A stretch of DNA of 64,000 nucleotides, from assembly GCF_018977255.1 (NCBI RefSeq), contig NW_024704742.1, positions 75,766,001 to 75,830,000 on the forward strand, in the 5' to 3' direction. Within the stretch, counting starts at the first letter, position 1, and each line of letters opens with the position of its first letter. The DNA is from Callorhinchus milii. Its lineage: Eukaryota. A program made the position numbers and the translations under genes. Below the pieces are notes generated by a model that worked only from the letters and a program-made list of their open reading frames with translations, did no database searches and was not told the DNA's origin. Below are positions 1 to 64,000 of the stretch, piece by piece.

Positions 1-3000
1 GATCCTGAACTCGATCCTCTGAAGGATAGGGAACCAATGGAGTCGGGCGAGAATGGGAGAGATGGGGTCACGGAGTTTGGTGCGGGAGAGGACATGGGTT
101 GCAGAGTTCTGGATTATCTGCAGTCTGTGGAGGGAGGAGTCGGGAAGGCCGACAAGCAGGGCGTTTGCATAGTCGAGCCTGGAGGTGATGAAGGCATGAA
201 AAAGGGTTTCAGCGGCCTGAGGGGTGAAGTAGTGATGGAGCCGGGTGATGTTACGGAGGTGAGGGAAGGCAGAGTGGGTCATGGCTTGGTCCCGCTGTTG
301 AGATTGTCTGTGTGTCTCTACTCCGTCTCTAAAGTTTGTGTGGGTTTGTGAACGTGTGTGTCTGTGTATGTGTGTGTGTGTCTATGAGTGTGTCTCTGTG
401 GGTATGTATGTGTCTCTCTCTCCCTCTCTGAGTGTGTGTGTTTCTCTGGGTCTCTGTGTCTGTGCGGTGGCGGCCCAGAGCAGTGATGACCTCCTGGAGC
501 CCTGCAGTCAGGACACTGGTGAGCTTGGTGAGCAATGCTGGTGTTTAACGCATTTCCAGGCCTTGAAATATAGTGTGGGGTGGAAATGGACCATTCGGCC
601 CTTCGGGCCTGTGCTGGTGTCCCCCACCCCCCTCCCCTGAGTGGGCCACACAGTTTTTGTTAAATTTGCAACAATCTAATATGTGTTCTTTCTTCATGTT
701 TAGTTTTTATCAATAAAATGAAAAAAATCAAAGTTGGCAGTAAAATGTGCCTCTCAATAGCATCAATCAATTCCCTGCAATTTCCAGCAAGATTTTTTAA
801 ATTGCCCTGCAATTTTGGCAAAATATTTCTGCAATTTTCTATTGGCTCTGCTCATAGCTCATTTCTCTACACTGGGGATCATCCTCAATGTTCTTCTTTG
901 CACTGTCTCTGGGGCCGGGGCATGTTGCCTGGGCAGTGCTAAGGTGCGCTGCATTGTTGGAAGTGAAAGATGAGGTGCTAAACAGTGGTCTCGTCTGCCT
1001 TTTAAGTTGGACATTAAAGATTTCATGGCATTTGAAAAGGGAAGGGATTTTCAAAGGTGACCTGGCCAACAATCACCCAAATAAAATTGGTCACTCGCTT
1101 CATGTCTGTTTGTAGGATGTTGCTATGTGCAAAATTGGCCGTCATGTTTACCCACAAAACACACCATGAAGCTCTTTGGGAAGTCCTCCCAATGTGAAAG
1201 GCACTACACCAAATGGAAGCATTATTATTATTAAACTCTCTGGGACGCTACCCTTCGTGAGGAGCTCTGTACCAAATATCAAAATCCAAGGATTATTATT
1301 ATTATATAGATGCAAGTTGATGTTATATTCACCTTGTAGCAATGTGTGGGATCTTGCTGGCACAAATGGCTGCTGCATTTGTCTACAAGTCAGCACACTT
1401 GACAGCAGTTATTTGTGAAGATGCTACAATAATGAAAGTTCTTTCTATGCACATTTTTGAAAGTTATAGAGGTAATGTTCTGTTTACATTCTGTGTGAAG
1501 TTATGCGTTTGCACTGGCCTAAAAAACCCTGCACTTCTATTGTACTAGAAATTGCTTCCATACATAAAAGATCATCAAAATTGCAATTAAGCTGTTCTGA
1601 TTTATTATAAATACTGTAGTGAACTGTGGACTTGGATTTAAGATTATCTGAGTTAATAAGTTACAATGGAACCTCAGTTGCAATGTAACTCATTAACTCA
1701 CATCACTAGGCAGTGTGTAAAAGATGGGTAGATTTGAAATTTCCATTAATCTTATGATAGTCACATGCCTCAAATAGCAATTTACATTTATAGTATAAAG
1801 CGTCTTTCACGTCAGGATGAAAGCACTTCACACCAGTGAATGGGAGCCCAAGCTGGGGAGGGGGGAGGTGACCAAAGATGCAGTCAAAGAGGTAGATTTT
1901 CAGAAAGGGGTTTTGAAATCAGAGAGGTAGCAGGGAGCAGGTGAGCGAGTGAGTGAACGCTTGCCTGGCAATTGTGTGGTTGAAGGGCTGAGCAATGTAG
2001 CCCCTAATTTCACGCACAATGTAAACTGAGTATAACAAATCTGCTCTTAAAATTTTCTTTCAGATTGAACTACCAAATCTGCCACTTCTATGACTTTTGT
2101 TTCAGCCTTTTTATTCCATCATAAGAAAACTCAGCCATTTATTCTTCAATATAACTATCTAAAGAACCATACAGCTAATGTAACTATCAGAAGAGACAAT
2201 CTGTTCTCAGGAGGGCTGTCTTTCCCCAACCTTCAAAAACAATAACAACACAATAATACAAACAAGATGGGACACTCCAATAACCAGCATTGTAGGGCCA
2301 GGTTTACCCCGAAAACTCTCAGTTACTTTAAAGCAATGAACAGTTGTATACATTCTGAATCTGAACAGAAGCACACACTCCTATTAAGGCTAAGGCCACA
2401 TTTGAAGGCACAGTATTTAGAATAAATTACAACTACTCAATTTTCAATATCATTGATCTTTTATGGAAACAATTCTAGGTGCAATATGAACTGCAAGGCA
2501 CTTAGGCCAGAGCCACCTCCTAACTTCACACAGAATGTAAACAGAACAGACTTGAAATCACATCTTAAACCTAATACCCGCATATGTATTTCAAAGCAAA
2601 ACAGGATTCTGTAACATCTGGGAATAATACTCTCCTTTTAACAAAAACTAAATTTTAAAAAANTCCGAAATAACTTGATACAGCCACGAGTTACTTTTAC
2701 ATGGGTTTGGAATTATGACCGATTTATAGCGTACATTTCAGTACCTGTGTGGACGTCGACTTTAAACTGTATTAATCCCCAAAGATGAATTTCACCTCAG
2801 CAGCAACTATCCAATGGTAAACAGTATAACATATCCCAGGAGGACACCTCTAAGTGCCCTGGGAATAACCAAGTTGCCTGCTGCAGAATAACAATTCACA
2901 CATCTCGAATAAATTCAGTAAAAATAACTATGAGGGAAAAANTTTAATAAAGGCAACAGTGGCTAGCCATAACTCAGTGTAACATTTATGGTGTGGATTA

Positions 3001-4824
3001 ACAAGGTCTATAAACTTGTGTCCAATACTTCTCTATAGGTGAAGTTGGTCCCAAGTCCAATTTCACACTGCGGCCTTCCCCAATGAACCAGGACATAATG
3101 TTAATATAAAACTCACCTTGTGAACTGATGCTCATCACCTATAAGATGACTAGTAGTTACAGTGCAGGAGCCACTTGACAAATCTCATTTCTTAAAGGAG
3201 TATCATTACTGAGGTATTATTTTTGTAGGGAATGCGAGATCACACTGAAAGGTATTCATTAGCAAGGGTGGAAGTGGAAAAGGATTGGAGTATAATTACA
3301 GACGGAATGCTGGGTGACATCTTGAACTTGAGGACAGAACCAAAAGCTTAATGTTTTGGAAAAATGTCTTTAGTGCTCTACAAGGCTGCCTTGCTAATAT
3401 GGTCAAGAAGACAACAGGTGCACATTGCTCCCCAATTTGACTAGTACACTCTCAGCTTTCCTCTTCAACCACCTTCAGTCATCTTCCCTTTCTCCTCAGC
3501 TCAGCATCACATCTACCATTGTTCAGCACTCCCCAATGCTAACCCCACTTGAACAAGAACAAAATTACATTTATAGAGCGACTTTCACGTCAGGAGGATG
3601 TCTCAAGGCGCTGGACAGTCAGGGATCAGGACCTGAGCATGGGGAGGGGTGGGGTAGGAGTGAGGGAAGGCAGAGAAGGGGGAGGGCGACTGAAGGCACG
3701 ATCGAAGAGGAGGGACTTGAGACCAGCCTTGAAGGACACAATATAAATGCGAGTTGTTGTTGTGATACACAAAATAGAATGAGCAACTTCTCTTGGTAGT
3801 TCCCAATCGGCCAATGGGTAGATTTGAGACCATTTAGCAAAGTATTTACATTTTCATTAAGTAACAATATTCTCCCTCAGACTGGCAAACACCCACAGAG
3901 GCTTTGTAGCCTTCATGTCCGATACTGATAAAAGCCAAGGGCAAGAATTCTCCCTTAAAGGGAAGTAGAATAATCAGCAGCAGATATCCAACATTTCTTG
4001 AAATAAATGAAGCCCAAAACAATTGAAGCATTAATTCTGCATTTGGTTTTACAGAATGTCTCTGTGCATGCCAGACTACGTGGGTTGTGTGACCACCACA
4101 AACACGAAGCGTGAAACTCCCCAACTCTGCCATTGAGCTTGTACTTCACAAGACCTTTAAAGATTCAGATGAAGAAAGCCCTTTAGTCTATTTGAACTCA
4201 TCCTTCATGTATACTCACGTCCTATCTTCCAATGACAATATCAAGCAGTTTCTAAATAGTTTCTTACATGAGTTCAGTTCCTCAACCCTCTGTGTAACAA
4301 AAGACTTCCTGTCCAGAATTGCTCTCGACAACGCTGAGGCTGCAAGCTCTTGTCTTTCTGCACTGGCGTATCTGAAATAATTGTACTGGGTTTATTTTCT
4401 CAAACTTATTTAGGATCTTATATACTTCTAAAAGGTCCCCTCCGAGATATCTCTGTTTATGGTCCTAAGTATCTAGTTGTTCACTTGCATCAGTCCCTCA
4501 CACAGTACATATCAATGAGTGTTAGTAACTTTTTTTAAAATAGGTTTGGAATTGGCCAAATGCAATAGGCCTTCCTGCTCCTGTACATTCCTTGATTCTT
4601 ATACAGAATATAAATTGTATTCCTATTCTTCTTCCCAATGTGGATTCTTTTTCACGATATAAAATATATTGGGACTAGCAAGTAAATGAGAAATACTAAT
4701 TTTTCTACTTTAAAAATAACCAATGGTGTAGTGCAAAGTACTAATACATGAAAATATAAAAGCTGATGGACAAAATACAGTGGTCCAGAGTTTCAATAAA
4801 CACTATAGAATCTGTGCACCTTAC

Positions 4825-5011
4825 CTCTGTACTCCTTCAAGCTGCTCCTTTGTGTAACTCTTTGCTACATCTCCACGAGTGTCCTTCTCTGTGTTACCCC
4901 CATTTCCAGCTGCGTCACCTCCAGGTTTTCTGCAATAGGGTTTTCCAGATTCATGGTGATGCTCATTGTTACCAGCTGTGCTGCCATTTTTGGTGATGGC
5001 ATCTATCAATG
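4825..5011 (-). CDS. DNAJB14: DNAJB14 coding exon 2
   Basis: TTTAG| acceptor and |GTAAGG donor, in frame with exon 1: (A)LIDAITKNGSTAGNNEHHHESGKPYCRKPGG...KSYTKEQLEGVQR. The KNGSTAGN..CRKP motif indicates DNAJB14 rather than DNAJB12. J-domain exons were not found in the window. Confidence 0.92.
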
Positions 5012-5149
5012 CTAAATGGGAGGGAAAGGTAAGTGAATGTAATTTTGTTGTTGTTGAAAATGACAGAAAAATAGACTGCTGATCATGAAAAGGTATAAAA
5101 AGGTTTCCCTCTGATTATACAGTGGAGCTGAACTGGCTCCAAGGTGACA

Positions 5150-5902
5150 TAAATAGGGGCATGAAATACAAAAATCAGGAAGTATGATAAACCTTTATAA
5201 AACACTGGTTAGACCTCAGCTAGAGAACTGTGTTCAGTTCTGGAACACCACACTTTAGGAAGGACGTCAAGGCATAGAGAGGCTACAGAAGCTGGGATTA
5301 TTCTCCGTGGAGCAAAGAAGGTTAAGAAGAGACTTAACAGAAGGTTTCAAAATTATGAAGGGATTCGATAGGGTGAAGAAGGAGAAATTATTTCCACTGG
5401 TGGGTGGGTCGGTAACCTGAGGGCACCAATTTAAAATAGTTGTTACAAGAAACAAGAGGGGAGGCGAGAAGAAATGTTTTCACACAGTGAGTTGTTCGGA
5501 TCTGGAATGCATTGCCTGAAAGGGTGATAGAAACCAATTTGATAACAACGTTTAAGTTACCAAATAGGAGGAGTATATTATATTATTAATTTATTCAACT
5601 AACCCATCAGGATTAAGCAGGGTGAAACCTTGGGCAAGTTTCCTTACTCCACACGCCTGATAATAATCCCTCAAGAAAAAAACAATAATAAATTGATCAT
5701 TTCAATCCATGACCGTTTGTGGGACACTGCTGTACACAATTGGCTGCCGCGTTTCGCCCACAAATATACAGTCAATTCACTGTACAGTATATTCTATGAA
5801 GCGCTTTGAGACTTCTGGAAGACGTAAAAAGCGCTTTATCAATTGCAGGGATTATTATTATTATTATTATTAAGGGAGAAGTAGATAATTATTTGGGGAG
5901 GG
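5150..5902 (+). mobile_element. CR1 3' fragment interrupted by a SINE (about 5556-5870)
   Basis: Reverse-complement similarity to the 3' part of the 10033-11758 CR1; a SINE body with (TTA)n tail sits inside it. Confidence 0.8.
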
Positions 5903-7028
5903 TATTCCAGGGCACTGATGGTGACAGCACAGCCAGCCTGGCTCATCGGCAGTAACTGGAAGGACAGACCAGTAACTGGTGCTGGGACTCTTCAAACTCA
6001 GCTCCTGTTAATCCTGCAAGCTAAAATCCTAACAGGTAGGGTGGTTCTAGCTGGACAAGCCAGAATTAGGTAAGTAGGATACACCTCTCCAAGGAGAAAG
6101 TGTTAGCCAGGACACCAGGAGAAACTCCCTTCTATTTTTCAGTAGTGCCTTGGGATCTTTGATGTCCACCTAAACAGACAGTTGAGACTGAGTCACTTAG
6201 GTTTTTACTTACTGATCATTTAGGGCCTGTCATAGCTCTTTCCATCCCACTAATCCCATTTGGGAATCAATTTCCTCTAGTTAAAGGAACAACCTCTCGA
6301 GTGAAGCATTCATTTAAAAACATTGAGCCTCTACATAATTATTATCACTGCAATACTATAAAATAATAATAATTTGGTCACTTAATCCACCACTGTGGGA
6401 CACTGCTGTGTGCAATTGGTTGCTGTGTTTCCCCCACTAAACATACAGTCAATTCACTTTACAGTATATTCTGTGAAGCGCTTTAAGATATCTAGAAAAC
6501 GTGATAAGGCGCTATATCAAATGGAAGGATTCTTATTCTTCTTATATTATTATTACTGAAATCACCATTTCTTTCACTGTGACCTCCCAGTTGTCTCAAA
6601 ATGAGAAGATTGAATAGGTAGCTGGTTCTCATGCCTTGACCAAAAATACTCAAACTTACGATCTGAAGCTACATGAACTAATTGCTCTCCCAAGGGAAGA
6701 ACAGCCACTAGCTGGGTACCTTAACAACCTGGAAGGCTTCTTTTCGCTGTTCCTCCTGTACAATGCAAATTCCTGAATCTTCGCAGCTAACATTCTCCCA
6801 ACTATATCAACACAGTAAATCACTAGGATGCCTCTACTTGCAGATTTGTAGATTGTACTGTACTGAAAACAAATTCTACACAAATAGCAAGAAGCTCATG
6901 GACATACCTTGTTAATAATTAAAGCTCACCAAGTTAAAAGTAGTTATTTTTATAACATTTAATAATTTAAGTGCTGTCATGAAGCCCAATGTCATCTCCT
7001 AAAACTGCGAAAAAGGCAAAAAGTTTGG

Positions 7029-7100
7029 TTACATACTTGAAAGGACTTTTAAAGTGATGACTTTAAAGTCATCACTTCAAAAGTCCTTTCAAGTATGTAA
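7029..7100. repeat. 72-bp palindrome (36-bp arms, no loop, one mismatch)
   Basis: TTACATACTTGAAAGGACTTTTAAAGTGATGACTTT followed directly by AAAGTCATCACTTCAAAAGTCCTTTCAAGTATGTAA. Confidence 0.95.
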
Positions 7101-8904
7101 TACTTCAGTTGCAAGAAATCTTTTTCTATCTAAATCTATTTGATTTCCTTCCCTTCCAATTCTTCAGCAGAAAAACTGTAGACAACTGGATCCCTCATTA
7201 ATACCACTTTTGAGTTTGGATCACATACAAAGTGCCTCGGCAGCTCCAGGTAATAATAAGGTGCTGGGAAGTTCTCTATACCATGTCACTGAACGCTGCA
7301 GAGGCGTTTTACCCCAGTGTTTCCACCAGAGAGGACATAACATTAAAATCAACAACAACAACTTGCACTTATATAGCAGTCTCCACACAGGATAGTGTCT
7401 CAGAGAGCTTATAAATCAGGGGAATGTGGGGTAGGTCTGAGATGAGGAAACTAGCCTTATTCTGTTCCTAATTTCCCAGATTCCTACGTACTGTACCAGC
7501 CTATAAAAAGGATCTATATTAATGAACATGACTGGAAGGTGATGTGATAGTTTTAAGTGAAGTTTTGGAAAAGATTGAACCTTAATTGAGATGAGAGCAG
7601 GTTGGAACACTGCTCTTTAATGTCTGAGACATAAACCCATTTAACATCTGAGACACGGATTGAAATCCAGTCTAACTGACTTTGACTTCAGTACTCCAAG
7701 CCAATGTGAAGGGCATTATATACATCCAAGTTGTTATTTTTGATGGGATGAGAATGATCTCAGGTGGCTCTAATGATCCTATGTGAAACAACCTTGGGAG
7801 TTAACACAGCACAAAATTACATTTGTAAAGCGCCTTTCACGTCGGGAGGACATCCCAAGGCATTGGACAGTCAGGGATTTGGACCCGAGTGGGGGGGGGA
7901 GGGGATTGGGATCAGGGAGGGTAGGGAGAGTGGCTGAAGGCGTGGTCAAAGAGGAGGGTCTTGAGACATGTCTTGAAGGAAGCGAGGGAGCGAGGCAAAG
8001 GGAATGTGGGATGGAGTTTCAAGGGTGGGGCAGAGAGGCTGAAGGCCCGACTGCCAATGGTGGGACCAGACGGGTGGGGGACGTGAAGCAGGCTAGTGCC
8101 TAAAAGACTCCTAGAATACTCAATTTCTTCTTGAGTCTTCTAGGCTCCCACTAGCCTAGAAGACTAAATTTTAAGGATCAGCCAGACTAATCTGGCTCTA
8201 GAAGACTCAATTTGTCCACAGTAGCGAAAATATGCCTTCAATCTCACAAGAGTAAAGTCCAAACCGTGAGGTAGTCTGGGCTGAACAAGTGGCATAAAAC
8301 TCAGCAACGTTCATACTGGTAAGTTATGTAGTGAATACTTTCTCTCACATTGAACACCAAAATGGTAAAAGAGGAAAATTCCAGGTAGAATTTTGGGGTT
8401 TTCACTCAGTAGGAACCTATTCAGACCATCATGCCTGTGCTGGCTCTCTGAAAGGGCCACTCCCCCACCGCTTCTCTTTTTCTAAAAATATATATTCATA
8501 CTATCTTTTATATTACTTATATTAAATGTTTCGTTTAATATCTTTTAAAGCACTGTTTGTTTGCCTTAAGGAGGCGGTTTGTGTGGAGGCAGTGAGTAAT
8601 GGGACACTTGGGGATGCTGCTCAGGGACAGCCAGTGCCTGGAGCCACAATGTGCCCGGCGGAGGATGCCCAGGCTGGGGCAGAGGGAAGTGGTGATGGGG
8701 TCCAGAAGAGAGAGAAGGCAGGCAGGGGAGGTGGGAGAGAACGACAGAGTGGGAGTAGCGGATAGAGGGAGGTAGGAGGAGAGACATTTAGAGTGGAGGG
8801 GGAGGCTCGGGTCGGGGCGGCAGCCAAAACACGTACGCAGAGACCAGGAGCGAGCATCAGTGGGACGACATCAGCCCGCAGGCTGTGTGATCATGGCTAA
8901 GATG

Positions 8905-9360
8905 TCATGACCCAATTACCCCAGTCCTTGCCAGACTGCACTGGCTGACTGTCCCAGAGAGGTTGGATTTCAAGATCCTCACTCTTGTATTCAAATCCCT
9001 GCACTCGTCTGCACCCCCCTACCTCTCTGACCTCCTCTCTCTTTACAACAGTGCCCGCTGCCTTTGCTCCACCGGATCTGGCCTCCTCCTTGTCCCCCGA
9101 ATCCTCCGCTCCACCCTCGGCGGCCGTACCTTCAGCCACTATTCCCCGAGGCTCTGGAACTCACTTCCTCACTCCCTTCGCCTCGCCCCCTCTCTTCCTA
9201 TTTTCATGTCTCGGCTGAAGACCTTTCTTTTCGACCGCGCCTTTGGTCACCTTCCTCCCCCTCCCCCTGGCTCGGCCCGGGATCCATTACTGTGAAGCAC
9301 TCTGAGACGCCATCCGGCGTGGAGGGCGTTATATAAATCCAAGTTGCTGTTGTTGTTGTT
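8905..9360 (+). mobile_element. L2 3' fragment. Further L2 pieces at about 1-282(-), 3548-3735(-), 7805-8100(-), 13005-13585(+), 15070-15522(+), 24445-24870(+), 26755-27135(+), 31060-31372(-) and 46295-46643(+)
   Basis: Shared FKIL..F/YK.LHGLAP.YL, GGRAFS..AP.LWNS.P and FK..LKT.LF motifs, plus a common 3' tail. Confidence 0.85.
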
Positions 9361-9956
9361 TGTTGGTACATTCCATGTCCTCATAATCATTTGTGTTAAA
9401 AAAAGGTTCTAACCTTTTTTATGATAAATCTTAAATTGATGCTTAGATTGGAAGCAAAGTTCAGTAAGAATAATGGCAAGATTGAAACAATAATAATAGT
9501 AATGAAAAATTACATTAAAAAGTCTGAATAATTATCATTTCCAACATCAATTTGATTAAACATTCAAACCTGATGGAGAGGGGTTGAAGGAGTAGTGACG
9601 TATCTTCTTACTCCTAATTTCCACATCCTTGTCATATAAAACCTGTAATTCCATCTTCTTACTCAAATGTTCCCAACTTTTCAACTCTCTCCAATTAGCT
9701 ATAAATCTCTCATACTTCATTTATTCTAGTGAATGACTTGTTTTCCTTCATGGCTCTGATGTCCTTTCTATATATGGGATGTCCAAAACTGAATGCAATA
9801 CTTGAACTCCGGCCTAACCAAGGTTTTGCACAAAACTAACATTACCTCCTTGCTCTTACACTAAATGCCCCCATGTAAAAAAAACGGTGATTCAAGATCT
9901 GTGGGGAAAATAAATGATCCTGTAACACTTCACAAACTATTAGTCCTGCAGTCCTA

Positions 9957-12035
9957 TGGAGTCCTTTAGTTCAGTGGTTAGTTCACTCCCCTCACAAGCG
10001 AGAGACCTGGGTTCTATTCCCGGGAGGGCGAAATCATAGAATCATAGAATTATACAGTACAGAAGGAGGCCATTCGGCCCATCATGTCTATGCCGGCTCT
10101 TTGAAAAGAGCTACCCAAATCAATCCCATTCCCCCGCGATCTCCCAATAACCCTGGAAACTTGTCCTCCCCAAATAATTGTCTACCTCTCTCTTAAAAGT
10201 TGTTATCGAATCAGCTTCCACCACCCTTTCAGGCAATGCATTCCAGATCTGAACAACTCGCTGTGTGAAAAAAAATGTTGTCGCCTCCTCTCTGTTTCTT
10301 TTACCAACTATTTTAAATCGATGCCCTCCTGTTACCCACCCACCCACCAGTGGAAATAGTTTCTCCTTGTTCAACCTATCGAATACCCTCATCATTTTGA
10401 AAACTTCTATTAAATCTCCTCTTAACCTTCTCTGCTCCAAGGAGAATAATCCCAGCTTCTCGAGCCTCTCCTGATAACTGAAGTCCCTCATTCCTGGTAC
10501 CAATCCTGGTGAATCTCCTTTGCGCCCTCTCCAATGCCTTGACATCCTTCCTAAAGTTTGGTGCCCAGAACTGAACACAGTACTCTAGCTGAGGCCTAAC
10601 AGTGTTTTATAAAGGTTCATCATAACTTCCTGACATTTGTATTCTACGCCCCTATTTATAAAACCTAGTATCCCGTACGCTTTTTTTAAAAAAATAGCTC
10701 TATCTACCTGTCCTGCCACCTTCAAAGATTTACTTATTTGAACCCCGGTCTCTCTGTTCCTTCACCCTCTTTAAGATTGTACCATCAGCTTATATTGCCT
10801 CTCCTCATTCTTCCTCCCAAAAATGCATCACTTCACATTTCTCCACATTAAACATCATCTGCCATGTGTCTGCCCATTTTACCAGTCTGTCTATGCCCTT
10901 TTGCAGTCTGCTACCCTTCTCCTCACTGTTTTCTACTTTTCCTAACTTAGTATCATCTGCAAACTTGGAAATTGTACTCCCTATACCCAAGTCCAGGTTA
11001 TTTATATAGATCAAAAACAGCAGTGGTCCCAATACTGACCCCTGAGAGACACCACTGCACACTTCCCTCCAGTCAGAAAAACAACCATTCACCACCACTT
11101 TCTGATTCCCAGCCAGTTCTGTATCCGCTGCCACTGTCCCTTTAATGCCGTGGGCTTCTATTTTGTTTACAAGTCTCTTATGTGGCACTTTATGAAACAC
11201 CTTTTGAAAATCCATATAAACTACATCAACTGCACTACCTTCATCCACCCTCTCCGTTACTTCATCCAAAACTCTTATCAGGTTTGTTAGACATGATTTG
11301 CCTTTAACAAATCCATGTTGGCTGTCCTTTATTAACCCATATTTTTCTAAGTGAAAAATTATTTTGTCCTGGATTATAGTCTCTAGAAGTTTCCCCACTA
11401 CTGATGTTAGGCTGACTGGCCTGTAGATCCCAGGTTTATCCTTCTGCCCCTTTTTGTACAAGGAGTAACATTTGCAACCCTCCAGTGCTCTGGCACCACC
11501 CCCGGTGTCCAAGGAGGATTGAAAGATTGTGGCCAGAGCCTCCGTTATTTCCATTCTTACTTCCAGATGCATCCCGTCTGGACCGGGTGACTTATCTATC
11601 TTGAGCATTGTCAATCTTTTTAGTACCTCCTCTCAGTTTATTCCTATTTTATCCAACTTGTATACCCTCTTCTCCGATACTGTGGCATTGGCTGCATTCT
11701 CTTCTTTTTGTGAAAACAGATGCAAAGTACTCATTCAGTACGTCAGCCATGCTTTCTGCCTTTCGGGCAAGCTTCCTTACTCCATACACCTCTGTTTACC
11801 TAGCATTAAGTAGGAACCCGGTTGTTAGTCGAATGGCGGATCGCTTTTCTGGGGATGATAATCCCTCAAGAAAAAAACAATAATAATTTGGTTACTTAAT
11901 CCACACTGTTTTTGGGACACTGCTGCCACGTTTTGCCCACAAATATACAGTCAATTCACTTCACAGTATATTCTATGAAGTGCTTTTAGACGTCTAGAAG
12001 ATGTGAAAAACGCTATATCAAATGAAAGGATTATG
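9957..12035 (+). mobile_element. Family-A SINE split by the CR1 insertion (head 9957-10032, body about 11759-12035)
   Basis: The head ends ...GGGCGAAA and the sequence resumes CCTTTCGGGCAAGCTTCCTTACTCC; these two parts are contiguous in other copies. Confidence 0.8.
10033..11758 (-). mobile_element. CR1-clade LINE, 5'-truncated RT and 3' portion
   Basis: KSPGPDG, YRPVSLTS, GVSQGSVLGP, KFADDTK and LEQRRLRGDLIE motifs; ATTCTATG tail repeats near 10033-10050. Confidence 0.95.
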
Positions 12036-13765
12036 AGTACACTACCCTACATCTTCCACCTTATTTTAAGCTAACTATTCTACAAACTAAAAGGTTGGAC
12101 GAGACATTAAAGTCCCATTTGCCTATTCAATTGGGCATTAAAGATCCCAAGACACTAACCAAAAACAGAAAGGAGTTTCTCCCAGTATACTGGCCAACAA
12201 TTTTCTAGATAAATTGGCCATTTGCCTCCTGGCTATTTGTGGGACATTGTTAAGTGCATTTTGGCTAATACATTTCCCCATTGTGGCTGCACGTTACAAA
12301 AATTCCCCATGAAACACTTTGAGATGTTTTGATGTTATAGGCACAAATACAAACATTGTTATATTTCTGACTTGCTGTCTCAATCACTGTCGTGAACAAG
12401 TAATCAGCATGAATAAATCTAAAACTTTTTCCAGGTAACTTTAAAAAGTTCTTTTGGTTAAAGTTGACATTTTCACAACCAAAAAAACCCTCAGATCTTC
12501 AAACAAACTGAACATCCTAGACCTATAAATACAAATGTTTTTCTGTGTGACTTTATGCAAGTTACTATTTTTCTAAAGTTTGCTCAAGAACTTTTTAAAT
12601 TGAGCTGTTTAGTATATAAAATATATCTAGATCGATTTCTGTTGTCTGCTGCATTGAGTTAAATTAAGCTCAGCTAAACTACTGAATTAAATTTCATCTC
12701 TCCAATGAGTGTGTGCACAACATACTCTGATAAGCAGAATATGCACAGTTAGAATCCAGGTCCCAATCAAGTCAAAAACCTAGAGGAAGCCAACATGAGA
12801 TTCAACTGTATCACATAGTACAATAATAGGAGTGTCTCGGTCTGTATCAAATAATATACCATCTTTACGTGAAATGTAAATCTAAATGTGAAATTGTTGT
12901 AAAATATATCCAATATTAATGTCTATTTAACCTAGTTAGAAATAGTGAGAGTGAATCACACAACAATTGCGCTGATATACTTTTAAAAGTTATAGAGGGC
13001 ATATTATACACGCCTTCATACATGCGTTCATTACAACCAGGCTCAACTATGCCAATGTCCTGCTTGTCAGCCTTGCTAACTCTTCCCTCCACAAGCTGCA
13101 GATCATCCAGAACTCTGCAGCTTGTGTCCTCTCCCACACCTGCTCCGTGACCCCATCACACCCACCCTCGCCCGGCTCCACTGGCTCCCCATCCCTCAAG
13201 AGGATCGAGTTCAAAATTCTCTTCCTCACCTTCAAGGCCATCCACGGCCTTGTCTCCTCCTACCTCTGCGACCTGCTAACGCCTTATCAACCCGTCCACT
13301 CCCTCCACTCAGCAGGCTCTGGCCTGCTCCATGTCCCCCGCTCGGCCCAGCCAACCGTCGGCGGCCGGGCCTTCAGCTTCTCTGCCCCCACCCTCCAACT
13401 TACATTCCCTTCACCTTGCTCCCTCCTTCAAGGCACACCTCAAGAACCTCCTCTTCGACTGTACATTTGTCCATGCTCCTACCCCCACCCCCCTCCATGA
13501 TCCCAACCCCATCACCCCGCTCGGGTCCTAATCCCTGACTGTTCAGCACCTTGGGATGTCCCCCGAAGTGAACGACACTTTTGTATTGCATTACTAGGCT
13601 GCAAAACCTGTACCTCCCAGAAGCTAATGTTGAAATTACCCCATTCACAGAAAGTGCATATTTCACAATGGAAATGCAGGCTTGCGACATTTTCTTAGTC
13701 ATCGGCTGGGCCAACAGAAAAATGTGGCCACAGTTTCTTCTCAGAATCCACTATAAACGCCTCCT

Positions 13766-14868
13766 CCACTACAAACTTGTACACAGTGTGCTAGGCCCCA
13801 ATATAAACCTATACACACAGTGTGCTAAGCCCCACTATAAACCTATACACACAGTGTGCTAGGCCCCACTATAAACCTATACACACAGTGTGCTAGGCCC
13901 CACTATAAACCTATACACACAGTGTGCTAGGCCCCACTATAAACCTATACACACAGTGTGCTAAGCCCCACTATAAACCTATACACACAGTGTGCTAGGC
14001 CCCACTATAAACCTATACACACAGTGTGCTAAGCCCCACTATAAACCTATACACACAGTGTGCTAGGCCCCACTATAAACCTATACACACAGTGTGCTAG
14101 GCCCCACTATAAACCTATACACACAGTGTGCTAAGCCCCACTATAAACCTATACACACTGTGTGCTGAGCCCCACTATAAACCTATACACACAGTGTGCT
14201 AGGCCCCACTATAAACCTATACACACAGTGTGCTAGGCCCCACTATAAACCTATACACACAGTGTGCTAGGCCCCACTATAAACCTATACACACAGTGTG
14301 CTAGGCCCCACTATAAACCTATACACACTGTGTGCTAAGCCCCACTATAAACCTATACACACAGTGTGCTAGGCCCCACTATAAACCTATACACACAGTG
14401 TGCTAAGCCCCACTATAAACCTATACACACAGTGTGCTAGGCCCCACTATAAACCTATACACACAGTGTGCTAGGCCCCACTATAAACCTATACACACAG
14501 TGTGCTAGGCCCCACTATAAACCTATACACAGTGTGCTAGGCCCCATTATAAACCTATACACACAGTGTGCTAAGCCCCACTATAAACCTATACACACAG
14601 TGTGCTAGGCCCCACTATAAACCTATACACACAGTGTGCTAAGCCCCACTATAAACCTATACACACAGTGTGCTAGGCCCCACTATAAACCTATACACAC
14701 AGTGTGCTAGGCCCCACTATAAACCTATACACACAGTGTGCTAGGCCCCACTATAAACCTATACACACAGTGTGCTAGGCCCCACTATAAACCTATACAC
14801 ACAGTGTGCTAGGCCCCACTATAAACCTATACACACAGTGTGCTAGGCCCCACACACAGTGTGCTAGG
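13766..14868. repeat. 34-bp minisatellite, about 32 copies (AGGCCCCACTATAAACCTATACACACAGTGTGCT)
   Basis: Head-to-tail near-identical units with no spacers, in DNAJB14 intron 1. Confidence 0.97.
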
Positions 14869-17485
14869 TTCTGGGCCTCTTGCGCTGTTTGCTCAACGCT
14901 GCTACTGTGGGTGGAATGGCTCTGATCGCCCACGCACAGTGTGGGGAGTGTTGGGATCACAGAAGCGGCGCGAGCCTGAAATCGGCTGCGTCCACTAGTG
15001 ATTGAGCGATGATAGAAATATCAGCTGCGCAACACTACTGCTGTCTACTTGCTCAGCGCCCTGATAAGATGCTTAATCCCATCCTTGCCCAACTCCATTG
15101 GATTCCCATCACAGAGGATACAGTTCAAGATCCTGGTCCTCACTTTCAAAGCCCCCATGGTCTGGCTGCCCCCTACCTCTGCCACCTCCTAACCCCTACC
15201 ATCCTCCCCGCTTCCTCCGCTCAGTGGGCTCCTTCCTGCTCCACGTCCCCCACCTAGCCCGCCCCACAATTGGCGGGCGAGCCTTCAGCCACTCTGACCC
15301 CACCCTCTGGAACTCGATCTCGCAGTCCCACCGCCTCGCCCCTTCCCTTGCCTCCTTCAAGACGCATCTCAGGACCCTCTTCTTCGACCACCCTCCTTCC
15401 CCCACTGCTCTCCACCCTCCCCGATCCCAACCTCCAGCTCGGGTCCGAAACACTGATTGTCCAGCGCTTTGGGACGTCCTCCCGATGTGATAAGGGCTAT
15501 ACAAATGTAATTTTGTTGTTGTAGTAGTAATCTGATTCCTGTGACAAATTCTTGGTTAGTACTGGACTATAAATAATAATAATCCTTGAATTTGATATAG
15601 CGACTTAGCACGTCTTCAAGATGTCTCAAAACGCTTCACAGAATATACTGTAAAGTGAATTGACTGTATATTTTGTGGGCGAACTATTCAGTACAGTACG
15701 ATAGCGAAGTATTCAAATTAACATCCATAGTATTTTAAGCATAATTACATTTCCAGGAAATATATGGCTGTAGTTTTAATCTAGGCTGTTTAACAAAATG
15801 CGCCTCTCAAGAGCACTGATTTCTGCAATTTTCCGCGAAATTTATCATGTGGCCCACAATCTGGGGCAAATATTTCTGCAATTTTCTTTTGGCCCAGATC
15901 ATGGGTAACTTTCTCCCTCCACTCCCAGATTTTCACAAACAAGTGACAATGATATGATTCACATAAGAAAATTATTACATTATTCATGTCATATCATGAA
16001 ATGTCCAAAACAGCTCTAGTGATGCGAATGAAGGTCTAAGCAAATTAAAATCCAAGATAAAGCCATAATTAACAAGCAAATATCATTAGCAGCACTTAAA
16101 CTAATTACACTTAAACCCTGGATAGCTGGGGGGGGGCGAGATTTGTCTGCCGAGCTGGAATTTCCAGTTAAGTGTAATTCCAATCAATGCCAATTTCAAA
16201 ATCCCAGCATTGTAATTGTAATTGTTTGAATCCTCTCAAGTAGACAATAGCGGATAAACAATCTAAGTCATAGATAATATTCCTGGCCACTGTGAGGGCC
16301 AACAAGGACAGTGAGGCTGCAGGATTGGTGAGCACCAGGAGAGCTGGGAGTCGGGAGTCTATATTTTCCCAAAAATACACAGTAAATTCAGCTTATAGTG
16401 TACTCTGTGAAGCGCTTTGAGACATCTCAACAACATATTAAGGCGATATATCAAACACAAGAATTATTATTTTATTATTATATACATGTGTGTATATAAG
16501 ATTTTTTTAAAAATGTTTTGGTTTTGGGCCTTTTCCAGGTAGATTTGAATTCCGCAAGACTGGGGTTTACTGTATTGTAACTTTCTCAAAGCATGCCCTG
16601 AAATGTATTCGAAAAGAACAGGATTTTAAACAAAATAAACATGAAAAGATTTAAAAAGTAGTCAATATACTGTATCCAAATATCATACAAAATCAATGGT
16701 ATGTGTGTTAATAACTATCCTTGCATTTCAAATAAACCTTTATGTCGTCAAAATATTAAGAGCTTCTCAATGAATAGCTAATTGTAGCAACTGTGTATCA
16801 GTAGGCAAGATTATAGATATTCTACTTTTCTCTTCCGTGCTTCTATCCCTACAATGCACCTTATTTGAAGGTGTATTATGTATGCTTAGAATGTATATAC
16901 ATACATATACAGTATATATAATATATACACAGTCATATATATATATACTTAGAATATAAAACAAATACTGCCCTCTCCCCCTCTCTCCATCTTGTTTCCA
17001 GAGCCATTTAGAGATCAGCATCGGGTTTCCTTTTAGGCAATTATATAAATTATACAATAGCCAAAACATACAGAAAGTCTTTGAAAAATACTCCCATGTT
17101 GATTGAAGCAGTATTCTAGATAACATGTTTCTTATCCGATAAAGGTCTGACAAAATTAAAAACTGGGGGCATGGGATGAGAATTAAAATATCTGTTTCCC
17201 CCTTAAAAACTTCACTGTATTATTCAACTGTATGTAACATCAGCTTTGGCCCATGGCTGTCACTGATCTGAATCAATGAGACGTGTTTTGCTTTCTAGAA
17301 TAAAATCACACAAACAAACAAAATAAATAACAATCCTTGCATTTGATACAGCACCTTATCACTCCATTGAGACATCTCAAAGCGCTTCACAGAATATACT
17401 GTAAAGTGGATTGACTGTGTATTTTAGACACCCTTATACATTGAGCACATTTCCTCACCCACTGACTTAGTTACACATAATTTAT

Positions 17486-19960
17486 AGACACACATGGGCA
17501 CATATATATATATACACACACACACACCCGCACAGTTTACACCCATGCGCATATATACACCCGCACACACCCAGATACATACACACAGACACGCATGCAC
17601 GCAGACAGGCACGCACACAGGCAGACAGGTACGCACACAGGCAGACAGGCACACACACAGGCACACAGGCAGGCAGACACGCACTGAGACACGCACGCAC
17701 GCACACAGACACGCACACAGACAGGCACGCACGCAGACAGGCACGCATGCACACAGGCAGACAGGCACGCACGCGCACAGGCAGACAGGCACGCACGCGC
17801 ACAGGCAGACAGGCACGCACGCGCACAGGCAGACAGGCACGCACGCACACAGGCACGCACGCACACAGGCAGACAGGCACGCACGCACACAGGCACGCAC
17901 GCACACAGGCACGCACGCACACAGGCAGACAGGCACGCACGCGCACAGGCACGCACGCACACAGGCACGCACGCACACAGGCAGACAGGCACGCACGCGC
18001 ACAGGCAGACAGGCACGCACGCGCACAGGCAGACAGGCACGCACACAGGCAGACAGGCACGCACACAGATACACACACACATACTCACACACAGATACAC
18101 GCACACAGATAGGTACACGCACGGACAGGTACACGCTCACAGACAGGTACACATACAGATACACACACACAAACAGATATACACACACATACAGACAAAT
18201 ACACAGACGGACAGGTACACACACACAACCAGATACACACACACACACAGATATACACACACACAGATACACACACACAGACACAGATACACACACACAG
18301 ATACACACACACACAGATACACACACACAGATACACACACACACACAGATACACACACACACGCAGATACACACACACAGATACACACACACACAGATAC
18401 ACACACACGCAGATACACACACACAGATACACACACACAGATACACACACACGCAGATACACACAGATACAAATAGACACACAGACACAGATACACACAC
18501 ACACAGACACACACACACATATACACACACAGAGATACAGACACACACACACAGATACACACACACAGATATACACACACACACACAGATACAGACACAC
18601 ACACACACAGACACACACACACAGATACACACACACAGATATACACACACACAGACACACACACACAGAAACACAGACACAGATACACACACACGCAGAT
18701 ACACACACAGATACAAATAGACACACAGACACAGATACACACACACACAGATACACACACACAGATACACACACACACACACACAGACAGATACACACAC
18801 ACAGATATACACACAGACACACACACACAGATACACACACACACAGACACACACACACAGAAACACAGACACAGATACACACACAGATATACACACACAC
18901 AGACACACACACACAGATACACACACACACAGATATAGACACACAGATATACACACACACAGATACAGACACACACAGACACACAGACACAGATACACAC
19001 ACACACAGACACACACACACAGAAACACAGACACAGATACACACACAGATATACACACACACAGATACACACACACACAGACACACACACACAGAAACAC
19101 AGACACAGATACACACACAGATATACACACACACAGACACACACACACAGATACACACACACACAGATATAGACACACAGATATACACACACACAGATAC
19201 AGACACACAGACACAGATACACACACACACAGACACACACACACAGACACACAGACACAGATACACACACAGATATACACACACACAGACACACACACAC
19301 AGATACACACACACACAGATATAGACACACAGATATACACAGACACAGATACACACACACACAGACACACACACACACAGACACACACACACACAGACAC
19401 ACACACACACACACAGACACACACACACACACAGACACACACACACACAGACACACACACACACAGACACAGATACACAGACACACACACACAGACACAC
19501 ACACACAGACACAGATACACAGACACACACACACACACACAGACACACACACACACACAGACACACACACACAGACACACACACACAGACACACACACAC
19601 AGACACACACACACAGACACACACACACACACACAGACACACACACACACACAGACACACACAGACACACAGATACACAGACACACACACACACAGACAC
19701 ACACACACACACAGACACACAGACAACACACACACACACACACAGACACACACACACACACACAGACACAGAGACACACACACAGACACACACACAGACA
19801 CACACACACACACACACACAGACACAGATACACACAGACACACACACACACACACACAGACACAGATACACACAGACACACACACAGACACACACACACA
19901 GATACACACACAGACACACACACACACACACACAGACACACACACACAGACACACAGACA
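17486..19960. repeat. Compound (CA)n-based microsatellite of about 2.5 kb
   Basis: Successive CAGG/CACG, CAGATA and CAGA interrupted CA blocks; source of the long spurious CV/TH ORFs. Confidence 0.97.
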
Positions 19961-20064
19961 GGTGAGTGACGGGGTGACAGGCCTCCGGCCTCCTCCTGAC
20001 ACGGCCCTGGAGAGAGAGGGAGAGAGAGAGGGGGGGACAGGCCGCCGCCGCCCCCGAGCTTTAC

Positions 20065-20197
20065 CTTTGGCCTCGGCCGAGGGGTACAGCTTCTCCGACT
20101 TGTGGAGGAACTTGAGCGCTTTCTCCTGGTCCCCGCACTGCAGCGCTCGGCGGGCGATCTCCAGACACTTCCCCGCCTCGTCCTTATTCCCTTCCAT
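20065..20197 (-). CDS. DNAJB14: DnaJ homolog subfamily B member 14, coding exon 1
   Basis: Translates [44 protein letters not shown], matching the DNAJB12/14 N-terminus. 133 coding bp ending at donor AAG|GTAAAG (phase 1); locally CpG-rich. Confidence 0.93.
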
Positions 20198-20199
20198 CT

Positions 20200-21316
20200 T
20201 CCCCCTCCCGTCAGTGAGAGGGAGAGGGGGAGGGGGAGGGGGGACAGTCAGTGAGAGGGGGAGAGAGAGGGGGAGGGGGGGACAGTCAGTGAGAGGAGGA
20301 GAGGGGGAGTGTGGGACAGTCAGTGAGAGGGGAGGGGGAGGGGGGGACAGTCAGTGAGAGGGGGAGGGGGAGGGAGGGGGGACAGTCAGTGAGAGGGGGA
20401 GAGGGGGAGAGGGAGGGGGAGTGTGACAGTCAGTGAGAGGGGGAGGGGGGGAGTGTGACAGTCAGTGAGAGGGAGAGAGGGAGGGGGGGACAGTCAGTGA
20501 GAGGGGAGGGGAGGGAGGGACAGTCAGTGAGAGGGGGAGGGGGGGACAGTCAGTGAGAGGGGGAGGGGGAGGGGGGGTGGACAGTCAGTGAGAGGGGGAG
20601 GGGGGGGGGAGTGTGACAGTCAGTGAGAGGGAGAGGGAGGGGGGGAGTGTGACAGTCAGTGAGAGGGGAGGGGGGGAGTGTGACAGTCAGTGAGAGGAGG
20701 AGAGGGGGAGTGTGACAGTCAGTGAGAGGAGGAGAGGGGGAGTGTGACAGTCAGTGAGAGGAGGAGAGGGGGAGTGTGACAGTCAGTGAGAGGGGGAGGG
20801 GGGGACAGTCAGTGAGAGGGAGAGGGGGAGAGAGAGGGGGAGTGTGACAGTCAGTGAGAGGGAGAGAGGAGGGGGGAGTGTGACAGTCAGTGAGAGGGGG
20901 AGAGAGAGGGGGAGTGTGACAGTCAGTGAGAGGGGGAGTGTGACAGTCAGTGAGAGGGGGAGGGGGGAGTGTGACAGTCAGTGAGAGGGGAGGGGGGGAG
21001 TGTGACAGTCAGTGAGAGGGGGGGGGGGAGTGTGACAGTCAGTGAGAGGGGGAGGGGGAGGGGGACAGTCAGTGAGAGGGGAGGGGGAGGGGGGAGTGTG
21101 ACAGTCAGTGAGAGGGAGGGGGGGAGTGTGACAGTCAGTGAGAGGGGGAGGGGGAGGGGGGGAGTGTGACAGTCAGTGAGAGGGGGAGTGTGACAGTCAG
21201 TGAGAGGGGGAGTGTGACAGTCAGTGAGAGGGGGAGGGGGGGAGTGTGACAGTCAGTGAGAGGGGGAGGGGGTGAGTGTGTGAGGGTCAGAGGGTGTGAG
21301 TCAGTGAGAGGGGGAG
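20200..21316. repeat. G-rich VNTR with core (GTGT)GACAGTCAGTGAGAGG and variable G/A spacers
   Basis: Several dozen units directly upstream of the DNAJB14 ATG. Confidence 0.95.
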
Positions 21317-22324
21317 GTCATTGACCAGTTTTAGATTTTATATTGTGACACTACACATTGCCAAAGTCTAAATGCAACTCTTCCCATTTCTAAACCCTGA
21401 AGTTAGGTATGTGTTATTTTAATGTTATATAAGCTACTGCTGCTGCTGTGAAATTCTGGGCCCTCAACCATTATTAATCAAATTGTACAATCTCTAGGCA
21501 CTCTTTAAGATGCTGTGGAGGTAAGACGCTTTCATCACCATGGAATATGCAATTTTCCTGATTTATTCAGATTTTCTACTATATCCCACATCACCTGTTA
21601 CTCAGAAAATAGCCCCCCCCCCCCCCCCACACCACCATGTGATCCTTCCTGGATCCTGAAAAGACTAATTAGCCAAAATATTGATGACTTTAATGACTTT
21701 CATTTAATTTAATTTAATGACAATTCCTCCCAATCTCTAGTCCCTTCAAACCAAGTATTAATCCAGTGAATTGTCACTGGACACACGTACATCCTTCCTA
21801 AAATTGCTGTGTGCAAACTGGCTGCCACATTCACCAGCAAATATATTTTACAGTATATCCCGTGAAGCACTTTGAGATGTTCTGTTGATGTGATAAGACC
21901 ATATATCAAATGCACTGATTTTTACATTATTATTATAAGATTATACGCTCCTTAAGATTGGGTGCCCAATCTTATGTAACATAATCATCCAAATTATTCC
22001 TGTGTATTGATAATAAGGAGGTATAATCTAAAATGTTGTCACTGGAAATAGTTAAGGGGTAAATTAGAAGAAACATTTTTGTGCTGAGGGTTATTAATAA
22101 TATTAATCCTTTCATTTGAAACAGCACCTTATCATGTCATTGAGATATCTCAAAGTGCTTCACAGAATATACTGTATATTTTGTGAGTGAAACGCGGCAG
22201 CCAATTACACACAGCAGTGTCCCACAAACAGACGTGGATTGACTGACAACATTTTTTTTCTAAGGTATTATTACGCCGGAAAGCAATCCGCCCATTGACA
22301 AACAACTGCGTTCCTACTTATGCT

Positions 22325-24150
22325 CCACGACTACTGGTGTCCTGCGACTGCCTGTCCGACATCAAGTCCTGGACGAGGGCCAACTTTCTCCAACTCAACT
22401 CAGCAAGACCAAGGCCCTCCTGATTGGCTCGTGCCAGCGCCTCCGCACCTCGGGCGCTGGCAGCATCAGCCCTCACGGCCGCACACTCAACCTCACTAAG
22501 CCAGTCAGGAACCTTGTGTCTTGTTTGAACCTGAACTGTCCTTTCTCCCCCACATCCGCACCATGACCGGCACTGCCTACCACCACCTCCACAACATTGC
22601 CAGACTCCGCCAGTGCCTCACCCCTCAGGCTGCCGAAACCCTCACTCACGCATTCGTCACATCAAGGCTCGATTATGCAAACTCCCTCCTCATCGGCCTT
22701 CCCAACTCTTCCCTTCACAAGCTGCAGATCATCCAAAACTCTGCAGCTCGTGTACTCTCATGCACCAGGCTCCGTGACCCCATCACTCCCACCCTCGACG
22801 ACTTCACTGGCTCCCCATCCCTCAAAGAAAAGGGAAAGAGCAGAGCAGATGAGATCAGAGCAATTATCTCCAGTGGAGAACCTGACACCAGTATGAGCCG
22901 CTTCAATCCTGCTTGTCTAATCCAACTGCCTGTTTGCTGGACTTCCCAACTCTTCCCTCCACAAGCTGCAGAGTATTCAAAACTCCTTCCACCAGACTCT
23001 GCAAAACAATCACCCCTTGTTCTTCCCGGCTTCACTGGCTCCCCATCCCTCAGAGAATGGAGTACAACACAACAACAACAACAACAACAACAAGATTCAA
23101 TTTATAAAGCGCCTTTCACGTCAGGAGGACGTCCCAAGGCGCTGCACAGTTGGGGCATGACCCGAGCAGGGGGAAATGGTCAGGGTGAGGGGAGGGAAGG
23201 GAGGGAGCGAGGAGGGGGAAATGGTCAGGGTGAGGGGAGGGAAGGGAGGGAGCGAGGAGGGGGAAGAGAGTCGAGAGGGGAGCTGAAGGCACGGTCAAAG
23301 AGAAAGGTTTTGAGACCGGCCTTGAAGGAGGAGAGGAAGGAAGCAAGGCGAAGGCACTGGGGGATAGAGTTCCAGAGCCTAGGGGCTGAGAGGCTGAAGG
23401 CCTGACCACCGATGGTAGGGCGATTGGGGCGGGGGCGTGGAGCAGACCGGAGCCGGAGGAACGGAGGGTACGGGCAGGTAGGTAGGGGGATAGTAGGTTG
23501 GAGAGGTAGGAGGGAGCAAGGCCGTGAATGGCCTTGTAGGTGAGGATGAGGATCTTGAAATAAATCCTCTGGGGGATGGGGAGCCAGTGGAGACGAGCGA
23601 GGGTGGGAGTGATGTGGTCCGGCTCTGGTGCGGGACAGAACATGAGCTGCAGAGTTCTGAATGACCTGCAGCTTGTGGAGGGAGGTGGCGGGAAGGCCGA
23701 CGAGGAGAGAGTTCCCATAGTCCAGCCTTGAGGTGACAAAAGCCTCGTTCTCACCTTCAAAGCCCTCCAAGGTCCAGCTCCCCCAACCTCTCTGACATCA
23801 TAACCCTTATATCAGCCTGTCCGCTCTCTCCGCTCAGCAGACAACGGCCTGCTTCAGGTCCCCCGCACTTCCCGCCCCACCATTGGCAGCTGGGCATTCA
23901 GCATCTCTGCCCTACACTTTGGAACTCTATCCCGCAATCTCCCCATCTCACCCCCTCTCTTGCCTCCTTCAAGTCCCTTCTAAAGACCTTCCTCCTTGAC
24001 CGTGCCTTCGGTCACCCTCCCAACCCCTTGCCCTCCACCTCTCCTGACCCCAACTCCCAGCTCGGATCTAAAAACCTCTTGACTGTCCAGCTCCCTGGGA
24101 CTTCTATCCAACATGAGGGGAGCTACACAAGTGTAATTTGTTGCTGTTGT
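22325..24150 (+). mobile_element. Rearranged L2 3' region with a younger antisense L2 nested at about 23065-23745
   Basis: HAFVTSRLDYANSLL and LQIIQNSAAR on +. The nested copy on - has LHWLPIPQRI and a (TTG)n tail. Confidence 0.88.
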
Positions 24151-25691
24151 TTCTGTCTATCGTTTATGTGATTCCAGCCCATGGTGTCAGTCTGGCTCAG
24201 TCTGTGAGTTGTGTTGTGAGTTCTAAGCTCAAAGTTGGCACTTCAAACTTAAAGTTGGGACTTCAAACTTACGGTCCAGACTGGCATTCCAATTCAGTGT
24301 TACAGGATTACTTCTTTGAATGTTACATTAAAGTGAAGTCCCTACAACTAAATAGCCATTATATTTGCAGGAAATCATGTGAAGTGCATTGAGGCACTTC
24401 ACAGGATTTACTGTAAAGTGTCATGGCTATTTAGTTGTATTGAGCTTCGTGAGCCAATCCCCCCATCCTTACCTGACTTCACTGGCTCTCCATCCCCAGA
24501 GAATCGAATTCAAGATCCTTGTCCTTTAAAGTCCTCCATGGTCTTGCGCCTCCCTATCACTGCAACCTATTAAAACGTCACTGTCTACTCCCTCCACTCT
24601 GCAGGCACTGGTTTGCTCCAGGTGCCCCATCCCTGCCTGCTCTACCAGCGGCAATCAGGCCTTCAGCCTTTCTGCCCCATCCTCTGGAACTCAATCCCGG
24701 AGCTCCTCCACCTCGTCCTCTCCCTTGCCTCCTTCAAGGCCCATCTCAAGACTTTCCTTTTCAACCGTGGCTTCTGTCATCCTTCATCCTCCACCACCCT
24801 TGCCCTCCATCCCACTCTGATCCCAACCCACAGCTCGGTTGCAAACCCCTCATGGTCCAGCGCCTGAGCTGTGTGATTAATTTATATACCAGAATTGGTT
24901 TCAGCTTTCACAGTACCTATCCTGGCAATTCCCATGAAATATTAACTCTCTATTCCCCCTAGAGGTATAATAAGGTAAATGCAACAGCATCTGTAGATTC
25001 AACTTTCATTTCCACACAGCTTTTTGTACTGAAGGATGATTTGACTATTTTCTTAACGAGAAGAATAAGGACTCAAAATACAAAATACTGGGCAAGTAAA
25101 ATAAAATTGCTCATTCATTTCATTGCTGTTTATAGGACATTGCTATGTGAAATTGGGCTGCTGGGTTAGCCTACAAATACAGTCACTCCACTTCACAGTA
25201 GATCCTGTGAAGTGCTTCGGTATGTACTCCTGACATGAAAGGCACTATACCAAATGCAAAGATTATTATTATATAAAACAATTACTACGTGACAGTAAAT
25301 ATTGTGAAGCACTTTGAAATGTTTCTGTATTATAGGCACTGTAAAATGGAAGTACTTTGGGTATTTTCTTGCTTCTTCAATCTCTGATACAGAATGCAAC
25401 CTTTTCCTTATTTCTCGTAGTAAAGTTATAGAAGTTCACATTTCTGCCTACTGGAGTTTTCTCTCTTATTGCTCTAATCTCTCTTCAAAACTGCTCATTC
25501 CCTTCAGTTTCCTCTTTCTCAGACTCTGACCTTCCTTGGGATTCAGCGCCTTGGGATGTCCTCCCAACGTGAAAGGTGCTATACAAATGTAATCTTGTTG
25601 TTGTTGTTGTCCTTGTAACCTATATGAATTAACTCATTGCACTGGGGGCTGACTTCTCGTGCTTGGTCAGAGAGATATCAACAAAAATCAA

Positions 25692-25716
25692 NNNNNNNNN
25701 NNNNNNNNNNNNNNNN
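25692..25716. other. Assembly gap (25 N)
   Basis: Run of N. Confidence 0.99.
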
Positions 25717-28543
25717 CCAGCACAGCCCCGCCCACCCCGAGCTGACACTCACTGTCACACTCACCCATAGAGAAACTGTTGACTGCCTTTAACGATGAGA
25801 TTGAAATGTGAAGCTAATAACGTTATCTGCTTAGTTACAAACACTAAACAGAGGAATACAGTACTTTCTGTCATTCTTACATTCCCACAATAGTAGAACT
25901 GATGAAAAGGGGAGGTTTTTTGTGCAAACTCATTCAACAGTGGGCTTTCAAACTGTGCTAGTTCAAACAAGCTTGTATTATATAGTTGGAGTTAGTACAG
26001 TTAGTGGAGCTGCCTGGGTGTAAATAACGCCACACATACATGCAAACCTGATTAGGTGTGTGATATGTTACCTCAGCCTTTATGATAGCTGCACTCCAGT
26101 TCTTACCAACCTGCACTTGATACTTGTCTGGAATTAGGTAAGCAGGATGCATCCCTCCGGGGAGAGAGGGCACATTCCATACCAACAATCTATCTCTGGG
26201 ATTTCCATGTGTAGGTGGGATGCATGGAATTCTCAGCTTGGTTTGGATACTCTTAAGCATAGGGATGGGTTTCCACCTGTGTCTGACACCCAGCTGCCAA
26301 AATAAAAACGATAGCTTCACTCATTCATGTGCAATAGACAAGTGGTCAAACTCCTTAAAGTGCCCACTCTTACTATCCTAATAACTTTAATCATTAGGAT
26401 AGATGTTTGCATTGCTGCCCTTAATTTTATCATCATGTTCAAAATCCCAACATACCTAGTGGGCAGTTTTCTCTTGGAATTTAACAATGAATCTATGGTT
26501 CACTCTTTGAAATTGTACCAAATGAAGCACAGTGCTCTTGGGAGCAATGAGGCAAGAGTACAGAAAATCGATGGTGGTTTGGACTGCTCCGAGGCAGATA
26601 TGTTCCCTGAAGGCGATATTTACTCTCCCTATAAATTATTTTGCAAACATAGTTCTATGCAATTCAGATGCAGTTAACGTTGATAGATTAGACGACTGCA
26701 TCCATGTATAACACGTTTGGTTAAGGGCTCGGGAAATGCTAGCAGCTGACTGAAAAGCCCTCCATGGCCTGGCTCCTTCCTACCTCTGTGACCTGCTAAC
26801 GTCATATCAACCTGTCCGTTCCCTCTCTTCAGCAGGCTCCGGCCTGCTCCATGTTCTCTGCCTGGCCCGCCCCACCATCGTCAGTCGGGTCTTCAGCTTC
26901 TCTGCCCCCGTCCTCTGGAACGCCATCCCACAATCCCTTCACCTCCTTGCCTCCTTCAAGACATGTCTCAAGGCTCTCTTCTTCGACTGCGCCTTTGGTT
27001 AACCTCCTACCCCGACCCTCCCTGCCCTCCATCCCTCTTGATCCCAACCCCCAGCTCGGGTCCAAATCCCTGACTGTCCAGCTCCTTGGGACGTCCTCCC
27101 GACGTGAAAGGTGCTTTACAAATGTAATTTGTTGATGATGATGTTGAAATGCATGCAGATCTAATTGTGGAGAATGATAATCTGTTTCCAGACAACATGT
27201 TGGATCTTACTGATCATGTTGAAAGTGATGAGATATTCAAAAAGAGGTGTGACATATCCTTCCCCACTGATAACTTCAGGTAACTGATTTTAAAAGCTGG
27301 GACTGACCACTTAAGTGTTAATATCCTGTGTTTCACTGTGGCTTAATTTCCAGCAGCCAGAACCGCATAATGCTGATCAACATGTGAACATTTTGGACAT
27401 AAATGATCATATGAGGAGGAGGAGCATGTTATGGTATAGAAGTGGATGGAGACTCATGCTGAGTCTAAACACTGGCTCATACGAATTGGGCCAAATGGTC
27501 TGTTTCTGGATGTAAGCGGGAACCTCTATGTTCAATGAATGGATACCAACCACTGTACATGTACAGTAAACTCTTGATATCTCCAAGGTGAAAAGGTTCA
27601 ATGACAAGTTATGTGGCGTGGCATAGATCCTCCTGGGCCACAATGGGATGCTATGATTGGTGTGGGCACTCAGCAGAGGTTGCAGGCTCAGATAATAATA
27701 TTAATCCTTGCATTTTATATATCGCCTCATCACATCATCAAGACATCTCAATGCGCTTCACAGAATATACTGTAAAGTGTAGTGAATGTGTGTTTTGTGG
27801 GAGAAATGCATTGCTGAGGCCTTTGGTCTTAGTGGCGGGCCACGTCATGGCCCCTTGCTCTATCCTGCATAGGTTAGGGTGAAGGTGGGGCTCACGGGGT
27901 AGTCCTCCAATAGACCAAAGGCCTCTGCGATGCATCTGAGCATGTGTGCCCCAACCTTTGCCAAGTGCCTGTACCAGTCATGGCATAGGGCGGGGGGTCT
28001 ATGCGAAGCAAGACTCCATCTTATAGAACAAGCTATCCATAGTAAGTACTTATAAGAATATCTAGAACGTGACTAGTTACATGTTAGCGGAGTAAAAAGT
28101 AAAGGGCAATGCCTTATTAACATTTTGCATAGAAAACAGTTGGGATATTGACACTTAAGTGGTAGTGACAAGTTAAGCCAGGATCTTGTTATCAGGAGTT
28201 TACAGTGTATCACGTCGAAACATCACAATATCCTTCACAGGGTTTACTGTAAAGTAGTGACGGCGTCAGTTTGTAAGCCAACAAGGCAACCAATTTGTGC
28301 TCAGCAACGTCTCACAAACAGCCATGAAATAAATGGGGAGATATGGCCAGGACACCGGGAGAAATTCCCTTCTCTTTTCAATAATACCATCGGATCTTTA
28401 ACATCCACTTTAACATCTCACCTCGACATGATTGAAAAAAATGGGCCAAATGTTCTTCTGTGCTGTAAATTTCCCCCCAAATTCTGGAAGACACCATCTG
28501 TGACAATTACTCCACCAACATTGTACTAGAATGTCAGCCTAGA

Positions 28544-28605
28544 CTGGGGTGGCCCAACCTTTTGGCTACTGAGGGCCGGATTTGGGAAACGTCTGCGGGC
28601 CACGT
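28544..28605 (+). mobile_element. hAT/Charlie-like terminal fragment (also at 51893-51954)
   Basis: CTGGGGTGGCCCAACCTTTTGG...GAGGGCCGGATTT...GCGGGCCAC resembles hAT MITE termini; no partner end found. Confidence 0.45.
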
Positions 28606-29799
28606 AAGCAATAAGCACCTCATCATCACCCTCGATGGTTCGATCATCTGCCCTGACAGTGAACCACAAAACCCTGCTCTCACTTCTCTCTCCTTTCCTC
28701 TCTGATTCTCTTACTCCCCCTTTCTCTCATACTCTTTCGCTCTTCTCGCTCTCAAACACTCTCTCTTTCCCGCACTCTCTGAATTGCTCTCCCTCCCTGC
28801 TCCCATTCACTCCCTCTCTCTTTCTCACAACCACTCTCTCCCACTCTTTCTCAATTACTCTCTCTCTCCTTTCTCTCTCTCAATCACTCTCTCCCCTCTT
28901 TCTGTCACTCACACTCTCCCCCCTCTCTCCCCTTCCCCTCATCCTCTCTCTCACACACACACTCTCCCCCTCTCTCTGAATCACTCTCTCATCCTCCCCC
29001 CTCCCCACCCTCTTTCTCTCACACACTCTCACTCTTTCTTTCTCACTCCCTCCCTCTCACTCTCTCTCACACTCATACTAGTCTTTGGGAGGGGAGAGAG
29101 ATACAGACAGTTTCTCATCATCAGCTGCCCGGAATCCAAAGTGTTTCTTGAGATTTTGTTGTTCATCAGTGATTGAGTGAGAGAGAGGGAATCAGAGAAA
29201 AGGGGTTGGTTTCTCAACATCATTTACCAGAATCGAAACTATTACTCCATATGCCCTGGTGTTGATCAGTGGGAGCTAGAGATAGAAAGTGAAAGGAGAG
29301 AGGAGAGGAAGGAAAGAAAAACAGAGAAGAGAGTGTATCAAAGCGAGAAGGACACTAAGTGTGAGAGAGAGAGAGAGAGAGAGTGTGTGTATGTGGATGT
29401 CTGAGAGGAGAGGGAGGAAAGAAAAAGAGGGAATGTGAAAGAGAGGGAGAATGTGAGTGAGAGAGAGAGAAATGAGACAAGGGACAGAGACGGTGTGTGT
29501 GTGTGTGAGAGAGAGGAGAGCCAGAGAAATGGAGTGAGAGAGAAGGAGGTAGAGAGAGAAGTGAGGGCAGTGTTTCGTGGTTGGTTCACTGTCAGGACAG
29601 ACAATCGGAGCCTCCCTCGGCCACGGATCGACAAGGACAGAGCCTGAGCGATGTGTCGTGCCCCTGGGAGACAACAATAAATGACATTTATATAGAGCCT
29701 TTCACGTCAGGAGGACATCCCAAGAGGAGACTGTGACGCTTCCCTGGTAGAGGAGTGTGTGTGTGAGCCAAGGGTGGGGAGCCTGGCCGGCCTGTCAGG

Positions 29800-30309
29800 A
29801 TGGGGTGCTGCGGCAGTAAGAAGGTCGGTGATCATTTGTCTCTGGAGAAGATCCTGGTGTATGAGGCTCCGGAGGTTCCTTCATCCAGAGACATTCTGTT
29901 GTACCGGGATGAGGAGGAACCCGAGGAGGAACTGGACCGGCACTTGGATGAGAACCAGTTCTTTTCCTACTTCTTCTCTGCGATAGACTATACTCCCCCT
30001 TTCCAGGGGGTCCTGAGCCGCTGGCAGAGTGAAGTGCAAAATGCCAAGCACGTAGGAGACGTGGACTGGCACCAGGTCTGGAAGTCCAGCGGCTACATCC
30101 ACACTTTGAAGCAGATGCGGAGCCTGATCGAAGCCAAGCGTTTGACCCAGACCTAGCTGAGGGCACTCGGGGCGTGGTCGGAGCAGGTGGTGAAGCGCAG
30201 GCAGATGGAGTACACGCAGGCGTGGAAGTGGGGCAAAGCCGATGCCGGTCACTTCAAGGTTTTGGAAACTTGGAAAGAGCTGCACAGAGCAGTGCAAGGG
30301 CGGTGGTAG
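29800..30309 (+). pseudogene. Paralog of the MGCCGSKK ORF with a premature stop at codon 119 (TGG>TAG, 30154-30156)
   Basis: Colinear with 53149-53658. I count 8 substitutions: 2 synonymous, 5 missense, 1 nonsense. The frame stays open to the shared TAG at 30307-30309. Confidence 0.65.
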
Positions 30310-30377
30310 GGCAGAGGAGCGATGCGAAACCCCCTCCTCCCTCCCCCAACCCACCCCCAGAGGAGAAGCTGATTGGG

Positions 30378-30825
30378 TGTGTCAGCCTGGCTCAGTTGGT
30401 AGCACTCTTGTCTCTGAGTCAGAAGGTTGCGAGTTCAAGCCCCACATTGGGACTTGGAATCACATAGCCTAAGCTGACACTCCAAAGTAGTGCTGGGGGA
30501 GCGCTGCATTGTCGGAGGCGCTGTGTTCGGATGGTACGTTAAGATGAGGCCCCGTTTGCCTGACATTAAAGATCCCTCGTCGCTGTTCAAAATGAGAAGG
30601 GAATTTCTCTCTCTCCCGGTGCTGTGGCCAACAATTATCCCTCAGATAAAATTGGTCAGTCATTCCATAGCTGTTTGCGGGACACTGCTGTGTGCAAATA
30701 GGCTGCCGGTTTTCGCCCACAAAATACAGTCAATCCACTTTACAGCGTATCCTGTGAAGCACTTTGAGATGTGTCGACCGAATGATAAAGCACTATATCA
30801 AATGCAAGGATTATTATTATTATTA
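30378..30825 (+). mobile_element. tRNA-derived SINE (family B, DeuSINE-like), near full length. Others at about 46985-47485(+), 57190-57540(-) and 62840-63255(-)
   Basis: A box TGGCTCAGTTGG, B box GGTTGCGAGTTCAAGCC, central Deu-like core and (TTA)n tail. Confidence 0.85.
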
Positions 30826-33193
30826 AACACCCCCGACCCACCCCAGGGTGAGACTGATTCCCCCACCTCCAACTCACCCCCAGGAGGAAGGGGAATTTGG
30901 TGATGGCGGCTTCACAGTTTTAGCTGGTTAGAGGCCAGCAGTTACCTTAATGCAGGATTGGCCAATACGTTAGCCACTGACCACATGTGTCGAATCGGGA
31001 ATCCAGATGTGGTGAAATTGCATTTTTGATTAGTCAGGAAAAAAAAGTAATAGAAAATAATAACAATAACAAATTGCATTTATTTAGCACCTTTCATGTT
31101 GGGCGGATGTCCCGAGGCACTAGACAATGAGGAGTTTGCACATAAGCTGTGGATATGGATCAGAATGGGAAGATGACCAAATGCACGGTCGAAAAGGAAG
31201 GTCTTGAGATGGGCCTTGAAGGAGGCAAGGGAGGGGATGAAGCGGAGGGACTCTAGGATGGAGTTCCAGAGGGTGGGGGCAGAAAGGCTGAAGGCCCGAC
31301 CACCAATGGTAGAGCAGGCAAGTGGGTGACGTGGAGCAGGCCAGTGCCCATCAAGCAGAGGGAGTGGACGGGTTTAATAGACCCCATCGTCACGTGTATA
31401 ATCTCAATCTTCGTGATTGCACGACCCATGTGTGTGAACTTTGACCTCTGTGCACTCGTCAGTAAAATGTTGAGATGAAAAGAATCATGCGTAAGCTTTT
31501 TTTATGATCGATATGCGTGTGCTTTACTTCCTCAGTAACTGCTTACGGATTATCTGATGTGTAACACGCGTGAAAAAATGCCGGTTCGCGAAATAAAAGC
31601 AGATGTTTGTTCAATAAATAATACGTGCAAATCTCCATGTGAAGTGCATTTACCTGTATTGTGTGAGTGCTTGTCAGGCGTTTGCTGCTAAAATCAGTGC
31701 TTGTGGCTAAACGGTGTCTATTGGGGAGCACTGCCCTCACTCACACTCTGGGGTCTCCCCAGCCCAAGCCTCAGCTCTTGTCAGCCTGAGCCCAAATACT
31801 CCAGAATTATGGGCGCCTTGTTCTTGTCGTAAGAATGAGGGGCTGTGCCAATGTGCATCTGCTCTGCCGCACCACAGGAAACAACTGGACATTTCTACCT
31901 CTCTCACTGTCGCTGCTATGAAAAGCGAGTCATGGTGTTCCTCCGGAAGAGCAAAGTGCGTTTTGCAATCATCTTACGCCCTGGTAGTTTTCTAAACGTG
32001 CTTTCTGTTCCAGCTGCACAGAGAGACAAGGTGTAACCAGATACTCTGTGCATGCAGAAATAAGGCAAGGAAACGGCTCTGAGGTTGTGATAACCAAATG
32101 ATTGTGTGGCTGTGGATAGGTCAGGAACATAGTCAGCAAATACCTATAAGTACCTTTTGGCTGTCTGGATTCCCTATTTGAGAAATGTCTGAGGGCCCCA
32201 TAAGCAATACTTTAGTGTTTCCCTTCCAGAAACATTTACACAGCATTTTTTTCATGTTGGAAGTTTCATTTTGAAACTTTCCCACACACACTCTCAATTG
32301 TTCTCTCTCACTCCTCTCTCTCACCCTCTCTGTCTGAATCTCTCTCTTTCAATCAGACGTGAGGCTCACTGTGTGGCAGCGGGAACAACTACTTTTCCGG
32401 ACATTGGAGGACATGGTTGTTAAGGAGCCCTGCTTACTGTCCCCTCATCTCCAGAGGGGCTTCCTGATAGATTGCAGCAATGGGCGATTTTCTTTCCACT
32501 CCCCAAGCATTACTGTCATGAAGGAACGGTTCATTGGTGGGGGGAAGAGGGAGGAAACGGGCGGAGGGAGGGAACGGGTGCCCCGAAGTTGGGAATGATT
32601 TGGTGGCCGGATGATGTCATCTCCTGGGTCAAATGTGTGGGGCACCAATTGGACCACTCTGGCCTAGACTATTGAGTTCAAAGTTCCAAGTGTTACCAAT
32701 CATGTTACCAACCAAGCCAGACTGACATTAGAAATACTATAGTCCTTTGCTGTCACATAAACCATAATTTATTCTGCTAAACACATCTGTATTTATGGCT
32801 ATGTGTGCTCCTACTGCAGTGAACTGCTTGTCGGGACATGCAATTTGTACAAAAAACCCCTATCACTGGCAGGTAAGTGACAAATGCTTTTAGTCATTGT
32901 GTGACTTTCTTCACAATTAGTCTTACTTTAATGAGATAAAGATTGAGGATGAAGGTTAAAGGACTCTAGTTTAAATCGTTGGGATATAATCCATTATATT
33001 CCCATATGTCATCCAAGATTCCAAACCCACTAAAACCTATTTCTGACCTTGTCTTCACATCCATTTCTGAAGTTCTGATACAATATAAATTTACATTTAT
33101 ATAGTGCCTTTTACATCAGAATATTCCAAAGCTCTTCTGATGTGAGGCATAAACCCATAATCTATTGAGCCAGAGTGCTTCCAGACTAATGCT

Positions 33194-36100
33194 GCAACTG
33201 AGGAAGCTCCAGCTTAGAATAGCTGAGCCGTTCCTAGTCACGGACAGGACTGGGTGACGGTCAGACAGACGGGTAAGGGGACCCAAAAGAGACGGGCAGA
33301 GGAACCCCAGGCTTTAACCTTGTCCATAAGGTATGAAATACTTGCAACCTGTGTGGACAAGGAAGATGGACAAACTTACCCCAACACCTCTATACAAGAG
33401 GCCACACAAAGGGGAATAGTCAGAAGGAATACAGTGGTAATTGGGGATGAGACAGTCAGGAAGACTGATGCGCTTTTCTGCAGCCGAAGCAGGGAGACAG
33501 GAAGACTCTGCTGCCTTCCTGGGGCCAGGGTGAAGGATGTCACTTCCGGGCTGGAGAAAAATTTGAAGCAGGAGGGAGTGGATCCAATTGTTATGATTCA
33601 CACAGGGACCAATGATGTAGGTAGGACCGGTAGGGATGAGTTGAGGAGCAAGTTCCAAGAATTGGGAGTTAAGCTAAATAGTAGAACTTGGAAGATATTA
33701 ATATCGGGATTACTACCTGAGCCAGGGGCAAATTGGTACAGGCAAAAAAAAATTAAAGAACTGAATACCTGGCTAAAAGAGTGGTGCGGAAGGCAGGGGT
33801 TTCACTTTATGGACCACTGGCACCAGTATTGGGAATGGACTCCACCTAAACAGGGCTGGGATAAATGTCCTGGCGACACGAATAAATAGGGAGGTAGACA
33901 GGGCTTTAAACTACTAATGGAGGGGGTGGGGGGCTAAAATCTATCACAATGTAACCTGTCACAAGTAAAAATAGGACCGATGAAAGTGGGAGAGCAGATT
34001 AACGAGGGAGATGAGCAAAGTGTGTCAAGCGGGGAAAAGAAGCCCAGGGATAGGGTATTGGTGAATAGGACTAATAGCCTGAAGTCAGAATTAAGGGCAC
34101 TGTATCTGAATGTGCGAAGCATTCGAAACAAGATAGATGAACTAACTGCACAAATAGAAACAAATGGGTATGATCTGGTAGCCATACCGAGGCATGGTTA
34201 CAGGGAGATCAAGGGTGGGAGCTAAATATTCCAGAGTACGTGGTTCATAGAAAAGATAGGCAATGTGGTAAACAAGCGGGGGGGTGGCCCTGCTAATAAA
34301 GGATGGGATAAAAACAGTAGAGAGGAAAGATTTTAAATCAGAAAAGCAGGAAGTAGAGTCAGTATGGGTAGAAGTAAGTAACAGCAAGGGGCAGAAAACT
34401 CTAGTGGGAGTAGTTTATAGACCCCCGAACAGCAGTCACAGTATCTCTCAAGGTATAAATCAGGAAATTAGCAGAGCATGTAGCAAAGGAAAAACATTAA
34501 TTGTGGGTGATTTTAATCTGCATATAGATTGGGACAACCAAATTGGGAAAAGTAAGATAGAGGAAGAGTTTATAGAATGTATTAGGGATAATTATCTAGA
34601 TCAGTATGCCAAGGAGCCAACCAGGGAACAGGCCATATTAGACCTTGTTTTGTGCAATGAAGCAGGGCTGATCAGCAAACTGGAAATTAAGGCTCCTCTG
34701 GGGCAAAGTGATCAAAATACGATGGAATTTAGCATTAAGTTAGAGAGCGAAATAGTTAATTCCGAAGCAAAGGTCTTAAATTTAAGTAGAGCCAACTTTG
34801 CTGGTATGAGAGAGGATTTAGCTAAAAAATGCTGGAAAATTAGACTTAAGGATTTGACAGTAGACCAGCAATAGCAGAAATTTAAGGAGATAGTGCAAAA
34901 TTCCCAGCGAGCACGTATTCCTTTGAGGAATAAGAATGCCACGGGAAAGGTGGCCCAACCGTGGCTAACTAGAGCAGTTAGGGAAAGTATAAAGTTAAAG
35001 GAAGAAGCCTATAAAACAGCTAAGATGAGTAGTAAACCCGAGGATTGGGAGAACTTTAGGGATCAACAAAGGAGAACCAAAAAAGTGATTAAGAGGGAGA
35101 AAATGGAATATGAGGGCAAACTAGCAAGAACATAAAGACAGACTGCAAGAGTTTTTATAAATATATAAAGAGGAAGAGGCTGTCAAAGGTAAATGTGGGT
35201 CCGTTACAGGCAGAGACGGGGGAATTATAGTAGGGGACAAAGACATGGCAGAGTCATTAAACAAGTACTTTGCTACTGTCTTCACCTTAGAAGACACTGA
35301 AAACCTACCAAGAATAGAGGGGAACCAAGAAGACAATGTTAGGGAGCAACTTGGGGAATTAATATTAGTAAAGAAATGGTTTTAGGTAAATTGTCAGGTC
35401 TTAAAACTGATAAATCCCTGGACCTGATGGCCTACATCCTAGGGTTTTAAAAGAGGTGGCTACTGAGATAGTGGATGGCTTGTCTTTGATCTTCCAAAAT
35501 TCTCTGGATTCTGGAACGGTTCCCATTGATTGGAAGATTGCAAACGTAACACCACTATTTAAGAAGGGTGGGAGAGAAAAGATGGGGAACTATAGACCAG
35601 TTAGTCTGACATCAGTGGTAGGGAAAATTCTTGAGTCCTTAATTAAGGATGTCGTTATGGGATTCCTGGAAGACCATAACAAGATTAGGCAGAGTCAACA
35701 TGGCTTTACAAAAGGGAAGTCATGCTTAACTAATCTTTTAGAGTTTTTTGAAGATGTATCCAGCAGGTTAGATAGGGGGAACCAGTAGATGTAGTATATT
35801 TAGATTTTAAAAAGGCATTTGACAAAGTGCCACACAAAAGGCTATTGCACAAGGTTAAGGCCCACGGGATTAATGGGAACATATTAGCATGGATTGAAGA
35901 GTGGCTAACGGGTAGAAAACAGAGAGTAGGGATAAACGGGTCATTCTCGAATTGGCAGGATGTGACTAGTGGAGTGCCACAAGGATCAGTGGTTGGGCCT
36001 CAGCTATTTACAATTTACATCAATGATCCAGACGAGGACATTGAATGTAACGTATCTAAATTCGCGACACTAAACTAGGTGGGAGAGTAAGTTCTGAGGA

Positions 36101-36883
36101 TGATGCAAAAAGCTTGCAACGGGATATAGATAGGCTCGGGGAGTGGGCGAGTAGGTGGCAGATGGAATTTAATGTGGGGAAGTGTGAAGTTATTCACCTA
36201 GGTAGCAAAAATAGAAAAACAGATTATTTTCTAGAGGGGGAGAGATTAGATAGTGTTAGTGTTCAGAGGGATTTGGGTGTCCTTGTACACCAGTCTCAAA
36301 AAGTTAGTTTGCAGGTGCAGCAAGCAACTAAGAAGGCGAACGGCATGTTAGTGTTCATTGCAAAAGGTTTAGAATACAAGAGTAGGGAAGTCCTGCTGCA
36401 ACTGTATAGGGCCTTGGTGAGTCCGCACCTAGAGTATTGTGTGCAGTTTTGGTCTCCTTATTTAAAAAAGGACATACTTGCCCTCGAGGGGGTGCAGCGT
36501 AGATTCACTCGGTTAGTTCCTGGGGTGAGGGGACTGACCTATGAAGATAGGCTGAATAAACTAGGGCTGTATTCTCTACAGTACAGAAGAATTAGGGGAG
36601 ATCTTATTGAAACATATAAGATTCTTAAAAGGCTCGATAAAGTAGACACTGAGGGACTGTTTCCCCTGGTTTATGGAATTCACTACCCCAGAAGGCTGTA
36701 GATGCTCAGTCCTTGAACATTTTTTAAGGCTGAGACTGATAGATTTTTAAAAAATAGAGGGATTAGGGGATTTGGGGATAGAGCAGGTAACGAGAGTTAG
36801 GTCTGAAGATCAGCCATGATCTTATCGAATAGTGGGGCAGGCTCGAGGGGTCGAATGGCCTACTCCTACTCCTAATTCTTATG
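33194..36883 (+). mobile_element. CR1-clade LINE, long 5'-truncated degenerate copy (ORF1 esterase; ORF2 endonuclease and RT)
   Basis: ORF1 with SGNH-esterase-like motifs (VVIGD, CLPGARVKD, IHTGTND). ORF2 pieces GVVYRPP, IVGDFN, ILDLVL, YRPVSLTS, GVPQGSV, HLEYCVQFWSP, broken by frameshifts and stops. CR1-type 3' end; possible TSD TAATGCT at 33187-33193 and 36884-36890. Confidence 0.95.
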
Positions 36884-37719
36884 TAATGCTTCATTTGTGT
36901 TACACTTTATTGTGTCACTTAATCGATGCAAATGCAGTGCCTTCCAATATTCAGTATTGGTGTCTCTGAAACCAGCAATGTTGAGGATTGTTGTTCAGCG
37001 TGGAGTGTGGATCCACTATTGAGCCCTACTGTTATATAATGCAGTTTTGTAACGCTATTGTTCATCTGATGTGAACAGTCTGTACTGCTTCCAAAGCATT
37101 TTGATGGGCTCGTGATGGAAACAGGAACAAAACAATGTGTTGGGATATTGGGTTATACTAACCTTTCCTCATTGCATCACATCAATGTGTGTGAGGGTGG
37201 GGGGGGAGATGGGGTTTGGGTGAGTGTCTGAAATGTAATGCCTCCATGCAGAGTTTGGGGCATTCACAGAAGATAATGCCAGAGTTATTAATGAGCTCGT
37301 GGCATGACCAACTCATTAATAGAATTTTAAAAACTGCCCATTAAAAGTGCATAATTAAACTGAACTCAGCATCAAGTAAGATCTTATCAATAGCATTTTC
37401 ATAGCACCTTCTCGTGCTGAAATGGCAGTAATTAGTCAGTGCCAAGGTTCTCTGTCTGCAAGATCAAGGTTTGACATTAACCACCGATTGTGGACATCCA
37501 GCAACCATGGCAATCTTTATTATTAGAGTGCTCTTTGGAAAGATCAGTCTTTGAAATCCAATTTATGCAGTGGGTCAGAAAAATAGTGTCAGCTGATACC
37601 ATTCTCAAAGAATGATAACAATCTATGAGAAGTCTCAAAGACATGATAAGGTGCGATATCAAATCCAAGATTATTATTATTCAGTTCTGATATGAGATCA
37701 TCTGAACCTAGTCCTTCAC

Positions 37720-38438
37720 GTGCACTTCTCTACCTCACCCCTTACGCTGCTAAAACCCTGGTCCACGCCTTTGTCACCTCAAGCCTGGACTATGGGAACT
37801 CTCTCCTCACCGGCCTTCCCGGCACCTCCCTCCACAAGCTGCAGGTCATTCAGAACTCTGCAGCTCGTGTACTGTCCCGCACCAGGCTTCGCGACCACAT
37901 CACTCCCACCCTCGCTCGCCTCCACTGGCTCCCCATCCCCCAGTGGATTGATTTCAAGATCCTCATCCTCACCTATAAGGCCATCCACGGCCTTGCTCCC
38001 TCCTACCTCTCCAACCTACTATCCCCCTACCTATCTGCCTGTACCCTCCGTTCCTCCGGCTCCGGTCTGCTCCACGTCCCCCGCCCCAATCGCCCTACCA
38101 TCGGTGGTCGGGCCTTCAGCCTCTCAGCCCCCAGGCTCTGGAACTCCATCCCCAGTGCCTTCGCCGCTTCCTCCCTCTCCTCCTTCAAGGCCGGTCTCAA
38201 AACCTTTCTCTTTGACCGAGCCTTCAGCTCCCCTCTCGACTCTCTTCCCCCTCCTCGCTCCCTCCCTTCCCTCCCCTCACCCTGACCATTTCCCCCCTCC
38301 TCGCTCCCTCCCTTCCCTCCCCTCACCCTGACCATTTCCCCCCTACTCCGCTCCCGACCCAACTGTGCAGCGCCTTGGGACGTCCTCCTGACGTGAAAGG
38401 CGCTTTATAAATGTAATCTTGTTGTTGTTGTTGTTGTT
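37720..38438 (+). mobile_element. L2 3' fragment (young subfamily)
   Basis: LVHAFVTSSLDYGNSLL...LHWLPIPQ...APRLWNSIP with a (TTG)n tail; nearly the reverse complement of 23065-23745. Confidence 0.9.
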
Positions 38439-39998
38439 CTCTTTTCAGGCATTTACTACACTCTGACCTTAAATTAGCCAGGAGAACACCTGAAAATGGG
38501 CCTTTTAACAATAGCTTCTATAGCAGGTGATTCCAAAAGTACTTCATGTTTGAAGTACTACCCATCTACCTCAACTTTTCCTTTGATGGAAAGGGATAAA
38601 TGGACCATTCAAAAAAAGATTTTTATTGCAGTTTGGTTAATTAAAATAACTAATGCTTCTCATTTGATTTGCAGGGAGCAGTGGTGCCAGCTGATGCACT
38701 GTAGAACTTGTTTTGTTGGACCAGATTGTAATTTATCGTGCTCCAGTATTAATACGAGCAGTCAACTCAACTACAGTGAATGTGACAGTAACTTTGTATA
38801 CCTCCCTCGCGGGCTCAGGCCAATTCCAGTGATAATGGCAATCAAAGCATCTTCCCAGTAGAATGTCTCAATATTTATACGGAAAAGGATTTTCAATCAG
38901 ACAGAAATAGTATTCCAACTTTCCTTCCAGGTGATGATTAGAAATACAAAAGCATTTAATAATATCCTTGCATTTGATATAGCACTTTACCATGTCATTG
39001 AAATGTCTCAATGCGCTTCACAGAATGTACACTGTAAGTGAACTGTGTATTTTGTAAATGTGGTAGCAAATTGCGCACAGCGATGTCCCACAAACAGTCG
39101 CGTGGGATTGAAATTTAAATAAAAAGGAAGTAATAATACATATAATAGTAATCCTTGCATTTGATATAGTGCTTTTCATGACATCTCAAAGTGCTTCACA
39201 GAATATACTGTAAAGTGAATTGACTGTATATTTGTGGGTGAAACCCAACAGCCAATTGTGCACAGCAGTGTCCCACAAACAGTCGTGGATTGAAGTGATC
39301 AATTTATCATTGTTTTTTTTCTTGAGGATTATTATCAAGGCATGTGGAGTAAGGAAACTCGCTTGCGAGACGAGTGCTCTAACCACTGAGCTACAGAACT
39401 CCCAGTAGAATAACAATGCTTATTTATTACTTAATTGTTTGCTTTGTAACATTGGGTGAGATAATAATAATCCTTGCATTTGATATAGCACCAGAAGAGA
39501 ATGAACCACAGATTTCATAAAATGAGAAAGAAATGTAGATTTTGAAGTAGTGTAATAATAATCCTGCACTTGGTATAGTGCCTTTCATATCTGAAAGACA
39601 TCTCAAAGCACTTCACAGGATTTATTGCAATGTTTAATGACTGTGTAGCTGTAGGTTCATCTGCAGAAGTAGCAACAGTCGTGAAGTCCATGAACCATGC
39701 AGCCCAAAGAGAAGGATCTGGCCTTTCTTTATGGCACCAAGTAATATTAGTTTATTCTCAACAAATACAATTAAGACTGCCCACAACTGGACTGGGGAAT
39801 TGAAGGCAATTTTACACCTGAGAATTGGACTGAGACTGCTGAATGTATATTCATTAGCAGTTATAAAGTTATAGAGCCTGCATTCAAGCAGTAAAATATA
39901 CAGAGTCCTCGCCCGCTCTTAACAACCTAACACAAATCCCCAAACATTCAAAACATAAAATGAAAAACACAAGTTTGTGTAAGTATCTTCCAATAGTT

Positions 39999-40146
39999 CT
40001 ATGAAAATTTCTTCATGAAGCAAAGTTTTGCATATGAAATCATCAGGAAAATAACCATCATTAATATTAATGCCACGTGATTCTGCCACAAGCCCCAAGC
40101 AGTTGCATCAATTCCTTGACTGTGAAGGTATTGTTCTCCAGTGCAT
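39999..40146 (-). CDS. ABCG2: ABCG2 last coding exon (TM6) with stop
   Basis: CTGEQYLHSQGIDATAWGLWQNHVALILMMVIFLMISYAKLCFMKKFS then TAG. Confidence 0.97.
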
Positions 40147-40439
40147 CTATAAGAGACAGAAGTCATAATACTTGGTCATAAAATATAATTATTTGTGGGT
40201 GCATAGATGCATTTTTACTATTCTATTACCCTCCTAACATTTTGATTTGATTGACTGTATTGTTTGTCTTTGCATACCCAATGATCATTTCTACCTTTTC
40301 ATAGGTAATAGTGGAAAAAGTGTGTGTAAAGATCAAAGGGGAAGGAAAGCCTGTGGTACTGATGTTGCTTTAGACTCCCCTCTTATCCACTAGGCTGGTC
40401 CAGTAATGTGAACCCACCAGAGGGCTTCCATTTGCTTTT

Positions 40440-40634
40440 GCTGTGTATGGGGGTGAGGAGGAGGAGTGCTGTGTATGGGGGTGAGGAGGAGGAGTGCTGT
40501 GTATGGGGGTGAGGAGTGCTGTGTATGGGGGTGAGGAGTGCTGTGTATGGGGGTGAGGAGTGCTGTGTATGGGGGTGAGGAGTGCTGTGTATGGGGGTGA
40601 GGAGTGCTGTGTATGGGGGTGAGGAGGAGGAGTG
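40440..40634. repeat. 22-bp minisatellite (GCTGTGTATGGGGGTGAGGAGT), about 8 copies
   Basis: Tandem units in the last ABCG2 intron. Confidence 0.95.
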
Positions 40635-41647
40635 TTCATCTCATACACTGGAAGATGATCAGAGGCCTGAAATTACACCTAATCTTACTCTGGGAGACAA
40701 TTCTGCTCAGTTTCTGACAGTGCTTTGCCTCAGAGAGGCAGAATCAGCAATAACAAGTGGTATTTGTAACATTTTTTTGCATGTTCTTCCTGAGGAAAAT
40801 GATGCAAGATAAAACCTCCCCAAAGCTCCTCAGCTGACAAAGTTAGAGGCAGAGTAAAGTTTGAGGCAATAAACTAAATCTACATGTTCAAACATCACCA
40901 TAAAACCACACGGTGTAGGCTCATAGAATGCTTTGAACTCGAGCAAACTATACAACAATATAAATTTATATATTGCCTTTAAACACAAGTGGGTGGGGAG
41001 GGAAAAGGTGACCAAAGGGTGCAGTCAGAGATAGTTCTTGAGATGGATCTTGAAGGAAGTGAGGAAGGGAGCGAATTGGAGGGCTCTAGGATTGAGATTG
41101 AGGGCAGATAGGCGGAAAGCCTATATAAATATACTAGCTGTACCCGTTGCAGTTTTGCTTGCAACCAAAGGATCCAATATGGAATGTAGATTGACACAGA
41201 GACAGACACACCGACAGACATTTCATCTTTATCTATAGTCATTTGGGAAGACTCAAGTGGGAGGACTCCTTTTGGGAGGACTCAATGAGAGGACTTGGAG
41301 CTTTAAAAATGTAATTTTGTTGTTGTTGCCGCGACTTAGCTTCGTCTGTGTTCTTTATTTTGTTTCCGCCGCTTGGTTACGTGCATGCTCTGTGACGCAG
41401 GATGCAAGATGCCACAGAGCCACAGTCACCAGCCACCAGGTGAGTTCAAATCTTGATGTGGGACTTGAACCCACAATCTTCTGCCTCAGAGGCGAGAGTG
41501 ATACTGCGCCAAATAACACACTAGCTGCATACAATCTGTATATACTATCACTATCTTTGCAGATGTTAATACAGACTGGTGGGATACTCGGATTGTAAGT
41601 TATATTAACAACTCTGTATTACCTTATCAAAAATAAGACCAACTTAC

Positions 41648-41748
41648 ATAATAAATTCGGGACCCGGGTGACACTTGCTTCCAATAGTATGTAACTGGTG
41701 AGAATTGTTACAAAACTTTAGACCAGTAAATTCATTTATCTGCAGAGC
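41648..41748 (-). CDS. ABCG2: ABCG2 exon 15 equivalent (extracellular loop 3)
   Basis: 101 bp: ALQINEFTGLKFCNNSHQLHTIGSKCHPGPEFII, with loop cysteines and an N-x-S sequon; the phase fits the last exon. Confidence 0.93.
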
Positions 41749-42584
41749 CTTTATGAAACAAGGAGGAAGATTATGTTACTGCAGTGGTTTATAGCTGAGT
41801 AAGCACTTCTCTTTTCGAATTGTGCCAATGGGAACTTTTAGGACCCAGTTGAGCAGACAGATGATTTCCTCGATTTAACATTTGAACACCAATGCAGTAC
41901 TGCACCCCCAGCACTCTACTGGATTGCCAGCCAGACTGCGAATTCAAAGTCCCGATGTGAGACTTGAACCCACAATCTACTGACTGAGAGGTGAGAGTAC
42001 TAATGGAATCAGAAGAGGCAGCAAAGGTCCTACAAAGAGAGCCTGATAGGCCCATGGGCTGATAACTGGCGAATTAAGTTTAGTACACTGAAATACAAGG
42101 TACAGTAAAACTCATACAAATTGTAAGTTGTAATAGTTGGGACCATAACATTTAATATGACTTATCTGAAATTCGAGATACAGGCAAACTGTATCAATTG
42201 TATAAAATCCGATTTAATTAATAATCTACACTGCACATGCGTAATTTAATGCAGCCGGTAAATGTGCCAGCGGTAATTCGTCACTGCCGCTGGCAGGTTT
42301 TCCCACTCTTTCTAGGTATTTCTAGAAAAATGATACCACAGGAAAATTCAAAGGGTTGCAATTTTGATCGGACAGAGATCTCAAATAATAAAATTTCAAT
42401 CTCTTGCAACGGTTCCAGTTGGGTATCTTACTCTCAGCACAAAAGAAGTCAGAAGTTCAATGAAACAAAGCAAAACCGATGAACATAGAATTAGCAAAGA
42501 AACAATTGTCATTAGTCCAATTCTAGTCCAACCAACTTACTGTACTTATTGATTGATTGTACAGCAATGCTCACCATCCACATA

Positions 42585-43215
42585 GTGAGGGTTCAATCCA
42601 GGGTGTTTGCCAGATGTCAAATCACCAACTAGTGACTATCCTCCTGGGGGGAGGGGAGAGGTAAGTGGGGTCTCCTTGAAGCTGAACTGGCCCCAAGATG
42701 ACATGTTTGGCAATGGAATGTCGGAATCGAGCCAACCCTCTGTGACGCTCTCTAGTCCGATTCCTGAGCCAGACGGGTTTCCAGTATTCCAGGACACTAC
42801 TGATGACAGCACATCGGCAGGACCTAGAAGGGCAGACCAGTCACTGGGGGCTGGGAATCATTCCACTCAGCTCCTGTTAACTCTGTAAGCCAAAGCCCGA
42901 ATGAGTAGGGTGGTCCTAGCTGGACAAACAGTGGGAAAGCTGGTCGGACAGTAATATCAATGGCAAATTATGTGGTTTTAGCTGGTTAGACTCCAGCAAT
43001 ACCCAACACACGCTCTGGGGTCCTCAAGCCTGGTCTCTTGCCAACCTGCTACTCATACTTTCTGGAATCAGGTAAACAGGATGTATCCCTCCAGGAGAGA
43101 GTGCATTCCATTCCAACAATCTATCTCTGAGATTTCCACGTATAGGTGGGATGCATGGAAATCTCAGTTTGGTTTGGATACTCCTATGCATGGGGATAGG
43201 TTTCCACATGTGTCA
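42585..43215. repeat. Unclassified dispersed repeat of about 630 bp
   Basis: Homologous pieces at about 5100-5150, 5903-6065, 26100-26283, 30905-30945, 49545-49825 and 50224-50295. Confidence 0.75.
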
Positions 43216-43308
43216 AGACAAAAAACAAATGCTCATGATTGATCAGCAATACTGAAATGCAGCCACAACCATATTTTGCTGTAATACCTATAATTTTACT
43301 GTACTTAC

Positions 43309-43398
43309 TCTGAGACCATATCGAGGGATACTCAAATACTGCAGCCACGACAACCAGGACACGATACTGACCAGGTTCACCAGAAGACCTGAAAGGAT
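43309..43398 (-). CDS. ABCG2: ABCG2 exon 14 equivalent
   Basis: 90 bp: ILSGLLVNLVSIVSWLSWLQYLSIPRYGLR; donor GTAAGT. Confidence 0.97.
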
Positions 43399-43679
43399 CT
43401 GGAGAAAATCACAAATAGTTAAAAATTTGCACATAAATGAAGACATTCGCCTGCTTTCACCATCGTTCCTGTTCAACAGTACAATGACTCAGTCAAAAGC
43501 ATTCTTGCCACTGTCTCACAAGGTTGTGGGTTGGGTTCAAGCTCCATACCTGGCCAGGAGCTCATCATAATTCAGATTAATACTTAAATGCAGTAAAGTG
43601 GAGCACCTCATTGTCACTTTCAATGAAATATATGAGCCTGTTCTGGTTAAAGATCTACAATAATAATATTAATCTGTGC

Positions 43680-45448
43680 ATTTGGTATAGTGGTTTTCAA
43701 ATTAGGGGAACATCCCAAAGAGCTTCATGGGATACATAGTAGTACTGTGTGTTTTGTGGGTGAACGTGGGTCTTGAAGGAGGCAAGGGAGAGGGTGAGGC
43801 GGAGGGACTGCGGTATGGAGTTCCAGAGGGTAGGGGCAGAGTGGCAGAAGGCCTGTCCGCCAATGGTGGGGCGGGCGAGGCGGGGGACGTGAAGCGGTTA
43901 GGTAGGGGGTTAGGAGGTTGCAGAGGTAGGGAGGAGCAAGGCCATGGAGGGCACTGCAGGTGAGGACCAGGATCTTGAAGTGCATCCTCTGTGTGATGGG
44001 AAGACAGTGGAGTTGGGCGAAGATGGGGGTGATAGGATCACGGAGCCTAGTGCACAAGATGACATGGGCTTCAGAGTTCTGGATGATCTGCAGCCTATGG
44101 AGGGAGGAGTTGTGGAGGCCAGCAAGCAGTGAGTTTGCATGGTCGAGCCTCGATGTAATGAAAGCGTGTATGAGGGTTTTGGTGGCCTGCAGTGTGAGAC
44201 AATGGCAGAGACAGGCGATGTTGCGGAGGTGGGGGAAGGCAGAGCGGGTCATGGTGCAGATGTGGGGTAGAAAGGATAGTTGAGAGTCAAACAAGACCCC
44301 AAGGTTCCGGACTGGCTTAGCAAGGTTGAGTGTGCAACCATGGATGGTGATGCTGTCAGCACCTGAGGTGAGGAGGCGCTGACGGGGGCCAATCAGGAGA
44401 GCCTCAGTCTTGTTGACATTCAATTGAAGAAAGTTAGCTCTCATCCAGGACTTGATGTCTGACAGACATTCTGTCAGTACAGCAGTGGTTGTGGAGTCGA
44501 GCTACAGTTGGGTGTCATCGCATACATGTGGAAGTTGACCCCTTGTCTGCCGATGATGTCACCAAGAGGGAGTATATAGATATTGAAGAGGAAGCGACCA
44601 AGGACAGAGTCCTGAGGAACGCCACGCGAGATGGTGGAGATGAAGTGGAGGTGGTGTGAGAGGTACGATCTGAACAAGTCAAGGACAGCGCCGTGAAGGT
44701 TGAGGAGAAAGGAGAGGTGATGGTTGCGGATATATTGGTCGACGGTGTCGAAGGCAGCAGATAGGTCAAGGAGGATGAGGAGGCAGAGGGAGCCCTGGTC
44801 GCAGATGGATAGAATGTCATTTGTCACTTTGACCAGGGCTGTTTCTGTGCTGTGGGGGGCATGGAAAGCTGATTGTAGGGGTTTGTGAAGGGAGTGGCGG
44901 GAGAGGAAGGAGCGAAGCTGGGAAGCAACAAATCATTGCATGACCTTGGAGAGGAAAAGGAGGTTGGTGATGGGGCGGTAGTTTGAGAGCAACGATGGGT
45001 CCAGGGAGGGCTTTTTTAAGGATAGGAGTGATGATGGCGGTTTTTAAAGGGGTGGAATTAGTACCAGTGGACAGGGAGAGGTTTATGATGTCAGTGAGTA
45101 GAGGGGCAAGGAGGTGGAGCCTGGTGGTAAGGAGTGGGGTAGGGATGGGGTTGAGGGAGCAGGTGTAGGTTTCATGCAGGTTATGGTGGTGGTGAGAGAG
45201 GAGTGGGAGACAGGTTCAAAGGTGTGGAAGGAGGGCTGGGTAGTGGCTGGGGTGGGAGGGGCAGATGGGGAAGGGGTAGTAGACAGAAGGGCAGAGGCAG
45301 CTGAGCGGATCCCCTCAACTTTAGATTCGCTTAAGTCCAGCATTGCCTCGCAGTTGGCATTGGAAGTGAGGATGGGCAGAGGAGCCGGTTGGTGATGGAG
45401 AAGAGCCTGGGGTTGTCCTTGGCCTCCAAGATTGTCTTGGAGTAGACT
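43680..45448 (-). mobile_element. L2-clade LINE fragment with RT domain
   Basis: LLILLDLSAAFDTVD, GVPQDSVLG, FHMYA, NFLQLNVNKTE, VRNLGVLFD and SRLDHANSLL; frameshifted. Confidence 0.92.
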
Positions 45449-45598
45449 TTACAGTATGAAGAGCTATGGGACTTCTCAACAACGTGATAAGGCTATATCA
45501 AATGCAAGGATTAGTATTATTATTAATCTAAGCAGAAACAATTGCACAGCAAGTGACCAAGAAGGTAAATAAATCACTTAATAAAGTGTGACACTTAC

Positions 45599-45753
45599 AA
45601 CCATGAAGATGAAGCACAAGGTAACCAGGAGGTTAGCAACAGCCACAACATTGTATCCTGTTGAAATAGCCAAGGCCATAGAGGTGGCTGTGGTGGACAC
45701 CTGTATTAACGTAAGCACTAGGGTGAGGAAGGCACTTACTGTTTGCTTGAGAC
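45599..45753 (-). CDS. ABCG2: ABCG2 exon 13 equivalent (TM4-5)
   Basis: 155 bp: GLKQTVSAFLTLVLTLIQVSTTATSMALAISTGYNVVAVANLLVTLCFIFMV; donor GTAAGT. Confidence 0.95.
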
Positions 45754-45948
45754 CTGCAAACGAAAAACAAGCAAGATTGGTTAACCGGATGGGAATCTCT
45801 GCTCTGTCCAGCAGTACATCGGGATACCAGCTGATAACACTGCATCAAGATAACAGCTGATAGCAATACATCAGAGTACCAGTTTATGACAAAGCACCAT
45901 TCTGCATTAACACAGAGTGTTATTTTAATTGATATCATTGGTAATTAG

Positions 45949-46970
45949 CTGGGCCAATAGAAAAGTGCGGGCGCACCTACAAATCCGCCATAATTGTAAT
46001 TTCTGGCCCGCGGGCGCTTGCGCTGTTTCCCTGACGTCCCTGTGGGCGGAGCGGCTCTGGACTTGCACGTGTGGGCTTCGCTCGGAGGCCCCGATGTTGT
46101 GATTGTCTGTTTGTGGTTGAGTCTGTCTGTGTGTGTCTCTCTGTGTCGGTGAGTGTGTGTCTCTGTGTCGGTGAGTGTGTGTCTCTCTCTGTGTCGGTGA
46201 GTGTGTCTCTCTCTGTCGGTGAGTGTGTGTCTCTGTGTGTGTCGGTGAGTGTGTGTCTCTCTCTCTCTGTGTCTGTGAGTGTCTGTCTCCATGTCTGTCC
46301 CTACCAATCTGCCCGCTCCCTCCGTTCAGTGGACTCCGGCCTGCTCCATGTCTCCCACCCGACCCTCCCTACCATCGGTGGCCGGGCTTTCAACCTCTTT
46401 GCCCCCACACTCTGGAACTCCATCCCACAGCCCTTCCCCTCACTTCCTCCCTTGCCTCCTTCAAGGCTGGTCTCAAGACCCTCCTCTCCAATCGTGCCTT
46501 CAGTCGTTCTCCCACCTCTCTGCCTTCCCTCACTCCTACCCCACCCCTACCCTATGGTCAGGTCCTGACCCCTGACTGTCCAGCGACTTGGGACATCCTC
46601 CTGACATGAAAGGCGCTCTAGAAATGTAATTTTGTTGTTGTTGTGTATCTCTGTGTCTCTCTCTCTGGATCTCTGTGTCTGTGCGCGGTGCCAGGCCTGA
46701 GACGCAGGAGATGGTGAGCTCCTGTAGCCTCGCTGGTGTGGTCCACCCAAAGTAAAATTGGCCACCCAGTTTTTGTCAAGAAGCAATTAATATTTGTTTT
46801 GCAACAATAATATGTTATTTCCTTATGTTTAGTTTTTAATCAATAAATTAAAAAAACTAGTAGTACAATGTACCTCAATAGCACCAAGCAAACCCAGCAA
46901 TTTTCCTGTGGAATTTAGCAAAGCGCTCTGCAATTTTGGGGATAATGTCTGCACTTTTCTATTGGCCCAG
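45949..46970. mobile_element. Non-autonomous DNA transposon (MITE), hAT-like
   Basis: Perfect 20-bp TIR CTGGGCCAATAGAAAAGTGC and 8-bp TSD GTAATTAG/GTAATTGG, with an L2 fragment nested inside. Truncated relatives at about 283-850 and 15790-15897. Confidence 0.88.
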
Positions 46971-47075
46971 GTAATTGGCAATGATGTCAGTCTGGCTCAG
47001 TTGGTAGCACTCTCGCCTCTGAGTCAGAAGGTTATTGTTTCATGCCATTGGACTCATACTTTGGGCTGACTCTCC

Positions 47076-47106
<31 letters not shown>

Positions 47107-47540
47107 AGCGCTTTGGGACGTCTAGAAGACGTGAAAAGCGCTATATCAAATGCAAGGATTATTATTATTAGATGGGGGATGTGTGCTGCATTGTCAGACA
47201 TACCGTCCTTTATATGAAATGTTAAACCAATGTCCCGTCCCCCAGTCAGGTGGATGTTAAAGATTTCAAGACATTACTCAAAAAGAAAACAGAGTTCCTC
47301 GTGTACCTTGACTGACAATTCCCCCTGTTAAAATTGGTCACTCACTTCATGAGGATAGTGGGAACATTGGTGTGCGCAAATTGGCTGCCTTGTTTTTGTA
47401 CAAAACACAGTCATTACACTTTACAATACATCCTGCGAAGAGCTTTGAGATGTCCTCCTGATGTAAAAAGCAATATATTATTATTGGTTATAATAATAGC
47501 ATAATCATGCTCTTGGTAGCTCGAGATTGAAATTGCTCAC

Positions 47541-47665
47541 CTATCATGAAATAGGTTACAGTTGCAAGCACTGTGGCTGGCAAAGCCCTCATTGGGATTA
47601 GATCAACCAGTAACTTTGACAAGAAATAAGCAAATATTCTGTAGTATCCACTGATATATTCATGG
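47541..47665 (-). CDS. ABCG2: ABCG2 exon 12 equivalent (TM3)
   Basis: 125 bp: HEYISGYYRIFAYFLSKLLVDLIPMRALPATVLATVTYFMIG. Confidence 0.97.
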
Positions 47666-49286
47666 CTGTGGGTAAAATAAGAAAGAGGTATAAAAATTAC
47701 TTTTAGCAAAACTGGCAAAGGAATTACTGTATATCACAACCAAACTTTTCTGCATATAACATGCCCTCCCCCATCCCCCCTATATAATACTTAGTAAAAC
47801 ATACCAAATATATTGCACAATCCCCTGCCCTTTTCTTGGGAGACAAAACACCACAATACTGTATGTAAAGCAAGGAGTTTTTTTGTTTTACTAATATGCG
47901 TCAATGATTGACACTATGCCATCTGCAGGTTGCCTGAACAAACTGTGATCACTTCACTAAAATAAAATGACGTGGTGCAACAACAAAGCCAAGACGTTGT
48001 GGGTGCTGGTACATTACATTACTGGATTTTATGTCTGATACAGAAATTAGTACATGCTAATCTAATCCATATTTTACCAGTGCAGCAATGTTTCATGAGT
48101 AAAAACTATTTACAAGTATCTATTTCTTCAAAGAATATGCTGCTGATAGTGGTAACATATGGAACTCCCTCCCTCTAACACTCTGCCCCACCCCCTCTCG
48201 ATCTGTCATTAAGTTCCTCCTACCTCTTTTAACATCCTTATGGCCTCCTCCCTCTCCCCCTCGTCCCTGTGAAGCTCTCTGAGATGTTACGCCACATGAA
48301 GGCGCTACACAAAGGTAAATTGTTGAGCAAAAACGGATTAGGCTGTCGCGTGATTAATGACAGCGGAAACTATCTTGATTTGAATGATGCAGCTGGTAAA
48401 TACGATATATGAAAGAAGCTAATGTACAAGTACTACTGTAGTTGCCGTAGAATGATTCTGAACTAACTAGCCCATGTCTTTACTTCTGTAATAGGAAGTC
48501 AGTGCTGTGTTGGATCAAAATGTGCTGTAATAATTCTTCGTGCTTATGTTGTGCCTTTTATATAGGGAATACATGCTAAAATGCTTCACAAAGACAGAGT
48601 GGGAGCCTGAGTGGGTGTGAGACAGGGGGAACGTGGCCAAAGGTCTAGTTAAATAAAGAGGTTTTTTTTGACAGATCTTGAAAGAAGAGGGAACAAACAG
48701 GTTTTCTGTTGGGACTTTTTCACTTGCTGTTATGGCATAGGGGGTTTAGTCTGAGTGGGAGCAAAGACTCCAGACATGCAGATTTTGTTCTATCATTTTT
48801 AGTTTAATTGCTACGTACATGCTGCTAGACTGTTCATCTGCTTTTTAATACATGTTAGTACATCCAGCGCCTGGAATCCACCTGGATTGGCTTGCAGAGG
48901 TAAGCAGCAGCTGCTTAAACTCCGCACCTCCAACTTATACTCTGCACCTCCAACTTGCGGAACCATCTCTCAACGTGTGCCCGAGCTGCGGACAGGAAGT
49001 TGATGGCAGTGCTCTCACGCATTTCACACTAGTTTTTAGATTACTGAGTTCTTGTAACCATGCACTGACTGATTCTGTGTTCTAATTAATGCTGAGAAGC
49101 CAGGTAAACACTTCCCAGTCAACAATAACTTATCATCTGTCAGCTGTCATCTCCAGCTGGTGTTGTCTTTACAACACCATTCAAGTAACCAGTATGTTTT
49201 AGCGCCAAGAGGGCGAACATCTGCAATCACTAATGAAAAGCTTGGATTTTGAGCCTTTAGTGAATTGTAAAATAAAAAGCCCTTAC

Positions 49287-49376
49287 ATGAAAATCTTCTT
49301 TTCTATGACGAACAGTTCAATAGCAGATAGACTGCTAAAACACAGGTTGGTGGTCATAAAAAACAACGCCCCGACT
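49287..49376 (-). CDS. ABCG2: ABCG2 exon 11 equivalent (TM2)
   Basis: 90 bp: VGALFFMTTNLCFSSLSAIELFVIEKKIFI; donor GTAAGG. Confidence 0.96.
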
Positions 49377-51141
49377 CTGTGAAAAGAAAATAAGAATGTT
49401 AAAATATTCCACTTTTAAATACTTCATTCCCAATTTAGCATATTTCAATAACTTCCATAAAAGATGGAAAAGAATGAAGGACAGACACACTTCAAGCAAT
49501 GTAAGCACTGACATTTTTATACTGTAAGCTGTATAAAGGGCTCAAACTCGCACTTATGACCAACTAGTTGACTATACTGTGGGGGTGTAAGCGAGGTCTC
49601 CTTGGAGCTGAACTGACAATGGAATGTCAGAAACGAACCAGCCGGTGGTAGTCTCAGTAGTCCGGTTCCTGAGCCGGATGGGTCCGCAGCATTCCAGGGC
49701 ACTGCTGAATTACAGCCCAGCCAGCCTGGCAGAACTTGGGAGGGGCAGACCAGTCATTGGGATTTTTCCCATTCAGGTCCTGTTAATCCTACAAGCCAAA
49801 GCCCTAATGCGTAGGGTGATACTAGAAACAGAAATCTACAACTCACTAGGCCATTTGGCCCATAAAGTCCACACTATCATCCCACTTTATCCTCAAAACC
49901 CCTTCAAGCCCCTCTCTTTCAAATGTCCAGCCACCTCCTTCTTGCAAGCTACAATGGAGTCCGCCTTCACCTCCTATTTGGGAGGGCATTCCACATTTCA
50001 ACCACTCTCTGGGTACAAAATTCCTCCTCCTAAGTTCTCCTTTCACTCCTCTTGTGGCTATCTTATAACTATGGCCCAGTTACTGACTCCCCTCTCAGTG
50101 GAAATAACTTCTCTCTATCTGCCCTAACAAAAACCCTCATGATTTCCAGTGACTTCTACCTCCTCTCGAATTGAAAGGTGCTGCACAAATGTAATTTGTT
50201 GTTGCTGTTATTTTTTGTATATCTCTAGCTGGACAAGCAGTGGGAAAGTTTGCCAAATAATGCTTTCAATGGCAAGCTATGTGCTTTACAGTGGCGGAGT
50301 CCGTCAATGAGCCAGGCAGAGAGGGAGCGGGGGAGATGACCGTAAGCATGATCAAAAAGGAAGGTCTTTGGGCCGGACTTTTACAGGGATGAGAAAGTAT
50401 GAGAAATTGGCTGACCAAAAAATAGCTGAAAAGCTGTCGGTAGCTCAGTACTGCTGACTAAACTTGGCTGGTAGCTTAGTTGGTAGCATTCTTGCCTGAG
50501 TCAGAAGGCTGTGGGTTTAAGGCTTTGAGCTCATAGTCTCGGCTGACACTTCAGTGCAGTATTGGGAAGCCCTGCATTGTCAGAGGTGCTTTCAGATGAG
50601 ACATTTAAACCAAGGTCCTGTTGAGGTGGACGTAAAAAATCCCATGGCACTCCTTGAAAAGAGGTGGGTGTTTTCCCAGAGTTCTGGCCAGCAATGCTCC
50701 ATTTTTCTGCTCATCTCTTCCTTGTGACTATCTTGGACTTGCTGTGTGTACTCTGTCCCCTCCACTCCACCATTGGTGGCTGACTTTTCAACCACTATGC
50801 CCCATAATGTCTGGAACTTCTTCCTTCTACCTCTCCGTTTTGCCCCCACCCATCTGTCTGTCCTTAAATGTTGTCTAAAAACCTACCTTTGACCCGAGAG
50901 TCACAGCCCTTTCCACCTCATCCTTTCCTTGGTGTCTGACCCTATCTTTATAAAGCTCATCAAGCTATTATCTTACAATGAATGAAGGGTGCCATATTAA
51001 TACACACTGTTATACTGCTTTTATAGGATCATTAGAGGTGACATAGCAGGAAGACTTCCAAATTCTCAGTAAAATGGAATTGAACCATTGGTCCCAGAGG
51101 TGAAGGATACTATACTACACCAACTCGTCCATCTATCCATA

Positions 51142-53825
51142 TTTTGTGGGAGAAATGCATTGCTGAGGCCTTTGGTCTTATTGGCAGGCCACGTCATGGC
51201 CTCTTGCTCTATCCTGCATAGGTTAGGATGAAGGTGGGGCTCACGGGGTAGCCCTCCAATAGACCAAAGGCCTCTGCGATGCATCTGAGCATGTGTGCCC
51301 CAACCTTTGCCAAGTGCCTGTACCAGTCATGGCATAGGGCGGGGGGTCTCTGCGAAGCAAGACTCCATCTTATAGAACAAGCTATCCATAGTAAGTACTT
51401 ATAAGAATATCTAGAACGTGACTAGTTACATGTTAGCGGAGTAAAAAGTAAAGGGCAATGCCTTATTAACATTTTGCATAGAAAACAGTTGGGATATTGA
51501 CACTTAAGTGGTAGTGACAAGTTAAGCCAGGATCTTGTTATCAGGAGTTTACAGTGTATCACGTCGAAACATCACAATATCCTTCACAGGGTTTACTGTA
51601 AAGTAGTGACAGCGTCAGTTTGTAAGCCAACAAGGCAACCAATTTGTGCTCAGCAACGTCTCACAAACAGCCATGAAATAAATGGGGAGATATGGCCAGG
51701 ACACCGGGAGAAATTCCCTTCTCTTTTCAATAATACCATCGGATCTTTAACATCCACTTTAACATCTCACCTCGACATGATTGAAAAAAATGGGCCAAAT
51801 GTTCTTCTGTGCTGTAAATTTCCCCCCAAATTCTGGAAGACACCATCTGTGACAATTGCTCCACCAACATTGTACTAGAATGTCAGCCTAGACTGGGGTG
51901 GCCCAACCTTTTGGCTACTGAGGGCCGGATTTGGGAAACGTCTGCGGGCCACGTAAGCAATAAGCACCTCATCATCACCCTCGATGGTTCGATCATCTGC
52001 CCTGACAGTGAACCACAAAACCCTGCTCTCACTTCTCTCTCCTTTCCTCTCTGATTCTCTTACTCCCCCTTTCTCTCATACTCTTTCGCTCTCCTCGCTC
52101 TCAAACACTCTCTCTTTCCCGCACTCTCTGAATTGCTCTCCCTCCCTGCTCCCATTCACTCCCTCTCTCTTTCTCTCAACCACTCTCTCCCACTCTTTCT
52201 CAATTACTCTCTCTCTCCTTTCTCTCTCTCAATCACTCTCTCCCCTCTTTCTGTCACTCACACTCTCCCCCCTCTCTCCCCTTCCCCTCATCCTCTCTCT
52301 CACACACACACTCTCCCCCTCTCTCTGAATCACTCTCTCATCCTCCCCCCTCCCCACCCTCTTTCTCTCACACACTCTCACTCTTTCTTTCTCACTCCCT
52401 CCCTCTCACTCTCTCTCACACTCATACTAGTCTTTGGGAGGGGAGAGAGATACAGACAGTTTCTCATCATCAGCTGCCCGGAATCCAAAGTGTTTCTTGA
52501 GATTTTGTTGTTCATCAGTGATTGAGTGAGAGAGAGGGAATCAGAGAAAAGGGGTTGGTTTCTCAACATCATTTACCAGAATCGAAACTATTACTCCATA
52601 TGCCCTGGTGTTGATCAGTGGGAGCTAGAGATAGAAAGTGAAAGGAGAGAGGAGAGGAAGGAAAGAAAAACAGAGAAGAGAGTGTATCAAAGCGAGAGGG
52701 ACACTAAGTGTGAGAGAGAGAGAGAGAGAGAGAGTGTGTGTGTGGATGTCTGAGAGGAGAGGGAGGAAAGAAAAAGAGGGAATGTGAAAGAGAGGGAGAA
52801 TGTGAGTGAGAGAGAGAGAAATGAGACAAGGGACAGAGACGGTGTGTGTGTGTGTGAGAGAGAGGAGAGCCAGAGAAATGGAGTGAGAGAGAAGGAGGTA
52901 GAGAGAGAAGTGAGGGCAGTGTTTCGTGGTTGGTTCACTGTCAGGACAGACAATCGGAGCCTCCCTCGGCCACGGATCGACAAGGACAGAGCCTGAGCGA
53001 TGTGTCGTGCCCCTGGGAGACAACAATAAATGACATTTATATAGAGCCTTTCACGTCAGGAGGACATCCCAAGAGGAGACTGTGACGCTTCCCTGGTAGA
53101 GGAGTGTGTGTGTGAGCCAAGGGTGGGGAGCCTGGCCGGCCTGTCAGGATGGGGTGCTGCGGCAGTAAGAAGGTCGGTGATCATTTGTCTCTGGAGAAGA
53201 TCCTGGTGTATGAGGCTCCGGAGGTTCCTTCATCCAGAGACATTCTGTTGTACCGGGATGAGGAAGAACCCGAGGAGGAACTGGACTGGCACTTGGATGA
53301 GAACCAATTCTTTTCCTACTTCTTCTCTGCGATAGACTATACTCCCCCTTTCCACGGGGTCCTGAGCCGCTGGCAGAGTGAAGTGCAAAATGCCAAGCAC
53401 GTAGGAGACGTGGACTGGCACCAGGTCTGGAAGTCCAGCGGCTACATCCACACTTTGAAGCAGATGCGGAGCCTGATCGAAGCCAAGCGTTTGACCCAGA
53501 CCTGGCTGAGGGCACTCGGGGAGTGGTCGGAGCAGGTGGTGAAGCGCAGGCAGATGGAGTACAAGCAGGCGTGGAAGTGGGGCAAAGCCGATGCCGGTCA
53601 CTTCAAGGTTTTGGAAACTTGGAAAGAGCTGCACAGAGCAGTGCAAGGGGGGTGGTAGGGCAGAGGAGCGATGCGAAACCCCCTCCTCCCTCCCCCAACC
53701 CACCCCCAGAGGAGAAGCTGATTGGGTGTGTCAGCCTGGCTCAGTTGGTAGCACTATTGTCTCTGTGTCAGAAGGTTGCGAGTTCAAGCCCCGCATTGGG
53801 ACTTGGAATCACATAGCCTAAGCTG
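51142..53825 (+). repeat. Local duplication, copy B (inserted in the ABCG2 intron between the exon 10 and 11 equivalents)
   Basis: 2684 bp, about two dozen substitutions by eye versus copy A. Flanked by 37-bp direct repeats at 51107-51143 and 53830-53866. Confidence 0.96.
53149..53658 (+). CDS. Unassigned intronless 169-aa ORF with an N-terminal MGCCGSKK lipidation motif, nested antisense in an ABCG2 intron
   Basis: Strong Kozak context (cAggATGG), coding-like GC-rich third positions, non-repetitive protein, and an N-myristoylation consensus (G2, S6, K7) with adjacent C3/C4. No family recognised; expression unknown. Confidence 0.6.
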   Translation: MGCCGSKKVGDHLSLEKILVYEAPEVPSSRDILLYRDEEEPEEELDWHLDENQFFSYFFSAIDYTPPFHGVLSRWQSEVQNAKHVGDVDWHQVWKSSGYIHTLKQMRSLIEAKRLTQTWLRALGEWSEQVVKRRQMEYKQAWKWGKADAGHFKVLETWKELHRAVQGGW

Positions 53826-54007
53826 TGATATACTATACTACACCAACCAGTCCATCTATCCATATTCTTCTTAGAAACGTCAGGGTGAATTTCAATCTAA
53901 GCATATCCTACCAAGTCTAATGATGTTTCCAATTGGGACAAAATTGACACTCCTATTTTTCTCTACCAAGTGATGAAATGAGCCCCATCCCGTGCAACTA
54001 CACTAAC

Positions 54008-54090
54008 CTGTTCTGAATTCCATTCAAATCATTTTTCACTCCAAAAGATAAGGCTCCCACAACCAGACCCATGGAAAGCGAAACCAATAT
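54008..54090 (-). CDS. ABCG2: ABCG2 exon 10 equivalent (TM1)
   Basis: 83 bp: ILVSLSMGLVVGALSFGVKNDLNGIQNR. Confidence 0.95.
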
Positions 54091-55926
54091 CTAATGGAGA
54101 GAGAAAATGCAATTAGTACAATAAAATCTTTCCAAAACAGTATATTTATTGGGAAGAGGAACAAATTAGTGTGAAAATTTTATAACAGGGTGAAGTATAT
54201 TAAAAAGGGATCACAGAGATTCTGCAATAAAGAAACAGTTTGCCTCAAAGCAGTTTGCCAAATATTTTACCTAAGTTTGCTGAAGGCAATAATGCAAGCT
54301 GTCACAATATATCACTAACCAGAGTTAGAAGCTTATTTATTCAAGCAAATGGTATTGGAAGGAAAATACTGTGCAGCTTCTCCCTACAAAATAACCAAGA
54401 CAGTGAAGTTAAAAACCGAGCTCAGGGGAGAAATTACACCTGGCTATAGATTTACTCCAGAACTTGGAAAAATGTTGAATTCAGTATTAAGTTTGAGATG
54501 GATTTTCTGCAATTCTTAAAATAAACTTAAAAAAACTTGAAAATTAAGACTGCATTTAAGAATTTGCCAAATTATGGATGTTCCAAATAGTACTACATAA
54601 AAAGAGTAAATCTAAAGGAGGGTGGACTCTCTCCTCCCTCCGTTCAAAATCTGTCTCAAGATGTAACTCTTTGACCTTTGACATCTTTCTCCTCTCGACT
54701 CTCTTCAGCAACTGTCCTCCTGGATCAGGTGCCCAGTAGTGTTAAGCGTTTTGGGACATCCTACCAACTCAATGCCATTGTAAATGTAAATTGTATTGTA
54801 TTTTCTCCTCTCTTGTTAAGAAAGGGATGATGTAAATGGTACCTCATGTCAGAAAATAGCTTCAAGATATAGTCTATCTCCTCCAGGTAATTTCACATAC
54901 TTTGTGCGGACCTATGAAAACTTGGCTCTGAAGAAATCTCAGATGGAATCAAAGTTCTTGCAGGATGACATGACACAATGGTGTAAGCAATCCCAGAATT
55001 CTGGATTGTCTTAACTTGACCAAAGACTTTTGCGAAGACTCATGGACTTTATTTCCTAAAGGCTAACTGTATACATAAATGGATCAAGGCCAAGGACAAA
55101 CGGAAGAACAAGGATCAAAGGATTTCTTCAACCTGGAAGATAAAATTCTTTTGTCGCATTGCAGCTGATGTCTGGAACGACACATTGAACAGACTGGGGT
55201 ACGTGACCAACAAGGTATAAAGAACCAGAGATTTAGGGGTTAATCAGAAGAGCTAACTGCAAACAATCTTGAGGAAAGAGGGATATACTGCAATCAACAT
55301 TGATCACTATACCAAGTTAACAAGCCAATTCATCAATTGAAGCTGTTGTATTGGTCCGATCAACTCATTGAGGTGAACTGTACTAACCAGTCATAAGCAT
55401 TAATTTGATTATATGAAACATATCACCTTGATATGCATTTATTTACTCATCTTTTATTAACATTTACTAATTGAAGCAAATTGAGAGTTGTGCCAATTTG
55501 TACTTCACTGCAGGCTCATAGATTTTAAGTAACCCTACAATGGTAAGATTCACTTTATATCCTGCAGTGTTTTTTCTAGCATGAGGGTCAACATCCTTTT
55601 TTAAATTGAGTCATTAATTTGGGTGCCCATTGCCCCGAGACCTCGGTGCCCCGTAACTTGGAGATTTAGATCCCTGGTCTTTGCGATTTAGGTAGATATG
55701 AATAGATGTGCTACAGCTACTACACTTAATAGTTATTGCTGTTCAAGCACTTTGAAACGTTTCAGCGTTATAGGTGCTGTATCAAATAGAAGGTTTTTAT
55801 TATTAAGTGAGGATCAAATCTGCCATTATTCATAACAACCACATAATAAAATCATGACATTGCTCTTATCATTAAATTAGTTACTATAAATGTTTACAAA
55901 CTAAAGACTACAGAGGTGCATCCTAC

Positions 55927-56177
55927 CTGAGCAACAGAGGTTTGAGGACTCCTCAGCAGATTTTTGAATGATCGTTTGGTCAACCACTTTAGCTGGTGAC
56001 TGAATGATGTTGAGTACATGATTTGTCTATGAAATGATTCTGATCCTTTTTTTGCTTCCGACAATTGTTTTAATTTGGCCATCATTTCACTGGAATAGGT
56101 GGATTTGGAAAACATAATTGCAAGTTTCTCTGCTAGTGTAGTTTCCGTTTTTCCAAAAAGAGCTTCAAAATCCATAT
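55927..56177 (-). CDS. ABCG2: ABCG2 exon 9 equivalent
   Basis: 251 bp, AG/GT bounded: DMDFEALFGK...LAEKLA...YSTSFSHQLKWLTKRSFKNLLRSPQTSVAQ. Confidence 0.95.
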
Positions 56178-56457
56178 CTTTAGTGGAGGGGAAAAAAACC
56201 AAAGTATTATTGGTTATTAGCAGATACAACTAAGTTGCATCCAATAGGGTTCACATCAACTAAGCAGCTTCTAGTGCTATAAAATGACCCATTTCCAGGC
56301 CAGCAGGTTGTCACAATGCGTGGTAAGTGACATCTATGGCAAGCTGATAACCAGGAAATCAGTAATTTTTACAGCACAGGAAGCTGGCCGGCATTTTGCA
56401 GTGAGCAGGTTGACTTTCTGAGTCCATTTTGCGGTAAATAAATACGGAGTCCATATC

Positions 56458-56925
56458 ACAACAACAACAAGATTGCATTTATAGAGCGCTTTTCACGTCG
56501 GGAGGATGTCCCAAGGCGCTGTAAAGTTGGGTCAGGACCCGAGCAGGGGGGAAATGGTCAGGTAGAGGGGAGGGAGCGAGGAGGGGGTAGAGAGTCGAGA
56601 GGGGAGCTGAAGGCACGGTCAAAGAGAAAGGTCTTGAGACCGGCCTTGAAGGAGGAAAGGGAGGAGGCGGCGAAGGCACTGGGGGATAGAGTTCCAAAGT
56701 CTAGGAGCTGAGAGGCGGAAGGCCCGGCCACCGATGGTAGGGCGGTTGGGGCGGGGGATGTGGAGCAGACCGGAGCTAGAGGAACGGAGGGTACGGGCAG
56801 GTAGGTAGGGGGATAGTAGGTCAGAGAGGCAGGAGGGAGCAAGGCCGTGAATGGCCTTGTAGGTGAGGATGAGGATCTTGAAATCGATCCTCTGGGGGAT
56901 GGGGAGCCAGTGGAGGCGAGCGAGG
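56458..56925 (-). mobile_element. L2 3' fragment
   Basis: Same subfamily as 37720-38438 (LARLHWLPIPQRIDFKIL). Confidence 0.88.
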
Positions 56926-57768
56926 CACAAGCATGTTCTAGGCGAACCCACAGTCTAACAAAACTGCATTATAATGGAGATTCCATTGCTATTTGAAAGA
57001 AATTTGGAGTCTTTTTGCTGATTATGGAGGCTTACATTCCCCTACTAATTCAAATTCATTGGCTGCTCATTTCATTGTTTATGGGCGTTGCTGTTGCAAT
57101 TAGCTGCCGCGTTTGTCTGTTGTTGAGACGTCTCAAAGTGCTTCACAGAATATATTGTAAAGTGGAGTGACTGTTTTTTTTGTTGGCAAAATTCATGCCA
57201 TTTTTAATTAAATATATTTTATGAAGCACTTTGAGATGTTCATCTTTACATGAAAGGCATTCTAACAAGTAACTCCTGTGAACATCTCAAACACTTCACA
57301 GGAATTACTAGTTAAGACAATGGGAGAAACTCCCATCTCTTTTCGAATGTGCCCGTGGACCTTTAGTGTCCACCTGAAAAGACAGACTGGACTTCGGCTT
57401 AACATCTCATCCAATGGATCCCCAGTACTGCTTTGGAGTTTTGGCATAGACGATATAAATTCAAACATTTGTCGTGGGACTTGAACCTGCAACCATCTGA
57501 CTCAGAGGCAAGAGTGCTACCAACTGAACCGGGCTGACACTGCCGTACAATATCTTTATATATATAGGAAACAGTGTTTTATGAGATTTAATAATTAAAA
57601 ATGCAACTTTATCCATCACTGAGATAGCGTGGCAAAAATCAACTTTTGAGGTCCATAAAATTACAATATGATCAAAAGAATCCTCATTATACTTACTTAT
57701 ATCACTATACGTACCTATGACTCTATACATAGCTATATCATGATACTTATCTATATCACTATACACAC

Positions 57769-57873
57769 CTGTGTCAAAATATTCATTTTGCCTTGCTTCC
57801 ACTGCAGTTGAATCTCCATTGATGATATCAAGAAAAAAATCTGCAGGGTTGTTATATGGTTCACAATTGTATC
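57769..57873 (-). CDS. ABCG2: ABCG2 exon 8 equivalent
   Basis: GYNCEPYNNPADFFLDIINGDSTAVEARQNEYFDT with the NPADF motif. The donor is ambiguous: in-frame alternatives end at 57715 and 57697. Confidence 0.9.
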
Positions 57874-59491
57874 CTGTTTAAATGTTATTTTAAAATGCAA
57901 GGATTATTCTTCTTATTAATAAAAGATCAGTAAGAGTGAAATGCTAACTGAAGTGAGCCCTAGTAGTAAGTAGTAACCCGGTTCATAGTCGATTGGCGGA
58001 TTGCTTTTCCGGGGGTAATAATTTCTTAAAAAAAAATAATAAATCACTCAATCCCTAACTGTTTGAGGGGCACTGCTGTGCGCAATTGGCTGCCGTGTTT
58101 TGTCCCCCAATTATACAGTCAATTCACTTTACAGTTACAGAAGAGCTTTGAGGCCTCTCGAAGATGTGATAAGGCTCTATATCAAATGCAAGGATTATTA
58201 TAATATATTATATTAAGTGACACTGCCGAGACACTGCCATGTGAAGAGCACAATATAAACCTTGGGCAAGTTTCCTTACTCCACACAGAGCCTAATAATA
58301 ATCCCTCCAAAACCAAAAACAATAATAAATTGGTCATTTTCAATCTACGACGGTTTGTGGGACATTGCTGTGCGCAATTGGCTGCCGTGTTCGCCCACAA
58401 ATATATACAATCAAATCACTTTACAGTGTGTTCTGTGAAGCGCTCTGGGACGTCCTCCCGACGTGAAAAGCCTATATCAAATGCAAGGATTATTATTATT
58501 ATTATAAATGCAAGTTGTTGTTGATTTTAAAAGCCAGTTTTGGTGCCAACGAAAAGCCCAGACTCTTGTGATTAGTGTACCACAGTGATAGAAGGTCATT
58601 GCTTGAGAGTGGAAATCATATCAAATCCGGGAAGCAGATACTGGTGGCCCAAGTGACTAGACAACGCCTCAATGAATAAGTCTACAGTCTACAATGCTCA
58701 AAGTGACAGTAAGGAAAGCCATCAATTCATGTCTCAATCATTATTTTATGTAGAGGGGGGGGGCAAGTCTCCTGAACTCAAGTAATTTCTGTGACTGTTG
58801 TGAAAGATGTCCAGCTGCCCTGACCACAAATGCAACCAACAAGGACTCATTTGGAGCCTGTGATTTTGGGTTTAATTCAGACGACATGGGAGCTGTCCTG
58901 CGTGGGTGGCTGGACAGACATTAGTGTTTTGCTGCATGGGGATTGTCACAGATGGCTGACAACAGTAGGTTTTGTTAGCCAAGATACTGTATTATTTAAC
59001 ACCTCATTTATACAATACATCATAAACATTACTCCGGGCTCCCTTTTCATTGTCATACCAAACCTGCAATATAAACAATCTGGGGAAAAGAACTATGGTA
59101 CGTGCAGTTTCACTGCAATAAAATTATGTTTCATTGTTGTTTAGTAGTTTAAACTTTACGTAAAGCACATCAACATTTTTGCAGGTCAGATCTAACGTCA
59201 TCTCTGCCTGAATTGATTTACAGTTCATACTTTGAACAAGAAGTAATGTAATCAGATCTTATTAATACTATTCATTAAAAGCCACTGTCCCTTTTAGGTT
59301 TCTGTCTTCGTACTAAGAAAATGGCTCAAACAAAAGGAACAACAACAACTTGTATTTATATAGTGCCCTTTCTGCAGGATAGCGCCACAGAGCGCTGTGC
59401 AGTAAGAGGGTTGGAGAAGGAATGGAGAAGGGGGAGGGAGAGGTGTTCACAGGCCCAGTTGAAGAGGGAAGTCTTTAAGTGAGATCTAAAG

Positions 59492-59813
59492 ATAATAATA
59501 TAATAATCCTTGCATTTGATATAGCGCTTTTCACGTCTTCTAGACGTCCCAAAGCGCTTCACAGAATATACTGTAAAGTGAATTGACTGTATATTTGTGG
59601 GCAAACGCGGCAGCCAATTGCGCACAGCAGCGTCCCACAAACAATCATGGATTGAAAATGATCAATTTATTATTGTTTTTTGTTTTTTGGAGGGATTATT
59701 ATTAGGCGTGTGGAGTAAGGAAACTTGTCCAAGGTTTTGCCCTGTCTGGAATTGAACCCAGGTGTCTCACTTGCAAAGCGAGTGCTCTAACCACTGAGCT
59801 ACAGGACTCCACA
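59492..59813 (-). mobile_element. tRNA-derived SINE (family A) with a Deu-like core and (TTA)n tail
   Basis: Head GGAGTCCTGTAGCTCAGTGGTTAGAGCA...GGTTCAATTCC (A and B boxes), core GTTTGTGGGAC.CTGCTGTGCGCAATTGGCTGCCGCGTTT and an L2-like tail. Many partial copies occur across the window. Confidence 0.85.
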
Positions 59814-60356
59814 GGCCTTGGATATAGCACCTTATCATGCCGTGGAAACGTCTCAAAGCGTTTAACTGAATATACTGTAAAGTGAATTAACTGTATATTT
59901 TGTGGGCGAAACACGGCAGCCAATTGCACAGCAGTTCTCCGCAAACAATCGTTAATTGATTGACTAAATTATTTATTTATTGAAGGGATTATTACCCCCG
60001 AAAAACAATCGCCAAATGACGAACAACTGGGTTCCCACTTACTGCTAGGTAAACAGAGGCATGTGGAATAAGGAAACTTGCCCAAGATTTCAGCAATCCA
60101 GCCCAGGTCATCTCGTTTGCGAGGCCATTCCTTCACAAAATATACAGTCAATTCACTTTACAGTAAATTCTGTCAAGTTATTTGAGGAGTCTCAACGACA
60201 TAAGGAGCTTTATCAAATGCAAGGATTATTATTATTATTATTATAGAAAAGGAAGGGGTAGAAAATAGAGCCCTGAGGTGCACCGGACATGATCTTGGAA
60301 GGTGGGAAGAGAAACCATTGGAGGAGACAAAGTGGAGGCGGAGGGTCAGCACTCAC

Positions 60357-60508
60357 CAATTGTGGCAAAGTAATCCAGTGCTTTGAAAGCTGGGCCTTGG
60401 AAAATCATTCTTCCATTTGCCAGGAGTGTCAAGCTATCAAAGAGCTTAAAGATAGAGTATCTGGGCTGATGGATTGAGAAGATGATCGTTTTACCTTGCT
60501 TTGACATC
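60357..60508 (-). CDS. ABCG2: ABCG2 exon 7 equivalent (H-loop)
   Basis: 152 bp: MSKQGKTIIFSIHQPRYSIFKLFDSLTLLANGRMIFQGPAFKALDYFATI; donor GTGAGT. Confidence 0.97.
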
Positions 60509-61836
60509 CTAAGAAAAAGAGGGAAATTGATGCATTTTCATTATAATTGTCCATAAGAAAGGTTTCGTCCACAAAATATACAGTCAATTCACTTCACAGT
60601 ACATTCTGTGAAGCGCTTTGAGACATCTCGAAGATGTGATAAGGCGCGTATCAAATGCAAGGATTATTATTATTAATCAAGTCTTATGTATTCAGGCAAT
60701 CTTTTTGTCGTGCGAATAACCCCAATTAAGGCATTTGTAAGAGTTACATAAACACCGGAACTGTGCTGAGGCCTGGTAGATAGTAAGCATAACCCAGAAC
60801 AAAAAATACAAGGAAAGAAATGAGACATGAATGAGCTGGAAACTATAACATAGCTGAAATTCTGAAGCAGGGAAAGTTTTGAGCAAATTGTGCAGGATAT
60901 GTTTATCTAAAGAGAAAAATCTATCAACAACCAGTCAGCATGGATTCAGAGGCAATATTCCTCGTAAATCTAGCACAATTTGTGGTGTTAATTAAACCAG
61001 TGGGTGAGGAGTATCTAATAGTTATAACGTACTTGAAATTTCAAATAAAGTTGGGATCATTTTCAGAAAGATTCCCTCAAACAAAATTTGAATGAAGCTT
61101 AAAGCCCATAAAATGAAAGGGAAATTGAAAAATGGCTCAGCAAGAGGAAAATCATAATATGGAAAGGCTTTGTTGACAGGCAGCATCTAACAATGGTGTC
61201 TGTTATGGATGCTGGCCACCTCGTTTATAAATGCAACACAACAATACAAATTTACAATTAGATTGTGCTTTTCACATTGGGAGGACACCCCAAAGTGTTT
61301 GATATTGCTGGCTGGGCATCTGAGTTTGGGGTGCGAATCAAGGGGGTGGGGAGCGAAAAAATGACAAAAAGTAGGTCAAAATGAGGTATGTTTTAAGATG
61401 GATCTTGAACAAGGCGAGCCGTTAAACTGAGATCCAGAGCAATAATTCTCCATATAAAATTGGGAATTCACTTCAGGGTTGTTTGTGGGCTGTTTTTGCA
61501 TGCAAACTGGTTGCAACATTCAGCAAGATACACAGTCACTGCCCTTTACAGTATATTCTGTGAAGTACTTTTCGATGGCTTCCTGACGTGAAAGCGCTAT
61601 ATCAAATGCACAGATTGTAATGATATGACCATGTGATTGACAAAAGAAATATAGCAGTTAAGAAGATCTGAACCAATTCTGCATCTGTGCTAAGGAATGA
61701 CTGATGGACTTTAATGTATGTGCACACAATAAAGGTGTAGAGATTAGCAGAGAAGGGAAAACATTTGGGTGATACAATGAAGGATACTGTGGTGTAGACT
61801 GCATCTGATCGAGTGATTTTTCATCTAATAAACTAC

Positions 61837-61994
61837 CTTTTCAGTAAGAGCAAGACAGCATGAGCGGTGCTGGCATCCAGTCCAGTGGTCGGTTCATCCA
61901 GGAACAAGACAGTGGGATTAATGATCAGTTCCATTCCAATGTTTGTCCTCTTTCTTTCTCCACCAGACACGCCTCGAATCAGTTGAGTGCCAAC
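61837..61994 (-). CDS. ABCG2: ABCG2 exon 6 equivalent (ABC signature and Walker B)
   Basis: 158 bp, AG/GT bounded: VGTQLIRGVSGGERKRTNIGMELIINPTVLFLDEPTTGLDASTAHAVLLLLK. Confidence 0.97.
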
Positions 61995-63957
61995 CTAATT
62001 AAATATTAGAAGAGAACAATGAGAAGGATTTCTCTCCTCCCAGGGCATGTTGAACACATTAGAGAGGTGCAGTGCTGATGTTCAGTAATATTACATCAGT
62101 AGTATGTACTCAATAGCAGCAGATGAGCACTGTAGTAAGTTCAAATTGTACTCAAGCTCCAGCCTGCTTCACGTCCCCCGCCCCCCCCCTCCCCCCTTTA
62201 TGATTAGGTCACACACAGAGTTATTTTATATGCAAACAGTTGCCTCCATACCTGCAGAAGCAGCAGATCCCATTCATTTTCTTTAGTGTTGTTCCATTAC
62301 TGCGGTGATGCTTTTGAAACAGCAGACTACCCACTAGCAGCCCAAATTCCTCTCCCACATAGTGTCCTGCAAACTAATACTATTTGGTTTATATTCTTGC
62401 CCAATATTTTCACTCTGGATTCATCCTCATTCAGTAACATTGCCACTTTATCAGCCCAAATCTGTATCCTATTCCTATTTGTATTTAGTCAGCCAGTTCT
62501 CCTCCATTTGTATCTACCACCAGACTGACATCGCCAGCCGATTTAGGTAACTGTTGTTTATGTTCTCACTTTGAAATAGTTTATGTACAGTATAAGTATT
62601 ATTGACCCAAACATGGAGACCTGCATTGCTATCAACAGATGGACAGAGCAGTGCCAGTGGAGAGACAATTGAGTTGGGGAAGGAAAGTTAGGACAGGAAG
62701 CAGCAAGGTCTGAGTGGTTGTGGGAGGAGGGTAAATGAGAGGTAGAAACTTATAACCGTAATATTCATCCTTGCGTTTGGTATAGTGGCTTTCACGTCAG
62801 GAGGTCTCAAATGCGCTTCATGGGATATACTATAAAATAATAATCCTTGTATTTGATATGCGCCTATCACATTGTTAAGATGTCTCAAAGCGATTCACAG
62901 GATATAATGTAAAGTGGATTGGCTGTATAGTTTGTGGGTGAAATCCGGCTGCCAAGTTGCACACAGCAATGTTCCACAAACAACCATGAAGTGAGTGACC
63001 AACTTTATTTGTGAATTATTGGCCACGACACCGAGAGTAACTCCCTTTCCTTTTTGAATAGTACCAAGGTATCTTTAACATCCACCTGAACAGGCAGACG
63101 GACCTCGGTTTAACATCTCATCCAACAATGCAGCACACCTCCAGCACTGCACTGGAGGGTCAGCCTAGATCAAATAAGTTCCGAAATGTGGAGCTTCGAC
63201 CCGCAATCCTTTGGACTCGTAGAAGAGAGTGCTACCAACTGAGCCAGGCTGACACGCAATTGGATGAAATGAGAAAGAGGAGTTGAAAATTGAAGTCAGA
63301 CATGGTGTGGAGTGCTATGTGTTCAAGACAGAGATATGTCAGAGGCTGGTAGCACGAGTGCCTGAGATTGGGAGAAAAGAGTCAGAGGTGGAGGCAAGCT
63401 AAAGGGGAGGGGGTTGATCCAATGGCACAGTTATCTCACACAGATTTTGAAATTGTGAAAAATTATTTTGTATTGAGTAAAATGTTATAAAGCCTGAGCA
63501 AGGATTAATTACTATCTGTAAGTTTATCAAGGACACTTCCACTCCACTCTGTAGATTGTGTGTAAGGGAGTCAGAGATGCAGATGCAGGGGATAATTTAA
63601 GTTTTGATGAATCAGCGCTAGTCTTTTCTCATGTTTGCACAGATGTAATTTGCTTACAAAAATACATTCACTACATTTTACAATGAATCCTGTAAAACGT
63701 TTTGAGATATCTTCCCAACATGAAAGGCGCTGTACCAAATGCAAGGATAATTATTTATTATGATACTAGTCACTGCTTTCAGAATTAGATCTGTGCTGCA
63801 GTGGTGTTTTTCTCTACAGGAGATACAGCTGGTCTAATCCCAGTTGCTCCTCATACCCTTTATTGAAAATAGCCTCTGGTGGGAGCTTTATTTAATATCA
63901 TTGGCTGCAATGCCATGCTGTAATTACAGGCAGACGTAGACAAGCTTGCTCCTGTAC

Positions 63958-64000
63958 CTTGGAGTTTGCCACTTCAGTCAGCCCAAGCTCTTTGATGACC
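63958..64000 (-). CDS. ABCG2: ABCG2 exon equivalent to human exon 5 (3' part only, cut by the window edge)
   Basis: VIKELGLTEVANSK followed by donor AAG|GTACAG; in frame with the next exon. Confidence 0.88.

What the first reader, a model, noticed from the sequence alone, without database searches (positions are those of the whole stretch)
51107..53866. 2.7-kb DNA-level copy-paste into an ABCG2 intron with a 37-bp target-site duplication
Seen: copy B is flanked by ATACTATACTACACCAAC(TC/CA)GTCCATCTATCCATATT at 51107-51143 and 53830-53866 (35/37 identical). The left junction has about 2 bp of overlap and the right has a 4-bp TGAT linker. There is no poly(A) or tandem tail, TIR pair or LTR. Copy B ends in mid-SINE, whereas that SINE is complete in copy A, so copy A looks like the source. 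Inference: a templated insertion during break repair from a nearby donor (SDSA/MMBIR-like), or an unrecognised mobilisation mechanism. It moved the ORF together with 2 kb of its upstream DNA.
Basis: partly seen in the sequence, partly recalled or inferred. Interest (0 to 1): 0.75.

Follow-up and report, generated by a model that had tools for sequence, protein, structure and literature searches.

The report
Gene copied into nearby ABCG2 intron
In a cartilaginous fish, a 2.7-kb stretch carrying a small gene of unknown function was copied into an intron of the neighbouring ABCG2 gene, most likely by a one-off DNA-repair accident of a known kind, here with an unusually long duplication of the landing site.

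Summary
Window 51142-53825 is a gap-free, 99.1% identical copy of 27793-30476, framed by a 35/37-bp target duplication, 2-bp microhomology on the left and a 4-bp filler on the right, inside an ABCG2 intron. Both ends cut SINEs that continue at the donor, which fixes the direction A to B. Contigs of other runs reach into both junctions (right 3 of 3, left 2 of 3 shown; 28-30 letters, under the tool's 31-letter rule) and give no sign of a high-copy family. The cargo is a real single-ORF gene whose named relatives are all cartilaginous fishes. The stop codon in donor A appears in 0 of 4 runs. Best reading: a repair-mediated duplication at a staggered break. Pace et al. 2009 list the same signature (microhomology, target duplication, filler) in 2 of 39 proximal cases, with shorter duplications (4-21 nt) and inserts. 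No empty site or outgroup was seen, so age and exact pathway stay open. The scan noted similar events on other DNA (a yeast case with 16 bp), not at this locus.

The parts
51107..51143 (+). left copy of the 37-bp target duplication
   Evidence: same letters in contigs of X1 and X3 (records 3, 11)
51142..51143 (+). 2-bp microhomology (TT) shared by target and donor
51142..53825 (+). copy B (acceptor), 2684 bp, 99.1% identical to A
51142..51158 (-). stub of the SINE cut by the left breakpoint
   Evidence: SINE match runs 27692-27809 in A, across 27793
51155..51284 (.). 130-bp fold-back element just inside the left end
   Evidence: the A copy folds at z = -6.0
53149..53658 (+). intact 169-aa ORF (P0001) of an uncharacterised family with named relatives only in cartilaginous fishes; antisense to ABCG2
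53728..53825 (+). 5' 98 nt of a SINE, cut by the right breakpoint
53826..53829 (+). 4-bp filler TGAT; equals the last 2 nt of the insert plus the first 2 nt of the target repeat
53830..53866 (+). right copy of the 37-bp target duplication
   Evidence: same letters in contigs of X1, X3, X4 (records 8, 16, 24)
27793..30476 (+). copy A (donor), 3' of the ABCG2 gene, 20,630 bp from the target site
27692..27809 (-). SINE tail spanning the donor's left breakpoint
30379..30826 (+). whole SINE spanning the donor's right breakpoint
29800..30309 (+). donor copy of the ORF; TAG at codon 119 (30154-30156) in this assembly
   Evidence: TGG in the ORF contig of 4 of 4 runs
54008..54090 (-). ABCG2 exon upstream of the host intron (donor site 141 bp from the right repeat)
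49287..49376 (-). ABCG2 exon downstream of the host intron

Best explanation
A single germ-line repair event. Two nicks 37 bp apart on opposite strands broke the ABCG2 intron, leaving 3' overhangs (inferred). The left end paired by 2 bp with DNA 23 kb away on the same chromosome, a sister or the homologue, and was extended for 2.7 kb (SDSA-like capture; inferred). The new strand was released and end-joined to the right overhang with a 4-nt slip, and fill-in of both overhangs doubled the 37 bp (inferred). Shown: the product, its direction, its junctions in other runs, low copy number, and that the cargo is a whole gene with 2 kb of upstream and 167 bp of downstream DNA. The copy is probably a passenger; the transcribed copy in the one RNA-type run laid looks like the donor.
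For: Direction: both ends cut SINEs that continue in A. Junction signature of microhomology + duplication + filler without poly(A) is a listed class of proximal repair-mediated duplications, 2 of 39 (PMC2671141 Table 1). Long duplication: paired nicks with 3' overhangs as short as 43 nt give duplications spanning almost the whole overhang (PMC8355091 passages). Donor in cis, 20.6 kb away; a retrocopy has no reason to land there (inference). Colinear and gap-free, 2 kb upstream DNA included. Real: contigs 53796/7-54563/5 in X1, X3, X4 and 50593-51171 in X1, X3; X1's left contig differs from the window at 2 flank sites, so it is another haplotype. Not high-copy: bins over the ORF read 10-18 against 9-12 in the right flank, while repeat bins reach thousands. 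Filler fits a slip on both sides, expected for about 2% of 4-mers (noticed after the fact).
Against: No empty site or outgroup was seen, so the 37-mer is read as a duplication from its two copies alone. Junction contigs reach only 28-30 letters into the insert, under the tool's 31-letter bridging rule; X4's left junction is not among the records shown. Insert size (2684 vs at most 619 bp), distance (20.6 kb vs under 5 kb) and duplication length (37 vs 4-21 nt) all lie outside the proximal class of Pace et al.; among their 29 interchromosomal cases 17 were retrocopies. The geometry of the duplication and the left microhomology also fits target-primed reverse transcription of a plus-strand RNA. 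The tool warns that depth is no copy number; a third copy is not excluded, and 12 variant sites in the insert are in neither A nor B.
Confidence: 0.6

Rival explanations
1. Replication template switching (FoSTeS/MMBIR) with two switches: a stalled fork left at 51143, restarted 23.3 kb back at the donor, copied 2.7 kb, and returned 37 bp behind its exit point. The product is formally two linked duplications separated by normal DNA.
For: Same product. [quoted passage not shown] Five of 24 differences lie in the first 111 bp (P = 0.005 for either end, 0.05 anywhere, post hoc), and the target repeat has a two-base difference, as error-prone restart might give. A strong hairpin begins 13 bp inside the donor's left end.
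Against: Return to within 37 bp of the exit is explained directly by a tethered staggered break, only loosely by a free second switch. No further templated fragments at either junction.
Confidence: 0.2
2. Retro-copy: a LINE or Penelope-like enzyme reverse-transcribed an unspliced, non-polyadenylated plus-strand RNA fragment at a staggered cut (target-primed reverse transcription).
For: Target duplication, 5' microhomology and extra bases at the 3' junction fit this geometry (established knowledge, recalled). LINE remnants with RT, endonuclease and esterase domains are in the window. Part of the upstream DNA (51776-52419) is covered by a contig in the RNA-type run. Earlier notes report Penelope-type inserts with 14-15-bp duplications in this genome (unchecked).
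Against: No poly(A), no poly(A) signal near the 3' end (first ones in A lie 89 and 346 bp beyond the breakpoint), no LINE/SINE tail, no Rfam ribozyme hit; it fails the class 1 TSIP features. Landing 21 kb from the parent would be a large coincidence.
Confidence: 0.08
3. Two steps: a 23.3-kb tandem duplication (27793-51143, with the 3' half of ABCG2), then a 20.6-kb deletion in the second unit that spared only its last 37 bp.
For: Gives the same sequence; a partial ABCG2 duplicate could favour later loss.
Against: The deletion must end within 37 bp of the first junction, about 0.2% of the positions open to it (37 of 20,667; arithmetic).
Confidence: 0.05
4. An unrecognised mobile unit that carries this gene family and makes long target duplications.
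For: The family has several distant paralogs per species (three in Chiloscyllium). Extra variants in the insert could come from another copy.
Against: Ends fall inside host SINEs; no terminal repeats, no enzyme; copy A has no flanking duplication (longest shared word 6 nt); depth shows no high-copy family; P0001 has no Pfam hit.
Confidence: 0.04
5. Assembly artefact (haplotype duplicate or misjoin).
Against: Both junction sequences, including the TC and CA versions of the repeat, occur in other runs; A-type and B-type letters both occur; no gap between A and B.
Confidence: 0.03

Closest known systems
Repair-mediated duplications (Pace, Sen, Batzer, Feschotte 2009, PMC2671141; parts 1-5 of 8 read)
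   Same: Single donor in cis, donor intact, no poly(A), microhomology + target duplication + filler (2 of 39 proximal cases; 6 of 39 have a duplication), can copy exons into introns; found in several vertebrates.
   Different: Here 2684 bp (proximal maximum 619; their distant class reaches 3,424), donor 20.6 kb away (their cut-off 5 kb), duplication 37 nt (their range 4-21), a whole gene moved; no cartilaginous fish in their survey.
Tandem duplications at breaks with 3' overhangs (Schimmel et al. 2021, PMC8355091; passages read)
   Same: Staggered nicks tens of bases apart give near full-length duplication of the overhang.
   Different: Those passages describe duplications without a kilobase captured insert; the link to this case is my inference.
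FoSTeS/MMBIR insertions with a duplicated inserting site (Gu et al. 2016, PMC5120786; passages read)
   Same: Copy gain of an inserted segment, short microhomology or small insertions, duplication at the inserting site in one family.
   Different: Those are large clinical rearrangements, often with many junctions.
Templated sequence insertion polymorphisms (Onozawa and Aplan 2016, PMC5110952; parts 1-2 of 4 read)
   Same: Copy-paste of unique DNA; class 1 has a target duplication, class 2 has microhomology and filler.
   Different: This case mixes the two: duplication without poly(A), signal or TTTT/A site; donor is near, not distant.

Membership tests
Repair-mediated duplication (Pace 2009) | Parent copy identifiable and intact | tested here: met
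   SINEs cut in B continue in A at both ends
Repair-mediated duplication (Pace 2009) | Insert present at only one other place in the genome | tested here: inconclusive
   One other copy in the window; no high-copy signal; no genome to search; third copy not excluded
Repair-mediated duplication (Pace 2009) | Microhomology, filler or deletion at junctions, no poly(A/T) | tested here: met
   2-bp overlap, 4-bp filler, no tail
Repair-mediated duplication (Pace 2009) | Donor within 5 kb (their operational proximal class) | tested here: not met
   20,630 bp; it falls in their 'distant, same chromosome' group. It works like the class but is outside their confident set.
Repair-mediated duplication (Pace 2009) | Empty site in an outgroup or allele | tested here: inconclusive
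   No empty-site joint among 15 shown, 151 not shown; no hit in metagenome contigs; no sister-species genome on hand
Class 1 TSIP / LINE-mediated retrocopy | Target duplication of 5 bp or more | tested here: met
   37 bp
Class 1 TSIP / LINE-mediated retrocopy | Poly(A) tail with a signal 10-30 nt upstream; TTTT/A site | tested here: not met
   None at either end; features
Class 2 TSIP | No target duplication | tested here: not met
   37-bp duplication present
DNA transposon or LTR element | Terminal inverted or long direct repeats at the insert ends; encoded enzyme | tested here: not met
   Ends unlike each other; inverted repeats are internal; no Pfam family for the ORF
Penelope-like element | Pseudo-LTR ends, hammerhead motif, RT/GIY-YIG coding (features recalled) | tested here: inconclusive
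   No such coding or repeats seen; Rfam gave no ribozyme hit, but minimal hammerheads can escape Rfam and no dedicated motif search was run
FoSTeS/MMBIR product | Iterative switches with several templated fragments | tested here: inconclusive
   Two junctions only; no distinct source for the filler. Two switches remain compatible.
Host gene is ABCG2 | Exons best match ABCG2 among solved structures, in order | tested here: met
   4 of 4 exon translations tested hit ABCG2 best

The most novel reading that the evidence does not exclude
A gene relocation caught in progress: long-duplication capture of nearby DNA is a recurrent route in slow-evolving cartilaginous-fish genomes and drives the turnover of this lineage-restricted, probably membrane-anchored gene family; copy B works as a nested antisense gene in ABCG2 and lets a null allele of the donor drift.
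Probability: 0.08. Interest if true: 0.6.

Novelty: new member of a known kind. Interest (0 to 1): 0.3.

Why it matters
It is a clean, oriented example of a whole gene duplicated by DNA repair rather than by a transposon or retrocopy, at the long end of published insert and target-duplication sizes for this class. It shows that a long target duplication alone does not mark a mobile element. The cargo gives a handle on an unannotated gene family of cartilaginous fishes. As a single event it changes no model; it would matter more if a genome-wide survey found many like it, or if copy B were expressed against ABCG2.

Tried and rejected
Whole-genome search: no genome is held, so copy number rests on contig depth. 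'Donor died, copy took over': attractive because A has a stop at codon 119 and conserved columns continue past it, but the ORF contig has TGG in 4 of 4 runs and the RNA-type contig carries A-type letters at 6 of 8 diagnostic sites; if the stop were fixed in A, 0 of 3 DNA contigs would occur with chance about 1/8, so a fixed stop is disfavoured, not excluded. Empty allele: none among the joints shown and flank contigs run unbroken through both repeats, but contigs show presence, not absence. No RNA holder is on record as RNA; X5 is a guess, and its lack of cover over B's flanks and the ABCG2 exons is not used as evidence. Metagenome scan for the target site: 0 hits. Source of the filler: best matches of 9-10 nt lie 6-41 kb away, at chance level; an alternative reading, a longer original duplication starting at the GTGA seven bases upstream, cannot be excluded. 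Function of the protein: no Pfam family, no Atlas hit, no PDB sequence hit; the model (pLDDT 81.5, six helices from residue 49) had no Foldseek match at E <= 0.001 in PDB or viral sets and best Z 7.0 among generic helical bundles, which neither names nor excludes a fold. Word-index search with P0001 alone found nothing. No further paralog in the window. Other repeats in the window checked for long flanking duplications: none over 9 nt in 6 of 6 rough intervals. Literature: 9 searches listed no paper on this locus or gene family, but none was aimed at them by name; supplements of Pace 2009 were not read and may hold larger cases.
Full report
Observation. The window holds one long non-tandem repeat: A = 27793-30476 and B = 51142-53825, 2684 bp, 24 substitutions, no gaps, same strand. 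B is framed by 37-mers at 51107-51143 and 53830-53866 that match at 35 positions; the match stops sharply on both sides and nothing else in the window reaches 24 of 37. Chance at a given offset is about 4e-19. The left repeat and the donor overlap by TT; four bases, TGAT, lie between the insert and the right repeat. There is no poly(A/T), tandem tail or terminal repeat.

Setting. Exons on the minus strand match human ABCG2 best in 4 of 4 tests. The two exons flanking B give consecutive residues (399-426 and 425-456), with canonical splice sites at 54007 and 49377. The intron is 4631 bp, 1908 bp without the 2723 added bases; the right repeat ends 141 bp from the splice donor. On the ABCG2 sense strand the insert has no AATAAA or ATTAAA. 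The last ABCG2-type coding exon is near 40002-40175, so A lies 3' of the gene, 20,630 bp from the target.

Direction. The right end of B cuts a tRNA-like SINE after 98 of 448 nt, and the SINE is whole in A. The left end also cuts one: a minus-strand SINE tail at 27692-27809 spans A's left breakpoint, and B keeps only its last 15-17 nt. A has no flanking duplication. So A, or an allele of it, is the parent. The two SINEs are inverted to each other (76% over 114 nt), but the breakpoints are not at paired positions, so this is not recombination between them.

Is it real, and how many copies? I laid 4 of the 24 runs listed on 49200-54600; all are assembled contigs. The right junction is in one contig in X1, X3 and X4 (53796/7 to 54563/5). 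The left junction is in one contig in X1 and X3 (50593-51171); for X4 no such record is among those shown. These contigs reach 28-30 letters into the insert, short of the tool's 31-letter rule for a bridge; I read their common end points as the place where the assembly graph merges with A (inference). X1's left contig differs from the window at two flank sites, so at least one other haplotype carries the junction. Both versions of the repeat (TC and CA) are reproduced. Depth over the ORF is 10-18 against 9-12 in the right flank, while repeat bins reach thousands; the tool warns that depth is no copy number, so I take from it only that there is no high-copy family. No empty-site joint is among the 15 shown (151 not shown). 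Twelve variant sites in the insert occur in neither A nor B, against three substitutions in the flanks; deep allelic variation at one copy or a third copy could explain this, and I cannot separate them.

Cargo. B carries an intact 169-aa ORF with 2007 bp upstream and 167 bp downstream. A full HMMER scan gave 10 relatives at 31-42% identity and a profile search two more. Of these 12, 10 carry a species label and all 10 are cartilaginous fishes; 2 are unlabelled. Most start MGC or MG, which suggests lipid anchoring (motif recalled, not tested). No family, solved relative or clear fold match was found. In this assembly A has TAG at codon 119, upstream of conserved columns, so the stop is derived. 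But the ORF contig has TGG in 4 of 4 runs, and in the RNA-type run X5 it has A-type letters at 6 of 8 diagnostic sites; another X5 contig follows the insert to 53825 and continues for 42 letters that do not fit B's flank (letters not shown). This suggests that the donor is transcribed and usually intact and that the stop is a private allele or an error. It argues against the more exciting reading that B replaced a dead parent. X5 being RNA is the tool's guess.

Mechanism. Shown: one segment copied from 23 kb away, 37 bp of target doubled, 2 bp shared on the left, 4 bp added on the right. Inferred: a break with 37-nt 3' overhangs; the left end primed on the donor, copied 2.7 kb, and was joined back to the right overhang; fill-in doubled the overhang. 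The filler equals the last two bases of the insert plus the first two of the repeat, as slippage during end joining would give (about 2% of 4-mers, post hoc). Fork template switching gives the same product; the cluster of 5 differences in the first 111 bp and the hairpin 13 bp inside the left end (z = -6.0) lean slightly that way. Retro-copying fits the geometry but lacks every tail feature and does not explain a donor so close. If all 24 differences arose after the event, the epaulette-shark rate of 7e-10 per generation (PMC10587355, abstract) gives about 6 million generations; this is an upper bound from another species, since part of the difference is allelic.

Comparison with what is known. 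Pace et al. 2009 (PMC2671141, parts 1-5 of 8 read) describe repair-mediated duplication from nearby chromosomal DNA across vertebrates; their Table 1 has microhomology + target duplication + filler in 2 of 39 proximal cases, with duplications of 4-21 nt, inserts up to 619 bp and donors within 5 kb; their distant group reaches 3,424 bp. This case works like that class but fails its 5-kb cut-off and exceeds its sizes. Schimmel et al. 2021 (PMC8355091, passages) show that 3' overhangs as short as 43 nt are duplicated almost whole, which removes the puzzle of the 37 bp. Gu et al. 2016 (PMC5120786, passages) report an insertion with a duplicated inserting site. It fits neither TSIP class fully (PMC5110952, parts 1-2 of 4). 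PMC3420103 (one passage) gives a mean of 3.1 kb for intrachromosomal duplications in Drosophila. Supplements were not read.

Earlier notes of this scan (unchecked). Nothing near this place or like this protein. A yeast case of a captured 305-bp fragment with a 16-bp duplication was read the same way. Notes on this genome call it elephant shark and list several short templated copies in introns and Penelope-type inserts with 14-15-bp duplications; I did not test these, and my own data place it only among cartilaginous fishes.

Verdict. Real, correctly described, and most likely a one-off repair-mediated duplication: a new member of a known kind, notable for its size, its long target duplication and its cargo. 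Interest 0.3.

Noticed in passing
window:53149-53658 (+) and 29800-30309 (+): Unannotated single-ORF gene of a fast-diverging family with labelled members only in cartilaginous fishes (10 of 12 labelled), MGC-type start, six-helix C-terminal domain with no family or fold match; several paralogs under 50% identity in one species.
   Followed up: partly
window:30154-30156: Premature TAG in donor copy A of this assembly; TGG in 4 of 4 runs laid. Private null allele or assembly error.
   Followed up: partly
window:51341-53681: Twelve variant sites in the insert absent from both A and B, five on one 500-bp contig of X1, against three substitutions in about 2.2 kb of flank: deep alleles or a third copy.
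   Followed up: no
window:27806-27935 (and 51155-51284): 130-bp fold-back element with about 24-bp arms (z = -6.0) abutting a truncated SINE; raised depth suggests a small family.
   Followed up: partly
window:28634-29614 (and 51983-52963): About 1-kb decayed inverted-repeat structure, CT-rich arm and GA-rich arm, directly upstream of the ORF; partly covered by contigs of the RNA-type run.
   Followed up: no
window:33227-36698 (+): Broken LINE with a GDSL-esterase ORF1 domain, endonuclease and RT pieces; a second RT remnant at 10120-11632 (-).
   Followed up: no
window:13766-14853, 17456-19963, 20210-21317: A 34-bp minisatellite of about 32 copies at 97% match and two long degenerate simple-repeat arrays.
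   Followed up: no
window:23074-23743 and 37767-38438: Inverted pair of young LINE 3' ends, 94.5% identical, bracketing copy A.
   Followed up: no
window:9960-10031 (+), 59737-59808 (-): tRNA-like hits; the second heads a repeat that shares the SINE tail.
   Followed up: no
window:50563: One extra base in contigs of all three DNA runs relative to the window: possible assembly error.
   Followed up: no

What the first reader, a model, noticed from the sequence alone, without database searches (positions are those of the whole stretch)
53149..53658. Unassigned, predicted lipid-anchored 169-aa protein gene nested antisense inside ABCG2
Seen: an intact single-exon ORF with a strong Kozak context. 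It starts MGCCGSKK, has an acidic stretch (RDEEEPEEELD) and a Trp-rich C-terminal half. Established: MGxxxSK is the N-myristoyltransferase consensus, and Cys3/Cys4 next to it are typical S-palmitoylation sites that target proteins to the inner membrane leaflet. Inference: a lineage-restricted membrane-associated protein that I cannot place in a known family. It sits on the opposite strand inside a transporter gene and has a nonsense-bearing paralog 23 kb away. This is the best candidate for something undescribed in the window.
Basis: partly seen in the sequence, partly recalled or inferred. Interest (0 to 1): 0.85.

Follow-up and report, generated by a model that had tools for sequence, protein, structure and literature searches.

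The report
Shark-lineage lipid-anchored small protein gene
This is a real but uncharacterised small gene of a family found only in sharks, rays and chimaeras, whose protein probably hangs on the inner face of cell membranes by two lipid anchors, and this copy landed recently inside an intron of the ABCG2 transporter gene.

Summary
The 169-codon ORF at 53149..53658 (+) is there exactly as described. It is not a chance ORF. The same genome holds three further intact paralogs (41-49% identity), all starting MGCCGS, and a profile search found relatives only in cartilaginous fishes, all named "uncharacterized". The genome is Callorhinchus milii by an identical named paralog.

The family layout is an N-terminal Met-Gly-Cys acylation motif, a variable disordered linker ending in an acidic run, and a confidently predicted helical domain of about 120 residues. 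That domain has no Pfam, PDB or viral-structure match. The paralogs evolve fast (pairwise dN/dS 0.48-1.66) yet keep open frames, which random substitution would almost never allow.

The ORF lies antisense in a 4.6-kb intron of an ABCG2 gene, whose splicing is confirmed by spliced contigs. That position is secondary. The ORF sits in a 2,684-bp segment, 99.1% identical to a copy 23 kb away, and is bracketed by a 33-nt direct repeat that occurs nowhere else in the genome.

Contigs from runs that contain spliced RNA cover the ORF, but neither the strand nor the copy of origin is resolved. Membrane anchoring and function remain inferred. Interest is moderate.

The parts
53149..53658 (+). Coding sequence of 169 codons plus TAG; copy A of the gene
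   Evidence: It is homologous to three intact paralogs in the same genome and to cartilaginous-fish proteins.
53149..53172 (+). Codons 1-8, MGCCGSKK: predicted N-myristoylation site (Gly2) and S-palmitoylation sites (Cys3, Cys4), followed by two Lys
   Evidence: The pattern MG-{EDRKHPFYW}-x-x-[STAGCN]-{P} (recalled from PROSITE PS00008) is met in 14 of 15 family sequences. Cys3 is present in 12 of 15 and Cys4 in 8 of 15. The role of Met-Gly-Cys is described in the abstract of PMC2200018.
53173..53286 (+). Residues 9-46: predicted disordered linker ending in an acidic run (codons 36-46, 53254-53286)
   Evidence: pLDDT is below 50 for residues 1-46. The pI of residues 1-46 is 4.3. The linker varies greatly in length across the family, and most members have an acidic run before the domain.
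53287..53655 (+). Residues 47-169: conserved helical domain (five main helices plus one short one), basic (pI 9.4) and Trp-rich
   Evidence: AF2 block means of pLDDT are 81-94, with helices at 49-62, 71-85, 90-94, 99-111, 117-143 and 149-167. Invariant residues are G70, R74, W75, W94, T102, L103, V130, V131 and H151. There is no significant match in the PDB or BFVD.
52923..53148 (+). 5' flank present only in copies A and B as a whole and alignable among all four paralogs. It contains a fragment of a dispersed repeat at about 53020-53075.
   Evidence: Contigs of X1 cover 52917-53072.
51142..53825 (+). Copy A of the 2,684-bp duplicated segment that carries the gene, made of repeat-rich upstream DNA, the ORF and the head of a tRNA-like SINE (about 53727-53825)
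   Evidence: It is 99.1% identical to 27793-30476, with 24 differences, 8 of them in the ORF. The upstream part consists of dispersed and CT/GA-rich repeats.
51109..51141 (+). Left copy of the 33-nt direct repeat bracketing copy A (looks like a target-site duplication)
   Evidence: The pattern occurs twice in the window and twice in the whole genome, only at these two places. The junctions are shown.
53832..53864 (+). Right copy of the 33-nt direct repeat bracketing copy A (two adjacent mismatches to the left copy)
27793..30476 (+). Copy B of the duplicated segment, probably the source locus, lying beyond the 3' end of ABCG2
   Evidence: Its right junction runs on into the SINE body. No cellular gene domains were found in 1-36 kb, only LINE/RT ORFs.
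29800..30309 (+). Twin ORF of copy B, broken in the reference by TAG at codon 119 (30154-30156). It also carries 5 missense and 2 synonymous differences from copy A.
49377..54007 (-). Intron of the host ABCG2 gene that contains copy A
   Evidence: The GT donor after 54008 is seen. A loose end of the spliced contig maps to 49347-49376.
54008..54090 (-). ABCG2 exon
   Evidence: Contigs of X3 and X5 join 54090 to 55927 with CT..AC ends, which is GT..AG on the minus strand. Sequence shown.
55927..56178 (-). ABCG2 exon, aligning to human ABCG2 residues 323-398
47491..47733 (-). Open frame holding an ABCG2 exon (human residues 456-505; ABC2_membrane profile positions 82-133). Exon limits were not determined.
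60349..60537 (-). Open frame holding an ABCG2 exon (start of ABC2_membrane_7). The loose end of the spliced contig maps to 60358-60387.
61836..61994 (-). Open frame holding an ABCG2 exon (end of the ABC_tran nucleotide-binding domain)

Best explanation
The ORF is a genuine protein-coding gene. It belongs to a small, fast-evolving family found only in cartilaginous fishes (chimaera, skate, sharks) and has no described function. SHOWN: the family exists, keeps its reading frame, and keeps an N-terminal Met-Gly-Cys(-Cys)-x-Ser motif and a helical domain of about 120 residues. The four C. milii copies are a lineage-specific expansion. The window copy lies in a 2.7-kb DNA segment that duplicated from a site 23 kb away and inserted, with a 33-nt flanking duplication, into an intron of ABCG2 on the opposite strand. 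INFERRED mechanism: after removal of Met1, N-myristoyltransferase acylates Gly2 during translation, and Cys3 and Cys4 are then S-palmitoylated. The protein is thereby fixed to the cytoplasmic leaflet of the plasma membrane or endomembranes, probably in ordered-lipid domains. A flexible acidic linker holds out the basic helical domain, which acts as a protein-binding adaptor and not as an enzyme. The high dN/dS among paralogs suggests that its partner changes quickly, as in immune or host-pathogen conflict or in germline functions. This last step is the weakest.
For: Family and coding status.
- Five places in the genome match the protein (5 matches among 7 candidates scored). Four are intact and all four start MGCCGS.
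- A profile search of 1.84 billion representatives gave 11 hits at E<=0.001. Ten are family members: eight are named cartilaginous-fish proteins, all 'uncharacterized', and two come from unnamed Logan assemblies. The eleventh is a spurious fn3/LRR repeat protein.
- Two more members, from Stegostoma and Rhincodon, came and were named.
- Under random substitution to the observed nucleotide distances (0.29-0.39), only 0.07-0.35% of simulated ORFs stay free of stops.
- The acylation pattern is kept in 14 of 15 sequences while the linker next to it varies from about 40 to 160 residues.
- Met-Gly-Cys is necessary and sufficient for palmitoylation-dependent targeting in Src-family kinases (abstract of PMC2200018).

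Structure and chemistry.
- AF2 gives pLDDT 81-94 over residues 47-169 and below 50 over residues 1-46.
- There is no hydrophobic segment (highest Kyte-Doolittle mean over 19 residues is 0.69). The pI is 4.3 for residues 1-46 and 9.4 for residues 47-169.

Evolution.
- The C. milii paralogs form one clade with 99/99 support.
- Pairwise dN/dS is 0.48-1.66 at dS 0.20-0.66.

Duplication and host gene.
- Duplication and flanking repeat.
- Host intron and ABCG2 identity.

Transcription.
- Contigs of X1, X3 and X5 cover the ORF end to end (53044-53755, 53044-53678 and 53044-53680).
- The same runs hold spliced contigs. X3 and X5 join 54090 to 55927. X1 has a contig ending at a GT donor at 55372 whose continuation maps behind an AG at 63062. 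They therefore contain RNA.
Against: - No lipidation, localisation or partner was tested or can be tested here.
- No listed run is on record as RNA. Contigs do not give the strand, so plus-strand transcription is not shown.
- The contigs over the ORF are mosaics of copy-A and copy-B letters. The only flank-anchored end (X1 at 53825) runs into copy B's flank, so expression of copy A itself is not shown.
- Copies A and B differ at only 8 ORF sites (2 synonymous, 5 missense, 1 nonsense), so the intactness of copy A says nothing about selection on it.
- Pairwise dN/dS near or above 1 also fits relaxed constraint on much of the protein. The Nei-Gojobori method on 117-124 codons is crude, and no significance test was run.
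- The structural model rests on an alignment of only 4 sequences.
- The N-myristoylation pattern used is recalled from memory.
Confidence: 0.6

Rival explanations
1. The family is real, but the window copy (A) is only a young, redundant duplicate with no function of its own. Its frame is open because too little time has passed to break it, and the nested position has no consequence.
For: The duplicated segments differ by only 24 of 2,684 bases, 8 of them in the ORF, and 6 of those 8 change the protein in one copy or the other. The one flank-anchored contig end points to copy B. The flanking repeat marks A as the derived insertion.
Against: About 2 kb of upstream DNA, including the 226 bp that align among all paralogs, was copied with the ORF, so A probably carries its own promoter. 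In the reference, B has a stop at codon 119, which leaves A as the only intact gene of this branch of the family. Contigs of all four runs carry copy-A letters at some diagnostic sites.
Confidence: 0.3
2. The family is a highly diverged offshoot of a known dual-acylated small protein (LAMTOR1/p18, BAALC or SMAKAP type; names recalled) that sequence and fold searches can no longer recognise.
For: The same N-terminal MGCC-type start and similar size (about 150-240 aa) are known for LAMTOR1 (recalled, no call). Fast evolution could erase similarity.
Against: The window protein has no Pfam family at E<=10, and none of the 13 members has one at E<0.05. The profile search of PDB sequences gave a best E of 0.0048, to an unrelated RhoGAP. 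No chain of such proteins is among the 50 best of 48,161 chains. The HMMER profile found only cartilaginous-fish proteins.
Confidence: 0.08
3. The ORF derives from a mobile element or a virus, for example a myristoylated matrix- or tegument-like protein, and is carried or captured and not a host invention.
For: It has a myristoylation-type start plus an acidic cluster, as in several viral membrane-targeted proteins (recalled). It moved as a 2.7-kb block with a flanking duplication. The neighbourhood is rich in repeats.
Against: The genome holds only 5 copies, and 4 are diverged paralogs with conserved flanks. No RT, integrase or transposase ORF lies inside the 2.7-kb unit. No BFVD structure matches at E<=0.001; the best E is 0.45. 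The family is spread across the cartilaginous fishes, and the chimaera copies form their own clade.
Confidence: 0.05
4. It is a chance ORF in intronic repeat DNA and not a gene.
For: Long open frames are common in this window: 437 of 55 aa or more.
Against: Homologs with the same start, same end and conserved motifs occur in at least nine cartilaginous-fish species. The simulation argues against neutral retention of the frame.
Confidence: 0.02

Closest known systems
Uncharacterized protein LOC103177159 of Callorhinchus milii (XP_007889387.1) and 'uncharacterized' or 'hypothetical' proteins of Amblyraja radiata, Heptranchias perlo, Scyliorhinus torazame, Chiloscyllium punctatum, Carcharodon carcharias, Stegostoma tigrinum and Rhincodon typus
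   Same: True homologs with the same architecture: a MGC-type start, a variable linker with an acidic run, and a helical domain of about 120 residues with the FFxxFF, GxLxRW, GY(I/L)xTL, VVKxR and ADxxH motifs.
   Different: They are 27-48% identical to the window protein. The window's exact protein is not in the collection searched. None of them has a described function, and two literature searches found nothing.
LAMTOR1 / p18 (Ragulator anchor), recalled from memory
   Same: A small protein starting MGCC, N-myristoylated and doubly palmitoylated, whose helical remainder serves as a membrane-anchored scaffold. This is the closest analogy for how the window protein may work.
   Different: No sequence or fold similarity was detected. 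LAMTOR1 is conserved across eukaryotes, whereas this family is confined to cartilaginous fishes and evolves fast.
SH4 Met-Gly-Cys motif of Src-family kinases (Fyn, Lck)
   Same: N-terminal Met-Gly-Cys with basic residues at positions 7-8, which directs myristoylation plus palmitoylation and targeting to caveolae or rafts (PMC2200018 abstract; PMC2132482 abstract start).
   Different: Only the first few residues are comparable. There are no SH3, SH2 or kinase domains.
BAALC and small membrane AKAP (C2orf88), recalled from memory
   Same: Small vertebrate proteins with an MGC start that are dual-acylated and act as membrane-tethered binding platforms.
   Different: No Pfam match to any family, and the domain is different.
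HIV-1 Nef and herpesvirus UL11-type proteins, recalled from memory
   Same: A myristoylated N-terminus, a flexible anchor region with an acidic cluster, then a folded core that serves as an adaptor.
   Different: No structural match among predicted viral structures. The window gene belongs to a host family with paralogs and orthologs.

Membership tests
Chondrichthyan MGCC-start helical protein family (unnamed; includes LOC103177159) | Significant full-length sequence similarity to other members | tested here: met
   E values of 3.7e-26 to 3.9e-25 to the three diverged paralogs. Profile hits range from 5e-79 to 4e-11.
Chondrichthyan MGCC-start helical protein family (unnamed; includes LOC103177159) | N-terminal Met-Gly-(Cys) acylation-type motif | tested here: met
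   MGCCGSKK. The pattern is met in 14 of 15 family sequences.
Chondrichthyan MGCC-start helical protein family (unnamed; includes LOC103177159) | Conserved C-terminal domain with invariant G70, R74, W75, W94, T102, L103, V130, V131 and H151 | tested here: met
   The model is helical with pLDDT 81-94.
N-myristoylated, S-palmitoylated (dual-acylated) peripheral membrane proteins | Gly2, a permitted residue at position 3, a small residue at position 6, no Pro at position 7 (pattern recalled from PROSITE PS00008), and Cys next to Gly2 | tested here: met
   Met-Gly-Cys role: abstract of PMC2200018.
N-myristoylated, S-palmitoylated (dual-acylated) peripheral membrane proteins | Actual attachment of myristate and palmitate, and membrane localisation | not testable with these tools
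   This needs metabolic labelling and imaging of wild type against G2A and C3S/C4S mutants.
LAMTOR1 / BAALC / other described Pfam families | Match to the family's profile | tested here: not met
   The window protein has 0 Pfam families at E<=10. Across the 13 members the best E is 0.055, to unrelated families matched by one member each.
LAMTOR1 / BAALC / other described Pfam families | Fold likeness to a solved member | tested here: inconclusive
   Foldseek against the PDB gave a best E of 0.54. VIA-align against 48,161 chains gave a best Z of 6.5, with only generic helical bundles.
Transposable-element or retroviral ORF | High copy number, adjacent RT, integrase or transposase, and terminal repeats of an element | tested here: not met
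   There are 5 genomic matches. No TE domain lies in 51142-53825. The flanking 33-nt repeat is unique target DNA and not an element terminus.
ABCG2 (host gene on the minus strand) | ABC_tran and ABC2_membrane exons in order on one strand, with ABCG2 as the closest solved relative | tested here: met
   Pfam hits lie at 61836-61994, 60349-60537, 49286-49414, 47491-47733 and 43291-43488. Only ABCG2 chains are hit in the PDB, at E 3e-13 and 1e-14.

The most novel reading that the evidence does not exclude
The family is an invention of cartilaginous fishes: a membrane-tethered adaptor with a previously unseen helical fold, whose paralogs diversify under positive selection because they take part in a host-pathogen conflict (for example as a restriction or decoy factor at the inner membrane leaflet) or in a germline conflict. 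The duplicate inside ABCG2 would then be a snapshot of the family's ongoing expansion by short DNA-segment duplication.
Probability: 0.15. Interest if true: 0.65.

Novelty: new variant of a known kind. Interest (0 to 1): 0.4.

Why it matters
Cartilaginous fishes are the outgroup to all other jawed vertebrates, and their lineage-specific genes are almost unstudied. This family has a plainly readable targeting signal (Met-Gly-Cys-Cys), a confidently folding domain with no recognisable relatives, and fast-diverging paralogs, so it is easy to take to experiment through acylation mutants, localisation and proximity labelling. The locus also documents how a complete small gene can be copied as a 2.7-kb DNA block into an intron of another gene, creating a nested antisense pair. 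If the protein proves to be only one more uncharacterised lineage-specific gene with a lipid anchor, the finding is of routine annotation value: three of the four intact C. milii paralogs, including this one, are not in the protein collection searched.

Tried and rejected
- Word-index protein search with the single protein: 65 candidates, none at E<=0.001. With alignment A2 and 'longer' lengths: none at E<=0.01, which is weak evidence that no fused forms exist.
- ESM Atlas: no usable hit and no model.
- Foldseek against the PDB and BFVD, and VIA-align wide: nothing above the generic helical-bundle level.
- PDB sequence profile: best E 0.0048, to a RhoGAP over 66 residues; treated as chance.
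- P0011, the eleventh profile hit, is an fn3/LRR repeat protein whose score adds up over 13 weak stretches. Rejected.
- The look-up of sequencing runs: no RNA holder listed.
- In read laying, X1 had no cover on the two ABCG2 exons or on 53836-54771. X1, X3 and X5 had no cover on 53836-53952, just beyond copy A's right junction. Lack of cover is not evidence.
- The loose end at 53043, shared by X1, X3 and X5, looked like a 5' exon spliced to an AG. It maps to another contig (C16) that shares the dispersed repeat 53020-53075, so it is an assembly-graph junction and not a splice.
- Likewise, the X3 loose end at 54994 maps 29 Mb away.
- Homodimer test of residues 44-169 with complex prediction: no verdict (score 0.01, controls not run).
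- Earlier notes of the scan: nothing at this place or with this sequence.
- Literature: 0 papers for 'LOC103177159' and 0 for 'MGCCGS'. A search on elephant shark, lineage-specific genes and orphan genes listed nothing on this family (listing only).
- Neighbourhoods of the other paralogs: an NWD1-like WD40 ORF 8-11 kb from L003 and a BTB-Kelch gene about 15 kb from L004, with no shared context.
- One search failed because the twin ORF contains a stop codon; the alignment was repeated without it.
Full report
**1. Observation**

The window holds an uninterrupted 169-codon frame at 53149..53658 on the + strand.
- It starts MGCCGSKK and has the acidic run RDEEEPEEELD at residues 36-46.
- It has ten Trp residues, all within residues 47-169.
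- The start context is caggATGG, with A at -3 and G at +4, and an in-frame stop lies 11 codons upstream.
- A twin ORF lies at 29800..30309, 23,349 bp upstream, with TAG at codon 119.

ORF length is not remarkable in itself. The window has 437 stop-to-stop frames of 55 aa or more and several above 170 aa.

**2. It is a gene family**

A six-frame search of the roughly 991-Mb genome gave 5 matches among 7 candidates scored. These are the ORF, its twin, and three places at 41-49% identity. Each of those three is an intact ORF (148, 175 and 235 aa), starts MGCCGS(K/R) and ends at the same point of the alignment.

The 235-aa paralog is identical to XP_007889387.1, 'uncharacterized protein LOC103177159' of Callorhinchus milii, which names the genome. 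The exact proteins of the window ORF and of the other two paralogs are not in the 15-billion-protein collection.

A profile of the four proteins was searched by HMMER against 1.84 billion representatives.
- It found 11 proteins at E<=0.001.
- Ten are family members: eight named proteins from Callorhinchus, Amblyraja, Heptranchias, Scyliorhinus, Chiloscyllium (three) and Carcharodon, and two from unnamed Logan assemblies.
- All named members are called uncharacterized or hypothetical.
- The eleventh is a spurious fn3/LRR repeat protein.

A second search added Stegostoma and Rhincodon. Nothing outside cartilaginous fishes was found.

**3. Architecture**

In the 13-sequence alignment the invariant positions are M1, G70, R74, W75, W94, T102, L103, V130, V131 and H151. 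G2, F54, F55, Y99, R134, A141 and W158 are nearly invariant.

The N-terminal pattern MG-{EDRKHPFYW}-x-x-[STAGCN]-{P} (recalled from PROSITE) is met by 14 of 15 sequences. The exception is a Logan fragment that lacks the N-terminal part. Cys3 is present in 12 of 15 and Cys4 in 8 of 15.

The linker between motif and domain runs from about 40 to about 160 residues and usually ends in an acidic run.

AlphaFold2, run on the 4-sequence alignment, gives the following:
- Residues 1-46 are disordered (pLDDT below 50).
- Residues 47-169 are helical, with block means of 81-94 and pTM 0.68.
- The helices lie at 49-62, 71-85, 90-94, 99-111, 117-143 and 149-167.

There is no hydrophobic segment. The linker is acidic (pI 4.3) and the domain basic (pI 9.4).

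**4. No known family**

- Pfam gives nothing for the window protein at E<=10, and only single weak hits (best E 0.055) among the 13 members.
- The PDB sequence profile gave a best E of 0.0048, to an unrelated RhoGAP.
- Foldseek against the PDB gave a best E of 0.54, with 0 hits at E<=0.001.
- VIA-align against 48,161 chains gave a best Z of 6.5, with 0 chains at Z>=8 and only generic helical bundles.
- BFVD gave a best E of 0.45.
- The ESM Atlas gave no usable hit.
- No longer fused forms were found.
- No paper contains 'LOC103177159' or 'MGCCGS'.

**5. Selection**

The nucleotide p-distances among the four paralogs are 0.29-0.39. When the ORF is mutated at random to p = 0.25-0.35, only 0.35-0.07% of 20,000 replicates stay free of stops. 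The open frames are therefore maintained by selection.

The proteins nevertheless change fast. Nei-Gojobori dN/dS over the domain is 0.48-1.66 at dS 0.20-0.66, the highest value being for the two adjacent paralogs on contig 4. No significance test was run.

The four C. milii genes form one clade with 99/99 support, and galeomorph shark proteins form another with 100/99 support. That tree used 14 rows; the 117-aa Rhincodon fragment was left out.

The roughly 300 nt upstream and the first nucleotides after the stop also align among the paralogs. The upstream part includes a fragment of a dispersed repeat about 75-130 nt before the ATG.

**6. Genomic setting**

Minus-strand frames carry ABC-transporter domains in gene order:
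- ABC_tran at 61836-61994
- ABC2_membrane_7 at 60349-60537
- ABC2_membrane at 49286-49414, 47491-47733 and 43291-43488

Two of the exons hit only ABCG2 chains in the PDB, aligning to human residues 323-398 and 456-505.

Contigs of runs X3 and X5 join 54090 to 55927 with CT..AC ends, which is GT..AG on the minus strand. Their loose ends map to 49347-49376 and 60358-60387. The ORF therefore lies antisense in the intron 49377..54007, about 350 nt from its donor site.

**7. The nested position is secondary**

The segment 51142-53825 is 99.1% identical to 27793-30476. There are 24 differences, 8 of them in the ORF: 2 synonymous, 5 missense and 1 nonsense.

Copy A is bracketed by a 33-nt direct repeat, at 51109-51141 and 53832-53864, with two adjacent mismatches. 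This repeat occurs nowhere else in the genome. At copy B the right junction runs straight on into the body of a SINE. Copy A is therefore a duplicative insertion into the ABCG2 intron, and copy B is the likely source. Copy B lies in repeat-rich DNA beyond the 3' end of ABCG2, where only LINE/RT ORFs were found.

The unit carries about 2 kb of repeat-rich upstream DNA. It has no poly(A) tail, so it was copied as DNA and not through an mRNA.

The flanking repeat is more diverged (2 of 33) than the unit (0.9%). This may reflect later gene conversion between A and B; that is inference only.

**8. Transcription**

No run is on record as RNA (see Tried and rejected). Three of the runs laid nevertheless contain spliced contigs:
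- X3 and X5 hold the spliced ABCG2 contig.
- X1 has a contig ending at a GT donor at 55372 whose continuation maps behind an AG at 63062 on the + strand.

Each of these runs has a contig covering the whole ORF.

These contigs are mosaics of copy-A and copy-B letters at the 8 diagnostic sites. None of the four runs carries the TAG allele, although contigs drop minor variants. The X1 contig end at 53825 runs into copy B's flank. The paralog pair is therefore probably transcribed, but neither the strand nor the copy of origin is settled.

**9. Mechanism**

The mechanism is inferred, not shown. Met-Gly-Cys is necessary and sufficient for palmitoylation-dependent membrane-domain targeting in Src-family kinases (PMC2200018 abstract). 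The motif here is conserved between chimaera and elasmobranchs, while the linker beside it is free to vary.

I therefore read the protein as an N-myristoylated, doubly palmitoylated peripheral membrane protein. Its basic helical domain would be held at the cytosolic face by a flexible acidic tether and would serve as a binding module. The closest working analogy is LAMTOR1/p18 (recalled), but no homology to it was detected. Fast divergence of the paralogs suggests a rapidly changing partner.

A homodimer prediction gave no verdict (see Tried and rejected).

**10. Verdict**

- Relatives are already in databases, though unnamed.
- The nesting results from an insertion and is not a conserved arrangement.
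- Expression of this copy is unproven.

It is a new, uncharacterised domain family used in a known way (a dual-lipid anchor). Interest is moderate.

Noticed in passing
window 54837-55372 and 63062-63091 (+): A contig of run X1 covers 54837-55372 and ends at a plus-strand GT donor (gag|gtgaac at 55372/55373). Its continuation maps to 63062, directly behind an AG. This looks like a plus-strand spliced transcript, antisense to ABCG2, spanning a 7.7-kb intron and entering SINE-like sequence. Whether it is joined to the ORF's transcript is unknown.
   Followed up: partly
window 30154-30156 (codon 119 of the twin ORF): The TAG allele that breaks copy B in the reference was present in the contigs of 0 of 4 runs laid. 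The contigs over the ORF are mosaics of copy-A and copy-B letters. This could reflect polymorphism, gene conversion or collapse of variants during assembly.
   Followed up: partly
window 33227-36100 (+): A LINE-type retroelement with a GDSL-lipase-like ORF (33227-33886), an endonuclease ORF (34272-34871) and reverse-transcriptase pieces (35414-36075).
   Followed up: no
window 10808-11632 (-) and 44477-44932 (-): Further reverse-transcriptase ORF fragments. The second lies inside an ABCG2 intron.
   Followed up: no
window 17427-20354: About 3 kb is open in all six frames, with extreme skews (GC skew -0.57, AT skew 0.81 at 18-20 kb). This is presumably a long simple or low-complexity repeat.
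   Followed up: no
window 53020-53075; also upstream of the paralogs in L003, L004, L005: A fragment of a high-copy dispersed repeat (1,214 first-look candidates in the genome) lies 75-130 nt upstream of the ATG in all four paralogs. It was therefore part of the gene's 5' region before the family expanded.
   Followed up: partly
L008:763-4005 (+) (G000:C4:75385763-75389005): A 1,081-aa open frame with an NWD1-like winged-helix domain and WD40 repeats lies 8-11 kb from the paralog pair L003/L005. A BTB-BACK-Kelch gene (L012:5077-6504, -) lies about 15 kb from paralog L004.
   Followed up: no
window 25692-25716, 2663, 2942: Runs of N: one 25-base assembly gap and two single N positions.
   Followed up: no
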